From NCBI GenBank assembly GCA_023819375.1, contig JAMWDI010000001.1, positions 107,685 through 171,684 on the forward strand: 64,000 nucleotides of DNA, read 5' to 3'. Positions within the stretch are counted from its first letter, which is position 1. Each line of letters starts with the position of its first letter. A model generated the notes under the pieces. It did no database searches. It saw nothing but the letters and a program-made list of their open reading frames with translations, and was not told where the DNA came from. Of this stretch, positions 1 through 64,000 are shown piece after piece. Both the position numbers and the translations under genes were made by a program. Origin of the DNA: Candidatus Omnitrophota bacterium. Lineage in GTDB: Bacteria; Ratteibacteria; UBA8468; B48-G9; JAFGKM01.

Positions 1-985
1 ATTTAAAAGTTCTCAAAATTAAAAACAACAAAAGTATAGAAGCAATATTTTTTACCTCTACCGGTATAAATTTACTTTGATGGTGGTGAATAACATTAAA
101 ATTATAATTAGAGTAAATTTTATCAATAATCAATCCGAAAATAATAGCCCACAAAATAATTGAGGATATATAAATTAAAAAATTTCTTTTACCAAATTTA
201 CCAAAAATAAAACTCAAAGTGACAGAATTTGTAGCAGGTCCCGCAAACAAAAAAACAAGACCTGCTCCTGGGGACATACCTTTTGATATCAACGAAGAAG
301 TAATTGGAATTGAACCAGTTGCACATACATACATAGGAATACTGATTATTAACATTAAAAAATAAGAAAACAACCTGTTGCCGAAATATTTCAATATTAT
401 ATTTTTAGGTATAAAAACTGAAATAAAAGCCCCTATAACAATACCAATTAAAATCCACTTACCTGTATCTTCAATTAATTCAAAAAATCCATAGTTAATC
501 ACTGTTTTTATTTTTTTAATTAACGATAATTTTTTAATCTCCTTATTGCAATTTTTACAAACTATTTTTTCTGAATAATGTTTCTTACTTTTATCAAAAA
601 TATTCACAATACTTCCTGCAAAAATTCCTGAAAAAAAAGAAGAGACAGGACGTATTATTGCAAAAACAGGACCCAAAAGTGAATAAGTTGCAAAAATTGA
701 ATCAATACCAGTTGTAGGAGTTGAAATTAAGAATGAAATTGTTGCTCCTTTACTTGCTCCCTCTCTATCCAGATGATTTGCAACAGGAATAACTCCGCAG
801 GAACACAAAGGGAGTGGAATACCAATAATTGCAGATTTTAAAACTGAACTTAAAGATGGTAATGACAAATAATTATAAATTTTTTCTTTTGGTATAATAA
901 TTTTCAAAATTCCAGAAATTAAAAAACCAAAAAGTAAATAAGGGCTCATTTCATTTAAAAGTCGCCAAAACTCAAAAAATAAATT
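1..985 (-). CDS. Permease, DUF318/ArsP-like family (partial; C-terminus lies beyond window start)
   Basis: Minus-strand ORF absent from the supplied track because it runs off the window edge. ATG at 985, 6 nt after the fur stop. Translation MIKNLFFEFWRLLNEMSPYLLFGF... is hydrophobic and multi-TM, with a PLCSCG motif typical of DUF318/ArsP permeases and an extra CKNC motif. Confidence 0.5.
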
Positions 986-990
986 TTTGA

Positions 991-1410
991 TCATTTTTTT
1001 GTTTTCAAAAGACATTCTTTGCAAGTTCCAATTAAATATATATGATGTTCTTCTACTTTATGCCCATTCACTTCTTTACATTTTATAATTGAACACATCT
1101 TAAAAATGTCATAGATTTTTTCACATTTTTTACATTTAAAATGTATGTGTGGTTTTTCAATAAAATCAAATTTAATTTGGTTTTCTTCAATTAAAATCTC
1201 TGAAAGTAATTTTTTTTGACAAAAAAGTTTTAAAGTATTGTAAACCGTTGTAATTGAAAGTGTTGGAATCTTTTTTACTAAATGTTTAAATATTTCATCA
1301 ACAGAAGGGTGAGTTTTATTCTCAATAAAATATTTAAAAACCTCAACTCTTTGGAAAGATGGTTTTATACCTTTCTCTTTGAATAACTTTAAAATTTCTT
1401 CTTTTTTCAT
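991..1410 (-). CDS. Fur-family metal-responsive transcriptional regulator (Fur/Zur/PerR not distinguished)
   Basis: 139 aa. N-terminal winged-helix region with SFQR motif, C-terminal His/Cys-rich metal sites (HIHFKCKKCEK, CKEC). Immediately upstream of the permease. Confidence 0.85.
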   Translation of the reverse strand: MKKEEILKLFKEKGIKPSFQRVEVFKYFIENKTHPSVDEIFKHLVKKIPTLSITTVYNTLKLFCQKKLLSEILIEENQIKFDFIEKPHIHFKCKKCEKIYDIFKMCSIIKCKEVNGHKVEEHHIYLIGTCKECLLKTKK

Positions 1411-1447
1411 ATTGTTTTAATTTTGTACTAATTACAATTTTAAAATA

Positions 1448-1475
1448 ATTTTATCTTTTTAAAAATTTTTGTCAA
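1448..1475 (-). promoter_or_regulatory. Sigma70-like promoter for the fur-permease operon (TTGACA, 16 nt, TAAAAT)
   Basis: On the minus strand, TTGACA at 1475..1470 and TAAAAT at 1453..1448, about 38 nt upstream of the fur ATG. GATAAAATTAT overlapping the -10 is a weak Fur-box-like sequence. Confidence 0.45.
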
Positions 1476-1492
1476 GTTAAATTTATAAAACC

Positions 1493-2293
1493 TTATTTTT
1501 CAAGGACTTCATTCATACTACCTGTTCTATATCCTTCAAGGTCAACTGTTATATATTTATAACCAAGCCTCTTAAATTTTTCTATAATCTTCTTTCTATA
1601 TTTAATCAACTTACTAATCTGATTCCTATCAACTTCAATTCTCGCCAATTCATTATAATCTCTTACTCTTACAATTTTAAATCCCAATGAATATAAAAAT
1701 CTCTCCCCTTTTTCAATTCTTTTCAACTTTTCCTCTACTATTTTTTCTCCATATGGTATTCTTGAAGCAAGGCAAGCCATTTGTGGTTTATTCCATGTTG
1801 GTAAATTTAACTTTTTTGAAATTTCTCTTATTTCCCTTTTTCCTATACCACAATCTTTAAAGGGAGAAATAACATTATAAATCTTTTTGGCCTTCTCCCC
1901 AGGTCTATAATCTTTTTCATCATCTTTATTTGTTCCATCAACAATAAATTTAAAATTATATTTCTTTTTTACTTCTTCAATTTTGCTGAATAATTCTTTT
2001 TTGCACCAAAAACATCTGTCAGGTGGGTTGTTGATAAAATTTCTATTTTTAAATTCCTCTGTTTTTAACTCAATTAATTTAACACCAAGTTTTTTACAGA
2101 AATCTTTTGCAAATTTCCTCTCTTCTTCTGGATAAACTGGAGAAATACCACAAACTGCAATTACATTATCTTTACCAAGAGTATCAACAGAAATTTTTAA
2201 CAAAAGAGAACTATCAACACCTCCAGAATATGCAACAATAATTTTTTCTAATCTTTTTATATATTCTTTTAACTTTTTAATTTTATCTACCAT
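1493..2293 (-). CDS. PP-loop ATP pyrophosphatase, LarE-like (TIGR00268-type) sulfurtransferase
   Basis: 266 aa. SGGVDSS PP-loop at the N-terminus, CxxC (DRCFWCKK) plus a conserved Cys in PQMACLASR. Last gene of the Fe-S/sulfur operon, start overlapping the nfu stop. Confidence 0.6.
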   Translation of the reverse strand: MVDKIKKLKEYIKRLEKIIVAYSGGVDSSLLLKISVDTLGKDNVIAVCGISPVYPEEERKFAKDFCKKLGVKLIELKTEEFKNRNFINNPPDRCFWCKKELFSKIEEVKKKYNFKFIVDGTNKDDEKDYRPGEKAKKIYNVISPFKDCGIGKREIREISKKLNLPTWNKPQMACLASRIPYGEKIVEEKLKRIEKGERFLYSLGFKIVRVRDYNELARIEVDRNQISKLIKYRKKIIEKFKRLGYKYITVDLEGYRTGSMNEVLEK

Positions 2294-2523
2294 TAATCTT
2301 CAACTTCGACAACTTCTTTTACTTCAGGAACTCTATCTTTTATAATAGCCTCTATTCTCATCTTCAAAGTTATTTGAGAAAAAGGACACCCTCTACAAGC
2401 ACCTGTTAATTTCACTTTAACAATTCCATCTTTTGCTTCAACTATTTCACAATCGCCACCTTCTGCTTGCAAAAAACCTCTTACATCTTCAATTGCTTTT
2501 TCAACCTTTTCTTTTAAATCCAT
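2293..2523 (-). CDS. NifU C-terminal domain (Nfu-type) Fe-S carrier protein
   Basis: 76 aa with the CxxC motif (TGACRGCP) characteristic of Nfu/NifU C-terminal domains. Confidence 0.75.
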   Translation of the reverse strand: MDLKEKVEKAIEDVRGFLQAEGGDCEIVEAKDGIVKVKLTGACRGCPFSQITLKMRIEAIIKDRVPEVKEVVEVED

Positions 2524-2542
2524 TTGGCCTCCTTTTATTCTA

Positions 2543-3277
2543 TTATTCTATGTCTTTCCCTAAAATTCCATTTTTTGTTAAATTTATATCTGGATATCCA
2601 TCATTTGCTGGTAAAATTTCTTTTGCTTTTCTAAATTCAACATGACCATCAACAAATAAATAATTTCTACTTCCTTCCCAACTCCACCATCCATTATTCC
2701 CACCTGTGTGATTATCAAGCCATTCTGCAATTATTATTTTTTTGGTAGGATATGCAACCTGTGAAATTTTTTGACCTACTGTAGGAAAAATTTTATTTTT
2801 ATCATATGTATAACTTTTGTCATCCATCTGGTTAATCTGTTCTGGAGAGTGATAAAAACTCATTGAATATCCATATGAAGTAGATTCCCATTTAGTTGGT
2901 GCAGTTTTATCAGAAGGACAGTGAAAAATATCTTTTGGTCTTGAAAATCTCTTTTTAATTTTGTCATAAGAATATGGATTTATATTTACAAAATAAGGGC
3001 CTATAAGAATTCTCCATCCACGTCCCATCCATAGCCAGTAACCTTCAGGAAATGGATCTTGATATGCAGGGAAAAAACCTTCATAATCATCCGTATACAT
3101 TGAAAACGCAATATATATCTGTTTTAAATTATTCATACATACTGCCTGTCTTGCCCTTTCTCTTGCTTTACTTAACGCAGGCAAAATTAAACTTGATAAA
3201 ATTGATACTATCATAACTACTACTAATAATTCAATTAAAACAAAACCATTACTTTTTATTTTTCTTTCTATAGTCAT
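2543..3277 (-). CDS. Prepilin-type N-terminal cleavage/methylation domain protein with DUF1559-like C-terminal region
   Basis: 244 aa. Short basic leader then G-FVLIELLVVVMIVSILSSLILP (class III signal). C-terminal NYLFVDGHVEF resembles the DUF1559 signature. Overlaps iscU by 29 nt. Confidence 0.65.
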   Translation of the reverse strand: MTIERKIKSNGFVLIELLVVVMIVSILSSLILPALSKARERARQAVCMNNLKQIYIAFSMYTDDYEGFFPAYQDPFPEGYWLWMGRGWRILIGPYFVNINPYSYDKIKKRFSRPKDIFHCPSDKTAPTKWESTSYGYSMSFYHSPEQINQMDDKSYTYDKNKIFPTVGQKISQVAYPTKKIIIAEWLDNHTGGNNGWWSWEGSRNYLFVDGHVEFRKAKEILPANDGYPDINLTKNGILGKDIE

Positions 3278-3638
3278 TAATTGCTGCTTTTAATCCTTCT
3301 TCTGCAAGTAATGAGCAATGTTTTTTTATTGGTGGAAGACCTCCAAGGAATTCAACCACATCTTTATTTGATATTTTTTCTGCTTCAGACAATGTCTTTC
3401 CTTTTGCAAGTTCAGTAACAACTGAACTTGTTGCAATTGCTGCAGCGCAACCAAAAGTTTCAAATTTTATATCCTCAATTATCTCTTCTCCCTTTTCATT
3501 TTTTCTAACTTTTATATATATCCACATTACATCACCACAAACAGGATTTCCAACTTTACCTATACCATCTGCATTTTCAATTCTTCCCATATTTCTTGGA
3601 TTTCTAAAATATTCAAGTACTTTTTCTGTATAGTCCAT
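3249..3638 (-). CDS. iscU: Fe-S cluster assembly scaffold IscU/NifU-N
   Basis: 129 aa. Three conserved Cys contexts (PVCGD, FGCAAAIATSS, KKHCS) as in IscU. Confidence 0.8.
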   Translation of the reverse strand: MDYTEKVLEYFRNPRNMGRIENADGIGKVGNPVCGDVMWIYIKVRKNEKGEEIIEDIKFETFGCAAAIATSSVVTELAKGKTLSEAEKISNKDVVEFLGGLPPIKKHCSLLAEEGLKAAINDYRKKNKK

Positions 3639-3673
3639 TTTTTATTTCCTGCTTTGAAGTTGGAATTTTGAAA

Positions 3674-4585
3674 TTAAACATATTCAAGCATCCTCTCAAG
3701 CGATACTTTTGCTTTCTCTAAAATATCTGGTTTTAAATTTATCTCATATTTTTCTTCTTTCAAAGATAAATATAATTTTTCAATTGTTATCTTTTTCATA
3801 TTTGGACATATTTTACCAGAACCAAGCGAATAAAATTCTTTCTCAGGATTTTCTTTTTTAAGTCTATGCAATAATCCTTCTTCTGTTCCTATTATAAATA
3901 TTTTTGAGTTTGACTCTTTTGCTCTTTTTAACATACCAGAAGTTGAATATATACCATCTGCAAGTTTTTGAATTTCTGGGTCACATTCAGGATGAACAAT
4001 TATTTCAGCATTTGGATATTTTTCCCTTGCTTTTTTTACCTCTTCTACAGTAAATTTTCTATGAACAAAACAATAACCATCCCAACATATTATCTCTTTT
4101 TCAGAAACTTTTTGCTTCACATACCAACACAGGTTTTTATCAGGCAAAAATATAATTTTCTTTGCAGGAACATTTCTTACAACTATATCAGCATTTGCAC
4201 TTGTACAACAAACATCTGATATACTTTTAACATCTGCATTTGTATTTACATAGGAAACAATCCAGGCATCAGGATATTTTTCTTTCATCTTTAAAACATC
4301 TTGGTATTTTGCCATATCTGCCAAAGGACATCCAGCATCTAAATCTGGAAGTAAAACTTTTTTATCAGGTGATAATATTTTTGCTGTTTCAGCCATAAAT
4401 TTAACTCCACAAAATACAATAATTTTTGCATCTTTAACTTGGCTTGCCTTTCTTGCAAGTTCAAGAGAATCACCAACAAAATCAGCCAAATCCTGAATTT
4501 CTGGAATTTGATAATTATGGGCAAGAATTATTGCTTCTTTTTCTTTTTTTAATCTTAAAATTTCCTCAATCATTTCTTCTCCCAA
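3674..4585 (-). CDS. nadA: Quinolinate synthase
   Basis: 303 aa with NadA-typical length and conserved blocks (ILAHNYQ, VHPEC, Cys ligands). Confidence 0.8.
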   Translation of the reverse strand: MGEEMIEEILRLKKEKEAIILAHNYQIPEIQDLADFVGDSLELARKASQVKDAKIIVFCGVKFMAETAKILSPDKKVLLPDLDAGCPLADMAKYQDVLKMKEKYPDAWIVSYVNTNADVKSISDVCCTSANADIVVRNVPAKKIIFLPDKNLCWYVKQKVSEKEIICWDGYCFVHRKFTVEEVKKAREKYPNAEIIVHPECDPEIQKLADGIYSTSGMLKRAKESNSKIFIIGTEEGLLHRLKKENPEKEFYSLGSGKICPNMKKITIEKLYLSLKEEKYEINLKPDILEKAKVSLERMLEYV

Positions 4586-5739
4586 AATGGACTCATTTTT
4601 CTTAATTTTTCAACTATCTTTGGTAATACATCAAGAACTTTATCAACATCTTCTTCTTTATTATATTTACCAAGGGAAAACCTTAAAGAACCATGCGCGA
4701 TTTCAGGTGGAATTCCAATTGCAAGTAAAACATGACTTGGTTCAAGTGAACCAGATGTACATGCAGAACCACTTGAAGCATAAATTTTTTCAAAATCAAG
4801 ATTTAAAAGAATACTTTCTCCTTCAACATATTTAACACACAAATTTAATGTATTATATAAGCGATTTTCAGGATGTCCATTTATAATAATTTCAGGTATA
4901 TTTTCCATTATTCCTTTTTCAAGTTTATCTCTTAAATATTTCACCTTCTTTGCCTCTTCTTCCATTTCTTCTTTTGCTATCTCGCAGGCTTTTCCAAGAC
5001 CTATAATACCTGGAACATTATAAGTCCCTCCTCTTTTTCCTTTCTCCTGTTCTCCACCGTGAATAAATGTCTCAATTTTTGTTCCTTTTTTTATATAAAT
5101 TGCTCCAACTCCTTTGGGACCATAAAATTTATGTGCAGATAAAGAAATTATATCAACTCCAAGTTTTTTCACAGAAACAGGAATTTTGCCAACTGTCTGA
5201 ACACAATCTGAGTGAAAATATATACCATTTTCTTTTGCTATTTTTGCTATTTCTTCAATTGGCTGGATTGTTCCTATCTCATTATTTGCATGCATTATTG
5301 TTATTAAAATTGTTTCTTTTTTAATTGATTTTCTTATAAAATCAACATCAACAACTCCATATTTATCAACTGGTGCATATGTAATTTCATATCCAATTTT
5401 ACTTAAAAATTTACAGGTATTCAAAACAGCATGATGCTCTATCTGACTTGTAATTATATGATTTCCTTTATTTTTTAAAGCAAAAGATATTCCCTTTATA
5501 GCCCAGTTATCACTTTCTGTCCCTCCAGAAGTAAAGAATATTTCTTCTGGTTCTGCATCAATCAATTCTGCAACTTTCTGCCTTGCTTTTTCTATTTCTT
5601 TTTTATTTTCTCTTGCTATTTCATAAATTGAACTGGGATTTCCAAATTTTTCAAAAAAATAATCTTTCATAACTTCTAAAACCCTCGGATCCGTTGGTGT
5701 TGTCGCATTATAGTCCATATAAATTGTTTTATTTTCCAT
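4570..5739 (-). CDS. iscS: Cysteine desulfurase (NifS/IscS class, PLP-dependent)
   Basis: 389 aa. PLP-lysine region SLSAHKFYGPKGVGAIYI and active-site loop SSGSACTSG. Overlaps nadA by 16 nt. Confidence 0.85.
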   Translation of the reverse strand: MENKTIYMDYNATTPTDPRVLEVMKDYFFEKFGNPSSIYEIARENKKEIEKARQKVAELIDAEPEEIFFTSGGTESDNWAIKGISFALKNKGNHIITSQIEHHAVLNTCKFLSKIGYEITYAPVDKYGVVDVDFIRKSIKKETILITIMHANNEIGTIQPIEEIAKIAKENGIYFHSDCVQTVGKIPVSVKKLGVDIISLSAHKFYGPKGVGAIYIKKGTKIETFIHGGEQEKGKRGGTYNVPGIIGLGKACEIAKEEMEEEAKKVKYLRDKLEKGIMENIPEIIINGHPENRLYNTLNLCVKYVEGESILLNLDFEKIYASSGSACTSGSLEPSHVLLAIGIPPEIAHGSLRFSLGKYNKEEDVDKVLDVLPKIVEKLRKMSPFWEKK

Positions 5740-5748
5740 TTTTAAATT

Positions 5749-6153
5749 TTAAATGGTTGATATCATTGCATTCGTTGGACATCCCTTTATGCATAATTCA
5801 CATGCAATACATTTTTCTGGTTCAAATTTAACTTCATATGTATTTCTATTAAGGTATAAAGCCCCTGTTGGACACAAAGCAATACAAACTGAGCAATCCG
5901 TACATCTTTCTTTTATCATTCTTATATCACTCTCTATTAGTTGAATTTTTACTCCTTTACTTTTTAATTCTTCTACCGCATCAAAAACATTTTTTTCTTC
6001 TCCTGAAAAAGCAATTACAAGTGTTCCTTCCTCTTCAGGAGAGACAAAGGCTTTTAAAATGTTAAATTCAAGATTGTATTTCCTCACAATAGTTGAAATT
6101 ATTGGCTTATCAACTAAAACTGGCGGGAAATGCATTACAAATTTTTTTTCCAT
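5749..6153 (-). CDS. NIL-domain / 2x[4Fe-4S] ferredoxin fusion protein (homocysteine biosynthesis partner type)
   Basis: 134 aa. N-terminal NIL domain (LEFNILKA) followed by two CxxCxxCxxxCP ferredoxin motifs. Sits directly downstream of the DUF39 gene, the classic pairing. Confidence 0.7.
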   Translation of the reverse strand: MEKKFVMHFPPVLVDKPIISTIVRKYNLEFNILKAFVSPEEEGTLVIAFSGEEKNVFDAVEELKSKGVKIQLIESDIRMIKERCTDCSVCIALCPTGALYLNRNTYEVKFEPEKCIACELCIKGCPTNAMISTI

Positions 6154-6154
6154 A

Positions 6155-7348
6155 TTATACCTCCTTCATTGGTTTAAATTTATATCCTGATTCTGGACCA
6201 GGGAAATAGAAAATTGGTTCAGTTAATAAAAATTCACCACTTTCAATCCACTTTTTTAAAATTTCTGCTATTTCTTTTGCCTTTTTATAACTTGACAGAG
6301 AACCGGTTGGAATTTCTTTTCCCATCAATTTTATCTTCCCACTTTTCAGTTGTGAGTAATTTACATAATCTAAAATATTTCCTGTTGAATTTGGATAATC
6401 ATAACTGTAATCAACTACAGGTGCATAAATCTCTTCATCAGGTATACTTACCCAATTTAATATTTCTTCATTCAAAATTGGTATTGGAATACCAACACCA
6501 ACTATTAAACTCGTTCCATATCCTGTTAAACTTGCTCCTTTTAAAAATTCTACTTTCATCTGTTTTAAATCACCAATTAAAGCAAGCGTTGCTCCAGGAA
6601 TAGTAGGTACTCCATTTTCCCTTCGTTTTACACCTGGATTATATTGAGTCCCCCACCAACAAACATACCCAATCCCTCCTCCAAGAAAAATCCTTGTCCC
6701 AAATCCAATAGTTTTCAAATATGGATCTTTTAAAAGTGGTGATAATTGCCCTGCTGAACAATAATTTGCATTTCCGAGATTTGGTTTTAAGACTCCCATG
6801 TAAGTATAAATTGTTTTATTTGAAAGATTGACTGCAACATTATAATTCTGATAACAATTTCTTGGATTAAAAAGTATTGCTTCATTTATATCATTTATTG
6901 TAATTTTTGTCTTTAAATATTTTTTTGGATAACAGTCAGTGCCATATGCATAGGCAACAAGTTCAATTTCTTTTCCACTTACTAAATCTTCAATTACATG
7001 TCCACCACCATATTTAAACTCGCCTGGATATTTAGTATTCCTTGGATCATCATCTGGCAAAGCAGTCGCTCCAAGATAAACATCAACAGCAGCAAGTCCA
7101 GAATAAGCAGGGACATTATTTAAATATACTCTTCCTCCACCCATTTTGATTTTTTCTTTTGAATGACCAAAATTTAAAAATACACCAGAAGAACACATAG
7201 GGCCAAAAGTTCCAGTTGTTACAACATCTACCTCTTTTGCGAGTTTTTTAACATTTGTAGATTTTTTTAATTCAATTATTTCATCTGCTGTTAAAACTAC
7301 TACTTCTCCTCTTTTTATTTTTTCATTTATTTCTCTTATCGTTTTCAT
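6155..7348 (-). CDS. DUF39/COG1900 homocysteine biosynthesis protein (putative aspartate-semialdehyde sulfurtransferase)
   Basis: 397 aa. GTFGPMCSSG-type glycine-rich core. Adjacent to a NIL-ferredoxin gene and between cysK and the cysteine desulfurase. Confidence 0.6.
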   Translation of the reverse strand: MKTIREINEKIKRGEVVVLTADEIIELKKSTNVKKLAKEVDVVTTGTFGPMCSSGVFLNFGHSKEKIKMGGGRVYLNNVPAYSGLAAVDVYLGATALPDDDPRNTKYPGEFKYGGGHVIEDLVSGKEIELVAYAYGTDCYPKKYLKTKITINDINEAILFNPRNCYQNYNVAVNLSNKTIYTYMGVLKPNLGNANYCSAGQLSPLLKDPYLKTIGFGTRIFLGGGIGYVCWWGTQYNPGVKRRENGVPTIPGATLALIGDLKQMKVEFLKGASLTGYGTSLIVGVGIPIPILNEEILNWVSIPDEEIYAPVVDYSYDYPNSTGNILDYVNYSQLKSGKIKLMGKEIPTGSLSSYKKAKEIAEILKKWIESGEFLLTEPIFYFPGPESGYKFKPMKEV

Positions 7349-7360
7349 TTTTAACTCCTT

Positions 7361-8272
7361 TTAAAAAACTGATAGATACCTTTCACCTGTGTCTGGCAAA
7401 ATAACAACTATTATTTTACCACTATTTTCTTTTCTTTTCCCAATCTTTATTGCAGCAAAAGTAGCAGCACCTGATGAAATTCCACATAATATCCCTTCTT
7501 CTCTTGCTAATCTTTTTGCTGTCTCTATTGCATTCTCGTCGGATACTTTTATTATTTCATCAATTACTTTTAAATTCAATACATCTGGTATAAAACCAGC
7601 ACCGATACCTTGAATTTTATGTCTTCCTGAAAACCCTCCAGATAAAACAGGAGATTTTTCTGGTTCAACAGCAACAATTTTTACATCTTTTTTCCTCTGT
7701 TTTAGCACCTCTCCTACGCCAGTTATTGTTCCTCCAGTCCCTACCCCAGCCACAAATATATCAATTTTCCCATCTGTATCTCTCCATATTTCTTCTGCGG
7801 TTGTCTTTCTATGTATCTCTGGATTTGCTGGATTTTTAAACTGTTGCGGCATAAACGAATTTTTATATTTTTTTAACAATTCTTCTGCTTTTTTTACTGC
7901 TCCTGTCATACCTTCATCTGCTGGTGTTAATACAATTTCAGCACCAAACAAAGATAATAATTTCCTTCTCTCTATACTCATACTCTCTGGCATTGTTAAA
8001 ATTAATTTATATCCTCTTTGTGCACATACAAAAGCAAGACCAATCCCAGTATTTCCACTTGTTGGTTCAATTATAACTGTATCTTTATTTATAAGTCCTT
8101 TTTTTTCAGCATCTTCAATCATACTTACTGCAATCCTATCTTTTACTGAACCACATGGGTTAAAAAATTCAAGTTTTGCATAAATCTCTGCGTAACATCC
8201 TTTCACAACTTTATTCAATTTTACAAGTGGAGTATTCCCAATCAATTCTGTTATATCCTTTGCAAATTTCAT
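7361..8272 (-). CDS. cysK: Cysteine synthase / O-acetylserine sulfhydrylase family (PLP-dependent)
   Basis: Track ORF 7361..8326; I prefer the ATG at 8272 ([19 protein letters not shown]), which has a GGGGAG Shine-Dalgarno 6-10 nt upstream. PLP-binding SVKDR, glycine loop [10 protein letters not shown]. Confidence 0.8.
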
Positions 8273-8288
8273 AAATTTCTCCCCATTT

Positions 8289-8738
8289 TTAGATTTCGTA
8301 AAAGATAACTTTTTTGTCTCTTTCATTCAATTCTTTTTGCTTTTTTATTAATTCATCTAGAGTTATATTATCAAGATATTCCAAAATTTTTTCTTTTATA
8401 TTACACCATAATTTTCTCGCCACACATATTTCACTTCTTTCACATATTTTGCTTTTTTCAACACATTCCGTTGGAGATATTGTGCCTTCAAGGATTTCAA
8501 TTATTTCTTTAATTTTAATTTCTGATGGATCTCTCAAAAAAGCATATCCTCCCTTGCCACCTTTTGCACTTCTTAAAATTCCTGCTTTTTTCAATGTAAG
8601 CATAATATGCTCAAGATATCTTTCTGATAAATTCTGCCTTTTTGCAATATCTTTAACAAAAATTGGTTTTCCTTTATAATAAACTCCAAGATCTATTAAT
8701 GCTCTTAATCCATACCTTGTTCTTGTTGAAATTTTCAT
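8289..8738 (-). CDS. Rrf2-family transcriptional regulator (IscR/NsrR-like, probable Fe-S sensor)
   Basis: 149 aa. N-terminal HTH ([11 protein letters not shown]), C-x6-C-x5-C cluster ([14 protein letters not shown]) matching the cluster-ligand spacing of Fe-S Rrf2 proteins. First gene of the operon. Confidence 0.85.
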
Positions 8739-8744
8739 TTTAGT

Positions 8745-8804
8745 TATTTATTATTTTTGTTATCATATTACTAATATTATACTTAAAATTTTAAAAAATG
8801 TCAA
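8745..8804 (-). promoter_or_regulatory. Consensus promoter (TTGACA, 17 nt, TATAAT) plus candidate operator for the Rrf2-led operon
   Basis: Minus strand: TTGACA (8804..8799), 17-nt spacer, TATAAT (8781..8776), then ATTAGTAATATGATAACAAAAATAATAAA. Contains the inverted repeat ATATTA-G-TAATAT. The same block recurs upstream of hcp. Confidence 0.55.
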
Positions 8805-9033
8805 ATTTTTTTCTTCCAATTAATTCCTTCCATTTTTTCTCGCCTATACATTCTTTTGCATATTTACACCAGTCAATACAGGATGGCATTTCTCTATAAA
8901 CATAACTTTTACACTTTGGACATCTTGTTCTTACTTCATCACTAAATATTTCAACTTCATATCCACATTTTTCACATTTTTTAACTTCAACTTTTAAAAA
9001 TCTTGGGTCTATTCCAGGACATTTCATAACCAA
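8791..9033 (-). CDS. Small Cys-rich zinc-ribbon/rubredoxin-like protein
   Basis: 80 aa with 8 Cys including CEKCGY and CPKC pairs. Overlaps the upstream ferredoxin-domain gene by 10 nt; last gene of the hcp operon. Confidence 0.4.
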   Translation of the reverse strand: MVMKCPGIDPRFLKVEVKKCEKCGYEVEIFSDEVRTRCPKCKSYVYREMPSCIDWCKYAKECIGEKKWKELIGRKKFDIF

Positions 9034-9854
9034 CCTTCCTCTAATATTTCTCCCTTTAAACTTATTACAACTTTTTTTATAGGAATTTTCTTACCACTTT
9101 TTTTAACCCCTTCTTCAACTATTTTCAAAAGACCACTGCAACAAGGAACTTCCATTATAGCAACTGTTATTGTATTTATATTGTTATTAGTAACTATTTG
9201 ACTTATTTTTTCTATATATCTATCAATACCTGTATCAAGTTTAGGGCAGGCAATTATAATTGTTTTCCCTTTTATAAAATCATTATGAAAATTACCATAT
9301 GAATATGCGGTGCAGTCAGCAGCAAAAAGCAAATCCACCTTTTTAAAATATGGAGCAGATGGACTTACAAGATGAAGTTGTATTGGCCATTGTTTAAGTT
9401 GAGATTTAATTTCTACATTTGGTTTACTCTCTTCAGTTTCTTCTCTTCTATCAACAATTTTCACTCCGGGACAACATGAAACTTCAAAAATTTCTGATAT
9501 GTCTATCTCAATATTTTTTTCTTTTAATACCTCAAGTGCCTGTTTTAGATATTCTGTTTCACCATGTTCTTTCAAATGTTTTAAATGAGCAATAATCGTA
9601 TTTTTCCCTTTTTTTATTATATTTTCCATTGTCTTTTTCTCATCATACTCTTCTGCTTCTTTTTCAACAATTTTTATTGCACCAACCGGACAACTACCGA
9701 TACAAGCACCAAGTCCATCACAAAATAAATCACTTATAAGTCGTGCTTTTCCATCTATAATCTGTAATGCACCTTCTGGACAATTGGGGATACACTTTCC
9801 ACATCCAGTACATTTTTCCTCATCAATTTCAATAATTTTTCTTTTCATAAACAC
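9024..9854 (-). CDS. 4Fe-4S dicluster ferredoxin-domain protein (putative Hcp redox partner)
   Basis: 276 aa. N-terminal CTGCGKCIPNCP and CDGLGACIGSCP motifs; C-terminal domain with CCPG and CCSG pairs. Immediately downstream of hcp. Confidence 0.55.
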   Translation of the reverse strand: MFMKRKIIEIDEEKCTGCGKCIPNCPEGALQIIDGKARLISDLFCDGLGACIGSCPVGAIKIVEKEAEEYDEKKTMENIIKKGKNTIIAHLKHLKEHGETEYLKQALEVLKEKNIEIDISEIFEVSCCPGVKIVDRREETEESKPNVEIKSQLKQWPIQLHLVSPSAPYFKKVDLLFAADCTAYSYGNFHNDFIKGKTIIIACPKLDTGIDRYIEKISQIVTNNNINTITVAIMEVPCCSGLLKIVEEGVKKSGKKIPIKKVVISLKGEILEEGWL

Positions 9855-9857
9855 CCC

Positions 9858-11162
9858 CTATTTTAAAATTTCCTTTAAATCCTTTTCTGGTTCTTCAACA
9901 AGTTTTAAATTAAATTCACTTACCAAATATTTTAAAATTTCTTCATTTATCCATGCAGGTATAATTGGACCTATTCTAATCCCTTTAATTCCAAGATATA
10001 ATAAAGACCATAAAATCGCTACTGCTTTCTGTTCCATCCACATTAAAAAATAAGAAACAGGTAAATCATTAATATCTTTAACATTAAAAAGTTCTGCCAA
10101 AGAAGAGATTATATCTATTCCAACTATTGCATCATTACACTGGCCTATATCTATAAGTCGTGGTACCCCTTCAATATCACCAAGAGCCAAATCATTAAAT
10201 CTAAATTTTCCACAAGCAAGAGTTATTACAATTGTATCCTTTGGTAATATTTCAACAAGTTTTCTAAAATATTCATTTTTATTTGTAGGACTATCACATC
10301 CTCCAATAACAAAAACTCTTCTTATTTTACCGTTTTCTATCAGTTCCTTTATTTTTTCTTTTGAAGACAAAATTGATGATAAAGAAAAACCAGTTGTTAA
10401 AATAGTATCTCCATTTTTTTCAGGTAAATCAGGTAATGTTTTTGCTTTTTCAATGACCTCTGAAAAATCATATCCAGTTATATGTTTAACTTCTGGAAGT
10501 CCTACAATGCCTGTTGTAAAAATTCTATCTTTATATTCATCTTTTGGAATTAAAACACAATTGGAACTTCCAACAATACAAGCAGGAATTTCTGAAAATA
10601 ATTTTTTCTGGTCATACCATGCCTTTCCCAAATTTCCAATAAGATTATCATATTTTCTTATGCCTGGATATCCATGAGCAGGTAAAAGTTCTGAATGAGT
10701 ATAAACATTTATTCCTTTATCTTTGGATTGTTTTAAAATTTCCTCAAGAACTTTTAAACTATGACCTGTAACTATTATACCTTTCCCTTTTCTTGTTCCT
10801 GTAAATACTTCAACTGACTCTGGTTCTCCATATGTTTCAATATGTGCTTTTTTTAACAATTTCATTGTTTCTATATTTATTTTTCCAATATCAAGGGCAA
10901 GTTTAATAAATTTTTCAGTATCAAAATTCACATTTGTTAATGTTGAATATAAAGTTTCAACAAGAAATTTCTCAAGTTTACTGTTTCTATATCCAAGTTC
11001 AGATGCATGATAAAGATAAGCACTTATACCTTTAAGACCAAAAATTAAATTATCCTGCAATCTTGATAATGTTGGACTTTTACCACATACACCATAATTT
11101 ATACATCCTTTTCCCTGACTTGTTTGACTACACTGATAACAAAACATTTTAAAATCTGCCAT
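9858..11162 (-). CDS. hcp: Hybrid cluster protein (prismane; hydroxylamine reductase)
   Basis: 434 aa. Hallmark N-terminal MFCYQCSQT...GC motif and multiple conserved Cys/His/Glu ligand blocks. GGAGG Shine-Dalgarno upstream. Confidence 0.85.
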
Positions 11163-11167
11163 ATTTC

Positions 11168-11228
11168 CTCCTTTTATTACTTTTATTATCGTTTTACTAA
11201 TATTACATTAAATTTATTTTTTTGTCAA
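11168..11228 (-). promoter_or_regulatory. Promoter (TTGACA, 17 nt, TAATAT) plus candidate Rrf2-type operator upstream of hcp
   Basis: Minus strand: TTGACA (11228..11223), 17-nt spacer, TAATAT (11205..11200), then TAGTAAAACGATAATAAAAGTAATAAA and GGAGG. The downstream block matches the Rrf2-operon element at 29 of 33 aligned positions. Confidence 0.5.
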
Positions 11229-11239
11229 GTGAATTTTTT

Positions 11240-11782
11240 TCAACATGTAAATAAAATTTTAAAACCAATGAGAATTAAAATTATTCCGGCAAAAAGTTCA
11301 AGTTTATTTCCAAAAAACTTTTTAATTTTCTCTCCAATATAAAAACCAATCAAACAGACAATGAAAGTTGTAAGACCAATTATTAAAGAAGGAGTTAAAA
11401 CCTGTATTTTTAAAAGAGAAAAGGTAAGGCCCACAGCATAAGCATCAAAACTTGTTGCCAAAGAGAGAAAGAATAAAACAGATAATTTTGCAATATCAAT
11501 TGTTTTTTTTAATTTACCCGATTCGTAAATTATTTTTATTCCAATTATAAATAAAATTAAAAAAGCAACAAGATGATCAAACTCAGAAATATATCTCAAA
11601 AATTTTATACCTGTTAAATATCCTAAAATTGGCATAAAAAATTGAGAAAAGCCAAATGAGAAGGATATTTTAAAACTATTAAGAATTTTCCTTTTAGCAA
11701 TTAATGTTCCAGAAATTACAGAAACAGAGAAAGCATCTATAGAAAGAGAAAGACCAATTAAAAAATTTATAAAAATGTTCAT
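11240..11782 (-). CDS. mntP: Manganese efflux pump MntP-like (DUF204 repeat membrane protein)
   Basis: 180 aa, hydrophobic, two DUF204-type repeats (LSIDAFSVSV and ATSFDAYAVG). Confidence 0.6.
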   Translation of the reverse strand: MNIFINFLIGLSLSIDAFSVSVISGTLIAKRKILNSFKISFSFGFSQFFMPILGYLTGIKFLRYISEFDHLVAFLILFIIGIKIIYESGKLKKTIDIAKLSVLFFLSLATSFDAYAVGLTFSLLKIQVLTPSLIIGLTTFIVCLIGFYIGEKIKKFFGNKLELFAGIILILIGFKILFTC

Positions 11783-11784
11783 TT

Positions 11785-12795
11785 GTGATAAAATATTTTA
11801 ATTTAAAATTTAGGAATTTAAAAATGATTTTCATTTTTACTCTTCTTTTTTCTTTTTATATGGGTTGGTCAATGGGGGCAAATGATGCAGCAAATTGTGT
11901 TGGTGCTGATATTGGTTCTGGTGTTATGAAAGTCAGAGAAGGAATAATCATAACAATCTTTTTCTCATTTCTTGGAGCAATTTTACTTGGCTCTAACGTA
12001 ATAAAAACAATAGGTAAAGGTGTTGTTCCTTTAGATATTTTACCTTATGATGTAGCAATTCTAATAAGTTTAACTGCACTATTTGGAGCAAGTACATGGG
12101 TTACAATAGCAACTTATAAAAAAATTCCTGTTTCAACAAGTCATTCAATAGTTGGTGCAGTTGCGGGAGCAGGACTTGCTTTTTCTACACCAATTTATTG
12201 GTATAAAATAGTTCAAATTGTAATATGTTGGATTTTAACACCAGTTGGTTCAGCAATAATTTCTTTTCTGATTTTCCCGATTATTAAATTTATTTTTAGT
12301 CTAAAACCTGTTAAAAAAATTGAAAAACAACTTGTAATTATTTTTATTTATCTTACAAGTGCTTATCTGGCTTTTTCTTGGGGGGCAAATGATGTTGCCA
12401 ATGCAACAGGAGTCTTGATTGGAACAGGTAGAATTACTCCAAAACTTGCAAGTTTAATTGGAGCAATTGCTATAGCAATAGGAGTTTCAACTTGGGGATA
12501 TAAAGTAATAGAAACAGTTGGTTTTAATATTATAAGATTATCACCCTTAATGACAATCGCAGCAGAAATTGGTTCTTCTTTAAATGTTCATCTTTATACA
12601 CATCTTGGTATCCCAGTTTCAACCTCTCATTCAATTGTTGGTGCAATATGGGGAATAGGTTTATATCAGGGTATAAAAGCAATAAATTTGAAGATAGCAA
12701 AAGAAATTATTTTGACATGGGCTATAACACCTTTGTTTTCAGGTATAATATCTTATGTGGTCACAAAATTAATTTTAATTTTTATAGGAGGTTAA
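11785..12795 (+). CDS. Inorganic phosphate transporter, PiT family
   Basis: 336 aa. Duplicated PHO4 signature GANDAAN / GANDVANATG, polytopic membrane protein. True start may be a downstream Met (about 11824). Confidence 0.8.
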   Translation: MIKYFNLKFRNLKMIFIFTLLFSFYMGWSMGANDAANCVGADIGSGVMKVREGIIITIFFSFLGAILLGSNVIKTIGKGVVPLDILPYDVAILISLTALFGASTWVTIATYKKIPVSTSHSIVGAVAGAGLAFSTPIYWYKIVQIVICWILTPVGSAIISFLIFPIIKFIFSLKPVKKIEKQLVIIFIYLTSAYLAFSWGANDVANATGVLIGTGRITPKLASLIGAIAIAIGVSTWGYKVIETVGFNIIRLSPLMTIAAEIGSSLNVHLYTHLGIPVSTSHSIVGAIWGIGLYQGIKAINLKIAKEIILTWAITPLFSGIISYVVTKLILIFIGG

Positions 12796-12797
12796 AA

Positions 12798-13466
12798 ATG
12801 GAAAAAACAAGAAATATTTTATTCTGGCTTGGACAAAAAGAGGAAAGAGAAATACTCAATGATGAACTTAAACATGTTGAAATATCTTTAAAATGTGTAG
12901 AAGAAATGAAAAATGCGGTTGAATGCTTTGTTAAAGGGAAAATAGAGGAAAAGAATACACATATAGCAAATGTAAAAAATTTTGAACATCTGGGAGATGA
13001 TATAAGAAAAAAAATTACACTTGAATTGTCAAAGGGCTTACTTTTTCCTCCGGATAGAGAAGACCTCTTAATTTTAAATGAAGGACTAAATGATATTGCT
13101 GATGGGGCAAAGGGAATTGCAAGATTACTTGAATTTTTTGAGGAAAAAATAACAGAAGATATGGGAAATTCTTTACTTTCATTTTCTATAATTACATTGA
13201 AAGCAGGAGAAAAACTCAAAGATGCAATTGATTCATTAATAAAAAATGATATTCAGAAATTACTTGAAGATTGTGCTAATATTGAAACACTTGAAGAAGA
13301 GGGAGATGACAGAAGACGAGAACTTATCAGAGAATTAATTAAAGAAAATTTATCTGCTCCAAAAGCAATTCTCCTTTATGAAATTATTGATACTATGGAA
13401 AATTTGACAGATAGTATAAAAAAAGCAGGTGATTTGGTTAGAATCTTAGGTATAAAATCAAAATGA
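12798..13466 (+). CDS. DUF47/PhoU-like phosphate transport regulator (Pit accessory protein)
   Basis: Track ORF 12648..13466; I place the start at ATG 12798 (MEKTRNILFWLG), 3 nt after the pit stop. Helical bundle with DUF47-like blocks; typical partner of PiT. Confidence 0.65.
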   Translation: MEKTRNILFWLGQKEEREILNDELKHVEISLKCVEEMKNAVECFVKGKIEEKNTHIANVKNFEHLGDDIRKKITLELSKGLLFPPDREDLLILNEGLNDIADGAKGIARLLEFFEEKITEDMGNSLLSFSIITLKAGEKLKDAIDSLIKNDIQKLLEDCANIETLEEEGDDRRRELIRELIKENLSAPKAILLYEIIDTMENLTDSIKKAGDLVRILGIKSK

Positions 13467-14314
13467 ATTCTTTTAATCCAGAAAGTTATAAAAAGAAAAT
13501 TTACAAAATAATTTCAAAATATAAACTAGTTCAAGAAAATGACAAAATCTTCATAGGGCTTTCCGGAGGAAAAGATAGTGGTTGTGCATGTTTTGTTTTA
13601 TCTGAATATATTAGAGAAAAAAAATTGAAATGTGAGTTAGTTGCTTTTTATATTAAACTTGGAGATTTTATACCTGAGAGAGTAATTGAAACAATTAAAA
13701 AACAAACTGAAGTAGCACAAATTCCTTTAAAAATTTATGATATTAAGGATTTTGGAATATCCTATAAAAAAATAGGAACACTTAATAGACCTATATGTAG
13801 TAGTTGTGGAACAATTAAAAGGTATCTCATGAATAAAATAGCAAGAGAAGAAGGTGCCACAAAATTATGTACAGGACATCATGGAGATGATTTTATTGTT
13901 TTTTTTATGAAAAATATTCTTGGAAAAAATATTGAATGGATCTCAAAATTTACTCCATTACTTGAAGGAAAAGGAAAACAACTTACAAGAATAAGGCCAT
14001 TATTTTTTGGCAATGGAGAAGATAATAAAAACTTCTGTGATTTTATAAATTTCCCTTATATTCAAGAAGATGTTTGTCCTCATTTTTTCCTGAAACAAAA
14101 AATTGATAAAAGAAGAGAAAAATGGTATGAAGTCATAAGAGAAATATCAAAATGGCAACCAAATTTTAGAGAATATTTTTTAGAAGGAATTATAGAAATT
14201 GCAAAAATTTTATCTTTAAATCAGAAAGAACCCTTGGAATGTAAAATATGTGGAGAACCAACGAATAAAGAAATATGCTCTTTTTGCAGGTTATTAAAAT
14301 TTCATAAAGATTAA
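13463..14314 (+). CDS. PP-loop ATPase of the TtcA/TtuA (tRNA thiolation) type
   Basis: 283 aa. SGGKDS PP-loop, CSSCG and GHHGDD motifs, C-terminal CxxC...CxxC zinc finger. ATGA overlap with the DUF47 gene. Confidence 0.55.
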   Translation: MNSFNPESYKKKIYKIISKYKLVQENDKIFIGLSGGKDSGCACFVLSEYIREKKLKCELVAFYIKLGDFIPERVIETIKKQTEVAQIPLKIYDIKDFGISYKKIGTLNRPICSSCGTIKRYLMNKIAREEGATKLCTGHHGDDFIVFFMKNILGKNIEWISKFTPLLEGKGKQLTRIRPLFFGNGEDNKNFCDFINFPYIQEDVCPHFFLKQKIDKRREKWYEVIREISKWQPNFREYFLEGIIEIAKILSLNQKEPLECKICGEPTNKEICSFCRLLKFHKD

Positions 14315-14367
14315 TTTTTGTCAAGTCTTTTGAAATTGTTGTAAATTAATGCAATATTAAAATTTTT

Positions 14368-14396
14368 TTATTAATTAAGTAATAAAATGATATAAT
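14368..14396 (+). promoter_or_regulatory. Extended -10 promoter (TGaTATAAT) for the subtilisin gene
   Basis: TG at 14388-14389 and TATAAT at 14391-14396, weak -35 TTATTA, strong AGGGGG Shine-Dalgarno before the ATG at 14421. Confidence 0.4.
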
Positions 14397-14420
14397 ATTA
14401 AAGTTTAAAAAGGGGGTAAA

Positions 14421-16415
14421 ATGAAAAAAATAAAAGATTTAATTTTCTTTAGTTTCTGGATTTTTATTTTGCTTTTCCTTGGAAATTTAAATGGTTCTGA
14501 TACTTGGATTCCTGTAAAAGGAAAAGATTTATTTGTTCCAGGAGAATTTATTGTACAATATCGCCCAGAAAAAACATCTTTAACTGAAATTAAAAGTTTT
14601 TTTATTTCCAAAAATTTAGAGATAAAAAAGGTAGGAGTATATGCTCCAATAGTTGTATGTAAAGGAAGAAATTTAGAAGAGGTCAAATCTAAATTACTTC
14701 CAAATCCAAATATTGTAAGTATAGAACCTAATTACATAGCATATTTACCAGAACCATGTTACTCTGGAGAACTTAAACAAAATGAAAATATTGAAATTTT
14801 AACTCAAACATCTGATTCGCTTTTATCATATCAGTGGGGATATTATAAAATATGGGCACACTTAACAAAAGATGTCCCTTCTAATGCTCCTACCATTGCC
14901 ATTTTAGATACAGGTGTCTGGTATGACCATCCTGATTTAAAAGGTAAAGTTATAAAAGGACCAGATTTTGTAAATGGAGACAATGACCCTCTTGATGACC
15001 ATGGACATGGAACTCATGTTGCAGGAATTGCTGCTGCTATATCAAATAATGGAATAGGAATTGCTGGAATTTCACCAAAAAGTAAAATTTATGCTGTAAA
15101 AGTTATAACTGCCCAAGGATGGGCAACATATGCAGATATTGTTGATGGTATTTATCATGTTTCAAATAGGTCTGATGTCAAAATTATTAATATGAGTTTC
15201 GGAGGGCCACATTCACAGATTCTTGAAAATATGATAAATTATGCATTCAGTAAAGGAAAAATATTAGTTGCAGCAGCAGGTAATGAAAATACTTCAATTC
15301 CTTCTTATCCTGCAGGTTATGACTGTGTAATTGCTGTTGCTGCTTCCGACGAATATGATTGGAAGGCAGATTTTTCAAATTATGGCAACTGGGTTGATAT
15401 TGCTGCTCCTGGTGTAGATATAATTTCAACAGTCCCTGGATATATTTATGGAATAGATTATGGAATTTGGGATGGAACTTCAATGGCTGCACCTTTTGTT
15501 TCAGGTGCCTGTGCAAGAATTCTTGCTCAATATCCAAATCTTACAAATATTCAAGTTGAACAAATATTAAAAAATAATGGAGATAATTTACCTCCGTTAA
15601 GATGGCCAGAAGGAACCAATTTCAAACGATTAAATCTTTATAAATCTCTGAGTGGAACTTCAAGTCCAGATGCTTCTGTAAGTGCTTATATTACAGATGC
15701 AATAACAGGACTTCCTCTTGTGGGAGCAAAATTCAGTGCCTATTTAGGGAATACACTGGTTGCTTATGATTACGTACCAGTTGAAGGATATTCTTTTTTT
15801 GTTATAGAAGATTTGGTTGAAACAGGAAATTATATTTTTAAAATTACAAAACCGAAATATGCTAACTTTCAAACTCCACCTAAAAATTTATCTTATGGAA
15901 GTAATTATTTAGGAATAATTCCTGTTCCACCTTCAACAGGAGGCTGGCAACTTGTTATATCTTGGGATATGACAGAAGAACTACCAGATTTTGATTTATA
16001 CTTATGGTTGCCTTCCTCTCAACCATACATTGTTGGACCAGAATTTCCAGGAAGTACCCGTTTCTTCCCTTGGGCAAGATATAATAGAGATTCTGCTCTT
16101 GATTATATACCTGTGGAATCAATAAGTGTCAAAAAAACTCTTCAAGGTACTTATACTATTGCTGTTTACAATACAGAAGGGGGAAATAATTTTAAAATTT
16201 CTAATATGCGTGCATTTATTTATTACAATAATAGTTTGAAATATATTATTGAAGCACAAAATGGTTTTGGAAATGGCACAGAAGATTGGTGGGTTATAGG
16301 TAGTTTTTCAGGTAGTACCTTTATACCTTTTAATTATTTTACAAATGAATGGCCAGGCCCTTATAATTTGAAACATAAATTCTCAATACAGAAAAAAGAA
16401 AAAATTATAAAATAG
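14421..16415 (+). CDS. Secreted subtilisin-like serine protease (peptidase S8) with C-terminal extension
   Basis: 664 aa. N-terminal signal peptide; catalytic triad motifs AILDTGV (Asp), HGTHVAG (His), GTSMAAP (Ser); about 250 aa of additional C-terminal domain. Confidence 0.9.
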   Translation: MKKIKDLIFFSFWIFILLFLGNLNGSDTWIPVKGKDLFVPGEFIVQYRPEKTSLTEIKSFFISKNLEIKKVGVYAPIVVCKGRNLEEVKSKLLPNPNIVSIEPNYIAYLPEPCYSGELKQNENIEILTQTSDSLLSYQWGYYKIWAHLTKDVPSNAPTIAILDTGVWYDHPDLKGKVIKGPDFVNGDNDPLDDHGHGTHVAGIAAAISNNGIGIAGISPKSKIYAVKVITAQGWATYADIVDGIYHVSNRSDVKIINMSFGGPHSQILENMINYAFSKGKILVAAAGNENTSIPSYPAGYDCVIAVAASDEYDWKADFSNYGNWVDIAAPGVDIISTVPGYIYGIDYGIWDGTSMAAPFVSGACARILAQYPNLTNIQVEQILKNNGDNLPPLRWPEGTNFKRLNLYKSLSGTSSPDASVSAYITDAITGLPLVGAKFSAYLGNTLVAYDYVPVEGYSFFVIEDLVETGNYIFKITKPKYANFQTPPKNLSYGSNYLGIIPVPPSTGGWQLVISWDMTEELPDFDLYLWLPSSQPYIVGPEFPGSTRFFPWARYNRDSALDYIPVESISVKKTLQGTYTIAVYNTEGGNNFKISNMRAFIYYNNSLKYIIEAQNGFGNGTEDWWVIGSFSGSTFIPFNYFTNEWPGPYNLKHKFSIQKKEKIIK

Positions 16416-16424
16416 TTTTGAAAT

Positions 16425-17630
16425 TTAAGAAGTTATTTTATATTTTTTCAAAACACCTATTTCTGGTAATTTCCCAACAAGTGGTTTTGCATATTCAATA
16501 AATTTTTCAGTTACCCAGTTCCCTTCTACATTTATGAACTCATCTGGCATACTCCTTGTCTCTTTTGCAACACTTTCAAGAGGAACAAGTTCATAATAAA
16601 CTTTATATTTTTTCCCTTTTTCTCTTTTTATTGAAACAGAACCACTTTCATATTTTCCAACTGCATATTTCACTGCAAGTTCACCAACTTTATATGCTTC
16701 TTTTACATCAACCTCTGAATAAATTCCTGGAAAAGATCTCTGTAAATATCCAAATGTATCTGCTCTAACTCTACTTATTTTAAGTTCTCTCCTAACCAAA
16801 TCAGCAAGCAAGTCACCTAAAGCACCTGTTCCACTTAATTGAATATTTCCATGAGAATCAACTTCTTTTGTAAATTTTGCAACAATAGGTTCACCCTTTT
16901 CATCTGCAATACCTTCTGAAACAGCAACGAGACATCTTCCATATTTTTTATAAACTTCATCAACATCCTTTAAAAATTTCTCAACAATAAAGGGTCTTTC
17001 TGGAAAATAGATTAAATGAGGAGCATCATCCTCATAAATTTTTGCCAATGCACTCGCAGCAGTTAAAAATCCTGCGTGTCTTCCCATAATAACATCTATT
17101 TTAACGCCTGGAAGTGATTTGTTATCAAGATTATCGCCAATTATAGCCATAGCAACAAATTTTGCTGCAGAGCCATATCCTGGTGTATGGTCATTTTCCT
17201 TTAAATCATTATCAATTGTTTTAGGAATATGAAAACATTTAAATTCATAACCAACCTTTTTTGCATTTTCATTTAAAATATAAGCAGTTTCTGCTGAATC
17301 ATTTCCACCGATATAGAAAAAGTATCTTATATTATATTTCTGCATATTTTTAAAAATTTCTTCACACTCCTCTTCAGTAGGTTTTTTTCTTACACTTCCA
17401 AGAGCAGCACAAGGAGTATATGCAACCTTTCTCAAATCAGAAATCCTTTCTTTTCTTAAATCAATAATATCTCCCTGCAAAATGCCTTTTATTCCAAACA
17501 ATGAACCATAAATTCCCTCTATTTCTTTATGTTTTTTTGCTTCTAAAATTGCTCCAACTAAACTCTGATTTATCACAACAGTTGGTCCTCCACTTTGTGC
17601 TATTAACATATTTCCTTTCAATTTAGCCAT
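16425..17630 (-). CDS. pfp: 6-phosphofructokinase, probably pyrophosphate-dependent type
   Basis: 401 aa PFK fold (GGPTVVIN, PKTIDNDL, MGRHAGF). GGNDS in place of the ATP-type GGDGS suggests PPi dependence. Confidence 0.75.
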   Translation of the reverse strand: MAKLKGNMLIAQSGGPTVVINQSLVGAILEAKKHKEIEGIYGSLFGIKGILQGDIIDLRKERISDLRKVAYTPCAALGSVRKKPTEEECEEIFKNMQKYNIRYFFYIGGNDSAETAYILNENAKKVGYEFKCFHIPKTIDNDLKENDHTPGYGSAAKFVAMAIIGDNLDNKSLPGVKIDVIMGRHAGFLTAASALAKIYEDDAPHLIYFPERPFIVEKFLKDVDEVYKKYGRCLVAVSEGIADEKGEPIVAKFTKEVDSHGNIQLSGTGALGDLLADLVRRELKISRVRADTFGYLQRSFPGIYSEVDVKEAYKVGELAVKYAVGKYESGSVSIKREKGKKYKVYYELVPLESVAKETRSMPDEFINVEGNWVTEKFIEYAKPLVGKLPEIGVLKKYKITS

Positions 17631-17652
17631 TAAAAACCTCCTTTTAATAAAA

Positions 17653-17681
17653 ATTATAACATAAACTGCAGAAAAATTGAA
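17653..17681 (-). promoter_or_regulatory. Putative promoter for the phosphofructokinase gene
   Basis: Minus strand: TTCAAT (17681..17676), 17-nt spacer, TATAAT (17658..17653), then AAGGAGG Shine-Dalgarno before the ATG at 17630. The -35 lies in the first copy of the tandem repeat. Confidence 0.4.
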
Positions 17682-17716
17682 AGTTTTCTTTAAAAAATTG
17701 AAAGTTTTCTTTAAAA
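17675..17716. repeat. Perfect 2 x 21-bp tandem direct repeat (AATTGAAAGTTTTCTTTAAAA), each unit a near-palindrome
   Basis: Read directly: 17675-17695 and 17696-17716 are identical. Each unit is TTGAAAG-TTTT-CTTTAAA, with the arms matching as an inverted repeat at 6 of 7 positions. In the PFK/GGDEF divergent intergenic region. Confidence 0.8.
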
Positions 17717-17726
17717 GAGGTATTAT
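17698..17726 (+). promoter_or_regulatory. Promoter for the GGDEF gene (TTGAAA, 17 nt, TATTAT); near-leaderless
   Basis: TTGAAA at 17698-17703 (inside the second repeat copy), TATTAT at 17721-17726, ATG at 17736, so a predicted leader of only a few nt and no Shine-Dalgarno. Confidence 0.4.
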
Positions 17727-17735
17727 ATCTTTTAA

Positions 17736-18980
17736 ATGGAGGAAAGAAAATTAATAATAAGATTGAGTGAAATTTTATTATTTATAGTATTTACTACTGT
17801 TCTATTTTATGCTTTTGCTTTTTCTGAGCCTTTAAAACCATTGAAATTAATTTTAAAAGAGATGTTGCCCTCCTTAGGAATTACTCTGTTTTTTCTTTTT
17901 TTATGTTTTAGAACTATTGAATACTATCATAATCAGATTTTAAAACAAAAAAAATTGAATGAGGAATTAAACGATTCTTTATTCAAATTAAGTTCAGATT
18001 TAAAAATTGAGAAACTGCTTCAAAATTCACTTGAAATTCTAATGAAGTTTTACGAAGGAGATATTGGAATATTATCAATAATTGGGGATGATCTAAAAAA
18101 ATTTGTTTCGACAGATGTAATTACAATAAACATTAATAATAAGTCAAATATTGAAAGGTTTGAAAAAAATAAAAATTGTGTTTATGTGACAATTTCGCCA
18201 GATAAAATTTCGGTTAAAGAAGAAAATTTAATAAAAAAATTAATTAATGAGTATGGATTACAAAGTTGTATGGGTATAATTGTTTTTCCCATTTATACAG
18301 AAAAAGTGACAAAAGCAATAGGTATTATAGGGATTTACAAGAAGAAAAAGAAAGAAATTTTAAGAGATATTAGTAAAATCAAAATAATTAGTGAAGTTTT
18401 TATGCAACATTTAAATCTTGAAATTGAAAATTCTCTTTTAAATGAAAAATTGAATTATGCTTCAATAACAGATGCTTTAACAGAAGTTTATAACAGAAGA
18501 TATTTTAATATAAGATTGAAAGAAGAATTTGCAAGAGCAAAAAGAGAGGGATATCCTGTCTCAATAATGATTTCAGATCTTGATAATTTCAAAAAATATG
18601 TTGATACTTATGGCCATCCTATGGGAGATATTATTTTAAAAGAACTTGCCAATTTACTTAAATATTCTATCAGAGAAACAGACATACTTTGTAGATTTGG
18701 TGGAGATGAATTCGCTTATATTCTACCTTTTACTCCAAGTAAAGAAGCCCAGATAGTTGCAGAAAGATTAAAATCAAATGTAGAAAACTATAGATTTTTG
18801 AAAGAATATATAAATGATAAAGATGTAAAATTAACATTAAGCATTGGAATTGCAACTTTTCCAGAACATGGAAATACTGAAGAAGAAATTTTGTCAAAAG
18901 CAGATAATGCTCTTTTTCAAGCAAAAAATATAGGAAAAAATTTAGTTATAGTTTATAGTGAAAATGGAGGAACAAAATGA
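17736..18980 (+). CDS. Diguanylate cyclase (GGDEF domain) with N-terminal membrane/sensor region
   Basis: 414 aa. N-terminal TM helices, central sensor-like region, C-terminal GGDEF domain with RFGGDEF active-site motif. Confidence 0.85.
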   Translation: MEERKLIIRLSEILLFIVFTTVLFYAFAFSEPLKPLKLILKEMLPSLGITLFFLFLCFRTIEYYHNQILKQKKLNEELNDSLFKLSSDLKIEKLLQNSLEILMKFYEGDIGILSIIGDDLKKFVSTDVITININNKSNIERFEKNKNCVYVTISPDKISVKEENLIKKLINEYGLQSCMGIIVFPIYTEKVTKAIGIIGIYKKKKKEILRDISKIKIISEVFMQHLNLEIENSLLNEKLNYASITDALTEVYNRRYFNIRLKEEFARAKREGYPVSIMISDLDNFKKYVDTYGHPMGDIILKELANLLKYSIRETDILCRFGGDEFAYILPFTPSKEAQIVAERLKSNVENYRFLKEYINDKDVKLTLSIGIATFPEHGNTEEEILSKADNALFQAKNIGKNLVIVYSENGGTK

Positions 18981-19540
18981 TCAAGGAAATTCCGTTACTT
19001 TTATATTTGAATTCACTAACTTTTATAATTTGGATAATTACAACTATTCTTTTCAGAATTAAAAAAGTAAAAGGATTTGTTGCATTAATTCTATCATTGA
19101 TATTTACATTTTTTGTTTTTTATTATAATTATCTCATTTTGTTTGAAAAACCAACCTTACAAAGTTTTGAAAAATATGAAAATATGGGAAAAATAATTTT
19201 AAAACCACGAGTTGAAGAACATAAAGAAAGCCCTGAAATTTTTCTATTTGTAAAAATAAATGATAGTGTAATTAAAATAGGACTTGGTGATGAAATTGAA
19301 ATCAAAAAAAATACTACTTTTACAATTGAAGATGTTGAAGGAATTGATAAAGAAAATTTAAAAGTAAATTTTGTTGGTTTTGTTGGAAATCAAAAATATA
19401 ATGATGGTCAAGATATTGGATATAAAATTAATTATAAAGATTTGAGAAAAAATAAAGCAATTGAAAAGGATAAATATGAAATTGAGATTAAAAAGAAAGA
19501 TAAAAAAATTGGATCTGTTTTCGTTAAATTTGTAGATTGA
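18977..19540 (+). CDS. Hypothetical membrane-anchored protein
   Basis: 187 aa. Two N-terminal hydrophobic helices then a Lys/Glu-rich soluble domain. ATGA overlap with the GGDEF gene. No recognisable family. Confidence 0.4.
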   Translation: MIKEIPLLLYLNSLTFIIWIITTILFRIKKVKGFVALILSLIFTFFVFYYNYLILFEKPTLQSFEKYENMGKIILKPRVEEHKESPEIFLFVKINDSVIKIGLGDEIEIKKNTTFTIEDVEGIDKENLKVNFVGFVGNQKYNDGQDIGYKINYKDLRKNKAIEKDKYEIEIKKKDKKIGSVFVKFVD

Positions 19541-19541
19541 A

Positions 19542-20450
19542 ATGGTTTCTTATCTTATGTTAGAGTTGTCTGAAATTGAAAAACGTTCTTTTTTGCTTTT
19601 TGAAAAGTTGAAAAATTGTAATTTATGTGGTTGGGAATGTAATATTGATAGATATTCTAAAAAATCTCATTGCAGAAGTGGGATTGAACTTAAAATTTCA
19701 AGTTATGGACCACATTTTGGAGAAGAAAGGATAATTTCTGGAAAAAGAGGATCAGGAACCATATTTTTCACAAATTGCTCATTAAAATGTGTTTACTGTC
19801 AAAATTATGATATAAGCCAACTTGGAAATGGATATGTAATTTCAGAAGAGGATCTTTCAAATATAATGCTTAAATTACAAAATTTAGGATGTCATAATAT
19901 TAATCTTGTCACACCAACTCATTTTTTGCCTCAGATTTTAAAGGGAATTTTTCTTGCAATAAAAAAGGGCTTGAAAATTCCATTTGTGTATAATTGTGGC
20001 GGATATGAAAATGTAGAAACACTAAAAATTCTGGATGGTATAATTGATATTTATATGCCAGATGCAAAATATGGAGATAACGAAAAAGGTAAAAAATACT
20101 CTGGAATCCCTGATTATTGGGATAAATGCAAAAGGGCCTTGATTGAAATGAAAAGACAAGTTGGAGATATAGTTTTAAATGAAGAAAAAGTTGCAATAAA
20201 AGGACTTTTAATAAGACATCTTATTCTTCCAAATGATATTTCCTCAACAGAAAAAGTTTTAAAATTTATTAAAGAAGAACTTGGTGAAAATACCTGGATA
20301 AGTTTACTAAGTCAATACCATCCTGAATATAAAGCCTATATGTATCCAGAAATAGATAGAAGAATTACTTACGAAGAATATTATAAATCTGTTGAAATTG
20401 TTGAAAAAATTGGTTTGAAAAATGTTATTTATCAGGGATTTTTAATATGA
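19542..20450 (+). CDS. Radical SAM protein, PflX/COG1313-like (putative activating enzyme)
   Basis: 302 aa. CxxxCxxC radical SAM motif (CSLKCVYCQN), N-terminal Cys cluster (CNLCGWECN), ISSYGPHFGEE block. Confidence 0.55.
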   Translation: MVSYLMLELSEIEKRSFLLFEKLKNCNLCGWECNIDRYSKKSHCRSGIELKISSYGPHFGEERIISGKRGSGTIFFTNCSLKCVYCQNYDISQLGNGYVISEEDLSNIMLKLQNLGCHNINLVTPTHFLPQILKGIFLAIKKGLKIPFVYNCGGYENVETLKILDGIIDIYMPDAKYGDNEKGKKYSGIPDYWDKCKRALIEMKRQVGDIVLNEEKVAIKGLLIRHLILPNDISSTEKVLKFIKEELGENTWISLLSQYHPEYKAYMYPEIDRRITYEEYYKSVEIVEKIGLKNVIYQGFLI

Positions 20451-21118
20451 AAAAAAGCATAATTATAAGTTTTGAAGGTATTGATGGTTGTGGAAAAACG
20501 ACAATTGTTAAAAAATTTTATAAATATTTAAAAAAGAAAAAATTAGATGCAATAGTTCTTCACGAACCAGGTTCTACGCATGTTGGAGAAAAAATAAGAA
20601 GAATTTTACTTAATAAAAATATAAGCATAAACAAATACTGTGAATTATTTCTATATCTGGCAAGTAGAATACAATTAATTGAAGAAAAAATTAAAAAATA
20701 TTTTGACAAAAATAAAATTATTATTTTAGATAGATACATTGATTCTACTTTTGCCTATCAAGGATATGGAAGAAAAATCCCATTGAAATTTATTGAAAAA
20801 ATACACAAAAAACTTATTTCTCCAAAATTTATTCCTGATATTACATTTTTAATTGATGAGAAACCAGAAAACTTAATAAAAATTCTTAAAAACAAAAAGG
20901 CTGATAGAATAGAAAAGGAATCTATTGAATTTCAGAAAAGAGTAAGAAAGGGGTATTTAAAACTTGCAACGAAAAACAAAAGGATCAAAATAATAAGAAG
21001 AGAAGATGAAGAAACAACTTTTAAAAAAGTTTTAAAGGAATGGGAGACTTTCTTAAATGAAAACAGAGGAAATAAAAAAATTTTTTCTAAAATCAAAGGA
21101 AAAAAACAGAATATTTAA
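20447..21118 (+). CDS. tmk: Thymidylate kinase
   Basis: 223 aa. P-loop FEGIDGCGKTT, DRY-like block LDRYIDS, lid region. Confidence 0.85.
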   Translation: MKKSIIISFEGIDGCGKTTIVKKFYKYLKKKKLDAIVLHEPGSTHVGEKIRRILLNKNISINKYCELFLYLASRIQLIEEKIKKYFDKNKIIILDRYIDSTFAYQGYGRKIPLKFIEKIHKKLISPKFIPDITFLIDEKPENLIKILKNKKADRIEKESIEFQKRVRKGYLKLATKNKRIKIIRREDEETTFKKVLKEWETFLNENRGNKKIFSKIKGKKQNI

Positions 21119-21908
21119 TGCATATATAATTTATGGGGGGAACAAAAAAGAAAGAGAAGAAATTGCTCTTTTTTTTGCTGGTGTTTTGAATTGTAAAAAT
21201 GAAAATTACTGTGAAAGTTGTGAAAATTGTAAAAAAATAAAAAATAAAAGCCATCCAGACATAAGATGGGTTATTCCAGAAAAAAGCATTCTTTCAATTG
21301 ATGATGTGAGGGAAATCAAAAAAGATCTTTTTATTCAGCCATATTCAGGTAAATATAAAATTTATATTTTTCAAATTGAATATATAAAAGAAGAAGCAAG
21401 CAGTGCTTTTTTGAAAATTTTAGAAGAACCACCTCCTTATGGAATTTTAATTCTTCTTGTTCCAAATATAAATTTCCTACTTCCCACAATTATTTCAAGA
21501 TGTTTTAAAATTTATTTAAATTATAAATTACCAGATTATAATAAAGAAATGGAAAAGGCAAAAGAAGAATTCTGGGAACTGATAAAAGATGTTGAAAATA
21601 AAAATTTCTTTGATTTTTTCAAAAAAATAGATTTTATGAGCAAAAACAAAGAAAGAGAAGAAGTGGAAAAATGGATAGAGGATATATTGTATTACATAAG
21701 AGATTTATTTTTACAACTGAATAATTTCCCTCAAAGTTTTTTAATAGATAAAAATTTAAAGAATGAAAAACATTGGACCTTTGAAATTTCTTTAATAGAA
21801 AAGATATGGAATATAAAACAAAGAATAAGGTATAATATAAACGTAAAACTTGCACTGGAAAATATAGTATTTCAAGTTATTTTAAATAGTTTAAAATTTG
21901 ACAAATAA
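21057..21908 (+). CDS. holB: DNA polymerase III delta-prime subunit
   Basis: 283 aa. AAA+-like N-terminus (NAYIIYGG), Cys-rich zinc module (CKNENYCESCENC), typical position after tmk. Overlaps tmk by 62 nt; start uncertain. Confidence 0.7.
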   Translation: MKTEEIKKFFLKSKEKNRIFNAYIIYGGNKKEREEIALFFAGVLNCKNENYCESCENCKKIKNKSHPDIRWVIPEKSILSIDDVREIKKDLFIQPYSGKYKIYIFQIEYIKEEASSAFLKILEEPPPYGILILLVPNINFLLPTIISRCFKIYLNYKLPDYNKEMEKAKEEFWELIKDVENKNFFDFFKKIDFMSKNKEREEVEKWIEDILYYIRDLFLQLNNFPQSFLIDKNLKNEKHWTFEISLIEKIWNIKQRIRYNINVKLALENIVFQVILNSLKFDK

Positions 21909-21911
21909 AAT

Positions 21912-21995
21912 GCCGAAGTGGCGGAATGGAAGACGCGCCAGGTTCAGGACCTGGTGAGGTAAAACCTCGTAGGGGTTCAAATCCCCTCTTCGGCA
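21912..21995 (+). tRNA. tRNA-Leu (anticodon CAG), class II with long variable arm
   Basis: Manual cloverleaf: acceptor GCCGAAG/CTTCGGC, D-stem GCG/CGC, anticodon stem CCAGG/CCTGG with loop TTCAGGA (anticodon CAG, G37), variable arm TGAGGTAAAACCTCGTA, T-arm AGGGG-TTCAAAT-CCCCT, discriminator A. No encoded 3' CCA. Confidence 0.8.
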
Positions 21996-22006
21996 ATAAT
22001 TAATTT

Positions 22007-23389
22007 CTAACAATCTTCAAAAGTAAAACCTCTTTTGAAAATTTTTAAAGTTTTCTTTACGACTTCGCCATCATAAAGTATATTAGAATTATTTTTTATT
22101 TCTTCCAATGCTCTTTCCAGTAAAAGTTTTGGTCTATAAGGTCTATGAGAACTCATTGCCTCAACAACATCTGCAACAGACAGAATTCTTGATTCCAAAA
22201 TAATCTCTTCACCCTTCAATCCAAACGGATATCCACTACCATTTAATCTTTCATGATGTTGAATAATAATCTTAGCGATATCCCATGGAAATTCTATATT
22301 TTTAACGATATTAGCACCATATTCAGGATGCATTTTTATAAAATCCCATTCAATATTATTTAATTTACCAGGTTTGGCAAGAATATCTGTTGGGATATAA
22401 ATTTTTCCTATATCATGTAACAAAGAAACAATCTTCATTCCTTCAATCAAACTCCCTGAAAATCCTAATTCTTTTGCAATTTCTACTGACAATTTTGCCA
22501 CTCTTTTTTGATGATTAAAAGTATATGGATCCCTTTGTGTTAACGTTTCAGACAAAGCCATCACTGCTTGATTTAACATCCTTTTTGTACTATTTATAGC
22601 CTCCCTCAAATTTTCAATCATCATTTTCCTTTCGGTAACATCTCTAAAACATAATAGAATACCTTCTTCATTAATAAAATTAATTTTTTTCCCTATTGTT
22701 TCTATAAAAAATCTTGCTCCTTTACTATCTCTTATTTCATGTTCTATAAAATAACCACTTTTATTTTTATTTACAAGTTTCAGATTCTGCTCAAATTCTT
22801 CTTTATTTATAATAAAATCAAAAAGATTTTTTCCGATAAAGTTTTCAACTTTATCATACCCAAATAAATTTGCTCCTATAAAATTTGAAAAAAGAACCCA
22901 GCCTTCTTTATCAATAACGACTATTCCATCAAGAAGTGTTTCTGTTAAAATCTTATATTTCTCTTCAGATTCTTTTATTTTCAAAAAAGAAACTTTTTCC
23001 TCTGTAATATCTCTTACTATTGCTACTCTTAAAGTTTTATCTTTATATTTAATATTCTTAACTTTAACCTTAAGAATAATTTCCAAGCCATCCTTTCTGG
23101 TACATCTTGTCTCAAATTCGCCTTCCTTTTCTTCTTTTAATATTTCCAACCAAAAATTTTTTTCACTTTCACTACATAAATCCCATATTTTTTTCCCAAT
23201 TATCTCATTTTTCTCATATCCAAAAATTTCTGCATATTTTTCATTGCAATATATAATTTCTCCTCTATAATTAATACTGAACCCCTCTCCAATCATCAAA
23301 CATATATTTTTCAAAATTTCATTATTTAAAAACCCCTTCTCTATTTCTTTTCTCAATATTTCTAACTCATCTTTATTATTCTTTTTCAT
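22007..23389 (-). CDS. PAS-domain sensor with HD-GYP domain (putative c-di-GMP phosphodiesterase)
   Basis: 460 aa. Two PAS-like regions, C-terminal HD domain (LLHDIGK) and HHERLNGSGYP HD-GYP signature. Confidence 0.8.
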   Translation of the reverse strand: MKKNNKDELEILRKEIEKGFLNNEILKNICLMIGEGFSINYRGEIIYCNEKYAEIFGYEKNEIIGKKIWDLCSESEKNFWLEILKEEKEGEFETRCTRKDGLEIILKVKVKNIKYKDKTLRVAIVRDITEEKVSFLKIKESEEKYKILTETLLDGIVVIDKEGWVLFSNFIGANLFGYDKVENFIGKNLFDFIINKEEFEQNLKLVNKNKSGYFIEHEIRDSKGARFFIETIGKKINFINEEGILLCFRDVTERKMMIENLREAINSTKRMLNQAVMALSETLTQRDPYTFNHQKRVAKLSVEIAKELGFSGSLIEGMKIVSLLHDIGKIYIPTDILAKPGKLNNIEWDFIKMHPEYGANIVKNIEFPWDIAKIIIQHHERLNGSGYPFGLKGEEIILESRILSVADVVEAMSSHRPYRPKLLLERALEEIKNNSNILYDGEVVKKTLKIFKRGFTFEDC

Positions 23390-23400
23390 TTTTGTAAAGA

Positions 23401-24345
23401 TTATATTTTAACATAATTGAAACTTGCATCAAACATATTTTCAAGTAAAAAACTGCTTATTGTTATTCCTCTAATTTCATTTATTTCAATTTCTTTTGGT
23501 ATTAAAATTTTAATTTCTTCATCCCTTTTTTCTTTTATAATTCCCAAAACTATATCCTCAAAAAATTTATTTTTTAAACAACATAGAAAACCTTTTAAAT
23601 CAATTTCAAAGACATCAGAAAATTTATTTAAATTCTTAAAATTTATCATTTTTATTGAAACTTCATTCAGTTTAATAATCAATTCTTTCAAGTTTTGAAA
23701 ATATTTACTAAATATTTTCTTTCTATAATTTGCTCTTTCTTCCATACTTTTTACAGGAATATTTTCTATTTTAATCCTTTCATATTTCATACCAGAATAC
23801 TTCAAAAATCTTACAATTTCTTCAAGTTCATTTTCTTTTTCAAGAAGAATAATAAAATCAGGTTTTAAAATTTCAATTTTATTAATTTTCAAAGATATTG
23901 CAAGTTTATCTCTTATATACCCAGTTGTATCAACTAAAATTTTCCCATTTTTATTTTCAAGATAATTGTTTATTTTAATCACACCTGTCAAAAATTCATT
24001 AATTGAAAAAGATGGTGCAATTATTCCTGTAAAATATAATTTTTCTGGATTTAAATAAAAATCATCTCCAATTTTTTCTTTCAATTTTGCATAACCAATT
24101 GTTGTTGGAGGACCAACATGAGATTGTCCTATATCACAATCAAAAATATATACTTCCTCTTTTTCAAATAAAAAATTTGCAATATTTTTTATTAAAGTTG
24201 TTTTTCCTGTATCACTTCCACCTATAAACATTATTTTTTTTATTTCTTTTTTAAGAAATATTTCAAATTCTTCTTTTTTTAAAACTTCAAATTCTTCCAT
24301 TTTGCAACTAAATACCCTATTATTTTGTAAATTAATTTTCCACAC
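23401..24345 (-). CDS. Clp1/Grc3-like P-loop polynucleotide kinase family protein
   Basis: 314 aa. Walker A GGSDTGKTT followed by FDCDIGQSHVGPPTTIGYA, matching the Clp1 D-x-D-x-GQ 'clasp'. Start uncertain; overlaps the agmatinase gene. Confidence 0.5.
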   Translation of the reverse strand: MWKINLQNNRVFSCKMEEFEVLKKEEFEIFLKKEIKKIMFIGGSDTGKTTLIKNIANFLFEKEEVYIFDCDIGQSHVGPPTTIGYAKLKEKIGDDFYLNPEKLYFTGIIAPSFSINEFLTGVIKINNYLENKNGKILVDTTGYIRDKLAISLKINKIEILKPDFIILLEKENELEEIVRFLKYSGMKYERIKIENIPVKSMEERANYRKKIFSKYFQNLKELIIKLNEVSIKMINFKNLNKFSDVFEIDLKGFLCCLKNKFFEDIVLGIIKEKRDEEIKILIPKEIEINEIRGITISSFLLENMFDASFNYVKI

Positions 24346-25172
24346 ATTAAAGAAGAGGAAGTAAATATCTTTGAGGGAGAAAGTTCTACAAGATCAAAAC
24401 CACAAATTTCAATGTCTTTCCTAAAAATTAAATTTTTCAAAAATTCATTTGTTTCCTCCCAGTAAAAGCCCCCAGGTTCAGGTGTTCCAGTTTCTGGAAT
24501 TAGTGATGGATCAAAAAAATCAACGTCAATTGAAAGATAATATTTTCCAGACGGTATCTCATTTATTATCTTCTCCATCCATTTTTCTTTTTTCATTTGA
24601 TAAGAATAATAAATTTTTATTTTTCTATTACCTTTTAAAAACTCAAATTCCTCTTTACTTATACTTCTAACCCCTAAAATGTAAAGACTGCAATTCTCTT
24701 CATAAATTCTTTTGTTAACACAGGCATGGGAATATTTTGTTCCATTATATTTTTCTCTTAAGTCAGAATGGGCATCAAGACATATATAATTTAAATCATT
24801 AAAATACCTTTTATATGCTCTGAATAATCCCAAAGTTATTGTGTGTTCTCCTCCAATTCCAATAACAAATTTATTTTTTTTCAAATAAGAAGATATTTTT
24901 TTTTCTATTTTCTTGATCATTTTCTCAGGAGAAGAAAAATCAATTTCAAGTTCGTCTTCAGTTTTTATCCCTATTTCATAAGGTTCAATTTCAAGTTCTT
25001 CATCAAAAAGTTCAAAATTTCTTGAAGAGTAAATTATACTGATAGGAGCAAATTTTGTTCCTGAATTACCAGTAAGTGTACATTCATATCCAATAGGAAA
25101 AATTATAAATTTTGCTTTTTCAAAAGACACTTCTGGTATAGAAAGAAAATTAAAAGGAATTTTGTTCTCCAT
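24279..25172 (-). CDS. speB: Agmatinase / arginase-family ureohydrolase
   Basis: 297 aa. Mn-binding motifs GGEHTIT, DAHSDLR, SIDVDFFDP. Confidence 0.75.
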   Translation of the reverse strand: MENKIPFNFLSIPEVSFEKAKFIIFPIGYECTLTGNSGTKFAPISIIYSSRNFELFDEELEIEPYEIGIKTEDELEIDFSSPEKMIKKIEKKISSYLKKNKFVIGIGGEHTITLGLFRAYKRYFNDLNYICLDAHSDLREKYNGTKYSHACVNKRIYEENCSLYILGVRSISKEEFEFLKGNRKIKIYYSYQMKKEKWMEKIINEIPSGKYYLSIDVDFFDPSLIPETGTPEPGGFYWEETNEFLKNLIFRKDIEICGFDLVELSPSKIFTSSSLMCGKLIYKIIGYLVAKWKNLKF

Positions 25173-25212
25173 TTTACTTTTATTTTTTTTATGTTAATAT
25201 TATACAATAAAT

Positions 25213-26880
25213 ATGGAAAGAAAAGAATTAGGACAGATTTTACTTGAAAAGGGTTTAATTACGCTTGAACAATTAAATGAAGCACTTGAATTACAAAATG
25301 AAACAAAAAAATTTCTGGGAGAAATACTTATTGAAAAAGGTTATATAAAAAAAGAAGATATCTGGCAAGCATTAACTGAACAAAAAAAAGCAGATTCTGT
25401 GTCTCTATCAAAACTAAAAGGTTTAAAGCCAGAAATTGTAAAAATTATAGATGAAAATATAGCAAGAAGGTTTATTTGTATTCCAATAGCAAAAGAAGAT
25501 GATATTTTGGTAGTTGCAATGAAAGATCCAGCCGATATAGTTGCAATAGATACTTTAAGAAGACTAACAGGATATAAAATTAAAGTAGTTAAAGGTGATG
25601 AAAAAGAAATAATTGAGTTTTTAGATAAATTTTTCTCTAGTTTTGACACTTTTCCAGAAACAATTTCAGAACTTGAAGAAATTTCAGAAGAAAAAGAAGA
25701 ATTAGACGTAGATCAACTTAAAGTTGCTGCTGAAGATGCACCTGTGATTAAATTTGTCAATTCTTTATTTGCAAATGCTATTGAAAAAAGAGCCACGGAT
25801 ATTCATCTTGAACCAGGTGAAAGAAATGTTTATATAAGATTCAGAATAGACGGTGTCCTTTATAATTTTACTTCACCTCCAAAAAGTTCATATCCTGCAA
25901 TTGTAACAAGAATTAAAATTTTATCAAATCTTGATATTGGAGAAAGAAGATTACCACAGGATGGAAGATTTAAGATAAAATTAAGAGAAAAAGAAGTTGA
26001 CGTAAGAGTTTCAACTCTACCTACTATTTATGGGGAAAAGGTAGTTTTAAGATTATTAGATAAAGAAAAACTTGTTTTAGATTTAGAAATGCTTGGATTT
26101 GAAAAAGAAGAATTAGAAAAATTCAAAAAAGCATTGAAAAGACCATATGGAATGATAATAGTAACAGGACCAACTGGAAGTGGGAAAACAACAACTTTGT
26201 ATTCTGGATTGAGTTTTATAAACACCCCTGAAAAAAATATAATTACAATTGAAGATCCTGTTGAATATCAACTTGAAGGAATAAATCAGGTTCAGGTTAA
26301 ACCTAAAATAGGATTAACATTTGCAAATGTATTAAGACATATTTTAAGACAGGACCCAGATGTAATTATGGTTGGCGAAATAAGAGATTTAGAAACTGCT
26401 CAAATAGCAATTCAAGCCTCTTTAACTGGACATCTTGTTATAACTACTTTACATACAAATGATACTGTATCTACAATTTCTAGACTTTATTATATGGGCG
26501 TAGAACCATATCTTATAGCAGACGCAGTGACTATTGTTATTTCACAAAGATTGGTAAGAAAAATTTGTAGTGAGTGCAAAATAATTGATAAGAAAGATAC
26601 AGAAACACTTAAAAATTTAGGATATAAAGAATTTATTGCATATAGAGGGAAAGGATGCTCTTTTTGTAATTACACAGGGTATTATGGAAGAATAGGAATT
26701 TTTGAAGTTTTAGAATTTACAGAAGGGATAAGAGAAATGATTCTTAATAAAAAAAGTGATGACGAAATACGGGATTATGCTATAAAACTTGGCATGAAAA
26801 CTTTAAAAGAATCTGCTATAAAAAAGGTCATTGATGGAATTACATCTCTTCCTGAAGCAATGACGGTAACAATTATATGA
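25213..26880 (+). CDS. pilB: Type IV pilus assembly ATPase PilB (GspE family)
   Basis: 555 aa. N-terminal T2SE_N domain, Walker A GPTGSGKTT, Asp and His boxes, C-terminal CxxC...CxxC tetracysteine. Confidence 0.9.
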   Translation: MERKELGQILLEKGLITLEQLNEALELQNETKKFLGEILIEKGYIKKEDIWQALTEQKKADSVSLSKLKGLKPEIVKIIDENIARRFICIPIAKEDDILVVAMKDPADIVAIDTLRRLTGYKIKVVKGDEKEIIEFLDKFFSSFDTFPETISELEEISEEKEELDVDQLKVAAEDAPVIKFVNSLFANAIEKRATDIHLEPGERNVYIRFRIDGVLYNFTSPPKSSYPAIVTRIKILSNLDIGERRLPQDGRFKIKLREKEVDVRVSTLPTIYGEKVVLRLLDKEKLVLDLEMLGFEKEELEKFKKALKRPYGMIIVTGPTGSGKTTTLYSGLSFINTPEKNIITIEDPVEYQLEGINQVQVKPKIGLTFANVLRHILRQDPDVIMVGEIRDLETAQIAIQASLTGHLVITTLHTNDTVSTISRLYYMGVEPYLIADAVTIVISQRLVRKICSECKIIDKKDTETLKNLGYKEFIAYRGKGCSFCNYTGYYGRIGIFEVLEFTEGIREMILNKKSDDEIRDYAIKLGMKTLKESAIKKVIDGITSLPEAMTVTII

Positions 26881-27947
26881 GCATTATAAATATCAATGAT
26901 ATTCTTAAATTCGCTGTTGAAAAAAAAGCATCAGATATTCATATTCTTGCAAAGTTAAGACCTCACATAAGAATAAATGGAGAATTGCAACCAACTCCCT
27001 TTCCAGTTTTATCAAATGAAGAATGTAAAAACCTTGTTTATTCTATTTTAAATGAGGAGCAAATAAAAATATTTGAAAAAACAAAAGAACTTGATTTTTC
27101 TTATGGAATAGAAGGTATTGGGAGATTTAGAATAAATTTGCATTACCAGAGAGGAACTATAGGAATAGCAATAAGACCGATAAAGGATACAATTCCAACT
27201 TTTGAAGAACTTGGGCTTCCTTCCGATGTTATAATAAAAATGCTATCAAATCCTTATGGATTGATTCTAATTTGTGGACCAACAGGAAGTGGCAAGTCAA
27301 CTACTCTTGCCTCAATGATAGAATATTTAAACGAAACAAAACCACTTCACATAATTACAATTGAAGATCCCATAGAATATCTTTTTAAATACAAAAAATC
27401 TATAGTAGAACAAAGAGAACTCGGACAGGACACATATTCCTTTGCAGAGGCATTAAAAAGAGTTTTAAGGCAAGATCCAGATGTTGTTTTAATTGGAGAA
27501 ATGAGAGATAAAGAAACAATTGAATCTGCTTTGAGAATAGCAGAAACAGGACATCTCGTTCTTTCTACCTTACACACAGGAGAAGTTGTTCAAGCAATGG
27601 GAAGAATTGTAAATGTTTTTCCGGGTGAGCAACAATTAACAATAAGAACACAACTTTCACTTGTGCTAATAGGTGTAATTGTTCAACAATTAATTCCGCG
27701 GAAAGATGGAAAAGGCAGAGTTCTTGCAACTGAAATTATGGTTGTAACACCAGCAATTAGGAGTTTAATCAGGGAAGGGAATTTTGCTCAGATTTATTCA
27801 CAAATTCAACTTGGAGGAGAATATGGAATGAAAACAATGAATTCTTCTTTAATTTCACTTTATAAAAAGGGTTTAATTTCTAAGGAAGACATGATAAGTA
27901 GAAGTCCGAATATAAAAGAGTTAAAATTATTGTTAGGAGAAAAATAA
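26877..27947 (+). CDS. pilT: Type IV pilus retraction ATPase PilT
   Basis: 356 aa. Walker A GPTGSGKST, TIEDPIEY, GEMRD, HLVLSTLHT motifs. ATGA overlap with pilB. Confidence 0.9.
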   Translation: MSIININDILKFAVEKKASDIHILAKLRPHIRINGELQPTPFPVLSNEECKNLVYSILNEEQIKIFEKTKELDFSYGIEGIGRFRINLHYQRGTIGIAIRPIKDTIPTFEELGLPSDVIIKMLSNPYGLILICGPTGSGKSTTLASMIEYLNETKPLHIITIEDPIEYLFKYKKSIVEQRELGQDTYSFAEALKRVLRQDPDVVLIGEMRDKETIESALRIAETGHLVLSTLHTGEVVQAMGRIVNVFPGEQQLTIRTQLSLVLIGVIVQQLIPRKDGKGRVLATEIMVVTPAIRSLIREGNFAQIYSQIQLGGEYGMKTMNSSLISLYKKGLISKEDMISRSPNIKELKLLLGEK

Positions 27948-29173
27948 TGGCAAAATATTTCTATATTGCAAGGGATATTTCAGGTAGTAAGAAAGAAGGT
28001 ATTATTGATGGAGATTCAACAAGTAAAGTTATTTCTCTTTTAAGAAATCAAAATTTATATCCTGTTGAAATAAAATTAATTGGAGAAAAAGGCCTTGATG
28101 AAATTATAACAAAAGAAGAAAAAATAAGTAAAAAAGGAAGGGTATTATTAGGAGAACTAGCAATTTTTTCAAGACAACTTGCCGTTATGCTTGATGCTGG
28201 AGTTCCAATAATAGATGCTATTTCAGACCTTAAAGAGCAAACAAGCAATAGATATTTTGCTTACATTCTTGAGAATATAAAAAAAGATATTCAAACAGGA
28301 AAAAGTTTTTCAAGTGCAATAAGTAAATATCCTAAAATCTTCTCTCCTTTATATGTTGCTCTTGTTAAAAGTGGCGAAGAAAGTGGCAATCTTGTAGGAG
28401 TAATGTCAGAACTTTCATCTTATATAGAAGATCAAATTATTTTATTAAGAAAATTAAGACAGGCTTTAAGTTATCCAACTGTAATTTTTATATTTTTTAT
28501 TGGTGTAATTTCTTTTGTTTTCTTGTTTTTAATACCTAAATTTCAATCAATTTTTTCAAGTTTTGGAGCAAAACTTCCAGGATTAACCTTGTTTATTTTT
28601 AAAATAAGTGGTTTATTTTTAAAGTTTTTACCAATTTTTATTTTTTTCCTTTTCTTTCTTGGAGTTTTTTTATACTTTTATAAAAATACTAAAATTGGAA
28701 GGAAACAAATAGATACTGTCAAATTAAAATTTCCTTTTCTTGGAAAACTTATGTTGAAAATTTCTCTTGCAAGATTTTCAAGTTCGCTTGCCACTCTTCT
28801 TGCAGGAGGAATAAGTATAACAAATGCTCTTGAAATAGTCGCAAAAGTCAGTGGTAACGTTATAATTGAAAATATTATAAACAAAGTAAAAAAAGGAATT
28901 ATTGAAGGAAGGGTATTAAATGAAGAATTAAAAAAACATAAAATTTTCCCATCAATTTTAATCCGAATGGTTCGTGTGGGAGAAGAAACAGGAAAATTGG
29001 AAGAAATGTTGCTCAGAGTTTCAAGATTTTTTAAAGACGAGGTTGACGCTACTATTAATATTCTTACCACCATAATTGAACCAATTTTAATAATAGGACT
29101 TGGTATTGTTGTAGGTATTGTGGTTCTTGCAATTTACTTGCCTATATTTAAACTTGCAGGAACTTTAAGATAA
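27947..29173 (+). CDS. pilC: Type IV pilus inner-membrane platform protein PilC (GspF family)
   Basis: 408 aa. Duplicated GspF domains, three TM segments, conserved EETG motif. Confidence 0.85.
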   Translation: MAKYFYIARDISGSKKEGIIDGDSTSKVISLLRNQNLYPVEIKLIGEKGLDEIITKEEKISKKGRVLLGELAIFSRQLAVMLDAGVPIIDAISDLKEQTSNRYFAYILENIKKDIQTGKSFSSAISKYPKIFSPLYVALVKSGEESGNLVGVMSELSSYIEDQIILLRKLRQALSYPTVIFIFFIGVISFVFLFLIPKFQSIFSSFGAKLPGLTLFIFKISGLFLKFLPIFIFFLFFLGVFLYFYKNTKIGRKQIDTVKLKFPFLGKLMLKISLARFSSSLATLLAGGISITNALEIVAKVSGNVIIENIINKVKKGIIEGRVLNEELKKHKIFPSILIRMVRVGEETGKLEEMLLRVSRFFKDEVDATINILTTIIEPILIIGLGIVVGIVVLAIYLPIFKLAGTLR

Positions 29174-29182
29174 GTGTATAAT
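29154..29182 (+). promoter_or_regulatory. Putative promoter for the pilin genes (TTGCAG, 17 nt, TATAAT)
   Basis: TTGCAG at 29154-29159 inside the pilC 3' end, TATAAT at 29177-29182, AGGAGGTG Shine-Dalgarno at 29201-29208 before the ATG at 29214. Confidence 0.4.
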
Positions 29183-29213
29183 AAAAATATAAAAGAAGAA
29201 AGGAGGTGAAAGA

Positions 29214-29588
29214 ATGAAAAAAAATAAAAAGAAAGGTTTTACTTTGATTGAATTGATGACAGTGGTAATTATTGTTGGAATTTTAGCGTCAGTTGCTGTT
29301 CCTCTTTATAGAGGACAAGTCAAAAGAGCAATGGCAGCAGAAGGAGCAGCATTACTTGGTTCTGTAAGAACTGCTGAAAGAGTCTATTATGCTGAACATG
29401 GAAAATATACAGATGATAAAACAAAACTGGGGATAGATACAACTGGAAACAAATATTTTAAAGATTATACGATTACACTTACAGGTGGAGGCACTGGATT
29501 TATCGCAACAACAACTGGAGAAGGAGATGCTGCAGGAATTACTGTATCCATTGACCAGGATGGAAATTTAACTTATTCTGGAATTTAA
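29214..29588 (+). CDS. pilA: Type IV major pilin (copy 1)
   Basis: 124 aa. Leader MKKNKKKG then FTLIELMTVVIIVGILA (class III signal, Glu at +5); small Gly/Thr-rich C-terminal domain. Confidence 0.85.
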   Translation: MKKNKKKGFTLIELMTVVIIVGILASVAVPLYRGQVKRAMAAEGAALLGSVRTAERVYYAEHGKYTDDKTKLGIDTTGNKYFKDYTITLTGGGTGFIATTTGEGDAAGITVSIDQDGNLTYSGI

Positions 29589-29608
29589 ATTAAAGGGAGG
29601 GACAAAAA

Positions 29609-29983
29609 ATGAAAAAAAACAAAAAGAAAGGTTTTACTTTAATTGAGTTGATGACAGTGGTAATTATTGTTGGAATTCTTGCTGCTATTGCTGTTCCTCT
29701 TTATAGAAGCAATGTCAAAAGAGCAATGGCAGCAGAAGGAGCAGCATTACTTGGTTCTGTAAGAACTGCTGAAAGAGTCTATTATGCTGAACATGGAAAA
29801 TATACAGATGATAAAACAAAACTGGCAGTAGATACAAGTGGAAACAAATATTTTAAAGATTATACGATTACACTTACAGGTGGAGGCACTGGATTTGTCG
29901 CAACAACAACTGGAGAAGGAGATGCTGCAGGAATTACTGTATCCATTGACCAGGATGGAAATTTAACTTATTCTGGAATTTAG
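29609..29983 (+). CDS. pilA: Type IV major pilin (copy 2, tandem paralogue)
   Basis: 124 aa, same architecture as copy 1, own AGGGAGGG Shine-Dalgarno, TAG stop instead of TAA. Confidence 0.85.
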   Translation: MKKNKKKGFTLIELMTVVIIVGILAAIAVPLYRSNVKRAMAAEGAALLGSVRTAERVYYAEHGKYTDDKTKLAVDTSGNKYFKDYTITLTGGGTGFVATTTGEGDAAGITVSIDQDGNLTYSGI

Positions 29984-29993
29984 AAATAAAAAT

Positions 29994-30911
29994 ATGATTT
30001 TAAAAACATGTATTGATTTTAATGAGAAATTTATTAAGATCATTGAAGGTTTTGAAAAAAAATCAAATTTATATATAACAAATATTGGAAAAATTGAAAG
30101 CCCTATTGAAGATCTAAAAAAAATAACAAGTGAAGATGTTGAAATTTTAGGGAATTTTTTAATAGATTATTTCAAAAAAAATAAATTTAAAGGGAAATTT
30201 GGAATATTTACAGTAAATGATGTTGATACAATTTATCATTATTTTGAATTACCTAATCTACCCGAAAATGAAATTGAAAATGCAATAAAATATGAAGGTG
30301 TTCAGTTAATACCAGATTTTATTGAAAATTATGAATATGATTATATTTCCTTTCATATAAACAATAAAAGAAATATTACACTTATTGCCTACCCTAAAAA
30401 TAAAGTTGATTTATACTGTCAAATATTAACAAAAGTAAAGTTGAAACCAATTATAATGGATGTTGCAGGAATTGCACTTTTAAATAGTTTTTTATATTTC
30501 AATCAAACTAAAGATATTGTTTGTTTTCTCAACTTTGGTTTTTCAATTACAAATTGTGTTATTTATTTAAAAGATAAATTTCTGTTCCTCAGAGATATTC
30601 CTGTTGGATTAAAAAACTTAAAAGATAAAGAGTTAATAGAGGAACAGATAAATGAGTTAAGCGAAGAAATAAATATTTCTATAAAATATTTCCAGAATAA
30701 AGTTGGTATTCCTGTTAAAAAAATTTATCTTACAGGATTGGAAAACCAAATTCCTGAAATTAAAGAAAAAATTGAAAGAAATTTAGAACTTCTATGTGAA
30801 TATTATAATCCATTTTTTTATCTTCCAGAAAACGCAATACTTTCTGAGATAAAAAAAGAAGGATCATTTTATTCTACGTGTTTTGGATTATTAACACGAA
30901 AAATAATATGA
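29994..30911 (+). CDS. pilM: Type IV pilus assembly protein PilM-like (actin-fold)
   Basis: 305 aa, position and sequence pattern consistent with PilM; ATGA overlap with the following gene. Confidence 0.6.
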   Translation: MILKTCIDFNEKFIKIIEGFEKKSNLYITNIGKIESPIEDLKKITSEDVEILGNFLIDYFKKNKFKGKFGIFTVNDVDTIYHYFELPNLPENEIENAIKYEGVQLIPDFIENYEYDYISFHINNKRNITLIAYPKNKVDLYCQILTKVKLKPIIMDVAGIALLNSFLYFNQTKDIVCFLNFGFSITNCVIYLKDKFLFLRDIPVGLKNLKDKELIEEQINELSEEINISIKYFQNKVGIPVKKIYLTGLENQIPEIKEKIERNLELLCEYYNPFFYLPENAILSEIKKEGSFYSTCFGLLTRKII

Positions 30912-31498
30912 TTGAAATAAATATTTTGAAAAAGAGATGGGAAAAATATAGAAAAAAATTTTTAATTGTTAAAATAGTTATTTATTATTTTGCAGGTTTA
31001 ATTTTAATTTTTTTCTTATGTTCGGTCATATTTTTTTCAAATAAATTTATAATAAATGGCATTAAAAAAGAAATTAAAACTCTCGAAAACAAAATAGCGG
31101 CAGAAAAAAATCTCATTGAAAACATAAAAGAAATTAATGCAAAATTACAGACTCTTTGTAAAAAATGCTCTTTATATGAAGATGAATATAAAAATAGGTT
31201 ATTATGGAGTAAAAATTTAGCGGTAATTTCTGAATCAGTACCATCTGGTATGTGGATAAGTAAACTTTCCTACCAAAGGGCATTCTCTGAAAGCGAAAAG
31301 AATATTACAATTATTGTTGAAGGCTTTATTTCTCCTTATTATATCAAACCAGAAAAAGGTTGTTTAATTTTTATCAATAATTTAAAAGCAAATGGAAAGA
31401 ATCTTTTTGACAAAGTATTACTTAGTGAAATAACAAAAGGATTAAAAGAAGATAATGAGGTTTATTATTTTAAATTTGAAATTAAGGTAAAAAAATGA
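30908..31498 (+). CDS. pilN: Type IV pilus assembly protein PilN-like
   Basis: Start placed at ATG 30908 (MIEINILKKR), overlapping the pilM stop. Single N-terminal TM helix then coiled-coil/periplasmic domain. Confidence 0.5.
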   Translation: MIEINILKKRWEKYRKKFLIVKIVIYYFAGLILIFFLCSVIFFSNKFIINGIKKEIKTLENKIAAEKNLIENIKEINAKLQTLCKKCSLYEDEYKNRLLWSKNLAVISESVPSGMWISKLSYQRAFSESEKNITIIVEGFISPYYIKPEKGCLIFINNLKANGKNLFDKVLLSEITKGLKEDNEVYYFKFEIKVKK

Positions 31499-32025
31499 AA
31501 GGATCACCAACTTTTATTAAAAAATGGGTTTTATGGATAATTTTAAGTTATGTTTTTTTTATAAGCCTATTTTTGGTTTTTGTTTTTATTCCTCAAAGAA
31601 ATCAAATTTTCAAATATAAAACCGAGAAAAATTTACTTGAATATAATTATTTAAAATTAAAAAATAATCCACAATTTTTACGATCAATAAAAGATTTAGT
31701 TGAAATTGCAGAAAATAAAATTTACAATTTTGAGTGGTTTACTTTTTATGACGATCCCAATATTGCTCTATATGATTATTTAGAAAATCTATCCTCACAA
31801 GCAGGAATTGAAATTATTTCCATAAAAGGCATTCCAGATAAAAATGAGTTATATTATCTCTGGGAAGTAAAATTACAAGGAGATTTCAAAAATTTTGTCT
31901 CTTTTGTTTATCTTATTGAAACTGGAAAAAAATATTTGAAAATTGAAGAAATAGAAATTATTTCAGGAGAAAAAGGCGAAAGTTTTTATAATTTAAAACT
32001 TGCAGGGCTGAGAGGAATAAAATAA
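31495..32025 (+). CDS. pilO: Type IV pilus assembly protein PilO-like
   Basis: 176 aa, single N-terminal TM helix, ATGA overlap with pilN, conserved position in the pilMNOPQ order. Confidence 0.5.
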   Translation: MKGSPTFIKKWVLWIILSYVFFISLFLVFVFIPQRNQIFKYKTEKNLLEYNYLKLKNNPQFLRSIKDLVEIAENKIYNFEWFTFYDDPNIALYDYLENLSSQAGIEIISIKGIPDKNELYYLWEVKLQGDFKNFVSFVYLIETGKKYLKIEEIEIISGEKGESFYNLKLAGLRGIK

Positions 32026-32029
32026 AAAA

Positions 32030-32539
32030 ATGGAGAGAAAAAAACTAACTTTACTTGTTTTAACTATAGTTTTAATACTTCTTTGGGCATGGCAATTAAA
32101 ACCAAAAAAGAAGAAAATAAATATTGAACCTATAATTGAAGAAAAAGAAATTATTGCTGGAATTAATTTAAGAGAAATAGAAGAAAATTTTTCAGAAATA
32201 AAGAAAAAAATAGTTGAAATTGAAAATATTAATAAAGCCAACATTGGAAAGATTACAATTCAAAAAAATCCATTGAAACCCTGGATTTTAAGAAAAGAAT
32301 CTCTAACAAAAGAGGAGAAAGAACCTGAAAAACCCAATTTTAAAATATCTGGAATTGTTCAAGGTAGCAAAAAATCTTATGTAATAATTGATAATGAAGT
32401 AAAAGAAGAAGGAGAAACAATTGGAAATTTTATAATTTTTAAAATCTACCCCGAAAAAGTTATTTTGAAAGATATGACTGGAAATTTTTTTACCTTAAAT
32501 TTTGAATTTGAACAAGGAGGAAACAATGAAAAACAGTAA
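32030..32539 (+). CDS. PilP-like pilus assembly protein
   Basis: 169 aa, N-terminal hydrophobic anchor, C-terminal beta-rich region (FKISGIVQGSKKSYVIIDNE). Positioned before the secretin. Confidence 0.4.
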   Translation: MERKKLTLLVLTIVLILLWAWQLKPKKKKINIEPIIEEKEIIAGINLREIEENFSEIKKKIVEIENINKANIGKITIQKNPLKPWILRKESLTKEEKEPEKPNFKISGIVQGSKKSYVIIDNEVKEEGETIGNFIIFKIYPEKVILKDMTGNFFTLNFEFEQGGNNEKQ

Positions 32540-33848
32540 GAAATTAACCCTTTTTATTCTTTTTTTATTGATAGGAATCCTTTGTTATTGTGAAGAAAAA
32601 TTAACAATTACTTTTTATCAAACAAAACTTGCTCATGTTTTACAGATATTGAGTAAAAAAACAGGTATAAAAATAATAACAAGTAGTGAATTAGGAGAAA
32701 AACCAATAAGTGCATATCTGGAAAATGTAACAGGAGAAGAAGCAATTGATTCTATATTAAAAGCAAATGGATTATATAAAGAAAAACTTCCAGATAGTGA
32801 TGTTTATATAGTTAAGGAATTTAAAGAAACGCCAAAATTAATATCTGAAGTTATATTTTTACAATATTCAAAAGCAGAAGATCTCGGAAAAGTTTTGACA
32901 CCACTGTTAAGTAAAAATGGGAAAATAATAATTGATACAAGAACAAATAGTTTAACAATTCAAGATACAGAAGAAAATTTGAATGATTTGAAAAGAGTTA
33001 TAAGTTTACTTGACAGAAGTATTCCCTGTGTCCAGATTGAAGCGGTTTTAGTTGAATTGACAGAAGACGGGCTTAAAGATCTTGGAATTAAATGGAATGT
33101 TGAAGCCACTTTGACAGGAGGGGCAAAAGATGTAACTTTTCCATGGATGGGACCTTCTTTAGAACATGAAATTGTGAATCCAAGACAAGGCACAATAACT
33201 GGACAAGGAGCTGTCGTTTCTACTGGACCTCAATTTATTCTTGGTACTTTATCTTTTCAAGCACTTACTGCTACTTTAAAATTACTTGAGGTTAAAGGAG
33301 AGGCAAACATTCTTGCAAATCCAAGAGTGACGACTTTAAATGATACACCTGCAACAATAAAAATAACAAAAAATATGGCAGTTGCTGAAAAAGTCATTTA
33401 CACATATGCAACAGCAGGAACAATGGCTCCTACTACAAAAGAACCAATTTTTGCTGAAGTAGGTGTGACATTAATTGCAACACCTCATGTAAATGAAAAA
33501 GGAGATATAATTTTAGAAGTTGAACCAACAGTTTCTTCAGCAGAAAGATCGCCATTTTTTGCTGAAGCAGTTGACACAAATATAAGAACTGCAAAAACAA
33601 AAGTTAAAGTAAAAGATGGAGAAACAATTGTAATAGGAGGACTTTTAAGAACAGAAAAGACCAAAAACAGCACAAAAGTTCCAATCCTTGGGGATATTTT
33701 TCCTTTCCTTTTTAAAAACAAAACACAAACAAATAAAAAAACAGATCTTGTAATATTCTTAACTCCAAAAATAATAACGGAAAAAGAGTTAAAAGAAATA
33801 GTGGAAAAAGAGAAACAAAGATTTGAAGAGAAAGATGAAAAAAAATAG
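32526..33848 (+). CDS. pilQ: Type IV pilus secretin PilQ
   Basis: Start placed at ATG 32526 (MKNSKK) with GGAGG upstream. Secretin C-domain motifs (GETIVIGGL, VPILGDIFPFLF, LVIFLTPKII). Confidence 0.85.
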   Translation: MKNSKKLTLFILFLLIGILCYCEEKLTITFYQTKLAHVLQILSKKTGIKIITSSELGEKPISAYLENVTGEEAIDSILKANGLYKEKLPDSDVYIVKEFKETPKLISEVIFLQYSKAEDLGKVLTPLLSKNGKIIIDTRTNSLTIQDTEENLNDLKRVISLLDRSIPCVQIEAVLVELTEDGLKDLGIKWNVEATLTGGAKDVTFPWMGPSLEHEIVNPRQGTITGQGAVVSTGPQFILGTLSFQALTATLKLLEVKGEANILANPRVTTLNDTPATIKITKNMAVAEKVIYTYATAGTMAPTTKEPIFAEVGVTLIATPHVNEKGDIILEVEPTVSSAERSPFFAEAVDTNIRTAKTKVKVKDGETIVIGGLLRTEKTKNSTKVPILGDIFPFLFKNKTQTNKKTDLVIFLTPKIITEKELKEIVEKEKQRFEEKDEKK

Positions 33849-34227
33849 TGGATATTCACTTGTTGAAATTTTAGTTTCAATTTTAATTTTAACAATAGGA
33901 ATTTTTGGAACCCTTTATTATTTTTTTTACAGTCAAACAAATTTAAACTTAGAAAGGCACAGAAGAACAGCATTGCAAATTGCTCATTCAAGAATTGAAT
34001 TCCTTAGAACTGTAAATTATAATAATCTTATGGATTATGTTGAAAATGGGGTAGAAGTTGATATAGATGAAATTAAAGGAAGAAGATTTACAATAATTGA
34101 AGATATTAATGATCCTGAAGATGCAGATACTAATCCTGATTATAAAAAAATAACAGTTAAAGTTGTCTGGTATGAAAATAAAAGAAATAATGAAGTAGTT
34201 TTACGAACTTTAATAGCGCCATGGTAA
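33823..34227 (+). CDS. Minor pilin / pseudopilin (prepilin-type N-terminal methylation domain)
   Basis: 134 aa with G-YSLVEILVSILILTIGIFG class III signal. Confidence 0.6.
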   Translation: MKRKMKKNSGYSLVEILVSILILTIGIFGTLYYFFYSQTNLNLERHRRTALQIAHSRIEFLRTVNYNNLMDYVENGVEVDIDEIKGRRFTIIEDINDPEDADTNPDYKKITVKVVWYENKRNNEVVLRTLIAPW

Positions 34228-34469
34228 AAAAAAGTGGATTAACTATTATTGAAATGATTGTTGCATTAGTAAGTGGAATTGTTATTATCTTAACTGTTGG
34301 ATATATTCTTTATTATAGTAATAAAACATATAGAAGAGAAGAGAAAATTATGGAATTAAAAAGAGAAGCAGTGTTTGGTGTCAGATTTATAGAAAGGAAA
34401 ATAAGAGAAAAGAAACCAGAACAAATTGAAATTCAGGAATCAGGAAGAAAATTAATTATTAAAAAATAA
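34221..34469 (+). CDS. Minor pilin-like protein (prepilin-type N-terminus)
   Basis: 82 aa with G-LTIIEMIVALVSGIVII class III signal. Confidence 0.5.
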   Translation: MVKKSGLTIIEMIVALVSGIVIILTVGYILYYSNKTYRREEKIMELKREAVFGVRFIERKIREKKPEQIEIQESGRKLIIKK

Positions 34470-34473
34470 AATA

Positions 34474-34502
34474 TTGACAAAATAATTTCAGTAGGGTATT
34501 AT
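34474..34502 (+). promoter_or_regulatory. Internal consensus promoter (TTGACA, 17 nt, TATTAT) within the pilus locus
   Basis: TTGACA at 34474-34479, TATTAT at 34497-34502, AGGGGGAA Shine-Dalgarno at 34511-34518, TTG start at 34521. Confidence 0.5.
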
Positions 34503-34520
34503 TTTTAAAAAGGGGGAAAT

Positions 34521-35009
34521 TTGAAAAAAAGTTATTTATTTTTAACTGAAATATTATTACTTACTTTTATACTTGCAGGATGTGAATGTGGTCCTGGAAT
34601 ACCAGAAGAACCAATTGATAGACCTGAACCAGAATTACCACCACCTTCTCCACCTACTCCACCACCTTCTACTACTCAAGATGAATATTTCCAACTTGAA
34701 GGGAATAATCTTGTTTATTTTGATGGAAAAAATAAATATTATTTAATAAAAGGAAAAGTTGAAAGTGTAAAATTTGAAAAAGTAAAAGGAGATGGGAATT
34801 CTTATTATATAAGTGTAAATTTAAAACTAAAGGATGGACAAATAATAACCAATCTGGATTCAATAATTGCCTTAAGGAACATAAACAGAACTGTAAATTC
34901 GGGAACATCTTCAGGTGGTTCAGTTGATCCAGGTGGAGGTACTTCTCCACCACCTAATTTTGAACCAATAGAACCACCAGAAGTTGGCCCAGTAATACCA
35001 CCATATTAA
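34521..35009 (+). CDS. Lipoprotein with proline-rich linker (pilus-locus associated)
   Basis: 162 aa, TTG start. Lipobox LAGC, Pro-rich tracts (PPPSPPTPPPS; C-terminal PPPNFEPIEPPEVGPVIPP). Confidence 0.5.
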   Translation: MKKSYLFLTEILLLTFILAGCECGPGIPEEPIDRPEPELPPPSPPTPPPSTTQDEYFQLEGNNLVYFDGKNKYYLIKGKVESVKFEKVKGDGNSYYISVNLKLKDGQIITNLDSIIALRNINRTVNSGTSSGGSVDPGGGTSPPPNFEPIEPPEVGPVIPPY

Positions 35010-35010
35010 A

Positions 35011-36009
35011 ATGAAAAAAGGGATTGCTTTAATTTCAGTAGTAATGATTGTTATGATACTTACATTAATGGGTCTTGCTTTTTTGAATATGTCTGGTCTT
35101 GAAAATATATTATCTAAAAGACAAAATTTTTATTTAAAAGCCCTTAATATTGCAGAAGCAGGACTTGAAAGAGCCTTGTGGAAATTAACGAAACAGCCTA
35201 ATTGGAGAAGTGGATGGAATAACATTTCTTTTGATGATGGGTATTATAAAGTAACTCTATCAGATCAATCAGATGGAACAATCTTAATAATTTCTACTGG
35301 ATATTGTAAAAATATAAGTAAGACAGTAAAAGCAACTGTAAGAGTTTCGTCTTCCTCATCTTCTCCTTCGATATCTTTTACATTAGGAACATCTTTGGGT
35401 AATCTTGGAGATTTTCCAGGATCTTATGGAGACATAGGACAAAGTTTTACAACTGGCTCATCTCAAATAAAGGTTGCAAGAGTGGAAATGCAAATAAAAA
35501 AGGACAACCCAAACGTAAGTGATATTTATATGACTATAAGAAGTGGAAGCACAGTTGGTCAAATTTTAGGAACAAGCAATATAATACCAAATTCTCAAAT
35601 TCCTTCTGGAAATGCTTTATGGATTTCTTTTAATTTTGATCCCCCTGTTTTACTTCAACCAAATACAAAATATTATTTAAGATTATCTTCAATTCCGCCT
35701 TCTACAAATCCATATTCAGGAGCACAAGGTAAGATACACCTTGTCTATGCAAATCCTTCATATAGAAGAGTTGGAGGAGGACATACGAGTAGTGATATAG
35801 GAGATGGATTACCAAGTTATGATGAACCTGGTTTTGTTGAAGTAAGTCCGTATGTATATGGTGAAGCATATAGATATATAGGAAGAAACAATAATCCATC
35901 ATATCCAGGTGAAGTTTTAAATCATGATTTTAATTTCAGGATTTTTAGTACTTCAAGTGGAAGCGTAAACATAATAAACTGGACTGAAGAACCATACAAT
36001 AATTTTTAA
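35011..36009 (+). CDS. PilX-like minor pilin / pilus-associated protein
   Basis: 332 aa. N-terminal PilX_N-like hydrophobic segment (GIALISVVMIVMILTLMGLAFL), Ser-rich tract. Confidence 0.5.
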   Translation: MKKGIALISVVMIVMILTLMGLAFLNMSGLENILSKRQNFYLKALNIAEAGLERALWKLTKQPNWRSGWNNISFDDGYYKVTLSDQSDGTILIISTGYCKNISKTVKATVRVSSSSSSPSISFTLGTSLGNLGDFPGSYGDIGQSFTTGSSQIKVARVEMQIKKDNPNVSDIYMTIRSGSTVGQILGTSNIIPNSQIPSGNALWISFNFDPPVLLQPNTKYYLRLSSIPPSTNPYSGAQGKIHLVYANPSYRRVGGGHTSSDIGDGLPSYDEPGFVEVSPYVYGEAYRYIGRNNNPSYPGEVLNHDFNFRIFSTSSGSVNIINWTEEPYNNF

Positions 36010-36011
36010 TT

Positions 36012-37148
36012 ATGTTTACTATTTTCATTCCATATAGAATTTGTCCACTTGGGGCTCATATTGATCATCAAAAAGGGAAAGTCCTTGGAATTACTATTGA
36101 TAGAGGAACTATTCTGAAATTTGAAAAAATAGAAGGAAAGATAAAATTAAAAAGTATAAATTTTAATGAAGAAGTTGAATTTGAAATCAATGAAGAATTG
36201 GATAAAGAGGGAAAATGGTTTGATTTACTTAAAGGTTGTGTTTATATATTAAGAGATACTTTCAAAATTAAGAATGGAATTAAAGGAGAAATTCTGGGTC
36301 AACTTCCAAGTGGTGGCATTGGTTCCTCAGCAAGTTGTGGTCTTGCTTATCTGCTTGCTCTTGAATATGTAAATAACTTAAATATTCCTAAAGAGGAAAA
36401 CATTTTTTTATTTCAAAAAGTAGAAAATGAATATCTTAATGTTAAAAGTGGAATTCTTGACCAGTCAACAATTTTATTAAATAATAGTGACAAAAATTCA
36501 ATACTCTATCTTGATTGTAGAGATATAAAATATGAAAACGTTAAATCCAAAAATGAGATTGATTATTCTATTGTTATGGTCTACTCAGGGATTGAGAAAG
36601 TATTGCATGATACAGGCTATAACAAAAGAGTTGAAGAATGTAAAATGGCAGGGAAGCAAATTTTAGAATTTTTGGGCAAAAATTATGAAGGAGATATTTA
36701 TTTGAGAAATATTGATAAAGAGGTTTTTTTAAAATATAAAGAACAATTGCCAGAAAATTTAAGAAAAAGGGCTGAACATTTTTATAGTGAAATGGAAAGA
36801 GTTGAAAAGGGAATAGAATTTTGGAAATCAGGAGAAATAAAAGAATTTGGGAAATTAATTAAAGAATCTGGAGAAAGTTCAATAAAAAATTATGAGTGTG
36901 GAGGAAAAGAATTGATTAAAATTTATGAAATTCTAAATTCAATTAGGAATGTTTATGGGGCAAGATTTTCAGGGGCAGGGTTTCGTGGCTGGTGTTTTGG
37001 ATTTATTAAAAATGAAGAAAATGTAAAAAAAGAAATTAAAGAAATATTAGAAAATGAATATTTAAAGATTTTCCCACAATATAAGGAAAAATTTAAGATT
37101 ATTTTTGTGGATAAAAAACTTTCAATAGATATTAAGTCATTTATCTAA
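36012..37148 (+). CDS. GHMP kinase, galactokinase-like
   Basis: 378 aa. Galactokinase-type N-terminal signature (RICPLGAHIDHQKG), GHMP ATP-binding motif PSGGIGSSASCGLA. Confidence 0.7.
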   Translation: MFTIFIPYRICPLGAHIDHQKGKVLGITIDRGTILKFEKIEGKIKLKSINFNEEVEFEINEELDKEGKWFDLLKGCVYILRDTFKIKNGIKGEILGQLPSGGIGSSASCGLAYLLALEYVNNLNIPKEENIFLFQKVENEYLNVKSGILDQSTILLNNSDKNSILYLDCRDIKYENVKSKNEIDYSIVMVYSGIEKVLHDTGYNKRVEECKMAGKQILEFLGKNYEGDIYLRNIDKEVFLKYKEQLPENLRKRAEHFYSEMERVEKGIEFWKSGEIKEFGKLIKESGESSIKNYECGGKELIKIYEILNSIRNVYGARFSGAGFRGWCFGFIKNEENVKKEIKEILENEYLKIFPQYKEKFKIIFVDKKLSIDIKSFI

Positions 37149-38147
37149 TAAGATTTTTGGAACAACTTCTGAATTTTCAATAAACTCTGGAAATTTCCTT
37201 TCAACAAAAACTCTTCTTAAATTATTAACTGTAAAGTCCCCCATTTTTTTAATTGTCTCATAAGTATACCTTCCTAAATGAGGCATAATTATTACATTTT
37301 TAAACTTCAAAAGTGGATTATCTTTTAATATTTGTTTCATCTCAATTGCATCTTCTGCATATCCCCCGATTTTTCCTGATTTGAGATACTTTATAAGACT
37401 TTTTTCATCTATTAAATCTTTATGAGACGTATTAACAATTATAACTCCCTCTTTCATAATTTCAAATTCTTTTTCTCCTATCATATGATAGGTTTTTTCA
37501 TTTAAAGGGCAATGAAAAGAAATAATATCACAATTTTTACAGATATTTTCTAAACTGGAAGGCATTGCACTTCTTTTTATAATTTCTTCTTCTGTAAGTA
37601 ATGGATCATACGCATAAACATTCATTCCAAAGCCATTTTTTAAAATTTCACAAACTCTTGTTCCAACATTGCCTATCCCCAAAAGTCCTACGTTTTTATC
37701 TTTTAATTCAATTCCAACCAGTTCTATTCTTCTTCCCCATATTTCATTTTTCATAAACTCATAATTTTGATTTAATTTCCTTGCCATTAAAAGTATTAAT
37801 CCCACTGTATATTCAGCCATGGCATTTCTTTGTATCTCAAGTGGAAATCTACAAACTATTATTCCAAATTCTGTTGCAGATTTTATGTCAATATTTGAGT
37901 CTGCTATACCATGTCTTGAAATAATTACAAGTTTTTTCAAATTTTCAAGAATATTTCTGGAATAATAAGGTGAAAGTCCTATAATTAATCCATCAAAGTC
38001 AGATAATTCTTCAATTATTCTTTTTTCAGAAACATCGGAAGGAAAATTAATTCTTTCAACTTCTGAAAATTCTTTTAATTTTTCAATATGCTCAGGATAA
38101 ATTATCCCAAAACTTGTAGAATTAACTATTGCAATTTTATACTTCAT
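37137..38147 (-). CDS. D-isomer-specific 2-hydroxyacid dehydrogenase family protein (NAD-binding)
   Basis: Track ORF 37137..38174; start placed at ATG 38147 (MKYKIAIVNS) with AAGGAG Shine-Dalgarno. Rossmann GLLGIGNVG; overlaps the LarA-like gene. Confidence 0.7.
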   Translation of the reverse strand: MKYKIAIVNSTSFGIIYPEHIEKLKEFSEVERINFPSDVSEKRIIEELSDFDGLIIGLSPYYSRNILENLKKLVIISRHGIADSNIDIKSATEFGIIVCRFPLEIQRNAMAEYTVGLILLMARKLNQNYEFMKNEIWGRRIELVGIELKDKNVGLLGIGNVGTRVCEILKNGFGMNVYAYDPLLTEEEIIKRSAMPSSLENICKNCDIISFHCPLNEKTYHMIGEKEFEIMKEGVIIVNTSHKDLIDEKSLIKYLKSGKIGGYAEDAIEMKQILKDNPLLKFKNVIIMPHLGRYTYETIKKMGDFTVNNLRRVFVERKFPEFIENSEVVPKILLDK

Positions 38148-39405
38148 TTTTATCTCCTTTTTTATAAAGTTCATCTATGTCAGGGATATAACCATCTTTT
38201 CTTCTATACAGAATTTCTCCTGCATTTTTTACAACTAAAATTCCCTCATTTTCTTTATTTTCAAATTCTTCTATTTTTATAAGGTTGTAATCCATGTAAC
38301 CCAAGTTAACTTTTTTACAAATTTCTTCAGAAATTGAGGTTGCAAGTATAACTTCAATCCTTGGTTTTTCAATTCCATTAATATATGTTCCTATCCCTTT
38401 CACATGAGTTGAATGAGCAAGTATACATCCCGGATAATTTTTAAACTTATTCCATTGTTTCAAAAAATAATCTCTCGTGTGATATCCAATTTTCATTAAA
38501 TCTTTTCCATGGGTATACGAAATTTCCTTTACATGGGGTGCATAAATTATTAACTTCCCTCCATCTTCTACAACAGGTTCAAGTTTATACATACATTTTC
38601 CAGCAGTCCATATGTCTTCATACATTTCTGGTGCTATTGAAATTACAAAATTATAACTTCTATCAACATATTTGATATTAATCTGACTTGACAAATCTGC
38701 TGCTTTTTCCCATGCATCTACTTCTCCAATGAATAATCCCATTACTTTTTTTCCCTTTATAACACTACAAATTAACGTCTTTGGGATTTTTATAAAATTT
38801 GCTGCAATATTCAATAAATCTCTTACCGGTGTCTTTTTGAAGCCATTTATTTTTGGATTTGTAATTAATGCTCCAAGCCAGTGAAATTTATTTAGAAATT
38901 TTGGTCCAGAAATTCCCGGAAAAAAATATTTGTATCCACCAGAAAAGCCGACTACCTCGTGAGGAAATACAGGACCGTAGATAATAATTTCATCATAATT
39001 TAAAATCAAGGAATTAATTTCTATTTCTATTTTTTCATCCATTAACCCATTTGTTATTCTTTTCACATCTAATCTTTCAATAACTCCTATTTTGATTAAT
39101 TTTTCTGTTTTATTCCATTCATGTTGATAAATATTAAAATACTTTTCTTCACCATTTAGATGTAAGAAATTTTTTACTTTTTCCTCCGACATAATAGGAT
39201 GTGTCCCAAGTGCAATTAGGAAATCAAGTTTTTTAACTTTTGATGATAAAATATCAATCAAAAATTTAAAGAATAGATATGTTGGACCTGAACGAGTATT
39301 ATCTGGAATTATTACAATTATCTTTTTGTTTTTTAAATCCCTTTTATTAAGTTCTTTTTGGCAGATTTCATATATTTCTTTTTCAGAAAGTTCTTTTGTA
39401 TTCAT
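38137..39405 (-). CDS. LarA-like nickel-pincer-nucleotide (NPN) cofactor-dependent 2-hydroxyacid racemase/epimerase family protein
   Basis: 422 aa. PDNTR motif, ALGTH block, GFSGGYK with a His 17 residues later, consistent with the cofactor-tethering Lys and Ni-ligand His of LarA. Confidence 0.6.
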   Translation of the reverse strand: MNTKELSEKEIYEICQKELNKRDLKNKKIIVIIPDNTRSGPTYLFFKFLIDILSSKVKKLDFLIALGTHPIMSEEKVKNFLHLNGEEKYFNIYQHEWNKTEKLIKIGVIERLDVKRITNGLMDEKIEIEINSLILNYDEIIIYGPVFPHEVVGFSGGYKYFFPGISGPKFLNKFHWLGALITNPKINGFKKTPVRDLLNIAANFIKIPKTLICSVIKGKKVMGLFIGEVDAWEKAADLSSQINIKYVDRSYNFVISIAPEMYEDIWTAGKCMYKLEPVVEDGGKLIIYAPHVKEISYTHGKDLMKIGYHTRDYFLKQWNKFKNYPGCILAHSTHVKGIGTYINGIEKPRIEVILATSISEEICKKVNLGYMDYNLIKIEEFENKENEGILVVKNAGEILYRRKDGYIPDIDELYKKGDKNEV

Positions 39406-39436
39406 TTTTGAATTCTTAGAATTTAGTTATTTTATT

Positions 39437-39847
39437 TTACCTCTTTTTAGCCGCCATATCCACTATTTCGTTAATTAGATAAATTATCTCTTCTATTTTA
39501 GGATCTAAAATTATCCCCAAATCTTTTGGAATTTCTCCATATCTTTTAAGTTTCTCACTTTTTAAGTCATTCAAAATTTCCCATATTTTTGCACATCTGG
39601 AATTGACAATTGCAGTTTCTGCCATTTCTTCTTCTTTAATATTAAATTCTTTTTTTAAATCTTTAAGGACTTTTTTTATTTTACTTATTTTTAACATCAC
39701 TTCTTTTTCGTCAATTTGCTTTTTAATTTTCAAAAAAATTCTTTCCCTTTTCTCAAATATCAATTCAATCTCAATTAAAAGTTCCTCAACTGTTGATAAA
39801 TTGGACAAAAAAACATTTTTAATTAAATCAACTTTTGCCTTTTTCAC
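39437..39847 (-). CDS. Hypothetical coiled-coil protein
   Basis: 136 aa, Lys/Glu-rich heptad-like sequence, no recognisable motif. Confidence 0.35.
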   Translation of the reverse strand: MKKAKVDLIKNVFLSNLSTVEELLIEIELIFEKRERIFLKIKKQIDEKEVMLKISKIKKVLKDLKKEFNIKEEEMAETAIVNSRCAKIWEILNDLKSEKLKRYGEIPKDLGIILDPKIEEIIYLINEIVDMAAKKR

Positions 39848-40428
39848 TGTTTTATTGCTATCAAAAATATTGCTTTTATAAATGAAAATAAAATATATAA
39901 AAATAAAAAAGTCGAAAAAATGTAAAAAGGATTCTTTTGTTTTTTAAATGAAACAATAAAAGGAGTTTCTTTTTTATAAAGCCAATATTCATTTCCAAAT
40001 CTTCTTAAAAGAATTTTTTCTTCAATCATTTTAGAATAAAGAAAAATAAAAATTATTACACCAAAAGAAAGAAAAAGAAAAGAAATATTTTCAAAAAGAA
40101 AACTAAAAGCAAAAAATAAAAATGAATATCCAAGATACATTGGATTTCTACAAAAAGAATAAACCCCTTCTTTTACAAGCATTTGAGGTGGATCATTAGG
40201 CATCATTGTTCCTTTCCCAAATACATGAAGACAATAAATTGAAGAAATTGTAAAGTATAATCCGAAAAACAGATATATTAAAGATACTAATAACTTTATT
40301 ATAATATTTTGAGGAAACAAAAATTGAAATTTTTCTCCTGTAGGAAAAACAACATAAAATAAAATAGGGATAATTACCCATTCCCATAAAACACCAAGAA
40401 AAATATTAAGAATCCTTATTTTTTTCAT
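39844..40428 (-). CDS. Isoprenylcysteine carboxyl methyltransferase (ICMT)-family membrane methyltransferase
   Basis: 194 aa polytopic membrane protein with CRNPMYLGY motif typical of the ICMT/PEMT family. Confidence 0.55.
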   Translation of the reverse strand: MKKIRILNIFLGVLWEWVIIPILFYVVFPTGEKFQFLFPQNIIIKLLVSLIYLFFGLYFTISSIYCLHVFGKGTMMPNDPPQMLVKEGVYSFCRNPMYLGYSFLFFAFSFLFENISFLFLSFGVIIFIFLYSKMIEEKILLRRFGNEYWLYKKETPFIVSFKKQKNPFYIFSTFLFLYILFSFIKAIFLIAIKQ

Positions 40429-40882
40429 TTTTAAATTTTAATATTAAAATATATGAAATTAAAAAAGTCAAAATTCCTCCACAAAAAGCACAAAAAAAAC
40501 ATCCTGTTACAAGTGGTTTTCCAAAAGTTATAATTGAATAATATACAAAACTTTTAATATTTTTAAAATCATGAATAGTAAAATTTGTTTTTGTGTTTAA
40601 AATAAATGACCCAACTTTATAACAAAAATAATAAGTAAAAGGAATTTGATAAGGAATACCTGTGGGTATTGAACCTCCAATGAATGTTGCAATAAAACTT
40701 AAATTAAATAATTTTGAGAATAAATAACATAAAATTGTTTGAAAACCAATTGTTGGGGTAAAACCAATGAAAACTCCTATAGATAAAGAAATAGCAAGTT
40801 TTAAGGGTTGATTTTTAAAAATATTTAATTCTTTTCTCCATTCTTTTTTTAAATAAGATAAACTCACTCTTTTAATATTCAA
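40406..40882 (-). CDS. DUF2062-like small membrane protein
   Basis: 158 aa with Gly/Pro-rich TM segments (GVFIGFTPTIGFQT); often linked to glycosyltransferase loci. Confidence 0.4.
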   Translation of the reverse strand: MNIKRVSLSYLKKEWRKELNIFKNQPLKLAISLSIGVFIGFTPTIGFQTILCYLFSKLFNLSFIATFIGGSIPTGIPYQIPFTYYFCYKVGSFILNTKTNFTIHDFKNIKSFVYYSIITFGKPLVTGCFFCAFCGGILTFLISYILILKFKNEKNKDS

Positions 40883-42179
40883 CTTTTATAACCTCCCATG
40901 GTATAAAATCATAATTTATTCCTCCAATTTTTATGTTTGATGAAAAAAATAGATATTCAGGATATTTTAATTCAGAAATTTTTATTTTAAAACTGACCTT
41001 ATCTTTCAACTTTTCATACTTGAGATCCTTATAAAAATTTGAATTTACAGAGGTTATAAATTCATTTTTTCTTTTTAAGTTTATTTTAAGTTTAGGCATT
41101 TTAGAAAATTCAATGTTCTTTTTAAATGGAAAGAAGTAAAAAACATACTCTGTTGGGCCTAATATTTTAATTTTGTGAATAAATTCGATTTTTAAAAATT
41201 CATCATCTTTTATTAAATTTATATAAAATGGATAAGATAAATTTTTGTAATTCTCAAATTCGGCTTCTTTTTCACTCTCAAAAACAAGATTTTTTGTTAA
41301 AATCAAGTCATTTTTTGTATAAAATATTTCATTTTTTTTAACAAAAGAAAAAAACCATTTTTTTCTAAACATCATTTGAGAAGTAAAACATTCAAGAGAT
41401 ATCTTCTTTTTTTTAACTTCTTCATTACTCAATGGAACAATATATGTTTTAAATAGTAAGAAAATCTCTGGAAGAAATAATTTTTCTGAGTTTTTTAAAG
41501 GATAATTTCTAAAATGAATTAAATAAATGTAAACTTCAGGATTTAACCCTTCTATTTCTAAAAGAGATGCTCTAACAAAATTATAAAGTGCTCTATGATC
41601 AACATTTGTATCAAAAGGAGAAGTTATAAATATTTTAGAAGGCCTAATCTCATTTATTATCTTCTTTATATCTTCTAAAATACTTTCACCTTTATAAGGT
41701 TTCCCAAAAGAGTAATTTTCTTTATAAGGGACATAACTTGCTTTTGTTAAAAAACTTCTAAAAGGTTTTTTATTTTCACCCCAGTAATTTTCCCATATTT
41801 TAAGAGTCCCAAAATCAGGGTAACCAAGAAAAATTAAGTTATTCTCCGAAACTCCGAGAATTTTTGTTGCTTTTATAGATTCCTTTCTTCTAATTTCTCC
41901 TAATTTTATATAATCAGAAGGGTTTAAAATTATCTTTTTTTCATAAATCCTGTAAGGTAATTGATTATGATCTCCATTTGTTAAATAAACAATATAAACT
42001 TCGCCTTTCTTTTTTATTACTTTTTGAATTAACCCTCCACAACCTAAAATTTCATCATCAGGATGGGGAGCAAAAATAATAATTTTTTCATTTTCATTAA
42101 TTTGCAAATTTCTAATACTTCCCCAGCAAAGAGAAATCAATGTTGAAATTAACATTAATATTTTTTTAAAATTTTTCAT
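40872..42179 (-). CDS. PIG-L/LmbE-family N-acetylglucosaminyl deacetylase with C-terminal extension
   Basis: 435 aa. Signal peptide, PIG-L motif FAPHPDDEILGCGG, HxxH-type metal site; about 200-aa C-terminal domain of unknown function. Confidence 0.6.
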   Translation of the reverse strand: MKNFKKILMLISTLISLCWGSIRNLQINENEKIIIFAPHPDDEILGCGGLIQKVIKKKGEVYIVYLTNGDHNQLPYRIYEKKIILNPSDYIKLGEIRRKESIKATKILGVSENNLIFLGYPDFGTLKIWENYWGENKKPFRSFLTKASYVPYKENYSFGKPYKGESILEDIKKIINEIRPSKIFITSPFDTNVDHRALYNFVRASLLEIEGLNPEVYIYLIHFRNYPLKNSEKLFLPEIFLLFKTYIVPLSNEEVKKKKISLECFTSQMMFRKKWFFSFVKKNEIFYTKNDLILTKNLVFESEKEAEFENYKNLSYPFYINLIKDDEFLKIEFIHKIKILGPTEYVFYFFPFKKNIEFSKMPKLKINLKRKNEFITSVNSNFYKDLKYEKLKDKVSFKIKISELKYPEYLFFSSNIKIGGINYDFIPWEVIKVEY

Positions 42180-42181
42180 TT

Positions 42182-43738
42182 TTACTTATGCCTTCCATTT
42201 TTACTTATATCTTCTAAAAATCTCTTCGCTAAAGTAAATCCAGGGTCTATTTCTAATGTTTTATACAAGTATTCAAGCATTTTCTGTTTATCTCCCATAT
42301 CATAATAAACAAGAGCCATTAAAAAATTACTTTTTGGGTCATTTGGTAAAATTTTTAAGTAATCCAATGCCTTTTTATATGCCTCTTTAATTTTTCTTTC
42401 TCTTAAATCTTTTTCTATCCCTTTTGCACTTAAATATCCGAAAATTTTTTTACTCTCTTCAGGAAGTAAATCTCCTGGAATTACATTAAAAAAATAAGCG
42501 AAAAGAAAAGAAAAAATAAAAAATAGAAATGGTTTTAATAGTTTTTTATTATTAAATATCTCCCTTTTAGACCACACAATTAAATAGGAAGAAGTAATAA
42601 AAAAACAGGCTACAGCAGGAAATCTATATCTGTCTGTGATGAAAAATAAAACAACCCATAAAATGTTTGATAATGTAAAAAATATAAAAAGTGAATTTCT
42701 CCTAAAATTTTTAAAAAATAAAAACAATCCAGAAATGCCTAATGGAAAAACAAAACCCAATTTTATAAATGCTATCTTTAAAAAAGGAATTAATTCTTCC
42801 ATTAAATAAACATTCATATTTTGAGGCCACTCATAACTTGTAAAAAAAAGATGAATTTTTCTTAAAAAAAGTTTCCAAAATTGAATAGAAGATGGCGAAA
42901 GAAGATGTCCCTTGGGATAGTGAAAAAGTCCTATTGAATCTGAACTATTACCAATTCTCCAATTTTCAGGACCATTTGAACATATCGGAACAAAAACTTT
43001 TCCAATATACCAATTTCTTATGGTTATAGGTAGTATTACACAACCACTTATAAAAATTAGAATAAAAAATATGAAAATTTTATTTTTAATAGATGACATT
43101 TTTCCAGATATTAATTTTGTTTCAGGATATATTAAAAGCCCTATAAATAAAAATGGTATAAAAATTCCAATTGTAGGTTTAGCAAGAGCAGAAAATCCGA
43201 GTAAAACACCAGATATAATCCACCAGAGAAGATTTTTTTTCTGAAGAGCAATATAAATTGAGGTTATAAAAGAAATATAAAGAAGTGTTATTAAATTATC
43301 ACTTAAAATTGAAGAAGAATAAACTACAAAAGTTCTGTAAAATGCACATAGAAAACATGCAACGATTCCTGTCAAATCATCAACTAATAGTTTACCTAAT
43401 AAATATATAATAAAGCATAAGAAAACATCAAGCAAAATCTGAATAAAATAAATTCCAAATAAGTTTCCTTGAACAAAAAAATAAACCATTGATAAAAAAT
43501 AAGGATAAAATGGAGCCATATAGAATACTTTTCCATCGACATAAAAAGGATGCCTTAATATATCTTCTGCCCATAATATGAATGTTTTTTGGTCATGCTT
43601 ATCCATTATATAGGGGTCAAAATAAACTGTATTTTTTAAGAATATCAAATAAACTAATCTAATAATAAATCCACAAAACAATATTACCCCTACCAATATT
43701 TTTTTCCCATTTCCTATTTTTCTTATCCTTTTAACCAT
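42182..43738 (-). CDS. Polytopic membrane glycosyltransferase (ArnT/PMT, GT39/GT83-like) with C-terminal TPR repeats
   Basis: 518 aa, more than 10 predicted TM helices in the N-terminal two thirds, C-terminal TPR-like repeats. Confidence 0.5.
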   Translation of the reverse strand: MVKRIRKIGNGKKILVGVILFCGFIIRLVYLIFLKNTVYFDPYIMDKHDQKTFILWAEDILRHPFYVDGKVFYMAPFYPYFLSMVYFFVQGNLFGIYFIQILLDVFLCFIIYLLGKLLVDDLTGIVACFLCAFYRTFVVYSSSILSDNLITLLYISFITSIYIALQKKNLLWWIISGVLLGFSALAKPTIGIFIPFLFIGLLIYPETKLISGKMSSIKNKIFIFFILIFISGCVILPITIRNWYIGKVFVPICSNGPENWRIGNSSDSIGLFHYPKGHLLSPSSIQFWKLFLRKIHLFFTSYEWPQNMNVYLMEELIPFLKIAFIKLGFVFPLGISGLFLFFKNFRRNSLFIFFTLSNILWVVLFFITDRYRFPAVACFFITSSYLIVWSKREIFNNKKLLKPFLFFIFSFLFAYFFNVIPGDLLPEESKKIFGYLSAKGIEKDLRERKIKEAYKKALDYLKILPNDPKSNFLMALVYYDMGDKQKMLEYLYKTLEIDPGFTLAKRFLEDISKNGRHK

Positions 43739-43759
43739 TTAACCAATTGTTCAATTGAT

Positions 43760-44077
43760 TCAAAACTTTTTATCTTTTATCTTTTCTACATATTTTTCTA
43801 AAGTATTGAAAATTTTCACAACTGCTTTATCTTTAATAAAATACTTTTTTACATAACTTTCTGTTTCATATCTAACCAAATCTATCTGTCTAAGATTCCT
43901 AAGAGTTTTTGAAATACTCGCAATTGTAAGGCCAAGTTTTTTACTCATTCCAGTAGGAGTCATTTTTCCTTCTATTATTAGCATTTTCATTATCTGATAT
44001 GCTGTTGGATTTCCCAAAACTCTACATATTCTTGATGCTCTATATTCTTTTTCTGGCATTCTTCTTTTCTTTCCCAT
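43760..44077 (-). CDS. ArsR/SmtB-like winged-helix transcriptional regulator
   Basis: 105 aa, wHTH pattern (ASRICRVLGNPTAYQIMKML...LGLTIASISKTLRNL). Confidence 0.55.
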   Translation of the reverse strand: MGKKRRMPEKEYRASRICRVLGNPTAYQIMKMLIIEGKMTPTGMSKKLGLTIASISKTLRNLRQIDLVRYETESYVKKYFIKDKAVVKIFNTLEKYVEKIKDKKF

Positions 44078-44089
44078 TTTACCAATTGG

Positions 44090-45106
44090 TCAAATAATTA
44101 AATCATTGACACAAAGAAAATCAGTTTTATAGTAAGTTACTACGTCTGCAATAATATCTTTTATTGAGTAATTTAAATGGAAATCAACAATTTTTTTTAT
44201 TTTGCTTAAATCAGGAATTCTCTTCATCATGTCTTCAAATCCCTTTTTATAAATATTTTCAGGATTTATAAATTTAATCTCTGATTCACTTTTGGTTATT
44301 TCTTTTATAAGTAAGGCCAGATCCTTTATTTTAATTTCATTTTCACTCCCTATATTAAATACTTCTCCATAACTTTCATCTTTGTAAATTAATTTCAATA
44401 TTATTTCGACTACATCTTTCACATGGATAAAACATCTTGATTGTTCACCATCCCCAAAAACAGTTATAGGTTGTCCTGTTAATGCCTGTTTAACAAAACG
44501 TGGTATAACCATACCATATCTATCTGTCTGCCTTGGGCCAACAGTGTTAAATAACCTTACTATAATAACTGGTAACCCAAATTCTTCCTGAAAAGCAAAG
44601 GCAAGAAATTCATCAATTGCCTTTGCGCAAGCATATGACCATCTTTTCTTTTTTGTTGAACCAATAACTATATCTGCTTCTTCATTAAAAGGAACATTTA
44701 AATTTTTTCCATAGATTTCAGATGTTGATGTTATTAAAATTCTTTTTTTATATTTTGCACATAACTTTAAAACATTACATGTTCCCTCAATATTTACAAG
44801 AATCGATTCAATTGGATTTTCTATAACTTTTTTCACACCTACAATTGCAGCAAGATGGAAAACAAAATCAACTTTTTTTATAAGTTCTTCAAGTATATAT
44901 TCATTTAAAATTGTATCAATGAAAAGAAAAAATTTAGGATTGTCTAAAAGTGTTGAAATGTTTTTTAACCTTCCTGTTGAAAGATCATCTATAACAAAAA
45001 CAGTTTTTCCTTGATTTATAAGTTCCTCTGCAAGATGAGAACCAATAAAGCCACATCCTCCTGTTATTAAAAATCTCTCCATTTTATTCAGATTTTCTAA
45101 CTTCAA
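44090..45106 (-). CDS. NAD-dependent nucleotide-sugar epimerase/dehydratase (extended SDR)
   Basis: 338 aa. Rossmann [11 protein letters not shown], catalytic YxxxK (YACAKAI). Confidence 0.85.
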
Positions 45107-45848
45107 TGCCCTTTGATTTTAAATAATTTTTAATTTCTTGAATTGTAAGGATTCTAAAATGCAGAAGAGATGCAAGTAAAATTGCACTTGCTTTCCCTTC
45201 TACAATCGCTTCATATAAATGTTCAAGTTTTCCTGCTCCTCCAGAAGCAATTACAGGAATATTCACAGATTCACTAACTTTTTTCGTCAATTCTATATCA
45301 TATCCCTCTTGAGTTCCGTCTCTATCTATACTGGTTAAAAGTATCTCGCCTGCTCCTAAATCTTCAACTTTTTTCGCCCACTCAATAACATCAAGTCCGG
45401 TTGGTGTTTTTCCACTTTCAATGTAAACTTCCCATTTATCCTTGTCTATTTTTTTCCCATCAATAGCAACAACTATACATTGACTTCCAAATCTTTTTGC
45501 TCCTTCTTCAATAATTTTAGGATTTCTTACAGCAGAAGTATTTATTGATACCTTATCTGCACCGTTTGAAAGTAAATCTTCTATATCTTTTATTGTGGAA
45601 ATTCCTCCACCAACAGTAAATGGAATAAACACAACATCAGCAACTTTTTTAACAACTTCAACCATAGTTTTTCTGCCTTCAATTGTAGCACTTATATCAA
45701 GAAAAACAATTTCATCTGCTCCTTCTTTGCAATAATAAGAGGCATTTTCAACAGGGTCGCCTGCAATTCTTAAATTTTCAAATTGTACTCCTTTCACAAC
45801 TTTGCCATTTTTTACATCTAAACAAGGAATAATTCTCACTGCAACCAT
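45084..45848 (-). CDS. hisF: Imidazole glycerol phosphate synthase cyclase subunit HisF (or sugar-pathway paralogue)
   Basis: 254 aa (beta/alpha)8 barrel with [16 protein letters not shown] start and phosphate-binding SGGAG, TSID blocks. Confidence 0.8.
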
Positions 45849-46444
45849 TTTCCCTCCAATAAATTTTTTAAAAATAATAAACCAATTTTTCCACTTTTTT
45901 CTGGATGAAATTGAACTCCAACAATATTTTCTTTTGAAATGACTGACGGAAAATTTATTCCATATTCTGTTTCTCCTATAATTAAACTTTTATTGGTTTT
46001 AACATAATATGAGTGTGCAAAGTAAAAATAGGAATTATCTTGAATATTTTCAAAAAAATTCTCTCTTTTTAAAATTTTAACTCTATTCCAACCCATATGA
46101 GGAACTTTCAAATTTTTATCCTTAAATTTAATTACTTTTCCTTTTAAAATTCCCAATCCTTCCTTATTGCCTTCTTCACTCCATTCAAAAAGTAATTGAA
46201 ATCCAAGACAAATGCCAAGAAAGGGCATTCCTTTCTCTATCCATTTTTTTATTTCATTTCTCAAATCTGTTTCTTCTAAATATTTCATTCCTGAAGCAAA
46301 ATGTCCGACTCCAGGAAGAATCAAAAATTTTATTTTATTTAAAACTCTAAGATTTTCAATTAAAATAACCTCTTTGCCAAGATATCTTATTGCTGAAATT
46401 ACACTATAGATATTTCCTACATTATACTTTACAATCCCAACCAT
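45836..46444 (-). CDS. hisH: Imidazole glycerol phosphate synthase glutaminase subunit HisH (class I GATase)
   Basis: 202 aa. LPGVGHF, catalytic GICLGFQ, VPHMGWN and HPE motifs. Overlaps hisF. Confidence 0.8.
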
Positions 46445-46459
46445 TATCTTTTTTAAAAA

Positions 46460-47398
46460 TTATACATACTCAATTGTACTTGGTGGTTTTGGAGTTATAT
46501 CATATAAAACTTTAACAACACCAGGAACTTCTTTTAATATTCTATCTCTAATTTTAAATAATCTATCCCAAGGAATTTTTACTACCTCTGCAGTTAAAGC
46601 ATCTTCTGAAATAACTGCTCTAATACTTATTATATCTCCAAGTAATCTTTTACCTTCAACAATTCCTGTTGCTTTATCAGAAAAAAGGACAGGAAATGCT
46701 TGAAAGATTTCTTTTTCTTTAAGTTCTTCTTCTACTATTTTTGTCGCTTTTCTTATTTTTTCTACCCTATCTCTTGTAACTTCACCTAAAATTCTCGTTG
46801 CAAGTCCTGGACCTGGAAAAGGTTTTCTTTCATATACTTTTTTGGGTAACCCCAACTCTTTTGCAACCTCTCTCACTTGAGGTTTAAAAAGTTCTTTCAA
46901 GGGTTCTATAATGGTAAGACCAAAAAAAGCAGGATTTAAGCCTATTTGAGAAAGGACATTATGTTGTGTTTTTATCCCTTTTTGAGTTTCAATAATATCT
47001 GCTGCAATTGTTCCTTGAATTAAAAAATCTGCAGAATAACTCCTCACTGCTTGGCCAAGAATTTTGTAAAAAGTTTCTCTAAATGCCTTCCTTTTTTCTT
47101 CTGGATCTATTTTTCCTTTTAAAGAGTCAAAAAAATTATCCTCAACATCCCATACTTCAAGTTCAATTTCATATTTTTTCAATACCTCTTTTACTTCTTC
47201 TGCCTCATTTTCTCTCATTAAACCATCATTTATAAATAAAACTACAAGATTATCCCCTATTGCTTTTTTGGTAAGAACTGCACAAACGGTACTGTCTACT
47301 CCTCCAGATGTTGCAACTAGTGCTTTTTTATCCTTAATTTTTTTCTTCAGTTCTTCAATTTTTTCTTTTATAAACTTTTTTGGACTAAATTTCGCCAT
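46460..47398 (-). CDS. guaA: GMP synthase ATP-pyrophosphatase subunit (GuaA subunit B type; no fused GATase domain)
   Basis: 312 aa. PP-loop SGGVDS, QGTIAADIIE, EPLKELFK, PFPGPGLATR, DITPKPPSTIEY motifs of the GMP synthase C-terminal domains. Confidence 0.8.
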   Translation of the reverse strand: MAKFSPKKFIKEKIEELKKKIKDKKALVATSGGVDSTVCAVLTKKAIGDNLVVLFINDGLMRENEAEEVKEVLKKYEIELEVWDVEDNFFDSLKGKIDPEEKRKAFRETFYKILGQAVRSYSADFLIQGTIAADIIETQKGIKTQHNVLSQIGLNPAFFGLTIIEPLKELFKPQVREVAKELGLPKKVYERKPFPGPGLATRILGEVTRDRVEKIRKATKIVEEELKEKEIFQAFPVLFSDKATGIVEGKRLLGDIISIRAVISEDALTAEVVKIPWDRLFKIRDRILKEVPGVVKVLYDITPKPPSTIEYV

Positions 47399-47624
47399 TT
47401 ATTTCCCCTCCTTTCTATATTAAAAATTTTTCGAATCTGTCCCTTTCTTTTTTCTATTTTTATCTTTTAAAATAATTTACCCCAGATTTCATGTCAAAAA
47501 GATACTATTGGATTATCTTTATTTTATCATACAAATTAAGAAGTTCAAATTTATATACATTTAAATATTTTTTGTAAAAATAGGGAATTTTACTTTTTAC
47601 ATTGCTAAACTACTTGTTAATATC

Positions 47625-48845
47625 TTAAAATAATGTCATTTCTTCAAAATTATTCCTATCCTCAATTTTAATTTCTATTTTCCCAAACTCTCCATCATAA
47701 CCAGGTTTTATTATCACATTGCCATCTCTCACTTTTTTTATACCCCCAAATATTTTCTCATCAATTTTACTCCTCAGTTCCTCCTCATCTGCTTCGAGAA
47801 GAACATATAATTCTGTTCCAATTTTATTTATAATATCAAAATAACTTTTTTGAACTATTTGAGAAGTTATTTCTTTATTCAAAACACAACTTATTATTTG
47901 ATCAAGTGGAACAAGTTTCTTAAATGGAACATATTTTTGTGGCTTTTCGTCTAATTTCCTATCTGCAAGTTCTTCAACTCTATGCATTACTCCAACAGTA
48001 ACTTTTTTCCCACAAACAGGACAGAGATAATTATTTTTTTTTGTTTCTTCTGGGGAAAGACAAACTCCACAATTTCTGTGGCCGTCATAGTGATATTTCC
48101 CTTCTTCTGGAAAATATTCAATAGTCATTTTAAAATTTTTATTTTTTAGTATTTCTATAAGTTGTTTAAAATCAAATTTATCAAAAAAAACATTTGCTTC
48201 TCTCCCTATCTTTGAAGGCGAATGAGCATCAGAATTTGAAATTAAAGAATATCTGTCTAACCTTGACAATCTCCAGTTCATTTCAGGATCGCTACTTAAA
48301 CCTGTTTCAAGAGCAAAAATTTCACTCGTTAAATCTCCAAAACAATCTTCAATTCTATCAAAACCAGAATTAGAACCAAAAAGAGAAAAATGTGGTGTCC
48401 AAATATGGGCAGGAACAACAAAACCAAATTCATCCACTTCTTTTAAAATTTCTAAAAGTTCTCTTGCAGAAAGTTGTAAAGTTGGACGTCCATCAGCATT
48501 TAAATCACCATACTTTTCAATATTTCTATTGAATTTTTCAACTTTTTCAATAGTTGAGATAAATATTATATTATGAACCTTTTTTGTAACACCTTTATAC
48601 TCAAAAATATTGCATACCTCTCCTGTCAGAATAAAATCAATTCCACCATACTGATAAATGCCAAATCGTTCTGTTTCTTTAAGATTTCTTTTTAACTCAT
48701 GAAACCAGTAAAAATGTGTAATATCTCCCGTTCCAAGGAGATTAATACCCTTATATTTTGCCCACTTCACAAGCCCATCAAGTTCCATATCTTTACTTGT
48801 TGCTCTACTATATTTTGAATGAATATGGAAATCAGCAATATACAT
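47625..48845 (-). CDS. PHP-domain nuclease, endonuclease Q (EndoQ/TIGR00375)-like
   Basis: 406 aa. N-terminal PHP motif YIADFHIHSKYSRATS, further His/Asp metal-ligand blocks, C-terminal zinc finger (CPVCGKK). Confidence 0.55.
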   Translation of the reverse strand: MYIADFHIHSKYSRATSKDMELDGLVKWAKYKGINLLGTGDITHFYWFHELKRNLKETERFGIYQYGGIDFILTGEVCNIFEYKGVTKKVHNIIFISTIEKVEKFNRNIEKYGDLNADGRPTLQLSARELLEILKEVDEFGFVVPAHIWTPHFSLFGSNSGFDRIEDCFGDLTSEIFALETGLSSDPEMNWRLSRLDRYSLISNSDAHSPSKIGREANVFFDKFDFKQLIEILKNKNFKMTIEYFPEEGKYHYDGHRNCGVCLSPEETKKNNYLCPVCGKKVTVGVMHRVEELADRKLDEKPQKYVPFKKLVPLDQIISCVLNKEITSQIVQKSYFDIINKIGTELYVLLEADEEELRSKIDEKIFGGIKKVRDGNVIIKPGYDGEFGKIEIKIEDRNNFEEMTLF

Positions 48846-48847
48846 TG

Positions 48848-49336
48848 TTAAATTTCCTTTTTAAATTCTTTTTTCAAAATTTTGGCAAGTTGGTCAAGTG
48901 ATTGAGGTATTATTTTTGTATTTGATATTACAGGCATAAAATTTGTATCTCCTTGCCACCTTGGAACAATATGAATATGTATATGATCTTCAAGACCTGC
49001 TCCTGATACCTTACCAAGATTTAATCCTATATTGAATCCTTCTGGATTTAGAATTTTCTTTAAAACTTTTACTGATTTCTGTAATAATAAAATCAACTCA
49101 TTAATCTCTTCTTCCTTTAAATCTTCTATTTCTTTAATATGTCTGAAAGGAGCAAGCATTATGTGACCATTATTGTAAGGGAAAATATTCATTATGATAA
49201 AATTATTTTTCCCTTTATAGACAACATACTTATTTTTTTTTAAGTTTACACTTTCACAGAGAAAACACTTATTTTTTTTGACTTTAATGATGTAACCAAT
49301 TCTCCAAGGAGCCCATATTATATCTCTGAAATTCAT
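48848..49336 (-). CDS. HIT-family nucleotide hydrolase/transferase
   Basis: Track ORF begins at a TTG (49372); first ATG is at 49336 (MNFRDIIWAPWR). Histidine triad HIHIHIV. Confidence 0.6.
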   Translation of the reverse strand: MNFRDIIWAPWRIGYIIKVKKNKCFLCESVNLKKNKYVVYKGKNNFIIMNIFPYNNGHIMLAPFRHIKEIEDLKEEEINELILLLQKSVKVLKKILNPEGFNIGLNLGKVSGAGLEDHIHIHIVPRWQGDTNFMPVISNTKIIPQSLDQLAKILKKEFKKEI

Positions 49337-49381
49337 TTTTAAAATTTTAATCCATATAAAAAAATTTTTCAAAAAACTCTT

Positions 49382-50521
49382 TTAACTTAATTCCTTATAA
49401 ATTTCTAAAGTTCTTTTTGCTGTATTTTCCCATGTAAACATTTCACTTCTTTTTAATCCTTTCTCTATTAATTTTTTTCTTAATTCATTATCTTCTATTA
49501 ATTTCAATATAGCCCACCCTATCTCTTCTTCATCTCTTGGATTAACAAGTAAAGCAGCATCTCCTGCCACCTCAGGCATAGATGATACATTTGAAGTTAT
49601 AACTGGAACTCCGCATCTCATTGCTTCAAGTATCGGAAGTCCAAAGCCTTCATATAAAGAAGGATAAATAAATATATCAGAACCACTATAAAGTAAAGGC
49701 AGATCTTGATAAGGAACATAATTTGTAAGAACAATGTCTTTTCTGACTCTCACCGGTAACTCATTCAATTTTTTTAAAAACTCCTTTTTTTTCCATCCCA
49801 ATTTACCACAAATAACAAGTTGATAATCAGGTATCTTTTCTTTAATTTTTGCAAAAGTATTTACCAACCTTATATGATTTTTCTTGGGTTCAACAGTACA
49901 AACACACAACAAGTATTTTTTATAAATTCCGTATTTTCTTTTAATATTTTCAATTCTTTCTTTATCTTCAACTCTATGAAAAAAGTCATCAACTCCTTCA
50001 TAAACAACACTTATTTTTTCTGGTTTAACATTAAAATAATTTATTAAATCTTCTTTTGTTGAATTTGAAACAGTAATTATTTTATCTGATTTTCTTATGG
50101 CACGTATAACAGCAAATTTAAATGTTTCAACTTCTAAGGGATGAAACCAAGAAGGAAAAATGATATATCCTAAATCATGAAAGGTTATAATTTGTTTACC
50201 ATAAATATTTAAACAATAATAAGGCTGAACAAGTATGTGAATTAAATCAAATTTTCCATGTAAAATTTCAACTGGAAAAATCATTTGAAGTGAAGAAACT
50301 AATTTATTTGGAAGTATTTTAACAGATATATAAAAGTTTTCTGATTTAATTTTTCTTTGTAGATAAAATTTTTCTTTATATTTTTCAATACTACATCCAA
50401 ATAGAATATAAAGATTTTCCTTGTCTATCTTAGCAAGATTAGTTACAAGATAATAAGCATACCAACTAATGCCGGTTTTTCTTTTTACAAGAAAACATGA
50501 TATATCAATCCCTATTTTCAT
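49382..50521 (-). CDS. Glycosyltransferase family 4 (GT-B, group 1)
   Basis: 379 aa. E-x7-E region YEGFGLPILEAMRCGVPVITS. Confidence 0.85.
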   Translation of the reverse strand: MKIGIDISCFLVKRKTGISWYAYYLVTNLAKIDKENLYILFGCSIEKYKEKFYLQRKIKSENFYISVKILPNKLVSSLQMIFPVEILHGKFDLIHILVQPYYCLNIYGKQIITFHDLGYIIFPSWFHPLEVETFKFAVIRAIRKSDKIITVSNSTKEDLINYFNVKPEKISVVYEGVDDFFHRVEDKERIENIKRKYGIYKKYLLCVCTVEPKKNHIRLVNTFAKIKEKIPDYQLVICGKLGWKKKEFLKKLNELPVRVRKDIVLTNYVPYQDLPLLYSGSDIFIYPSLYEGFGLPILEAMRCGVPVITSNVSSMPEVAGDAALLVNPRDEEEIGWAILKLIEDNELRKKLIEKGLKRSEMFTWENTAKRTLEIYKELS

Positions 50522-51194
50522 TTTTTATTTGATTTTTAGCCATATAAAGCCAGATAAAAAAAATATTAGGGACTTTTAAGAATATCTGTAAATACATTTT
50601 ATAAAATGCAATTGCTCCTTTTATTCTACTTTTCATCTTTTCTCTTTTTGATATAAATCTTAATCCTTTACACCTTACATTCATAAATTTTAATCTGTTT
50701 TTAACAATGTATTTATCAATTAATGCTTCAACAGCAAAACGAGAATTTTCCAGTCCTTTTATATTTTCAAAAATTTCCCTTTTTATTGCTCTTTCACCCG
50801 AAAAAATATCTATTTTAAAAAATGGTTCGTTACTGTTATCCCTATAAGAAATAGTCATATCAACTTTTCCTTCAATTACTGGTAATAACAAATCTTCAAT
50901 ATGTTTACATGTTAAGCCCTGAAGATCTGCATCTAAAAATAAAATTATGTTGCCTCTTGAATTTTCCACTCCAATCTTCATTGCTTTGCCCTTTCCATAA
51001 TTTCTATCCAGATTAATCACCTTTGCACCTGCTTTTAAGGCTATTTCACTTGTTCTATCATTTGAACCATCATTAACAACTATTATTTCATCAACAAAAT
51101 TACTTTTCTTTACGACATTCAAAACATTTAAAATCCTATATTCCTCATTATAAGCAGGAATCACAACGCTCACCATGTAATCTTTTCTCTCCAT
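50505..51194 (-). CDS. Glycosyltransferase family 2 (polyprenyl-phosphate sugar synthase-like)
   Basis: 229 aa. VVIPAYNEE, NDGSNDRT, DADLQ (DxD) motifs. Confidence 0.8.
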   Translation of the reverse strand: MERKDYMVSVVIPAYNEEYRILNVLNVVKKSNFVDEIIVVNDGSNDRTSEIALKAGAKVINLDRNYGKGKAMKIGVENSRGNIILFLDADLQGLTCKHIEDLLLPVIEGKVDMTISYRDNSNEPFFKIDIFSGERAIKREIFENIKGLENSRFAVEALIDKYIVKNRLKFMNVRCKGLRFISKREKMKSRIKGAIAFYKMYLQIFLKVPNIFFIWLYMAKNQIKNENRD

Positions 51195-52578
51195 TCTTTA
51201 ACGAAAGCAACTTTTCTTTATTTTCTATTATATATTTTTTAAGTATTTTTTTCTTGTTTGGTAATTTATTTTCTACTACAAGATTTTCAAGATGCTCCTT
51301 TATTATACCAACTTTTTTACCTTGTGGGATTTTTAAAATTTCCATAATATCAAATCCATTTATTGCAAGTTTAAAAGATGAAAGTTTATCTTTTTTATTA
51401 ATCTCTTTAATTCTTTCTTCTAATTTTGCCAATCTTGTCAATGCTTCCTTAATTTTTTGAGGATTCCTACTTGTCAAATCACTTTTTGCGATTATAAAAA
51501 GGGCTTTCATATCTTTACCAACTTCTCTTATAAATCTTCTTATTGCACTATCTGTTGGATTTTCTTTTGCAAGAAGATGGGGTCTTAAATGAAATCTTAT
51601 AAGTTTCCCTATAAATCTTGAATTTTCTTCTCCAATTTTCAATCTTTTACAAATATTATAAGCCAATTTTTCTCCTACAAATTCATGTCTATGAAAACTA
51701 ACTTTTCCTTTTTCAATCTTTAAAGTGTAGGGTTTTCCTATATCATGGAGTAAAGCAGAAAGTCGTATATAAACATTTTTTGTAAGTTTTGAAGTATTAT
51801 CAAGTGTTTTTAAAGTATGAGAAAACAAATCTTTACAAGGATGGTCAGTCCTTTGCTCTTTTAAATTGGCTATTTCTGGAAGAATAATTTCAAGAAGGCC
51901 TATTTTATCCATTAATTCAAAACCAATTGAAGGATGAGAACATTCAAGTATTTTCATAATTTCATCTGCAATTCTTTCTTCACTAACAATCTTTATTCTT
52001 TCCTTATTTTTCTTCATTCCCTCCAAAGTATTTGGTTCAACTTCAAATTTAAATTTTGTTGCAAATCTTACTCCTCTTAAAATTCTTAAAGGGTCATCAT
52101 AGAAAGTTTTATCTGGATCTATAGGAGTTCTTATAATTTTCTTTTTTATATCAATTCTACCATTAAAGGGATCAAGTATCTCCCCTGTTATTAAATTCTG
52201 GGCTATTGCATTTATAGTAAAATCCCTTCTTTTAAGATCTTCATAAATTGATGCTTTTTCTACAAAAGGTTTTCTAGAATCCTCAGGATAACTCTCTTTT
52301 CTGGCAGTTGCAAATTCAAGTTTAATATCATTTACTTCTATCATTGCAGTCCCAAATCTACCGTAAAATATTGGTGATGGCAGACTAAACATTTCCGCAA
52401 ATTCCTTTGCAATTTGTAAAGCATCTTCTTCCATTACAAAATCTATATCTTTACTTTTTCTCTTCAAAATTTTATCTCTAATATATCCCCCAACAAGATA
52501 TATTTGAATGTTTTTCTTTAAAGCAAACTCCCTCATTTTTTCTATTATTTCTTCTGATTCAATTCTTTTCTTTTTCAT
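51148..52578 (-). CDS. cca: tRNA nucleotidyltransferase (CCA-adding enzyme) with HD domain
   Basis: 476 aa. Pol-beta-type head (YLVGGYIRD, DIDF), RRDFTINA, C-terminal HD domain (LLHDIGK). Confidence 0.8.
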   Translation of the reverse strand: MKKKRIESEEIIEKMREFALKKNIQIYLVGGYIRDKILKRKSKDIDFVMEEDALQIAKEFAEMFSLPSPIFYGRFGTAMIEVNDIKLEFATARKESYPEDSRKPFVEKASIYEDLKRRDFTINAIAQNLITGEILDPFNGRIDIKKKIIRTPIDPDKTFYDDPLRILRGVRFATKFKFEVEPNTLEGMKKNKERIKIVSEERIADEIMKILECSHPSIGFELMDKIGLLEIILPEIANLKEQRTDHPCKDLFSHTLKTLDNTSKLTKNVYIRLSALLHDIGKPYTLKIEKGKVSFHRHEFVGEKLAYNICKRLKIGEENSRFIGKLIRFHLRPHLLAKENPTDSAIRRFIREVGKDMKALFIIAKSDLTSRNPQKIKEALTRLAKLEERIKEINKKDKLSSFKLAINGFDIMEILKIPQGKKVGIIKEHLENLVVENKLPNKKKILKKYIIENKEKLLSLKNGEKRLHGERCDSCL

Positions 52579-52937
52579 CTTTCAATTCCATATATAACTT
52601 CTTCTATTTCAATAAAGTCAACCTTATAACCCTTTAAAAGTTTTTTCAAATTGCCTTTACCAATTGAATTAATTGGAACTATTAAATTTTGAGAAATTAA
52701 GAAATTCTTTCCAACTTTTACATATCCACCATTTTTACCAGACAATAATACACCTATGTATCCTTTTTCATCCTTGCATAAATAACCATTTACTGGTGTA
52801 TTTGTGAAGTTTGAAAAATTGCCCCACACACTACAAACCCTCATTCTTCTTATTTTTCCTATTTCATCCCTTATTTTTATACTTTTTATCTCAACCTTAT
52901 TTAATCCTATTTCAAATTTACCTATTTTTTTCCACAT
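52575..52937 (-). CDS. Hypothetical protein
   Basis: 120 aa, ATGA-type overlap with cca, Gly/Lys-rich, no recognisable motif. Confidence 0.3.
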   Translation of the reverse strand: MWKKIGKFEIGLNKVEIKSIKIRDEIGKIRRMRVCSVWGNFSNFTNTPVNGYLCKDEKGYIGVLLSGKNGGYVKVGKNFLISQNLIVPINSIGKGNLKKLLKGYKVDFIEIEEVIYGIER

Positions 52938-54108
52938 TTTTCATATTTATTTTTTGTAAATATAAAAAAATCAAAGAAATGATTTCTACAATGAAAACAT
53001 AAAACCAAATAATTTTAAAATTTCTTTCATATAAAAAGCCAACAATTCCACTGCCAATAAAAAGTCCAAATCCATAAATAGTATTGAAAATTCCATATAC
53101 AAATCCTCTTTGACTAATTCTTACTAAATCTGCAATAACTGCCCTTAAAATCGTTTCATGACACCCTATAATTATACCCAAAATTATTACTCCTAATAGA
53201 GGAAAATTGAGATTAAAAATTAAAACAGGGATAAATATTGTAAAAACTGGAACAACAATCAAAGTTTTAAATTTTATTCTATCATATAAATTTCCTATAA
53301 TTAACGCGATAATTCCATCGATTGCCATAGAGAGTGTATAAAAAAGAGGAATGTTAGAAAGAGGGATAGTATTTTTAATATGATAAGCAATAATTGGAAA
53401 GTTTACAAGACCCACTATTGAAAAAAATATAAAAAATAAATAGAAAATCAGTGAATAATTTGGACTTTCTTTATCCTGTTTAATTTCTTTTATCTCAACA
53501 GCAAAACTGTAAATTTTTTTTAAGATAATAATTACGCAAACAAGAAAAAAACATGGAAACCACATCAAATGAAAGGCAAAAGAATAGTTTCCAAATTTTT
53601 TAAGTGAATAAAAGAATATAAATGGACCTAAAAATGCTCCAATCTGATCCAGTACCTCGTGAATACCAAAACTTTTTCCATATCCAATATTCTTACCAAC
53701 AATTGAAATTAAAACATCTCGTGCAGGTGTTCTAATAGCCTTTCCAGTTCTTTCAATTAGTAGCAATAAAACTGCAATTTCCCAACTTTTTGCAAAAGCG
53801 AGCAATGGAAGAAAACAAATTGAAAGATATCCTATAATTGTAAATAACCAATATGACTTTTTTTTGTCAGAAAAATATCCAGTAAAAAATCTTAAAGAAT
53901 ATGTTAAAAACTCACCTAATCCAGAAAAAAAGCCAATTATGAAAGCACTTGCCCCAAGAGAAGCAAGAAAAGGGCCATTTATACTTCTTATTCCTTCATA
54001 AACAATATCACCGAATAAACTTACTAAACCAAAAAGTAGTATTATATAAAATGCTTGATTTCTCATAAAGTAAAGTTTACTATACTTGACATTTAAAGAC
54101 AAATCCAA
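52918..54108 (-). CDS. Major facilitator superfamily transporter
   Basis: 396 aa with about 12 hydrophobic segments in two six-helix halves. Confidence 0.7.
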   Translation of the reverse strand: MDLSLNVKYSKLYFMRNQAFYIILLFGLVSLFGDIVYEGIRSINGPFLASLGASAFIIGFFSGLGEFLTYSLRFFTGYFSDKKKSYWLFTIIGYLSICFLPLLAFAKSWEIAVLLLLIERTGKAIRTPARDVLISIVGKNIGYGKSFGIHEVLDQIGAFLGPFIFFYSLKKFGNYSFAFHLMWFPCFFLVCVIIILKKIYSFAVEIKEIKQDKESPNYSLIFYLFFIFFSIVGLVNFPIIAYHIKNTIPLSNIPLFYTLSMAIDGIIALIIGNLYDRIKFKTLIVVPVFTIFIPVLIFNLNFPLLGVIILGIIIGCHETILRAVIADLVRISQRGFVYGIFNTIYGFGLFIGSGIVGFLYERNFKIIWFYVFIVEIISLIFLYLQKINMKNVEKNR

Positions 54109-54136
54109 TAAAATTAAAATTATGGAGGTATAGGAA

Positions 54137-55114
54137 ATGAAAAAAGAGATTGTTGCTTTATTAGAATACTGGGAAAAAGAAAAAGGGATTGAAAAAAGTT
54201 ATTTAATAGAATCTCTTGAGGATGGACTTTTGACTGTTTATAGAAAAAAAGCAGGACTTCCTGAAGATATCAGAATAAAAATAGATTGTGAAAGTGGAGA
54301 TATAAAATTCATTAATGAAAAAGGCGAAGAAGTTCCTCCACCTAATTTCCCATGGGCAAGAATCGCTGCTCAAACTGCAAGACAAGTTTTACTTCAAAAA
54401 ATAAGAGAAGCCGAAAAAAATACTATATACAAGGAATTTAAAAAACTTGAAGGAGAAATTATAAGCGGAATTGTTGAAAGATTTGAAAATGAAAATATTG
54501 TTGTTACTATTGGGAAAAAGGCAGAAGGACTTCTTCCTCATCATCACAGACTTGCAAATGATCACTTTAGAATTGGTGATGGAATAAAATGTTATCTTCT
54601 TGAAGTTAGACCACCTTCTAAAGGAAATTATCAGTTAATACTTTCAAGAACACATCCAGATTTTGTAAGGAAACTACTTGAAAATGAAATACCTGAAATA
54701 AAGGAGAAAATTGTTGAAATAAAGGCACTGGCAAGATTTCCAGGAGATCTTACTAAAGTTGCTGTATATTCAAATAATGAAAAGGTTGATCCTGTAGGAA
54801 CGTGCATAGGAGATAAGGCAGCAAGAATTAAAAATATAGTAAAAGAATTGAAAGGAGAGAAAATAGAAGTTATTCCGTGGGATGAGAATATAGTTAATTT
54901 TATAAAAAATTCCTTAGCACCAGCCAAAACAAAGGAAGTTTATATAAATGAAGAAAAAAAAGAGGCAATTGTAATTGTTGATGATGACCAATTATTCCTT
55001 GCAATTGGCAAAAAAGGACAAAATGTTCGTCTTGCTTCAAAATTGACTGGCTGGAACATTAAAGTCTTTAAAACATCTGAATATAAAAAGGAAACTGCTG
55101 AAAATTTAAAATGA
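54137..55114 (+). CDS. nusA: Transcription termination/antitermination factor NusA (short form, no C-terminal AR repeats)
   Basis: 325 aa. S1 domain ([11 protein letters not shown]), two KH domains ([27 protein letters not shown]). Immediately upstream of infB. Confidence 0.85.
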
Positions 55115-57051
55115 GAATATACGAATTATCTAAACAATATAATAAGCCGATAAAAGAAATTTTAGAAATTTTAGAAAAGATTGGAATTAAAGGCAAAAAG
55201 TCTTTAAGTTCTCTAAAAGATGAAGAATTAAAAAAAGTTGAAGAAGTTTTTAAAAAAGAAGAATTAAAAAAAGTTGAAGAAAAACCTGTTGAAGAAAAAA
55301 AGAAAATTATTTTTAAAGGAAATGAAACAGTTAAAGAAATCGCTGAAAAAATACAAATTCCACCAAATGAAATCTTGAAATATTTATTAAATTTAAAAAT
55401 TGTTGTCAATGTAAATCAAAAACTTGAAAAAAGTGTAATTGAAAAAATCTGTGAAAAATTTAATATATTACCTGTTTTTGAAGAAGAAAAAATAATATTA
55501 CCTGAAAAAAAGAAAGAAGAACCAGAACCAATTTTTGTTAAAAGAGCTCCAGTAGTTACAATTATGGGACATGTTGATCATGGGAAAACAACAATACTTG
55601 ATAAAATACGCAAAAGTAGAATTGCTGAAAAGGAAGTTGGACAAATAACCCAAAAAATAGGTGCTTATAAAGTCAATCTTCCCGAGGGTTCCATCGTTTT
55701 TCTTGATACACCAGGACACGAAGCATTTACAGCAATGAGAGCAATGGGTGCTAAAGTAACAGATATTGTAGTTCTTGTTGTAGCTGCTGATGAAGGTGTA
55801 AAACCTCAAACTATTGAAGCATTAAATCATGCAAAATCAGCAAATGTCCCTATAATAGTTGCAATAAATAAAATTGATAAACCGAATATAAATCCTGAAA
55901 TAATTAAACAACAACTTTCTGAACACGGATTAATTCCAGAAGAATGGGGCGGAGACACTGTTTATGTAAAAGTTTCTGGATTAACAGGCGAGGGAATTAA
56001 TGAACTTCTTGAAATGATACTTCTTGTTGGAGAAATGCTTGAATTAAAAGCCCAAATAAATTGCAAAGGAGAAGGAACAGTTATTGAATCATCTTTGGAT
56101 AGATTTAGAGGACCTGTAATAAGTGTAATTGTTGAAAAAGGAAAATTAAAAGTCGGAGACCCATTTATAGCAGGAACTACTTGGGGAAAAATTAGAGCAA
56201 TGTTTGATGACTGGGGAAATCGTTTAGAAGAAGCAGACCCCTCTACTCCTGTTGAAATATTGGGTGCACACGATATTGTGGTTCCAGGAAGTAAATTTAA
56301 AGTTGTTGACTCAGATAAAGAAGCAAAAGAATTTGCAGAAAGGATTGAAGAAGAAAGAAAAAAAACAGTTATACCTGTCAAAAGATTAAGTTTGAAAGAT
56401 CTGTATGAAGAGATTAAAAAGGGAGAAGTTAAAGAATTAAATATAATTCTTAAAACTGATTTTTATAATTCCATAGATGCAATCAAAAATGTAATAAGCA
56501 AAATTCCTCAAAATGAAATAAAAATTAATATTCTTCATGCTGGAACTGGACCAATAAGTGAATCGGATGTTCTACTTGCTTCAGCCTCCAATGGTATTAT
56601 TCTTGGATTTAAAGTACCTGTAGATCCTAAAGCAAAAGAAATAGCCAAAAAAGAAAATGTTGAAATAAGAACTTATGAAATTATCTATGATATTGGAGAT
56701 GAACTTGTTAAAGCAATTGAAGGAATGCTTGAACCAGAAATTAAAGAAGAATTACAAGGACAAGCCCTTGTAAAAAAGGTGTTTAAACTTTCAAAAAATT
56801 TAGTTGTAGCAGGATGTCTTGTTGTTGATGGTAAAGTAATAAAAAATTCAAAGGTTAAAATTGTAAGAAATGGAAAAATAATCTTTGAAGGCGTTCTTTC
56901 AAGTTTAAAAAGATTTAAGGAAAGTGTAAATGAAGTAAGTTATAACAATGAATGTGGAATAGGAATTGATAATTTTTATGATTTTCAAGAAGGGGACATA
57001 ATACAATGTTATGCCCTTGTTGAAGTTCCTAGAAAACTAAAAGGAGTTTAA
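55111..57051 (+). CDS. infB: Translation initiation factor IF-2
   Basis: 646 aa. G-domain motifs [22 protein letters not shown] overlap with nusA. Confidence 0.95.
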
Positions 57052-57053
57052 AA

Positions 57054-57389
57054 ATGGATTGTGTATTTTGTAAAATAATAAAAAATGAGATAAAAAGTGA
57101 AAAAATTTACGAAGATGAGGATGTCATATGTATAAGAGATATAAATCCACAGGCACCAATCCATATTTTAATAATTCCTAAAAAACATATTGAAAAACTT
57201 TATCAAACAGATGAAATTGAACTTCTTGGAAAAATGTTAAAAATTGCATGCTTAATGGCAGAAAAAGAAAAAATCAAAGAGTCAGGATTCAGAATAGTTA
57301 TAAATACAAACAGAAATGCAGGCCAAAGTGTAGAACATATTCATTTTCATCTTTTAGGTGGAAGGGTAATGCTTTGGCCACCTGGTTAA
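57054..57389 (+). CDS. Histidine triad nucleotide-binding protein (HINT-like)
   Basis: 111 aa with HIHFHLLGG histidine triad. Confidence 0.8.
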   Translation: MDCVFCKIIKNEIKSEKIYEDEDVICIRDINPQAPIHILIIPKKHIEKLYQTDEIELLGKMLKIACLMAEKEKIKESGFRIVINTNRNAGQSVEHIHFHLLGGRVMLWPPG

Positions 57390-57415
57390 AAAATATAATA
57401 TGAATTTTTATAAAA

Positions 57416-57979
57416 ATGAAAAAGAAACTTTTTTATTTTTTACTGTTTTTTTTGTTTTTCCTAACATCTTGTGGAAAGAAAGAAGAAAAGGATGTTAAAA
57501 GTTCAGAAGAAGAAAAACTTTCAGAATTTTCTTTAAAACAATTTTCACATAAATATCTTCTCATTGTTAATGGGGAAAGTGCAGAAATTTTAGAAAATAA
57601 GAATATAAAAGTTTCTTCTCCTTCTTTTTCACTGAAGACTTCAGACGAAATAATTGAAATAAAAACGGATAAATTGGGAAAAGGAGAAATTAAAGTTGAA
57701 CCTGAGACAAAGCAAATTAAAGAAATAACAATAACTGGAAAGATTTTAATTTTATATAAGGACAAAAAGGAAGAGAAAATAACAATGGAAATATCATGCG
57801 AAAAATTAACTTATATTGATGAAAAAAAAGAAATGATATTTGAAGGAAATCCTCTTATTAAAAGAGGAAAAAATAAATTTTCAGGTGATAGGATTATTTA
57901 CAATATTGAAAAAAATATCATAGAAATAAAGGGAAATGTGAATGTTGAAATATTTCCTGAAGAAAAATCTGGTAAATAG
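57416..57979 (+). CDS. Lipoprotein, possibly LptC/OstA-like
   Basis: 187 aa. Lipobox LTSCG, beta-rich Lys/Glu-rich body ending in a GNV motif. Family assignment tentative. Confidence 0.35.
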   Translation: MKKKLFYFLLFFLFFLTSCGKKEEKDVKSSEEEKLSEFSLKQFSHKYLLIVNGESAEILENKNIKVSSPSFSLKTSDEIIEIKTDKLGKGEIKVEPETKQIKEITITGKILILYKDKKEEKITMEISCEKLTYIDEKKEMIFEGNPLIKRGKNKFSGDRIIYNIEKNIIEIKGNVNVEIFPEEKSGK

Positions 57980-58838
57980 TTTGGTTTTAATTATTTTTTC
58001 TGTTTTTTATGCGTTTTCACAGAATTTATATATTAAACTACTTGATGGTGAAGTTATAAAAGAAATTGAACTTGAGGAATATATTGCAGGAGTTGTTTCA
58101 GAAGAAATGAGTGATAAATATCCAATAGAAGCGTTAAAAGCACAAGCAGTTATCTCAAGGACTTATTTGCTCTGGAAAATAAAAACAAATAAAAACAATA
58201 GTTATGACATTGAAAATTCAGTCTATAATCAAGTTTATAAGCCTTGTAGAAGTGAAAAAATAAAACATGCTATTGAAGAAACAAAAGGAGAAATTTTAAC
58301 AACTTTTAATGGTGAAATAATGCCTGTCTTTTTTCATGCCTGTTGTGGCGGCAAAACAGCAATTCCTTCAGATGTCTGGAGTGGAAATTATAATTTTATT
58401 TCTTCAATTGAAGATCCATATTGTAAAAATTCTAAATATACTCACTGGGAAAAGAAAATTCCAAAAGATTATTTATCTCAACTTTTTGGGTTTAAAATTT
58501 TAAAAGTAGAAATAATAGAAAGAGATATTTCTGGAAGAGCAAAATTTTTGCAAATTATTGGAGAAAATGGTATAATTAAAAAATTTAAAGGGAATGAATT
58601 TAGATTAAAGATAAATGGAAGAAAATTTTATTTCCACAATCCATATATAATTCCAAGTACTTTATTTGATATTGAAGACAATGGCAATATTATAATTATG
58701 AAAGGGAAAGGATATGGCCATGGTGTTGGAATGTGTCAGGAAGGTGCAAAAAAAATGGCTGAAATTGGATTTAATTATAAAGAAATATTAAAATTTTATT
58801 TCCCTGAACTGGAAATAAGGAATTTTTATAAGAATTAA
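57942..58838 (+). CDS. SpoIID/LytB-domain protein (peptidoglycan remodelling)
   Basis: 298 aa. Signal peptide, SpoIID-family blocks (AQAVISRTYLL, FHACCGGKTA, GHGVGMCQ). Confidence 0.75.
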   Translation: MLKYFLKKNLVNSLVLIIFSVFYAFSQNLYIKLLDGEVIKEIELEEYIAGVVSEEMSDKYPIEALKAQAVISRTYLLWKIKTNKNNSYDIENSVYNQVYKPCRSEKIKHAIEETKGEILTTFNGEIMPVFFHACCGGKTAIPSDVWSGNYNFISSIEDPYCKNSKYTHWEKKIPKDYLSQLFGFKILKVEIIERDISGRAKFLQIIGENGIIKKFKGNEFRLKINGRKFYFHNPYIIPSTLFDIEDNGNIIIMKGKGYGHGVGMCQEGAKKMAEIGFNYKEILKFYFPELEIRNFYKN

Positions 58839-58852
58839 AAAGGAGTAAGAAT

Positions 58853-59149
58853 ATGGATATTAAAATCCATTCAGAAGTTAAAATAGACAAAGTATTTGAG
58901 GATTATATAAAAGAAAAAATTGAAAAACTGCAAAAGTTTATTTTTGATAATGGCTACGTAGAGTTTCATATAAGAAAAGATGGTTCTTTATTTTTAACTG
59001 AATTTTATTTGCATTCAAAAAATTTAAAGGTTTTTTTAACAGAAAAAAGCAACGATCTTAATAGAAGTGTTGAAATTTTACTTGACAGAGCAAAAGAAAA
59101 AGTGAGAAAACTGCATGATAAAATTGTAAACAAAAAGGGGGAAAAATGA
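58853..59149 (+). CDS. hpf: Ribosome hibernation promoting factor / RaiA family
   Basis: 98 aa with typical size and fold pattern; followed by ptsN as in the conserved hpf-ptsN arrangement. Confidence 0.75.
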   Translation: MDIKIHSEVKIDKVFEDYIKEKIEKLQKFIFDNGYVEFHIRKDGSLFLTEFYLHSKNLKVFLTEKSNDLNRSVEILLDRAKEKVRKLHDKIVNKKGEK

Positions 59150-59619
59150 AAATTGTTGATTATCTTAAAGAGGACCGAATAATAATTAATTTAAAAAGTA
59201 GAGACAAAAAGGGAGTTTTGAAGGAATTGATAAGTTTATTAGAAAAAAATGGTTATGTTAAAGATGGAGAAAAGATACTTGAAACTGTGATGGAAAGAGA
59301 AAAACTTGGCTCAACAGGAATTGGACAGGGAATAGCAATACCACATGCTAAAACAGACCAAATTAACGATATTATTTGTGCTCTTGGAATATCAAAAAAT
59401 GGTGTTGATTTTGATTCCCTTGATGGAGAACCAGTTTATATTATATTTTTAGTCCTTGCACCAATAAAATCTATAGGACAACATTTAAAAACCCTTGCCA
59501 AAATTGCAAGACTTTTAAAAGACAAAGTTTTTAGAACTTCACTAAGAAATTGTAAAACCCCTGAAGAAGCATTAAAAATTATTAAAGAAGATGAAGAAAA
59601 ACTAAATAGTTTGACTTAA
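59146..59619 (+). CDS. ptsN: PTS EIIA-Ntr type regulatory protein (PtsN)
   Basis: 157 aa. EIIA-2 fold with GSTGIGQGIAIPHAK phospho-His region. ATGA overlap with hpf. Confidence 0.8.
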   Translation: MKIVDYLKEDRIIINLKSRDKKGVLKELISLLEKNGYVKDGEKILETVMEREKLGSTGIGQGIAIPHAKTDQINDIICALGISKNGVDFDSLDGEPVYIIFLVLAPIKSIGQHLKTLAKIARLLKDKVFRTSLRNCKTPEEALKIIKEDEEKLNSLT

Positions 59620-59620
59620 A

Positions 59621-61330
59621 ATGAAAAAATTAAAAGGTTTCGGAGCATCTCCAGGAATTGGTATTGGAAAGGCAGAAAAAATAATAAGTGATACTTTTTC
59701 TGTTTATGAAGGAAAAAAAATACACAGTAGCAAAGTAGAAGAGGAAATAAAAAGATTTTATGATGGAATTAAAAGAACCCAAGAAGAAATTTTAAAAATA
59801 AAACAGGCGACAGAAAAACTAGCAGGAAAAGAATATTCAGAGATATTTTCTTTTCATATTTCAATACTTCAGGATAAAAATTTAATAGAAAAAATTGAAA
59901 AAATAATAAAAGAAGAGAAAGTATCTGCTGAAAGCGCCTTGAAAAAATTTGTTATAAATTTAAACAGGGATATTTCAGAAAGTAAATTTCTAAAAGAAAG
60001 AAAAAAAGAATTGCTTGATATTTTTGAACAGATACTTATAAACCTTACAAATAAAGACGAAGAAATAAAATTATTAAAAAACAAAATAATAGTTGCTAAT
60101 GACCTTTCTCCTACTCAAACAGTTTCAATAAATAAAAAATACATAAAAGGATTTGTAACTTCTATTGGAACAGAAACTTCACATACAGTTATCATAGCCA
60201 AAGCACTTGAAATACCTGCTGTTGTTGGAGTTGAAAATGCTATGGAAGTTATAAAAGAAAATGATACATTATTAATTGATGGTTATGAAGGTATTGTAAT
60301 AGTCAATCCAACACCTTCTGAAATTGAGAAGAGAAAATTAAAAGAAAAAAAGATTGCGCAAATAAAAAAGAAGATATATATATTAAAGAATTTAGAAACT
60401 TCCACACTTGATAAAAAGAAGGTTGAACTTTATGCAAATATTGAACTTCCTGAAGAAATTGAATCTGTTATAAAATATGGAGCAGAAGGAATAGGTCTTT
60501 TTAGAACTGAATATTTATATTTAAAAAGGAAGGATTTACCATCTGAAGAGGAACAATTTCTTTCTTATATGAAAATAATTGAAAAAATGGGGAAAAAACC
60601 TATCATTATAAGAACAATTGATGTAGGTGGAGACAAATTTATATCTTCTTTTAAAGGCCCGGAAGAGTTGAATTCCTTTTTAGGATTAAGAGGTATAAGA
60701 TTCTGCCTTGTTAAAAAAGAGATTTTTTTAACACAATTAAAGGCAATTTTAAGAGCAAGTTATTATGGAAATTTGAAAATTATGTTTCCTATGATAACAA
60801 CAAAGGAAGAAGTTATTGAAGCTAAAAAAATAGTAGAAATTGCAAAACAAGAATTGAGAGAAAAAGGAATTAAATTTAATGATAACATTGAAATAGGGAT
60901 TATGATTGAAACACCATCTGCTGCTTTAATTTCTGATGAACTTAGTAAAGAAGTAAATTTTTTCAGCATTGGTTCTAATGATTTAATCCAATATACACTT
61001 GCAATTGATAGAGTAAATGAAAAATTATCTTATTTATATAAACCCTGCCATCCATCTATTCTTAAATTAATAAAATTAACTATTGAAAATGCAAAGAAAA
61101 ATAATATAAAAGTTGGAATATGTGGTGAAATGGCTTCTATTCCTGAAATTGCCTGTTTATTAGTTGGAATGGGAATAGATGAGTTAAGTATGGCTCCTGT
61201 TGCAATTCCAAATGTAAAAGAAAAAATTATTAAAAATTACTATGAAAAAATGAAAGAAGTGGCTGAAAAATCTTTAAACTTTAATTCACATGAAAAAATA
61301 ATAGAATTTCTGAAGGAAAGTTTAAATTAA
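59621..61330 (+). CDS. ptsI: Phosphoenolpyruvate-protein phosphotransferase (Enzyme I)
   Basis: 569 aa. Phospho-His domain (GTETSHTVIIAKALEIPAVVG), PEP-utilising TIM barrel (GSNDLIQYTLAIDR). Confidence 0.9.
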   Translation: MKKLKGFGASPGIGIGKAEKIISDTFSVYEGKKIHSSKVEEEIKRFYDGIKRTQEEILKIKQATEKLAGKEYSEIFSFHISILQDKNLIEKIEKIIKEEKVSAESALKKFVINLNRDISESKFLKERKKELLDIFEQILINLTNKDEEIKLLKNKIIVANDLSPTQTVSINKKYIKGFVTSIGTETSHTVIIAKALEIPAVVGVENAMEVIKENDTLLIDGYEGIVIVNPTPSEIEKRKLKEKKIAQIKKKIYILKNLETSTLDKKKVELYANIELPEEIESVIKYGAEGIGLFRTEYLYLKRKDLPSEEEQFLSYMKIIEKMGKKPIIIRTIDVGGDKFISSFKGPEELNSFLGLRGIRFCLVKKEIFLTQLKAILRASYYGNLKIMFPMITTKEEVIEAKKIVEIAKQELREKGIKFNDNIEIGIMIETPSAALISDELSKEVNFFSIGSNDLIQYTLAIDRVNEKLSYLYKPCHPSILKLIKLTIENAKKNNIKVGICGEMASIPEIACLLVGMGIDELSMAPVAIPNVKEKIIKNYYEKMKEVAEKSLNFNSHEKIIEFLKESLN

Positions 61331-61344
61331 AAGGAGAAATAAAT

Positions 61345-62370
61345 ATGAATCTTATTGAAAAAAACATTAAAAAATATGATAAAAATGACATGTTTTCTCT
61401 TTTGAAAAACTTTCCTAAACATTGTTATGAAGGCTATAATGTTGAAACACCTTTAGTGGCAAAAAAATTTAAAAAAATCATATTTACAGGAATGGGGGGT
61501 TCTGGAATTAGTGGAGATATTATGAAAATTTTATTAGAAGAAAAAAATATTCCTGTTTTTGTTGTAAAAGATTATGTGTTACCCTCTTTTACAGATGAGG
61601 AAAGTTTGGTTATTGCTGAAAGTTATTCTGGAAATACTGAAGAAACATTGAATACATATAAAATTGCAAAGGAAAGAAAAAGTTTAATTCTATGTGTTTC
61701 AAGTAATGGAGAACTGGAAAAATTATGTCAAAAGGATAATATTCCAATAATTAAAATTCCCTTAGGATTACCCCCCAGATGTGCCTTTGGATATCTTTTT
61801 TTCACTGTATATAAATTTTTTGTAAATCTTAACATTTTGTCAAAACTCGACAATGGTTTTTTCAAAAAAATAGAGAACTGGACAAATGAATTTCTACCCT
61901 CAAATGAAAATAACAGAGGAATAGAAATTGCTGGTAAATTTTTTAAAAAAATACCATTGATTTATTCAGAAAATAGATTTTTACCCGGTATTTTAAGATG
62001 GAAAACTCAAATTGCTGAAAATTCTAAAAATTTTTGCTTCATAAATGTTTTGCCAGAAATGAATCATAATGAAATAATGTCTTTTTATTTTCCTAAATAT
62101 TTTTTGAAGAAGTTGATTGTTCTTTTTGTAATATCTGGACTTGAAAATGAAAGAATTAAAAAGAGAATTGATATAACAAAAGATCTTATTTCCAACAAAA
62201 TAAATGAAGTCTTGATGATAGAATTAAAAGGAGATACCATATTAGAAAAACTTTTATATTTAATAATATTTGGTGACTGGGTGAGTTTTTATCTCGCAAT
62301 CTTAAATAAAATAAATCCAACTGAAATTAGAGAAATTGATATATTAAAGGAAAAACTTAAAGGAGGTTAA
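61345..62370 (+). CDS. Bifunctional phosphoglucose/phosphomannose isomerase (SIS-domain)
   Basis: 341 aa. SIS phosphosugar-binding motif [13 protein letters not shown], second SIS-like half. Confidence 0.65.
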
Positions 62371-62372
62371 AA

Positions 62373-63515
62373 GTGAAAAATTACTATTATTTTACATCAG
62401 AATCGGTTTGCGAAGGACATCCAGATAAAATTTGTGACCAAATTTCTGATGCTATACTTGATGAAGTTTTAAAACAGGATAAAAATGGAAGAGTTGCTTG
62501 TGAAACTTTAACAACAAGAGGATTAATATTTGTTGCAGGAGAAATCACAACTACAGGATATGTTGATATTCCAGAAGTTGCAAGAAATTTACTAAAGGAA
62601 ATAGGGTATACAGATCCTTCTTATGGTTTCCAATATGAATCAGTTGGAGTAATTACTGCTATTCAAGAACAAGCACCAGAGATTGCTGCAGGTGTTGATA
62701 GAGGTGGTGCAGGAGATCAGGGAATGATGTTTGGATATGCAACAGATGAAACTCCTGAACTTATGCCTTTACCAATAACTCTTGCTCATAAACTTGTAAT
62801 GCGTTTGGCTGAAGTAAGAAAAAAGAAAATTATTGATTATTTAAGACCGGATGGAAAATCACAGGTAACAGTTCTATATGAAGATGGTAAACCTATAAGA
62901 GTAGAAAGTGTTGTTATTTCTGCGCAACATAATCCAGATGTTTCTCAGAAAAGAATAAAAGAAGATATCATAGAGATTGTTATAAATTATGTTATTCCAA
63001 AGGAAATGCGAAGCCCAACTATGAAAATATTTATAAATCCAACAGGAAGTTTTGTCATTGGAGGTCCAATGGCAGATACTGGTGTTACAGGAAGAAAAAT
63101 TATTGTTGATACATATGGTGGAGTTGGAAGTCATGGTGGTGGATGCTTTTCAGGGAAAGATCCCACTAAGGTTGATAGATCTGGTTCTTATATGGCAAGA
63201 TATCTTGCAAAAAATATTGTCGCTGCAGGAATTGCTAAAAAATGCGCTATTCAAATCGCCTATGTTATTGGACAAGTAGAACCTGTTTCTTTAATGGTAA
63301 ATACTTATGGAACTGGTATTATCCCTGATCACGAGATTTTAAATATAATAAAAGAAAATTTTGACCTTTCACCAAGAGGTATTATTAAAAAATTGGATCT
63401 TTTAAGACCTATTTACAAAAAAACTGCCTGTTATGGACATTTTGGAAGAAACGACGAAGATTTTACATGGGAAAAAACTGATTCTGTAGAGATTTTCAAG
63501 AAAAATATTAAATAA
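62373..63515 (+). CDS. metK: S-adenosylmethionine synthetase
   Basis: 380 aa, GTG start after GGAGG. Signatures [41 protein letters not shown]. Confidence 0.95.
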
Positions 63516-63516
63516 A

Positions 63517-64000
63517 ATGGATTATTCAATAAAAGACATAAATCTATTCAAAGAAGGTGAAAAAAAAGTTAGATGGGCATTTGATCATATGCCAGTTTTA
63601 AAAAAGTTAAGAGATATATATTCAAAAAATAAAATTTTTAAGAATTATAAAATAGGAGCATGTTTACATATAACATCTGAAACTGCAAATCTTGTCTTAA
63701 ATCTTAAAGAGGCAGGTGCTGAAGTTTTCTTATGCGCTTCAAATCCTTTAAGCACTCAAGATGAAATTGCAGCATATCTTGTAAAAATGGGAATTTCTGT
63801 TTTTGGTAAAAAGGGGGAAAGCAGTAAAGAATATTATAAAAATATTGAAGAAGTGAGCAAAAGATTACCACATTTCATAATTGATGATGGAGGAGATTTG
63901 ATTATCTTTATTCATCAAAATGAAAAATATATGAAAAATGTAATTGGAGCAACAGAAGAGACAACAACAGGGGTTATCAGATTGAAAAACTTACATAAAC
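63517..64000 (+). CDS. ahcY: S-adenosyl-L-homocysteine hydrolase (partial; 3' end beyond window)
   Basis: ATG at 63517, 1 nt after the metK stop. GACLHITSETANL, CASNPLSTQD, DDGGDL, EETTTGV motifs. Runs off the window end. Confidence 0.9.
   Translation, partial: MDYSIKDINLFKEGEKKVRWAFDHMPVLKKLRDIYSKNKIFKNYKIGACLHITSETANLVLNLKEAGAEVFLCASNPLSTQDEIAAYLVKMGISVFGKKGESSKEYYKNIEEVSKRLPHFIIDDGGDLIIFIHQNEKYMKNVIGATEETTTGVIRLKNLHK

Follow-up and report, generated by a model that had tools for sequence, protein, structure and literature searches.

Gene content at the distal end of the pilus cluster

The window analysed here is a 64,000-nucleotide stretch of DNA from an uncultivated, low-GC (28%) bacterium annotated as Omnitrophica or Ratteibacteria. 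It contains a type IVa pilus cluster of about 12 kb, the genes of which mostly overlap or are tightly spaced, in the order pilB, pilT, pilC, two pilins, pilM, pilN, pilO, a gene filling the PilP position between pilO and pilQ (ORF 32030-32539), pilQ and the tip minor pilins. Non-coding DNA makes up 3.1% of the window. Neither a GspH/FimU-type nor a PilY1/PilC gene was found in the cluster, and an Rfam scan gave no match in the region, its sole match in the window being a tRNA (21912-21995). All features described below for the tip genes and the kinase that follows them lie on the + strand.

The first of the tip genes encodes a PilV/GspI-type minor pilin of 134 aa (33823..34227) with a class III signal (G↓YSLVE). 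It matches Pfam N_methyl (E 5e-6) as well as the NCBIfam models PilV (E 2e-6), ComGE (E 1e-6) and GspI (E 0.008), all three under their curated cut-offs, and is 38% and 45% identical to its counterparts at the related loci L029 and L034. It is followed by a stub of 82 aa (34221..34469) that consists of a class III signal (MVKKSG↓LTIIE), an alpha-1 helix and one beta-hairpin, and ends in GRKLIIKK. The stub passes the type IV pilin signal test (a basic leader ending in Gly, a hydrophobic alpha-1 and Glu at +5) and has a weak N_methyl match in Pfam (E 0.01). It lacks a globular beta-sheet domain in the same chain as alpha-1; the remaining strands lie in the next gene. Signal and end point of the stub are both kept in 10 relatives.

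That next gene (34521-35009) encodes a lipoprotein of 162 aa with a TTG start. Its signal peptide (aa 1-21, 34521..34583; MKKSYLFLTEILLLTFILAG↓C, lipobox LAGC) reads MKKSYLFLTE-ILLLTFILAG-C21, with cleavage expected at FILAG↓C21. The basic n-region, the uncharged h-region and a lipobox of the pattern [LVI][ASTVI][GAS]C, whose Cys falls within positions 15-35, predict lipidation, and G20 and C21 are invariant in 14/14 family members. Compared by hand, the signal also fits the PROSITE pattern PS51257. There is no class III signal, so by that criterion the protein is not a pilin. A Pro-rich linker (aa 22-52, 34584..34676; ECGPGIPEEPIDRPEPELPPPSPPTPPPSTT) with pLDDT below 60 includes the tract PPPSPPTPPPS at aa 40-50. 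It leads into a folded core (aa 53-121, 34677..34883) of six beta-strands and a short helix, modeled as a single chain with a pLDDT of about 84. The tail up to the stop codon (aa 122-162, 34884..35009) is first Ser/Gly-rich, then Pro-rich, is predicted to be disordered and carries the conserved end motif F-x-P-I-E-P-P-x-x-G-P-V-I. The initial annotation had described a TTG-initiated lipoprotein with PPPSPPTPPPS and Pro-rich C-terminal tracts; both are present, and so is a lipobox.

The adjoining ORF (35011-36009, 332 aa) encodes a PilX-like protein with, as had also been noted from the sequence, a Ser-rich tract. Its first part (aa 1-114, 35011..35352) is a PilX/GspK-type minor pilin module with the leader MKKG↓IALIS, a long alpha-1 and a small beta-sheet; the AF2 model places the helix at residues 2-61 and the strands at 72-114. 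This protein matches Pfam PilX_N (PF14341) with E 2.5e-7 and 31.0 bits against a cut-off of 25.5, has Ser at +5 and no Glu5, as expected of a K-type minor pilin, and is 34-47% identical in its N-domain to the N-domains at L029, L027 and L034. The Ser-rich linker SSSSSSPS (aa 113-120, 35347..35370) is followed directly by a drop in pLDDT over about aa 120-140. The C-terminal part (aa 122-332, 35374..36009) is a beta-sandwich of the jelly-roll type assigned to the 'choice-of-anchor R' family by a marginal pass of NCBIfam NF041539 on aa 143-231 (30.8 bits vs a cut-off of 30). A search of the PDB with the PilX-like profile gave no sequence match. Foldseek matches the module to baseplate and central-fibre proteins of phages (E 2e-5 to 4e-4) and to CBM6/CBM4 (E 4e-3 to 3e-2), in keeping with choice-of-anchor R. 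The same module occurs on pilins of Patescibacteria, and the PilX-like protein at L034 carries a different C-terminal module. From the fold, the beta-sandwich is plausibly an adhesive or glycan-binding tip module of a lectin- or CBM-like kind.

Only 2 nt 3' of the PilX-like gene lies a gene for a galactokinase-like GHMP kinase (36012..37148), which matches Pfam GHMP_kinases_N/C and GalKase_gal_bdg and scores under the cut-offs of the NCBIfam galactokinase models. It follows in every relative with a long enough contig and is probably the last gene of a promoter-driven unit; a convergent gene starts at its end, at 37137. At two related loci, L002 and L006, the kinase gene is followed by thrC, phosphoglycerate mutase and trkA. 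The sub-operon of lipoprotein and PilX-like genes proposed in the initial annotation would have to be widened to take in the conserved kinase gene that it left out. Rather than at 34474, the unit begins at 34221 or, if the PilV-like gene is counted in, at 33823.

A probable promoter ahead of the lipoprotein gene

The gap of 51 nt between stub and lipoprotein genes is the largest of the 12-kb cluster. It is occupied by a sigma-70-type promoter at 34474-34502, with the -35 element TTGACA (34474-34479), a 17-nt spacer and the -10 element TATTAT (34497-34502), exactly as first read from the sequence. It matches the consensus at 11/12 positions, with a transcription start predicted near 34509. Taken alone, such a match is weak evidence in 28% GC DNA, where it is near chance: on both strands of the window we counted 10 matches of 11/12 against 5.2 ± 2.3 expected, and 96 of at least 9/12 against 76.6 ± 8.6. 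Conservation is more informative. In 11 distinct relatives TTGAC is invariant, the spacer is 16-18 nt and the -10 element conforms to TAnnnT (one has TATAAA). Since motif and spacer are kept in these relatives despite synonymous sites near saturation (dS of 0.7-1.7 to the window), the promoter is probably real. The pattern TTGACn-N16-18-TAnnnT occurs 14 times in the window; 5/14 fall wholly within the non-coding 3.1%, and all five of these stand 19-71 nt upstream of a gene start on the same strand. This distribution, and the position of the site in the largest gap of the cluster, likewise speak for more than a chance match.

Translation signals follow within a few nucleotides (34511..34523). 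The Shine-Dalgarno sequence proposed for the lipoprotein gene is present as AGGGGGA (34511-34517), and in most relatives this position is taken by GGAGG or a comparable stretch of purines. The TTG start (34521-34523) is supported by ten relatives in which the homologous codon is ATG. No terminator was found upstream of 34474, so read-through from the upstream genes is also expected. Expression of the lipoprotein, PilX-like and GHMP-kinase genes independently of the pilus core is plausible. A terminator-like hairpin at 34932-34951 lies within coding sequence, and such sites number 5 in the window against 5.7 in shuffled sequence, so we attribute it to chance.

Stub and lipoprotein match the two halves of one small pilin

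Searches of Pfam, NCBIfam and PDB sequences with the lipoprotein and its family profile returned no match. Comparison of the lipoprotein model with the PDB (Foldseek) gave only hits with E > 0.3, the best of them vague PH-like beta-sandwiches; identities as a PilP, pilotin or OB-fold protein were dropped for lack of such a fold match. The PilP/GspC HR domain was found neither by profile nor by fold in the lipoprotein, and its gene does not lie between pilO and pilQ. An hhalign comparison with the PilX-like family revealed no relationship.

The family profile was then run against 1.84 billion proteins. It retrieved six unsplit pilins (E 2e-6 to 3e-4), all small and with a class III signal, which align through core residues about 55-120. 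Beyond these it matched only a representative of the family itself and five long proteins, the latter in several short stretches that we regard as low complexity. The unsplit pilins, of about 150 aa, match the stub and the lipoprotein ORFs collinearly. In the reverse test, an HMM of the unsplit pilins was scored against every ORF of the window: the stub aligns to positions 2-79 (E 7.6e-17) and the lipoprotein core to positions 81-152 (E 2.5e-19); hhalign gives a probability of 99.8%. A single unsplit pilin, P0035, gives the same picture, with residues 2-78 matching the stub (E 2e-14) and residues 87-152 the core (E 4e-12). The core is 27-38% identical to the corresponding pilin halves, with a YF motif, NLVYFDG and LRN as strongly conserved positions common to both. 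Joined into one virtual protein, the stub and lipoprotein ORFs can be aligned with the unsplit pilins from end to end. By these alignments, a small minor pilin of the GspJ/PilW position is divided between the two genes, its N-terminal half being the stub and its C-terminal half the folded core of the lipoprotein.

At three loci, L027, L029 and L034, an unsplit gene stands between the PilV-like and PilX_N genes. The closest comparison is L034, a sister lineage with a GC content of 0.28, the same flanking genes and synteny and a GHMP kinase 68% identical to that of the window. Its pilin gene (L034:3516-4004) is unsplit and without a gap, it overlaps the start of the PilX-like gene by 4 nt, and no promoter motif was found at this locus. 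Aligned as DNA, the split loci differ from the unsplit ones by an insertion of about 200 nt that comprises the stop codon, the promoter, the Shine-Dalgarno sequence, the start codon, the lipoprotein signal peptide and the Pro-rich linker of about 30 residues. The promoter sits at the split point of one ancestral gene. Neither the linker nor the tail has a counterpart in the unsplit pilins, and no donor of the signal-peptide and linker segment was found among the ORFs of the window.

The split architecture recurs in at least 11 independent assemblies, with class III signal and lipobox kept throughout. Wherever a contig extends far enough upstream, stub and lipoprotein are found together; two contigs, L007 and L032, begin too near the lipoprotein gene to show the stub. 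Selection on both halves is purifying, with dN/dS at 0.07-0.21 in the stub and at 0.17-0.32 in the lipoprotein.

Assignment to the GspJ/PilW family is weaker, drawn as it is from gene order and weak matches below cut-off. A position between I-type and K-type genes is found in the window and at L027, L029 and L034. The unsplit homologues pass N_methyl/TIGR02532, and against J profiles they reach E 2e-7 (PRK10557) and E 0.018 (gspJ), under the cut-offs; the stub reaches E 0.002 (PRK10557) and E 0.05 (ComGF), likewise weak and under the cut-offs. A fused J profile searched against PDB sequences found little beyond pilin N-terminal helices.

A putative two-chain pilin subunit and its alternatives

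The reading that we favor, and consider reasonably probable as a whole, is that of a split J pilin whose halves re-associate into an I-J-K tip with K as the adhesive module, served by a promoter-driven downstream transcript. The first gene (34221-34469) retains the signal of the prepilin together with alpha-1 and the first beta-hairpin, and the second (34521-35009) would export the remaining six strands separately, lipid-anchored and with an added Pro-rich tail. Prepilin peptidase would mature the stub, and the second half would pass through Sec, Lgt and LspA. In the periplasm the halves could re-associate by beta-sheet completion to yield one lipid-tethered J-type subunit, which would join the PilV-like (I) and PilX-like (K) proteins in a priming or tip complex, with the lectin-like beta-sandwich of the K subunit as the distal adhesive module. 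Alongside read-through from upstream, the promoter would give a transcript starting near 34509 and covering the lipoprotein, PilX-like and GHMP-kinase genes. Assembly of the J subunit from two chains is plausible in view of a precedent in Neisseria and Acinetobacter, where the PilK fold receives its last beta-strand in trans from PilC/PilY1 (PMC12918778).

Two features of the model sit less easily with re-association. The lipoprotein core may need no stub, given that it folds alone with fair confidence in the prediction, and a lipid anchor is awkward for a subunit that leaves the membrane via the secretin; the lipoprotein could stay behind instead. Uncoupled halves, with the stub as a minimal minor pilin and the lipoprotein neofunctionalised as a stationary, membrane-tethered accessory factor outside the fibre, for example a PilP- or pilotin-like periplasm-spanning tether or dock for the secretin or the tip complex, are nevertheless unlikely in our judgement. 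In favor of such a role, the core folds on its own in the model, the newly acquired linker and the conserved C-terminal motif, both rich in Pro, resemble periplasm-spanning tethers, and a lipid anchor is better suited to a stationary component than to part of the fibre. Very short pilins do exist, for example the geopilin domain 1 chains of 69-90 aa. Against this, the identity of 27-38% in the core and the shared conserved positions suggest that old contacts are retained, no match to a PilP, GspC HR-domain or pilotin fold was found, ORF 32030-32539 already takes the PilP position, and stub and lipoprotein stay together in all contigs long enough upstream. The promoter might, somewhat more credibly but still on the unlikely side, simply secure downstream expression after the split had broken translational coupling, with no separately regulated adhesin sub-operon. 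The housekeeping-like GHMP kinase at a 2-nt gap in all relatives, the plain constitutive-type consensus without an obvious operator and the lack of an upstream terminator agree with this. However, the unsplit L034 has the same downstream genes without a promoter, so the promoter is tied to the split, and this account is compatible with the split pilin rather than opposed to it.

The initial annotation had instead proposed lipoprotein and PilX-like protein as a candidate pilus-associated adhesin module. A free-standing proline-rich lipoprotein adhesin paired with PilX would draw on the lipobox, the Pro-rich tracts and the adjoining PilX_N gene; we regard it as very improbable, as the sole folded domain of the lipoprotein is a pilin half of about 70 residues with no match to an adhesin-type fold. 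Moreover, in a scan of 61 PilX_N-type loci (L031-L091) for the lipobox pattern, the split clade alone has a lipobox ORF ahead of the PilX-like gene. What survives of the adhesin module is the lectin-like sandwich of the PilX-like protein, which fits an adhesive tip role. Least credible of all are an artefact of assembly or sequencing, a pseudogene in decay, and read-through of the stop codon to give a full-length pilin. Both ORFs do share a frame in the window and at L001, L009 and L010, and the annotation of one database entry, P0006, shows a fusion; yet the architecture is the same in at least 11 independent assemblies, and both ORFs are under purifying selection. Read-through or recoding was rejected because the gaps, of 42-56 nt, occur in all three frames, most with extra in-frame stops. 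Together with the selection on both ORFs and the conserved signal and end point of the stub, this refutes the explanation. The 'fusion protein' P0006 proved to be a gene-calling artefact in which TGA is read as Trp.

Returning to the split J pilin, a bolder version of it, to which we attach little weight, has the lipid-anchored half carried outside on the pilus tip, its acylated N-terminus, on a Pro-rich tether, beside the lectin-like K module. The acyl chains could then insert into a host or prey membrane as a lipid grapple on a retractile fibre, in a bacterial group suspected of host-dependent or predatory lifestyles (PMC10066038). In a weaker form of the idea, the lipid tether would be a latch, released when extension is triggered, that keeps the primed tip complex at the membrane.

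Comparison with known pilus tips

The tip genes show the same I-, J- and K-like order as GspI-GspJ-GspK, PilV-PilW-PilX and ComGE-ComGF-ComGG. As in those systems, I and J have a class III signal and Glu5 and K is a PilX_N protein without Glu5, and the weak profile matches fall in the matching order ComGE, ComGF, ComGG/GspK. The differences are that J here is made up of two genes with two predicted export routes (prepilin peptidase and lipoprotein), that GspH/FimU-type and PilY1/PilC proteins were not found in the cluster and that family-specific scores stay under the curated cut-offs.

Type IV pilins are, to our knowledge, always single polypeptides, and searching the literature for minor pilins that are split or made as lipoproteins gave no relevant result. 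Membrane extraction and polymerisation of pilins depend on one chain with alpha-1 helix and globular domain. A naturally split pilin, with its globular half predicted to reach the periplasm by the lipoprotein pathway, would mean that two chains arriving by two export routes can make up one pilin fold, and would extend the recently described in-trans beta-strand complementation from the K to the J subunit. A precedent is the tip pilin PilK, whose sheet is completed by a separately exported non-pilin chain, PilC/PilY1 (Ellison et al. 2026, PMC12918778), which establishes that two-chain pilin folds work and withstand load. There a large adhesin lends the K subunit a single strand of about 10 residues, whereas here about 70 residues and six strands of a small pilin-derived lipoprotein would complete a J subunit.

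Modular pilins are also known from Streptococcus sanguinis, where PilB and PilC join a pilin module to a C-terminal vWA- or lectin-type module and are adhesive (PMC8179133, PMC9934059). In the PilX-like protein, likewise, a Ser-rich linker connects the pilin module with a CBM-like sandwich; the protein differs in that the module is choice-of-anchor R, on a K-type tip pilin of a diderm, and that binding is predicted. With PilP, the inner-membrane lipoprotein of the type IVa alignment complex, the lipoprotein shares a lipobox, a disordered Pro-rich linker, a small beta domain and a place in a pil cluster. The two have no similarity in sequence or fold, and the core here is homologous to a pilin half.

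The type V pilins of Bacteroidota (FimA/Mfa1) are made as lipoprotein precursors and assembled by strand exchange, the lipid anchor being removed by proteolysis before polymerisation. Their subunits thus take the lipoprotein pathway as predicted here, but fold and machinery are unrelated and no removal of the anchor is known or predicted for the protein described here.

The locus offers a natural system for asking what the globular domain of J does during priming. It also exemplifies clade-specific remodelling of the tip, through a split J and a swapped lectin-like K module that is also borne by Patescibacteria pilins, in uncultivated, small-celled lineages whose pili are believed to serve in attaching to other cells. 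The 'hypothetical lipoproteins' and the 80-aa 'hypothetical proteins' annotated at such loci can now be named.

A minor pilin gene split in two

The region 34474-36009 lies at the distal end of a type IVa pilus gene cluster that runs along the + strand of the window, which has a GC content of 28%. Upstream lie pilB (start 25213), pilT (start 26877), pilC (start 27947), two near-identical tandem pilins of 124 aa each (the major pilins, 29214-29588 and 29609-29983), pilM (start 29994), a pilN-like and a pilO-like gene (starts 30878 and 31495), an ORF in the PilP position (start 32030), the pilQ secretin (start 32502), a PilV/GspI-like pilin (33823-34227) and an 82-aa pilin-like ORF (start 34221), hereafter the stub. 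From pilM to the stub, neighbouring genes overlap or are at most 4 nt apart; the 51-nt gap that precedes the lipoprotein (start 34521) is the widest of the cluster. The PilX-like gene (start 35011) and a galactokinase-like GHMP kinase (36012-37148) follow, again on the + strand.

The initial annotation had described a Pro-rich lipoprotein read from TTG and, behind it, a PilX-like protein with a Ser-rich tract, and both descriptions hold. The lipoprotein (34521-35009, 162 aa) starts MKKSYLFLTEILLLTFILAG|C, contains PPPSPPTPPPS and ends in a Pro-rich tail. A MAG recorded as 'Candidatus Omnitrophica bacterium' has a copy with 100% identity; relatives are labeled Omnitrophota or Ratteibacteria. 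The family is small, comprising 14 clusters that all belong to one low-GC clade. Its lipobox Gly-Cys is invariant and its core (aa 53-121) strongly conserved. In the AF2 model this core contains six strands and a short helix (pLDDT about 84), the rest being disordered. A Pfam search with the 162-aa protein gave no match, and Foldseek of the model against the PDB found no relative.

With the family profile we searched 1.84 billion representative proteins. The only hits were the representative of the family itself, six small proteins (~120-180 aa) matched through the core with E-values of 2e-6 to 3e-4, and five long proteins; these last aligned in several short stretches and were taken as low-complexity matches. 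Four of the six small proteins start with a classical prepilin signal, e.g. MRKGFTLIELLV; two have a shorter N-terminus. In their N-terminal halves these proteins are similar to the stub. In P0035, an unsplit pilin, residues 2-78 align with the stub (E 2e-14) and residues 87-152 with aa 56-120 of the lipoprotein (E 4e-12). When the stub and lipoprotein sequences were joined virtually, the fusion aligned end to end with the single-gene pilins. In hhalign (probability 99.8%), gap, signal peptide and Pro-rich linker appeared as one insertion. Run against every window ORF, an HMM built from the single-gene pilins covered positions 2-79 on the stub (E 7.6e-17) and 81-152 on the lipoprotein (E 2.5e-19), while the next-best ORFs matched with pilin N-termini only.

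The lipoprotein signal peptide carries a conserved Thr-Glu at aa 9-10 (34545-34550, within LTEIL) before its hydrophobic core, replaced by Gln or Gly in a few relatives. This short segment resembles the xTLIE motif of pilin N-termini, and the signal peptide might come from a pilin 5' end. The coding sequence of the tail includes a terminator-like hairpin at 34932-34951 (GGTGGAGGTACTTCTCCACC, then a T-rich run); such sites are no commoner than in shuffles, and it is probably a by-product of Gly/Pro codons.

The split is maintained and derived

Two adjacent ORFs could also reflect an assembly artefact, a pseudogene or a gene expressed by read-through. At least 11 assemblies, independent of one another, show the split architecture, and all stubs have the motif KKG|LT(I/V)(I/V)E and end after KLIIKK. 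dN/dS ranges from 0.07 to 0.21 in the stub and from 0.17 to 0.32 in the lipoprotein. The gaps are 42-56 nt long, all three frames are represented, and most gaps contain extra in-frame stops. The number of assemblies, the dN/dS values, the mixed frames and the extra stops led us to reject these explanations. A 'fused' database protein (P0006) was also dismissed, as it stems from a gene call of the contig of the related locus L010 with TGA read as Trp.

Unsplit pilins occupy the same slot as the split pair. In the outgroup locus L027, the unsplit gene lies between the C-terminus of the PilV-like gene and the PilX-like gene. The order in L029, the other outgroup, is pilin, PilV-like, unsplit pilin, PilX_N protein, pilM, pilN, pilO, pilP and pilQ; its PilV-like gene (136 aa) is 38% identical to that of the window, and the N-domain of its PilX_N protein 34%. 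A metagenome scan with the PilX N-domain yielded L034, a sister lineage (GC 0.28) in which the neighbouring genes to either side agree with those of the window, including a common convergent dehydrogenase gene (GHMP kinase 68% and PilV-like protein 45% identical to those of the window). Here the J-position pilin is a single 162-aa gene (HMM positions 3-152, E 2.5e-38) with a 4-nt overlap at the PilX-like start codon; the TTGAC-type promoter motif is absent from the whole of that strand.

In the DNA alignment, split loci have about 200 extra nt, located precisely after ...KIIIEE and ahead of the (T/E)Y motif preceding GGNLVYFDG. Judged from this extra DNA relative to unsplit L034, the split is the derived state and younger than the divergence from the L034 lineage, and the insertion supplied a stop codon, predicted promoter, Shine-Dalgarno (SD) sequence, translation start, signal peptide with its lipobox, and Pro-rich linker. 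Across 61 PilX_N-type loci, the directly upstream ORF is a class-III-signal pilin in 38; a lipobox ORF takes this place in only two, both from the split clade. The pilQ secretin of L034 (1830-3111) appears as two overlapping ORFs of 320 and 149 aa, reflecting either an assembly frameshift error or a broken secretin gene.

A probable promoter in the gap

The promoter, SD and TTG start reported in the initial annotation are present on the + strand: TTGACA (34474-34479), a 17-nt spacer and TATTAT (34497-34502), followed by AGGGGGA (34511-34517) and TTG at 34521. As a bare consensus match the promoter is no better than chance, the window holding 10 matches of at least 11/12 (5.2 ± 2.3 in shuffles) and 96 of at least 9/12 (76.6 ± 8.6 in shuffles).

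Comparison with the homologous gap of relatives (11 distinct sequences) argues strongly for the promoter. TTGAC is unchanged in all 11 and followed by A in 10; the spacer measures 16-18 nt and its bases vary freely. The -10 reads TAnnnT in 10 sequences and TATAAA in one, and G always precedes it in the 11 relatives (window 34496; homologous sites in L001-L017, L031 and L033). Ten of the 11 continue with a purine-rich SD and a start codon, L010 being the exception without an SD. Synonymous divergence of the flanking genes from the window is 0.7-1.7, so that neutral positions should be scrambled. The codon homologous to the TTG is ATG in 10 relatives, confirming the start. TTGACn-N16-18-TAnnnT occurs 14 times in the window, five times wholly within the 3.1% of non-coding DNA and in all five cases 19-71 nt ahead of a gene start on the same strand; this promoter type is evidently used by the organism. 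No terminator was found ahead of the promoter, so read-through from upstream is also expected. The simplest role for the predicted promoter would be to restore the expression of genes lying beyond the break.

Several further promoters in intergenic DNA of the window (8804-, 11228- and the pilA promoter at 29176) share the G before the -10 (GTAnnnT), which may be a lineage-specific extended -10 feature, unlike the TGn of E. coli. A perfect TATAAT with a weak -35 lies at 29176-29181, right after the pilC stop and ahead of the tandem major pilins, where the relative L002 has a full TTGACA-16-TATAAT. Two further relatives, L001 (about 9950-9962) and L014, show two overlapping -35 boxes (TTGACTCTTGACA) before the same -10. 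In L010 (372-413) the gap is just 42 nt, with TATTAT followed by AAAAACA-ATG and no SD; its mRNA would be leaderless or nearly so, although an assembly error is possible in this single short contig.

The PilX-like protein has a swapped distal module

The PilX-like protein (35011-36009, 332 aa, with an SSSSSSPS tract) matches Pfam PilX_N above the gathering score and, marginally, NCBIfam choice-of-anchor R at aa 143-231 (30.8 bits vs 30). In its model, a long alpha-1 helix (2-61) and a small pilin sheet (72-114) are followed by the Ser-rich linker and a beta-sandwich (~121-326). With the whole model, Foldseek retrieved baseplate and central-fibre proteins of phages (E 2e-5 to 4e-4). Weaker matches (E 4e-3 to 5e-2) were to CBM6/CBM4, the ephrin-receptor ligand-binding domain and Fbs1 sugar-binding domains. 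TM-scores were low because the query is multi-domain. Pilins with proper Glu5 signals, encoded in secretin-less pilus clusters of Patescibacteria (Spechtbacteria, Saccharibacteria), are distant homologues at 26-33% identity. The similarity of the window's protein to those of L034, L027 and L029 is confined to the N-terminal pilin module; their C-terminal modules are different, so the split-J clade has also swapped the distal module of its K subunit. An archaeal locus (L026 4001-4288, JAUSKK010000001.1, Candidatus Iainarchaeum archaeon, a DPANN MAG) is 44% identical to aa 130-225, and the choice-of-anchor R module seems to move between small-celled, host-associated lineages.

A putative two-chain tip subunit

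We propose that the stub enters the inner membrane and is cut after Gly6 by prepilin peptidase. The second half would be exported by Sec, acylated at Cys21 and cleaved by signal peptidase II, and its six strands would complete the stub hairpin in the periplasm. The rebuilt J-type subunit would join the I-type (33823-34227) and K-type (35011-36009) pilins in a complex that primes and caps the fibre, with the lectin-like sandwich of K as a putative distal binding module. The lipid anchor could stay on the tip or serve as a membrane latch or tether. According to the main rival explanation, the lipoprotein would have lost its binding to the stub and would now be a stationary accessory factor. For the two-chain subunit, the recently shown completion of the PilK beta-sheet in trans by PilC/PilY1 (PMC12918778) makes the mechanism credible.

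The set resembles GspI-J-K and PilV-W-X tip sets in function, with a modular K pilin. K is identified by PilX_N, and J by gene position and family-profile matches below the cut-offs. The lipoprotein, although its core is that of a pilin domain by homology, lacks the class III signal that defines pilins. We found no report in the literature of a split minor pilin or a lipoprotein-borne pilin half, and the surveys of Omnitrophota pili consulted (PMC10066038) do not treat minor pilins in detail; the split J pilin should be of moderate to high interest to the pilus field.

The GHMP kinase (36012-37148) scores below the NCBIfam galactokinase cut-offs and begins 2 nt after the PilX-like gene in split and unsplit lineages (homologues in L001, L002, L004, L006 and L034). 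PMT_2, PIG-L and epimerase-type sugar enzyme genes lie nearby on the opposite strand, and a tie of the kinase and these enzymes to pilin or surface glycosylation is conceivable. Outside the pilus cluster, adjoining nifU and nadA, 2543-3277 (- strand) encodes a protein of 244 aa whose N-terminus is of the prepilin type and which contains a DUF1559 (SBP_bac_10) domain.

Follow-up and report, generated by a model that had tools for sequence, protein, structure and literature searches.

Gene layout and cofactor genes

The 64-kb stretch of DNA analysed here (the window) carries on its minus strand a 422-aa LarA homologue (LarAH, 38137–39405), classed from Pfam and PDB matches, pairwise identities and an NJ tree as a candidate NPN-dependent hexonate 2-epimerase of Desguin Group 19 (GntE1-type). 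It is followed on the same strand by a 336-aa partner (37137–38147) for which Pfam, AF2, Foldseek and residue analysis point to a 2-hydroxyacid dehydrogenase (2HADH)-fold protein with an NAD motif and a rewired active site. At the junction of the two genes (38137–38160, minus strand), a GGAGA Shine-Dalgarno sequence lies within the 3' end of the LarAH gene, 5 nt upstream of the partner ATG at 38147, and the LarAH stop codon (TAA, 38137–38139) overlaps the partner start by 11 nt (ATGAAGTATAA). A first-pass annotation had described this stop/start overlap and had placed the two genes within 37137–39405, and both observations were confirmed, with LarAH at 38137–39405 and a 2HADH-family ORF at 37137–38174, both on the minus strand. 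The longer partner ORF runs from the first in-frame ATG (38174) and would overlap LarAH by 38 nt; the 336-aa form starting MKYKI corresponds to the choice of gene calls in the partner's relatives. The spacing in relatives was similarly tight, with a 4-nt overlap in loci L005, L090 and L010, an 11-nt overlap in L092 and a 2-nt gap in L091. LarAH and its partner are thus predicted to be translationally coupled, which suggests a fixed stoichiometry. On the plus strand, a galactokinase-like GHMP kinase gene (36012–37148) converges on the partner gene with a 12-nt 3' overlap; its tie to the pair is uncertain, the kinase being found beside the pair in window-clade loci only and absent from 74 wider family loci.

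A gene for LarE, the sulfur insertase of NPN biosynthesis, lies about 35 kb from LarAH (1493–2293, minus strand) and is classed as a full LarE by NCBIfam TIGR00268, with 329.5 bits (cut-off 150). With an SGGVDS motif at residues 23–28 and cysteines C94, C97 and C174, it is of the CXXC-C ([4Fe-4S]) type as defined previously (PMC9283937). The distant LarE-like gene had been named as the only NPN-biosynthesis gene of the window, and this held: neither LarB nor LarC was found within the 64 kb (the pilus region being covered by the Pfam table) or in the 10 kb past the left end. Such separation of LarB or LarE from LarAH appears normal, since either gene adjoins LarAH in only a third of the cases in the group19 row of the published gene-context table (Table S1). 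The LarE of the window would help to make the NPN cofactor, a pathway that would also need LarB and LarC genes in another part of the genome.

LarAH and its place among the LarA groups

LarAH matched Pfam Lar_N (PF09861) with 77.8 bits (cut-off 23.3) and the PDB entry 4NAR (GntE2) with an E value of 1e-62 over residues 8–403, values that take its motif matches far beyond chance. The match to LarA of Lactiplantibacillus plantarum (5HUQ) gave an E value of 1.6e-8, and 2YJG and 5HUQ together fell in the range 1e-8 to 1e-9. Functional residues were mapped by an ungapped HMMER alignment to 5HUQ. The PDNTR motif (residues 34–38; 39292–39306, minus strand, as for all motifs below) provides D35 and R38, equivalent to the catalytic D72 and the NPN-binding R75 of LarA, and ALGTH (residues 65–69; 39199–39213) provides H69, equivalent to the catalytic acid/base H108. 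The stretch PVFPHEVVGFSGGYKYFFPGISGPKFLNKFHW (38878–38973) contains H149 (H174 in LarA), the substrate loop E150-V151 typical of Groups 18–20, the tethering lysine K159 (K184), with which GFSGGYK ends, and the nickel ligand H175 (H200). In WTAGK (38596–38610), W266 is the helix alpha-11 signature of Groups 18–20, G269 occupies the position of V297 and K270 corresponds to the catalytic K298. The equivalents of the NPN-binding residues R75/K184/H200 (R38, K159 and H175) and of the catalytic residues D72/H108/H174/K298 (D35, H69, H149 and K270) are therefore all present, and each is invariant among 24 relatives, with dN/dS values for LarAH of about 0.08–0.15 across the clade. The 422-aa protein is accordingly classed as a LarA-superfamily member with every residue of NPN binding and proton-coupled hydride transfer in place. 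The PDNTR, ALGTH and GFSGGYK motifs, as well as the cofactor lysine and nickel-ligand histidine reported in the first-pass annotation, were upheld on this alignment; the histidine, though, lies 16 and not 17 residues after the lysine, the same spacing as between K184 and H200.

Within the superfamily, LarAH did not behave as a lactate racemase proper, reaching 65.8 bits where NCBIfam NF033504 (Ni_dep_LarA) requires 460 and showing the loop E150-V151 in place of Phe-Phe. Assignment to Group 18 (NF052594, putative hexonate epimerase) was also rejected, with 190.4 bits against a cut-off of 500; GntE2 and five relatives likewise scored 164–191 bits, and Group 18 reads GQVVPHEV(I/V)GMAN where the Group 19 type has GFSGG. 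Over the 20 signature positions of Group 19 (D R H H E V K H V W T A K G L A S T H R/K), LarAH reads D R H H E V K H V W T G K C L A S T H K and equals the group mode at 18; its Gly variant occurs also in Plabr_2258. The motifs GPVFPHEVVGFSGG, WTAxK and LAHSTH were found in the Group 19 sequences of Table S3. Identities to five Group 19 sequences were 49, 49, 44, 40 and 39%, with Npun_F5335 and Plabr_2258 at 49% and GntE1 of C. glutamicum at 40% (over 376 residues), and fell to 35% for GntE2 and 31% for Group 18. An NJ tree nested the window clade within Group 19 as the sister of L010. The comparison with characterised LarA homologues proposed earlier thus places LarAH, by all these sequence measures, in Group 19 (GntE1-type), an established group of nickel-cofactor enzymes that invert one stereocentre of sugar acids, of which it is an unremarkable member.

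The characterised representative of Group 19, GntE1, interconverts D-mannonate and D-gluconate (Desguin et al. 2020, PMC7583248). It shares with LarAH the series D R H H E V K H V W T x K ... L A S T H K/R, the motif GP(V/I)FPHEVVGFSGG and all NPN and catalytic residues, and differs in that LarAH has Gly rather than Ala preceding the catalytic Lys, a feature of Plabr_2258 too, and Cys rather than Gly at the T353 equivalent. The epimerase activity has been shown only for GntE1. Its KM for D-mannonate is 120 mM (PMC7583248), which leaves even the group's natural substrate in doubt. The best solved-structure relative is GntE2 of Thermotoga maritima (LarAH20, 4NAR), which has the catalytic set, WTAGK and the Glu after the catalytic His in common with LarAH, whereas its loop reads E-S instead of E-V and its N348 corresponds to C327. 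Its operon (gnd-uxaR-uxaE-uxaD-gntE-gntK) resembles the gene context of LarAH's relatives, except that GntE2 is followed by a gluconate kinase and LarAH by a 2HADH-fold protein. L. plantarum LarA shares the fold, the Lys tether, the His nickel ligand, the two catalytic His and the Asp/Arg/Lys residues, but has F-F in the loop where LarAH has E-V, and Y294/Q295/V297 where LarAH has W/T/G. Finally, whereas LarB/LarE and LacI are the neighbours given in the group19 row of the published gene-context table, the LarAH of the window adjoins the rewired 2HADH-fold partner and envelope-glycan genes.

The LarAH family is carried by at least 599 species genomes, mostly beside 6-phosphogluconate dehydrogenase (6PGD) and hexuronate genes. 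Among 74 species-genome loci, 6PGD was present in 45, an SDR in 34, a PFK-family kinase in 16, UxaE in 15, UxaC in 8 and KduI in 7. Since no 6PGD, KduI, UxaE, UxaC or FGGY kinase gene was found in the 64-kb window, the pathway context is borrowed from these relatives. Together with the Group 19 signature, identities and tree, these 6PGD and hexuronate clusters displace the "unknown 2-hydroxyacid" first put forward as the substrate class.

The partner protein and its relatives

The order LarAH-then-2HADH was kept in all window-clade loci examined. Starting from the 2HADH, 13 metagenome loci were found, and in 12 of them LarAH lay directly upstream; the exception, L103, has a rewired 2HADH without LarAH. 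In L010 both proteins are 64–65% identical to the window pair and the gene order is KduI-SDR-6PGD-LarAH-2HADH. The tight linkage of the two genes noted at first pass thus extends to every close relative examined.

The partner matched Pfam 2-Hacid_dh_C (PF02826) and 2-Hacid_dh (PF00389) with 169.2 and 59.5 bits, respectively, and its AF2 model (pLDDT 93.6, pTM 0.88) gave Foldseek TM scores of 0.80–0.87 to GHRB/TkrA/McyI/PGDH. The dinucleotide-binding motif GIGNVG (G157-I-G159-N-V-G162; 37662–37679, minus strand, as for the following motifs) and the acidic residue D181 of the NAD motif in VYAYDP (37602–37619) are in place, and the catalytic His290 is retained in PHLGR (37269–37283). In canonical enzymes the corresponding catalytic residues are Arg230, Glu259, which supports the His, and His277, and the main-chain amide of Gly73 positions the substrate carboxylate (PMC6303947). 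In the partner, NTSHK (37419–37433) replaces the canonical NT(A/S)RG, so that the catalytic Arg has become His242 and the next Gly Lys243; DAIEMKQ (37332–37352) replaces DVxExEP, turning the catalytic Glu into Lys271; and RHGIADSN (37893–37916) has Ala82 for the substrate-positioning Gly. A clade-specific Arg293 stands at His+3, which is Ala in canonical relatives.

These changes were followed in the 28 closest relatives and in 91 more distant homologues. The catalytic Arg was present in 91/91 distant but only 3/28 close homologues, the catalytic Glu in 90/91 and 3/28 and the substrate-positioning Gly in 91/91 and 1/28, respectively, while the Gly and Asp of the NAD motif were kept in 28/28 close homologues. 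The catalytic His occurred in 24 of the 27 close homologues with a residue at that column, with Tyr in P0145, P0146 and P0149, and 23/24 of the partner clade carry the new, fixed Arg at His+3. In the lineage in which this 2HADH follows LarAH, the sequences thus indicate that the NAD site and the His are kept, the Arg, Glu and Gly are lost and an Arg at His+3 is gained; the lost residues would be those that polarise the substrate, activate the His and position the substrate. The new Arg293 may reach the ligand, given that His+3 presumably contacts the substrate in GRHPR. Newly fixed residues were seen at the pocket positions Arg293, Gln106, Gly57 and Ala82, and the old Arg position varies among N, H, D, Q and E across the LarAH-linked clade, a variability also compatible with a partner that does not catalyse. 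The partner gene is under purifying selection (dN/dS 0.09–0.15 for closer pairs, a range shared by closer pairs of the LarAH gene), which argues for a rewired rather than a decaying protein.

Canonical 2HADH relatives from Thermoanaerobacter, Dictyoglomaceae and metagenomes (P0150–P0240) share 38–48% identity with the partner and, together with the 2-ketogluconate/glyoxylate reductases GHRB/TkrA, have in common with it the fold (TM 0.80–0.87), the NAD motif, the catalytic His and the SRHG...N and ...YT motifs. They carry Gly, Arg, Glu and His in 90–91/91 cases where the partner has Ala, His, Lys and His plus the new Arg. These relatives lie in (UxaE)-2HADH-FGGY kinase-6PGD modules, none of the loci shown having a called LarAH, whereas the partner directly follows LarAH. 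Since they stand beside gluconokinase and 6PGD, they are probably sugar-acid 2-keto reductases. The partner descends from such a canonical 2HADH, and we infer that it would no longer act as a standard D-2-hydroxyacid dehydrogenase: the fold, NAD motif and catalytic His of the enzyme named in the first-pass annotation stand, but its catalytic Arg, Glu and positioning Gly have been replaced.

Possible roles of the pair

On balance, and with fair rather than high confidence, the pair is best read as a hexonate C2 epimerase with a neofunctionalised, NAD(H)-binding oxidoreductase of the same pathway. LarAH would invert C2 of a hexonate, with a short-lived 2-keto intermediate staying bound to the nickel-pincer cofactor, and its substrate would be D-mannonate/D-gluconate or a closely related derivative, for instance the 6-phosphate. 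The partner, made in a fixed ratio with the epimerase, would most likely be an oxidoreductase with a rewired ligand pocket acting on a hexonate-derived compound.

CtBP is a 2HADH-fold NAD sensor, and a less probable but serious alternative is that the partner is a dead pseudo-dehydrogenase that binds NAD(H) and serves the epimerase as a structural or regulatory subunit, for example tying epimerase activity to redox state. The triad lesions differ by sub-lineage, most having no Arg and P0145, P0146 and P0149 having Tyr for the His, and the unconstrained old Arg position, the NAD-binding residues kept in 28/28, the low dN/dS and the fixed stoichiometry suggested by translational coupling all agree with this. 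However, the newly fixed pocket residues look like a redesigned ligand site rather than mere decay, His290 is retained in 24/27 and the protein persists in L103 without an adjacent LarAH.

The pathway first proposed, in which LarAH racemises an unknown 2-hydroxyacid and a normal D-specific 2HADH then oxidises the D-isomer, draws on the strong matches to both Pfam domains, the retained NAD motif and His, the tight coupling of the genes and the probable 2-keto reductase function of the canonical relatives. It is unlikely as stated because the partner has lost most of the residues that such dehydrogenases need (Arg to His, Glu to Lys, Gly to Ala), with the old Arg position varying across the clade; Arg is the most conserved active-site residue of 2HADHs, and the exceptions listed in a review include no Arg substitution (PMC6303947). 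Nor is the specificity of LarAH open, given its Group 19 assignment.

The genomic surroundings raise the question of an envelope role. The pair stands last in an array of 12 genes on one strand, spaced by at most 31 nt, with ArnA-like, ArnT-like (PMT_2), PIG-L and LmtA-like genes upstream of it, and the order NDP-sugar epimerase - PMT_2 - (small ORF) - LarAH - 2HADH recurs in two sets of relatives that differ in their arrangement, with 78–81% identity. That the pair serves envelope-glycan/lipid A modification rather than catabolism, for example by forming or epimerising a sugar acid for the products of these genes, is nevertheless highly unlikely: in the sister lineage L010 the pair sits within a catabolic KduI-SDR-6PGD cluster, the putative LarAH substrate residues are unchanged between glycan and catabolic contexts, and the array also carries the housekeeping genes for HisH, HisF and a GMP synthase subunit, as expected of a compact genome. 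As all loci come from one narrow clade, the synteny with envelope genes may be inherited rather than selected.

It would be a similarly long shot for the partner to have exchanged NAD for a nickel-pincer mono- or dinucleotide. Two NAD(P)-scaffold enzymes have been turned to such cofactors, the AKR NphT (NPMN) and ornithine cyclodeaminase (NPAD) (PMC13524815, its reference 22), and like them the partner is an NAD(P)-superfamily protein with its canonical catalytic residues replaced and a genomic tie to nickel-pincer biology, the rewired 2HADH being seen after LarAH in all loci but one. The adenosine-binding half of its site is intact and the nicotinamide/substrate half is replaced (His242, Lys243, Lys271). 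However, the known cases lie next to larB/C/E and have a conserved cofactor His with or without Lys, whereas the partner's tie is to LarAH and no conserved His/Lys pair was found at the remodelled positions across its clade, which counts against a cofactor switch. If true, nickel-pincer chemistry would have one more scaffold in the 2HADH fold, expressed here together with an epimerase of the LarA type. An inactive LarAH, its cofactor beyond the host's means for want of LarB or LarC, is extremely improbable: both are absent from the window and the 10 kb past its left end, but a full-length CXXC-C LarE is present, the cofactor ligands are all invariant and dN/dS stays at about 0.08–0.15 across the clade.

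Returning to the favoured reading of a hexonate epimerase with a neofunctionalised oxidoreductase, the pair would, in the lineage of the window, have moved out of a 6PGD/KduI/KduD cluster to the end of the 12-gene array, and LarAH, a new member of a known enzyme group, would have in the altered 2HADH-fold protein a non-canonical partner of an undescribed kind.

Catalytic residues and group assignment of the LarA homolog

The LarA homolog (LarAH; 422 aa, window 38137-39405, minus strand) matched the Pfam Lar_N domain with 77.8 bits (cut-off 23.3), and its top match among solved structures was PDB 4NAR (E 1e-62, residues 8-403); two lactate racemases, 2YJG and 5HUQ, ranked next (E 1e-9 to 1e-8). 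Residue equivalences were read from an ungapped HMMER alignment to L. plantarum LarA, in which PDNTR contributes D35 and R38 (LarA D72 and R75), ALGTH contributes H69 (LarA H108), PHEVVGFSGGYK contributes H149 and K159 (LarA H174 and K184), and H175 and K270, the latter within WTAGK, correspond to LarA H200 and K298. The three motifs singled out in the first-pass annotation (PDNTR, ALGTH and GFSGGYK) do fall on functional residues of LarA, with the correction that the His follows the Lys by 16 residues, the same spacing as in LarA, rather than by 17; the Lys and His cofactor ligands are both present on proper alignment (K159 and H175). All seven cofactor and catalytic residues were invariant across 24 aligned relatives with identities down to 56%. 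At the sequence level, these alignments establish membership of the family and conservation of the complete set of predicted cofactor and catalytic residues.

A lactate racemase was ruled out by the NCBIfam Ni_dep_LarA score, 65.8 bits where the cut-off is 460, and by replacement of the Phe-Phe substrate loop by Glu-Val. The protein in the closest structure, 4NAR, is GntE2 (LarAH20) of T. maritima, for which D-gluconate 2-epimerase activity has been demonstrated, and LarA homolog Groups 18-20 share a signature of E-V/S after the catalytic His together with a Trp in helix alpha-11 (PMC7583248); LarAH carries both features. Within this supergroup, the motifs GPVFPHEVVGFSGG, WTAxK and LAHSTH are those listed for Group 19 (Table S3, PMC7583248), whose characterized member is C. 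glutamicum GntE1 (PMC7583248). BLASTP identities were 49% to Npun_F5335, 49% to Plabr_2258, 44% to Rcas_3031 and 40% to GntE1, with 35% to GntE2 and 31% to Group 18 outside Group 19. The Group 19 mode was matched at 18 of 20 signature positions; of the other two, the residue before the catalytic Lys is Gly instead of Ala, as it is in Plabr_2258, and the T353-equivalent position has Cys instead of Gly. In a neighbor-joining (distance) tree, LarAH and its closest relatives (the window clade) branched within Group 19, to the exclusion of GntE2 and Group 18. The top NCBIfam match was the Group 18 model NF052594 (190 bits, cut-off 500), which scores GntE2 and five LarAH relatives alike (164-191 bits) and thus merely marks the Groups 18-20 supergroup; Group 18 membership was rejected on this sub-threshold score, a different motif and the 31% identity. 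The earlier description as a racemase of an unknown 2-hydroxyacid therefore stands as to the nickel-pincer nucleotide (NPN)-dependent LarA superfamily and gives way as to the substrate class, in view of the Group 19 placement by motifs, BLASTP and tree.

LarAH is a new member of a large and already characterized group, an ordinary addition from Omnitrophota. Its closest database protein (99% identical) carries the label Candidatus Omnitrophica, and a LarAH of 99% identity is encoded on JAMWCE010000029.1 of assembly GCA_023819425.1. Matches at E < 1e-10 number at least 8000 database proteins, and at least 600 stretches with the family peptide patterns were found using one genome per species, 599 being confirmed relatives. 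Among the matches listed, the phyla include Omnitrophota, Planctomycetota, Chloroflexota, Atribacterota, Verrucomicrobiota and others.

A coupled 2HADH-fold partner with an altered active site

Directly downstream lies a 336-aa protein of the D-2-hydroxyacid dehydrogenase (2HADH) fold (window 37137-38147, minus strand). The junction on the minus strand reads ...AAAGGAGATAAAAATGAAGTATAAAATT..., with GGAGA 5 nt 5' of the partner ATG (38147) and the LarAH TAA at 38137-38139, giving an overlap of 11 nt, so that both open reading frames and the stop/start overlap described in the first-pass annotation were confirmed. The same start, giving the 336-aa product, was called in near-identical contigs. 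The two genes are translationally coupled.

The partner matched both Pfam 2HADH domains (169 and 59.5 bits), and its AlphaFold2 model (pLDDT 93.6) superposed on glyoxylate/hydroxypyruvate reductases, TkrA, McyI and PGDH with TM scores of 0.80-0.87. Its active site was read from three alignments, one made by HMMER to 1WWK without gaps and two by MAFFT, which agreed. The catalytic Arg of NT(A/S)RG is His242, followed by Lys instead of Gly, the catalytic Glu of DVxExEP is Lys271, and Ala82 stands in place of the Gly that positions the substrate through its amide; the catalytic His (H290) is retained, as is the GxGxxG...D motif. A review of the family names the Arg as the most conserved active-site residue; its listed exceptions include Gln for Glu in formate dehydrogenases and, elsewhere, Lys or Trp for His, with no mention of an Arg substitution or an Arg-less clade (PMC6303947).

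A residue census covered 119 homologs of at least 280 aa among 120 listed, divided by similarity to the partner into 91 more distant homologs (35-48% identical) and the 28 closest. The positioning Gly was present in 91/91 distant and 1/28 close homologs (Ala in 24), the catalytic Arg in 91/91 and 3/28 (N in nine, H in eight, D in three, Q in three and E in two) and the catalytic Glu in 90/91 and 3/28, whereas the catalytic His was found in 91/91 distant homologs and in 24 of the 27 close ones in which that column is occupied (the other three have Tyr). All 28 close homologs carry the NAD-binding Gly, Gly and Asp. Residues newly fixed in the clade include an Arg at His+3 (23/24), where canonical relatives have Ala, Gln106, which is Glu in 91/91 distant homologs, Gly57 and Ala82.

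The preferred reading of these alignments is that the partner is a neofunctionalized NAD(H)-binding oxidoreductase with a rewired pocket, in which His290 has been retained, Arg293 has been acquired and the former Arg position varies freely. Arg293 occupies the His+3 position, which we take to be a substrate contact in GRHPR, and it could on that basis replace the lost Arg. The main alternative is a non-catalytic NAD(H)-binding subunit or pseudo-dehydrogenase, in which the conserved cofactor motif would persist beside an altered catalytic core. A canonical D-2-hydroxyacid dehydrogenase, the label proposed in the first-pass annotation, is unlikely: the fold, the NAD motif and the His agree with it, and the catalytic Arg, the Glu and the positioning Gly are all replaced. 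NAD(P)-dependent scaffolds can evolve nickel-pincer use, as in the aldo-keto reductase (AKR) NphT and an ornithine cyclodeaminase with NPAD (PMC13524815); by that analogy the partner might have switched to such a cofactor, which we consider highly improbable because no His/Lys pair is conserved at the remodeled site. Phosphoglycerate dehydrogenase, suggested by the top PDB sequence match (1WWK), was rejected, since the SERA phosphate-binding Arg-Ser is Gly-Leu and the catalytic Arg and Glu are absent. A decaying pseudogene was rejected on dN/dS values of 0.09-0.15 in the closer pairs, about equal to those of LarAH, and intact open reading frames in about 20 independent contigs; together with the newly fixed residues, the low dN/dS indicates that the partner has been maintained and redesigned.

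Those canonical relatives of the partner that could be placed occur in (UxaE)-2HADH-FGGY kinase-6-phosphogluconate dehydrogenase (6PGD)(-SDR) modules in Thermoanaerobacter, a 104-kb metagenome contig and Dictyoglomaceae, and no LarAH was called in their 15-kb loci; a fourth such contig begins at the 2HADH, leaving its upstream side uninformative. Identity of these canonical relatives with T. maritima UxaD was rejected, UxaD being described as a short-chain dehydrogenase (PMC5673643). In a sub-lineage of the LarAH-linked 2HADH (L111:4538-5539 and L112:1856-2857), the Arg is kept, the catalytic His is Tyr and the Glu is Asp (TPYIALYT), which is a different lesion of the same triad; here again the 2HADH follows a LarAH and lies between it and UxaE. 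In the contexts seen, the rewired state tracks LarAH adjacency, except at one locus (L103), and the canonical state its absence.

Conservation, origin and genomic surroundings of the pair

Conservation of the pair was followed in the window clade (78-99% identity; L001-L006, L090-L092 and the nine metagenome loci L093-L101), where a 336- or 337-aa 2HADH-fold gene always follows LarAH; the 2HADH sub-clade does so in all six window-clade contexts, which are related genomes with partly inherited synteny. A metagenome scan from the 2HADH side returned 13 orthologous loci (at least 64% identity), 12 of them with LarAH directly upstream. The sole exception, L103:5791-6786 (Ga0164318_10008604), has a rewired orthologous 2HADH (Arg to Glu) directly after 6PGD, with no LarAH anywhere on its 9.9-kb contig. 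In a sister lineage (L010), the order is KduI-SDR-6PGD-LarAH-2HADH and both proteins are 64-65% identical to the window pair. The pairing of the two genes is conserved in the window clade, in these 12 metagenome loci and in L010. The sister-lineage cluster shows that the pair predates its present neighborhood and originated in a hexuronate/gluconate cluster. No 6PGD was found near the pair in window-clade loci, and tblastn of the window with 6PGD, SDR, UxaE, UxaC, KduI, FGGY and PfkB gave only an unrelated PFK at 34% identity.

Upstream of the pair, window-clade loci encode an NDP-sugar epimerase/dehydratase together with a PMT_2 glycosyltransferase; variable extras are PIG-L, DUF2062, a PEMT-like methyltransferase and a small ORF lacking annotation. 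In the window, the two genes are the last of 12 that form a minus-strand array (47398 to 37137) with gaps of at most 31 nt. Its portion at 39844-47398, likewise dense, encodes an ArnA-C-terminal-like SDR, an ArsR-type HTH protein, a PMT_2 (ArnT-like GT-C) protein, a PIG-L deacetylase fused to an unannotated C-terminal part of about 230 aa, DUF2062 and a PEMT/ICMT-like methyltransferase that matches LmtA weakly. Ahead of these envelope genes come housekeeping genes, namely HisF, HisH and a GMP-synthase PP-loop subunit that stands alone. The envelope genes resemble a set for modifying lipid A or envelope glycans. For the pair itself, an envelope role is a possible, weakly supported reading, because the sister lineage holds the pair in a catabolic cluster and the putative substrate residues of LarAH are the same in catabolic and envelope contexts.

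Between this set and LarAH, with a 31-nt gap upstream of LarAH, lies a 136-aa Lys/Glu-rich ORF (39437-39847, minus strand) that has no Pfam or NCBIfam match, is present in most window-clade loci at 63-78% identity and is missing in L091 and L092. On the other side, a galactokinase-like GHMP kinase gene (36012-37148, plus strand) converges on the partner gene with a 12-nt 3' overlap. The kinase scored about 205 bits, under every galactokinase cut-off, with P. furiosus GalK as top PDB match (E 2e-40), and adjoins the pair only in the window clade; it may be the pathway kinase. A complete type IV pilus/type II secretion-like cluster (25213-36009, plus strand; two T2SSE ATPases, T2SSF, pilins, PilM, a secretin and a PilX-like protein) extends up to the kinase and adjoins the LarAH region in several Omnitrophota relatives. 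Promoter and terminator counts in 35800-45300 equaled those of shuffles (60 vs 60.9 and 3 vs 2.7), so no operon boundary can be drawn, and Rfam at gathering thresholds gave one tRNA-Leu in the whole window and no riboswitch near the pair.

The first-pass annotation had pointed to a distant LarE-like gene as the only NPN-biosynthesis-like gene in the window. This is a genuine LarE (1493-2293, minus strand; TIGR00268 329.5 bits, cut-off 150) with SGGVDS and C94-x-x-C97...C174, the CXXC-C pattern of the [4Fe-4S]-dependent LarE characterized in T. maritima (PMC9283937). The other genes of its minus-strand run encode a Fur/PerR-like regulator (991-1410), a pseudopilin-like protein (2543-3277), NifU (3249-3638), quinolinate synthase NadA (3674-4585) and cysteine desulfurase NifS (4570-5739). 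The LarE/NadA/NifS grouping may be functional, since the NadA pathway yields NaAD, from which NPN is made, and [4Fe-4S] LarE can be fed by a desulfurase in vitro. LarB and LarC were not found in the window, searched with Pfam or NCBIfam in non-antisense ORFs of at least 120 aa outside the pilus/secretion region and with the precomputed Pfam table of 99%-identical contigs within it, or in 10 kb past its left edge, where a contig with an identical LarE holds oxidative-stress genes only. Near 74 family loci, LarE BLAST gave one weak partial match, and LarB and LarC motif searches found nothing. In the group19 row of Table S1, LarB or LarE adjoins LarAH in only a third of cases (PMC7583248).

Two other genes were observed in the window. 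A 397-aa protein (6155-7348, minus strand) matches 'methanogenesis marker 16 metalloprotein' (TIGR03287) below threshold, at 128.5 bits (cut-off 364). It adjoins CysK and a protein with a ferredoxin domain, within a bacterial region of Fe-S/cysteine genes. A CLP1_P P-loop protein (23401-24345, minus strand; 109 bits), of the polynucleotide kinase type of eukaryotic/archaeal Clp1, lies beside an arginase-family gene.

Putative substrate and implications

Neighbors of Group 19 relatives were surveyed by calling ORFs in 80 returned loci and earlier loci and BLAST-clustering them; one representative per main cluster was Pfam-confirmed, and the Gfo/Idh/MocA-like and Zn-alcohol-dehydrogenase-like clusters were named by eye. 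LarAH could be called in 74 loci, and within five gene positions of it the survey counted 6PGD in 45, SDR in 34, an unannotated protein of about 300-355 aa in 30, PFK-family kinase in 16, UxaE in 15, 2HADH-family proteins in 11, UxaC in eight and KduI in seven. The unannotated neighbor is a DxDG protein without a Pfam match. These neighborhoods resemble the T. maritima operon gnd-uxaR-uxaE-uxaD-gntE-gntK (PMC3750489), and they support a role in channeling a hexuronate-derived hexonate into the pentose-phosphate pathway. By analogy with the family, LarAH would take a hydride from hexonate C2 onto its nickel-pincer cofactor, with His69 and His149 as acid/base on opposite faces, and deliver it back on the opposite side, converting the manno into the gluco configuration and vice versa; the context in relatives suggests that the product would feed 6PGD.

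Both the free acid and the 6-phosphate were considered as substrate. Group 19 LarAHs across phyla (L010-L089, e.g. L042:8820-12580, L064:817-1962, L013 and L017) are flanked by 6PGD and PFK-family kinase, and sometimes by a PdxB-type 2HADH with DUF3410 and an intact triad; GntE1 has a KM for D-mannonate of 120 mM (PMC7583248). Taken together, these neighbors and the KM suggest a phosphorylated hexonate, and the native Group 19 substrate may be 6-phosphomannonate. A 6-phosphomannonate 2-epimerase activity has reportedly been measured in Lactobacillus suebicus, as part of a mannonate kinase/6-phosphomannonate 2-epimerase pathway. If 6-phosphomannonate is the true substrate, Group 19 would supply the missing gene for this epimerase, and its neighbors could identify the genes of the pathway.

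No report was found of a conserved coupling of LarAH to a 2HADH-fold protein lacking the catalytic Arg and Glu, and COG0111 and COG1052 are both absent from the supplementary tables of PMC7583248. The LarAH-linked 2HADH sub-clade, held under purifying selection without the Arg/Glu/Gly core, would represent either a pseudo-dehydrogenase partner or a redesigned enzyme, and after the 2025-26 nickel-pincer reports on NAD(P) scaffolds it offers a cheap and well-defined candidate for testing.

Follow-up and report, generated by a model that had tools for sequence, protein, structure and literature searches.

A putative composite operon segment of two separately conserved envelope-glycan modules in a Candidatus Omnitrophota bacterium

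We analyzed a 64-kb stretch of DNA from a Candidatus Omnitrophota bacterium, referred to here as the window, in which seven co-directional open reading frames (ORFs) occupy the whole run from 39437 to 45106 on the minus strand. The ORF listing bears out the original prediction in this respect, as the seven genes are contiguous and exist as claimed. The intergenic distances within the run vary from -23 to +21 nt, and no terminator-like site was detected in a scan across 39437-45106. The close packing extends beyond these genes to span 37137-47398, with hisF, hisH, and a GMP-synthase-like gene upstream and LarA-like and 2-hydroxyacid dehydrogenase genes downstream; the seven genes are therefore not a unit by themselves. 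Profile searches against Pfam and NCBIfam upheld all of the family assignments made earlier, and only the label of the short-chain dehydrogenase/reductase (SDR) had to be altered.

The SDR gene (44090..45082, minus strand) is the first gene of what we call module A. The listed ORF covers 44090-45106, but the ATG at 45082, located 1 nt past the hisF stop codon, is a likelier start than the TTG at 45106 and gives a protein of 330 aa, compared with 329 aa for the ortholog at locus L085. Pfam scores were 184 bits for Epimerase and 192 bits for GDP_Man_Dehyd. The protein had been called an epimerase; it is in fact nearest to UDP-glucuronate decarboxylases, its best solved relatives being human UXS1 (171 bits) and the decarboxylase (C-) domain of ArnA (~139 bits). 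The alignment retains GxxGxxG, STSEIYG, YxxxK, FNTVGPR, and QSRCF, with STSEIYG/YACAK/QSRCF aligned to STSEVYG/YDEGK/QTRAF of hUXS1. The catalytic set of the UDP-glucuronate decarboxylases (S/T-S-E, YxxxK, and a conserved Arg) is present, and the motifs STSE(I/V)YG, YxxxK, and FNTxGPR are shared with these enzymes. All NCBIfam equivalog models scored under their cut-offs (PRK11908, 158.6 vs 294; ArnA, 157.5 vs 777; LegB-like, 178 vs 475). Judging from its motifs, this extended SDR most resembles the UDP-glucuronate decarboxylases of the UXS/ArnA type.

The second gene of module A (42182..43738, minus strand) encodes a glycosyltransferase predicted to adopt the GT-C_A fold, with a Pfam PMT_2 match of 57 bits (cut-off 26) and about 2.5 C-terminal TPR repeats that are detected weakly. 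In the model of this protein, a catalytic acidic residue would lie in the first periplasmic loop, as expected for ArnT, and no large periplasmic domain is apparent. No ArnT model was found among the NCBIfam matches, identity to ArnT is 8-11%, and the fold matches fail to separate ArnT from PMT or OST. Within the 64-kb window, the SDR is the only Arn partner gene found; no ArnC-like GT2 adjoins module A, the sole candidate being a weakly scoring gene 5.4 kb upstream of the SDR. Protein O-mannosyltransferases (GT39, PMT) carry a lumenal/periplasmic MIR domain, which is missing here, Pfam detecting PMT_2 and TPR only. The NCBI label "glycosyltransferase family 39" given to this protein depends on PMT_2 alone.

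Between these two genes lies a gene for an ArsR/SmtB-type winged-helix protein of 105 aa (43760..44077, minus strand), which scores barely over the Pfam cut-offs (HTH_20, 29.1 vs 27; HTH_5, 22.9 vs 22) and under the NF033788 cut-off (42.7 vs 55). ArsR/SmtB metal-sensing sites consist of an α3 CxC, an α3N site, or an α5 cluster of His/Asp/Glu residues. None of the canonical metal-site residues is present in this protein, whose sequence contains one Cys and lacks His altogether. Furthermore, no ArsR ortholog occurs between the SDR and GT-C genes in any of the four relatives that have the junction (L085, L100, L105, and L108). The gene is bracketed by two copies of a CAATTGGT(A/T)AA spacer, of which L105 has a single copy. 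These CAATTG-containing flanks represent a duplicated ancestral spacer, not a recognizable operator. The idea that the cluster is under an ArsR-type regulator thus did not hold: by sequence comparison, the gene is a recent, lineage-specific insertion within the operon and not a conserved controller.

Module B starts with a gene (40872..42179, minus strand) for a predicted exported zinc de-N-acetylase of the PIG-L/LmbE fold. PIG-L (PF02585) scores 101 bits against a cut-off of 28 and spans residues 35-204 of 435, and the protein has the LmbE Rossmann-like fold. PIG-L/LmbE enzymes carry an AHPDD motif close to the N-terminus and an HxDH motif later. Across 64 PIG-L sequences, AHPDDE (H39, D41, and D42) and D194-H195 show little or no variation, and an invariant Asn (N192) takes the place of the first His of HxDH. 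Fold comparison of the last 150 residues identified the "large extra domain" noted earlier as a CBM9/DOMON-like β-sandwich (residues ~290-435). To our knowledge, the characterized PIG-L/LmbE members (MshB, BshB, PIG-L, and Dac) are all cytoplasmic, and our literature search found nothing on exported enzymes of this family. The deacetylase departs from this location in its predicted features, namely a signal-like N-terminal segment (59/64 family members), the CBM9/DOMON-like C-domain, and a transmembrane (TM) helix in the fusions described below. Because of these features, we consider it probable that this enzyme, which has a signal peptide, is periplasmic.

The second gene of module B (40406..40882, minus strand) encodes an integral membrane protein of 158 aa with a DUF2062 domain (88 bits vs 27). 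No solved relative was found by sequence, and the literature search on DUF2062 returned nothing apart from Brucella BspA. It is followed by a gene (39844..40428, minus strand) for an integral-membrane SAM methyltransferase of 194 aa from the ICMT/PEMT family (PEMT, 50 bits vs 25; ICMT, 21 bits), which bears an extra C-terminal TM helix. Its single solved relative is the Methanosarcina acetivorans ICMT (4a2n), and the SAM-binding C-terminal motif RNPMYLGY...EEK..L..RFG..Y..Y is invariant across 15 orthologs. The LmtA model (22.4 bits, cut-off 325) and the ICMT equivalog (37 bits, cut-off 160) both scored far under their cut-offs.

An exhaustive profile search of the methyltransferase family, using representatives of 50%-identity clusters, returned 11 representatives under an E-value of 1e-30. 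Three of these 11 are PEMT-PIG-L fusions (P0235, P0237 (Caldisericota), P0241 (Ratteibacteria)) and one (P0236) is a fusion of PEMT to an unrelated CE4 deacetylase carrying a TFDDG motif. At L069, a DUF2062 gene precedes another PEMT-PIG-L fusion, bringing these to four overall, and at L001/L002 DUF2062 itself is fused to PEMT. In every methyltransferase-deacetylase fusion, a single predicted TM helix separates the methyltransferase motif from the deacetylase; the topology was derived from hydropathy and the positive-inside rule and by comparison with a single ICMT structure. On contigs that are long enough, all PEMT orthologs adjoin DUF2062, and they also adjoin PIG-L where the contig reaches. 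Physical coupling is indicated by the recurrence of the fusions, and the methyltransferase, the deacetylase, and the DUF2062 protein are likely to be functionally coupled.

The wider PIG-L+CBM9 family comprises more than 500 proteins that are mostly solitary, and the methyltransferase is therefore dispensable for the basic function of the deacetylase. Such an enzyme could be a catabolic exo-enzyme acting on chito-oligosaccharides or scavenged GlcNAc glycans, with unrelated neighbors in the window. This seems very improbable given that fusion to a membrane methyltransferase has arisen independently four times and that the triad with DUF2062 is conserved, and no chitinase, GlcN kinase, or sugar transporter was found in the window or in most loci. 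Another proposal is that module B targets peptidoglycan rather than a glycolipid: the deacetylase would strip acetyl groups from GlcNAc/MurNAc in the sacculus, as do CE4 enzymes of the PgdA type, and the methyltransferase would act on a precursor such as lipid II. Most peptidoglycan deacetylases belong to CE4, and the P0236 fusion links a CE4 domain to the same methyltransferase clade; however, ArnD and exopolysaccharide deacetylases are also within CE4. The predicted periplasmic location with a glycan-binding module would suit the sacculus, as would the SurA-like periplasmic chaperones adjoining PIG-L at L087. So would the D-Ala-D-Ala ligase near 2/27 loci of the wider family. Against this reading, the recurrent envelope-related neighbor in the wider family is an LpxL-type lipid A acyltransferase (6/27 loci), and no consistently adjoining peptidoglycan synthesis or hydrolase genes were found. 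We regard a peptidoglycan target as unlikely.

The last gene of the run (39437..39847, minus strand) encodes a Lys/Glu-rich helical protein of 136 aa that is conserved and gave no match in Pfam, NCBIfam, or PADLOC. It had been listed as a coiled-coil protein of the cluster; its neighborhoods place it apart from the deacetylase and methyltransferase genes. Homologs are found directly 3' of PEMT at L100/L101 (3e-44) and directly 3' of GT-C at L105-L107 (1e-23), where module B is missing, and none was found at L085. This small gene travels with module A, on the GT-C/LarA side.

Analyses of the gene neighborhoods revealed five contexts with the SDR and GT-C genes side by side: the window, L085/86, L100, L105-107, and L108. 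Module B is missing from the vicinity of two of these (L105-107 and L108). In 3/5 contexts, LPS-core or O-antigen genes adjoin module A: at L105, it closes a block with two GT9 genes and GT4 and GT2 genes; at L100, a GT9 gene is immediately upstream; and at L108, Wzm/Wzt are downstream. The module B triad, in which DUF2062 invariably sits between PIG-L and PEMT, was found in at least eight contexts (the window, L085/86, L100/101, L098/99, L090, L102-104, and, as fusions, L001/002 and L069), with no module A nearby in four of them (L090, L102-104, L001/002, and L069). The five and eight contexts are incompletely independent because all sequences are metagenome assemblies of related uncultured lineages, and part of the synteny (hisH-hisF upstream, LarA/2-hydroxyacid dehydrogenase downstream) merely reflects this relatedness. 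The two modules are contiguous in three related genomes, with junctions ranging from 2 nt to overlapping (the L085 PIG-L is 69% identical to that of the window), and they may cooperate in this lineage.

In the window and at L085 and L100, the genes are contiguous, share one direction, and overlap at their junctions, which would fit one integrated pathway in the style of Arn or of the NaxD/FlmK lipid A aminosugar route. The SDR would supply a nucleotide sugar for transfer onto undecaprenyl phosphate, PIG-L would de-N-acylate it, and, once flipped by DUF2062, it would be attached to lipid A or core by GT-C; PEMT, like LmtA, would add a methyl group to a lipid A phosphate. A deacylase, a GT-C enzyme, and a small membrane protein follow the logic of the ArnD/ArnT/ArnEF and NaxD/FlmK routes, and both the similarity of the SDR to the ArnA decarboxylase domain and the LPS genes adjoining module A at L100, L105, and L108 are consistent with it. 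However, the modules are separate in most contexts and, in GCA_026414725.1, a solitary PIG-L (L087) and an SDR-GT-C pair (L108) are on different contigs. ArnD and NaxD act at the cytoplasmic face prior to flipping, whereas PIG-L is here predicted to be exported with a CBM9-like domain, and a UXS-type product lacks the N-acetyl group that PIG-L would have to cleave. In addition, no ArnB-like aminotransferase, formyltransferase, or adjoining ArnC-like GT2 was found, and the LmtA and ArnT equivalog models were not matched. A single pathway is thus unlikely.

The original prediction had treated the seven genes as one pathway and taken their co-conservation as its yardstick; the set instead divides into SDR+GT-C and PIG-L+DUF2062+PEMT, each occurring alone. 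We therefore have good confidence that the architecture is composite, with two separately inherited modules side by side. The general theme of membrane and periplasmic enzymes modifying an envelope glycoconjugate was upheld. On balance, the gene content suggests that the seven-gene run represents a composite segment of an operon, with two independently conserved envelope-glycan modules accompanied by an inserted regulator-like gene and a small gene.

Under this two-module organization, the SDR would turn UDP-glucuronate into a UDP-pentose or UDP-4-keto-pentose, a polyprenyl-phosphate glycosyltransferase encoded outside the cluster would put the sugar onto a lipid carrier, and GT-C would move it to an envelope acceptor at the periplasmic face. 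Because module A is repeatedly beside GT9 and Wzm/Wzt genes, the likeliest acceptor would be LPS core or lipid A. Module B may pair two chemistries across the membrane, with the SAM site of the methyltransferase being cytoplasmic and the Zn-dependent PIG-L de-N-acetylase periplasmic. At the inner leaflet, the methyltransferase would methylate a group that is either anionic or an amine, and export would be followed by N-deacetylation, with the CBM9-like domain predicted to bind glycan and DUF2062 possibly acting as a membrane adaptor or lipid-handling subunit. The role of module B could in this way be to remodel the charge on an envelope glycan or glycolipid that contains GlcNAc; we tentatively propose LPS or another envelope glycolipid as the likeliest target.

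The combination had not been recognized as a described system, and our literature search likewise yielded no match. A close parallel is the Arn pathway: an ArnA/UXS-type decarboxylase-like SDR adjoins a PMT_2-family GT-C, a de-N-acylase and small membrane proteins are close by, and LPS genes adjoin in relatives. However, the ArnB aminotransferase, the formyltransferase domain, and an adjoining ArnC are missing here, and scores fall short of the ArnT and ArnA equivalog models. The deacylase adopts the PIG-L fold and is predicted to be exported, whereas ArnD is a CE4 enzyme of the cytoplasmic face. The deacylase module is also inherited independently of the SDR/GT-C pair. In the lipid A hexosamine modifications by NaxD/FlmF2/FlmK of Francisella and LgmABC of Bordetella, an N-acetyl-hexosamine likewise loses its acetyl group to give a cationic amine, with the involvement of a GT-C transferase. 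NaxD, a YdjC-superfamily enzyme, deacetylates undecaprenyl-phosphate-GalNAc before export, whereas here a deacetylase of the PIG-L fold, with a signal peptide and a CBM9-like domain, is coupled to a methyltransferase. The early steps of GPI-anchor synthesis also use PIG-L and then GT-C mannosyltransferases such as PIG-M, but GPI PIG-L is at the cytoplasmic face and the one here is predicted to be exported; no PIG-A-like GT4 or inositol-lipid genes adjoin, and the PIG-L and GT-C genes are not co-inherited.

The periplasmic or extracellular CE4 glycan deacetylases PgdA, PgaB, and IcaB likewise are exported, depend on a metal, and remove N-acetyl groups from GlcNAc polymers, often with the help of an extra glycan-binding domain; moreover, one fusion within the methyltransferase clade studied here carries a CE4 domain in place of PIG-L. 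Their catalytic fold is unrelated, and synthase or porin partners are missing here; we know of no such system that is coupled to an ICMT/PEMT methyltransferase and DUF2062. Finally, Leptospira LmtA, an ICMT-like enzyme that methylates the lipid A 1-phosphate, and the ICMT/PEMT enzymes in general are also integral-membrane SAM methyltransferases with the RxPxY...EE...FG..Y motif. We know of no described fusion of these enzymes to DUF2062 or deacetylase domains, whereas the methyltransferase studied here has an extra C-terminal TM helix and is recurrently fused to such domains. Module B, in which a predicted exported deacetylase is tied by fusions to a membrane methyltransferase, may represent an undescribed form of envelope-glycan remodeling.

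The original prediction had placed seven genes on the minus strand at 39437-45106, and these are indeed present as seven back-to-back ORFs in a window with a GC content of about 27%. All of the domains it had named were reproduced with Pfam and NCBIfam: an extended SDR (44090..45082), a small winged-helix protein of the ArsR type (43760..44077), a PMT_2 (GT-C) glycosyltransferase with a weak C-terminal TPR region (42182..43738), a PIG-L deacetylase whose profile match spans only residues 35-204 of 435 (40872..42179), a DUF2062 protein (40406..40882), a membrane methyltransferase of the PEMT/ICMT family, hereafter PEMT (39844..40428), and a small helical protein of 136 aa that falls in no family of either collection (39437..39847). 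The general theme of glycoconjugate modification also stood, whereas the single seven-gene pathway, the control by ArsR, and the "epimerase" label did not. Identical or near-identical proteins have been deposited from Candidatus Omnitrophica MAGs under the labels "PIG-L family deacetylase" and "glycosyltransferase family 39 protein".

Intergenic distances inside the run range from -23 to +21 nt. The TTG start listed for the SDR (45106) overlaps hisF by 23 nt; the start is probably the ATG at 45082, one nt past the hisF stop, which gives a protein of 330 aa, and the ortholog in L085 (L-numbers denote homologous loci in related genomes) has 329 aa. Packing is equally tight upstream, to hisF, hisH, and a GMP-synthase-like gene, and downstream, to LarA-like and 2-hydroxyacid dehydrogenase genes, so the seven genes are not set off as a unit by their spacing. 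A scan of 36500-48000 returned 79 promoter-like sites, where shuffled sequences gave 65±8, and detected no terminator within the run, both results being uninformative in DNA this AT-rich (27% GC). Within the sole sizeable intergenic gap upstream of the long minus-strand run (226 nt, 47399-47624), the sequence at 47497-47469 resembles a promoter (TTGACA-17-TATTTT), and transcription of the entire run may begin in this gap.

Neighbourhoods were collected around PIG-L, PEMT, and GT-C homologs, and every collected locus was then searched with the window proteins. Co-conservation of the seven genes, which the original prediction had itself proposed as the test that could refute it, was not found; the neighbourhoods instead separate into two modules, and their separate inheritance is strongly indicated. 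Module A is the SDR gene followed directly by the GT-C gene, adjacent in the window, L085/86, L100, L105-107, and L108. Module B has the order PIG-L, DUF2062, PEMT and was found in the window, L085/86, L100/101, L098/99, L090, and L102-104. In L105-107, where the GT-C protein is 71% identical to that of the window, the module A pair closes a block holding two GT9 genes together with GT4 and GT2 genes, and it is directly followed by a homolog of the small helical protein and then by a LarA-like gene; PIG-L, DUF2062, and PEMT are all missing there. In L090 and L102-104, module B is flanked by mutL (or reverse gyrase) and ogg, with neither SDR nor GT-C within 10 kb. A GT9 gene lies directly upstream of the pair in L100, and downstream of the pair in L108 come toxin-antitoxin genes, a MarR gene, and a Wzm/Wzt ABC exporter of the O-antigen type. 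The assembly GCA_026414725.1 carries a solitary PIG-L ortholog (L087) and the SDR-GT-C pair (L108) on separate contigs. L100 and L105-107 also have the small helical gene, which L085 lacks.

Two of the module B loci have peculiarities of their own. The reverse gyrase gene of L090 (L090:6429-9998) immediately precedes the PIG-L triad, and because of this gene the organism is probably a thermophile. In the Ratteibacteria MAG GCA_046296715.1, PIG-L is broken over several reading frames (L098:1-1092), either as a pseudogene or through an assembly error, and the downstream DUF2062 and PEMT genes are intact.

The ArsR gene is missing from the four relatives that have the SDR/GT-C junction (L085, L100, L105, L108). 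From the stop codon of the SDR gene to the start codon of the GT-C gene, L105 reads TGA, GCAATTAGTAAA, ATG, and the window holds a nearly identical spacer in two copies, CCAATTGGTAAA before the ArsR gene and ...ACAATTGGTTAA before the GT-C gene. Two CAATTGGT(A/T)AA spacers, at 43739-43759 and 44078-44089, bracket the gene, and L105, which lacks ArsR, has one. From this arrangement, the gene looks like an insertion with duplication of the junction. Conserved control by ArsR is therefore unsupported, as the gene is inserted and all four junction-carrying relatives are without it. The CCAATTGG palindrome, whose sole occurrence in the 64-kb window is within the ArsR-flanking spacers, was considered as an ArsR operator, a role judged less likely; a duplicated ancestral spacer explains it better, because L105 has the identical 12-nt spacer once. 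The protein contains zero histidines and one cysteine, so that canonical ArsR/SmtB metal sites cannot form, and it does not reach the metalloregulator cut-off of NCBIfam; it may nonetheless be able to bind DNA. An anti-phage defence reading of the genes was discarded, the PADLOC match being limited to generic wHTH similarity of the ArsR protein to Csa3.

Among solved structures, the SDR is closest to human UDP-glucuronate decarboxylase (171 bits) and to the decarboxylase domain of ArnA (about 139 bits), and the GxxGxxG, STSE(I/V)YG, YxxxK, FNTxGPR, and Q(S/T)R(C/A)F motifs are kept; these relatives and motifs take the place of the epimerase assignment. The protein falls below every curated equivalog cut-off, and its product, UDP-xylose or a 4-keto-pentose, is thus a prediction. 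The GT-C model, built from a 55-sequence alignment (pLDDT 94.9), predicts a compact GT-C_A enzyme with about 2.5 C-terminal TPR repeats and without a large periplasmic domain; Asp49 in the first loop is invariant. Sequence searches against solved structures gave TPR designs and chance matches only, and fold searches with the model did not separate ArnT-like, PMT-like, and OST-like enzymes. The two proteins form an ordinary-looking Arn-like pair, without family assignment, that would produce a UDP-pentose and decorate the LPS core or lipid A through a polyprenyl-phosphate intermediate.

On the same strand, 4-6 kb upstream, a GT4 gene overlaps a small GT2 gene (229 aa) at 49382-51194. The GT2 protein (50505-51194) has weak matches to polyprenyl-phosphate hexose synthases (AglJ, PpgS, ArnC, DPM1, Dol-P hexose transferase) and is a possible, distant candidate for donor loading of GT-C. 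On the other side, 36012-39405 encodes a GHMP (galactokinase-like) kinase, a 2-hydroxyacid dehydrogenase, and a LarA-like nickel-pincer enzyme, whose top NCBIfam match, "putative hexonate epimerase", reaches 190 bits where the cut-off is 500. This block may form a sugar-acid pathway; it is syntenic with SDR/GT-C in L085, L100, and L105, and in L098 it comes after module B. Positions 25213-36009 of the plus strand hold what looks like a complete type IV pilus cluster (two T2SSE ATPases, T2SSF, two pilins, PilM, a secretin, and a PilX-like protein), which is also found beside the gene cluster in L098 and L100. Because the his genes, the two glycan modules, and the sugar-acid block are all equally tight here, operon-like packing in streamlined AT-rich genomes should not be equated with a pathway.

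The PIG-L protein of module B (modelled from a 64-sequence alignment; pLDDT 91.6) begins with a Sec-type signal, MKNFKK plus a short hydrophobic stretch, and a comparable segment is present in 59 of the 64 family members. Export is predicted from this signal, and sequence analysis strongly indicates an exported glycan de-N-acetylase with a glycan-binding domain. To our knowledge, no characterised member of the PIG-L family has an exported location. A single Arn/NaxD-like pathway for all the genes is unlikely, given the separately inherited modules, the predicted periplasmic location of the deacetylase, and the missing ArnB/ArnC-type genes. A GPI-like pathway was discarded on account of the absent co-inheritance and, again, the predicted location. 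The SAM-binding motif of PEMT is invariant; its sole solved relative is the archaeal ICMT 4a2n, and the window protein carries one additional C-terminal TM helix. For DUF2062, sequence searches against solved structures found no relative and the literature search returned only Brucella BspA; on exported LmbE/PIG-L enzymes, a literature search yielded no relevant publication.

The strongest result came from gene fusions. The PEMT ortholog alignment served as a profile with which 1.84 billion cluster representatives were searched exhaustively, and 11 of them matched at E < 1e-30. Three are PEMT-PIG-L fusions (P0235, P0237 (Caldisericota MAG), and P0241 (Ratteibacteria MAG)), and in one, P0236 (404 aa), PEMT is joined to a CE4 polysaccharide deacetylase with its TFDDG motif intact. 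In addition, L069 has a DUF2062 gene followed by a single PEMT-PIG-L protein, and L001/002 encode DUF2062 and PEMT as a single 346-aa protein. There are thus three kinds of fusion, one of which pairs PEMT with a deacetylase of unrelated fold. In all methyltransferase-deacetylase fusions, one predicted TM helix separates the deacetylase from the K/R-rich SAM-binding tail, an arrangement that would place the two active sites on opposite sides of the membrane. These fusions tie the PEMT clade functionally to predicted exported de-N-acetylation and strongly indicate that methyltransferase, DUF2062, and deacetylase are physically coupled. They also contradict, being fusions to membrane proteins, a catabolic chito-oligosaccharide deacetylase, a highly improbable reading to which the nearest structure and one locus point. 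The CE4 fusion is the main support for peptidoglycan as the module B target, which we regard as very unlikely. A metagenome scan with the PEMT alignment confirmed at least 7 loci, six of the 7 outside the orthologous clade, and a scan of the genome collection with the PIG-L alignment found no close PIG-L relative (best, 41% identity). In a weaker match, P0354 (611 aa), a related methyltransferase is joined to a PlsC-type acyltransferase; together with P0236, this suggests that the methyltransferase clade generally pairs with lipid- or glycan-modifying enzymes.

The wider PIG-L+CBM9 family has more than 500 matches, mostly in Omnitrophota, with others in MAGs labelled Planctomycetota and Verrucomicrobiota, and its members mostly occur without the other window genes nearby. 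Enzymes of the PIG-L fold were otherwise known only at the cytoplasmic face; this family adds a widespread, predicted exported branch with a carbohydrate-binding module. Two genes on each side of PIG-L were counted in 27 loci, which are possibly phylogenetically close, so that the counts are only suggestive: a divergent CDF zinc exporter (8/27), a PF04008 protein (6/27), an LpxL-type lipid A acyltransferase (6/27), an MFS transporter (5/27), and Lnt (2/27). The exporter (Cation_efflux + ZT_dimer) is divergent by coordinates, lies just upstream of PIG-L (about 1 kb), is listed for L004, L007, L009, L010, L011, L015, L018, L026, and L028, and might supply zinc to the exported enzyme. The PF04008 protein and the acyltransferase lie downstream in 6 loci. 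Such neighbours are suggestive of a periplasmic zinc enzyme acting on the envelope, with a leaning to lipid A/LPS.

We propose that module B would methylate a lipid or lipid-linked substrate at the inner leaflet and, after export, de-N-acetylate a GlcNAc-type residue. Going further, module B could be an unrecognised trans-membrane modification machine in which methylation and de-N-acetylation are coupled to export and DUF2062, as a lipid-translocating or substrate-holding subunit, passes a lipid-linked GlcNAc-type glycan from the cytoplasmic-face ICMT-like methyltransferase to the periplasmic deacetylase. Such a machine, quite unlikely in this full form, would account for the independent PEMT fusions to two unrelated deacetylase folds and, if real, would give DUF2062 its first biochemical role. 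Module B in any case offers a testable handle on this widespread family without known function.

Cultured representatives of Omnitrophota, Ratteibacteria, and Caldisericota are few or absent, and the envelopes of these groups are known nearly only by gene content. The recurrent welding of ICMT/PEMT enzymes to predicted exported deacetylases of two folds, together with DUF2062, points to a conserved envelope-remodelling step outside the described pathways. Both proposed module B reactions would lower net negative charge, as do the known lipid A modifications by LmtA and Arn. The literature ascribes the same effect to NaxD. As judged by comparative analysis, PIG-L(+CBM9)-DUF2062-PEMT is an undescribed variant of envelope-glycan remodelling, and the comparative support for its predicted coupling across the membrane is unusually good.
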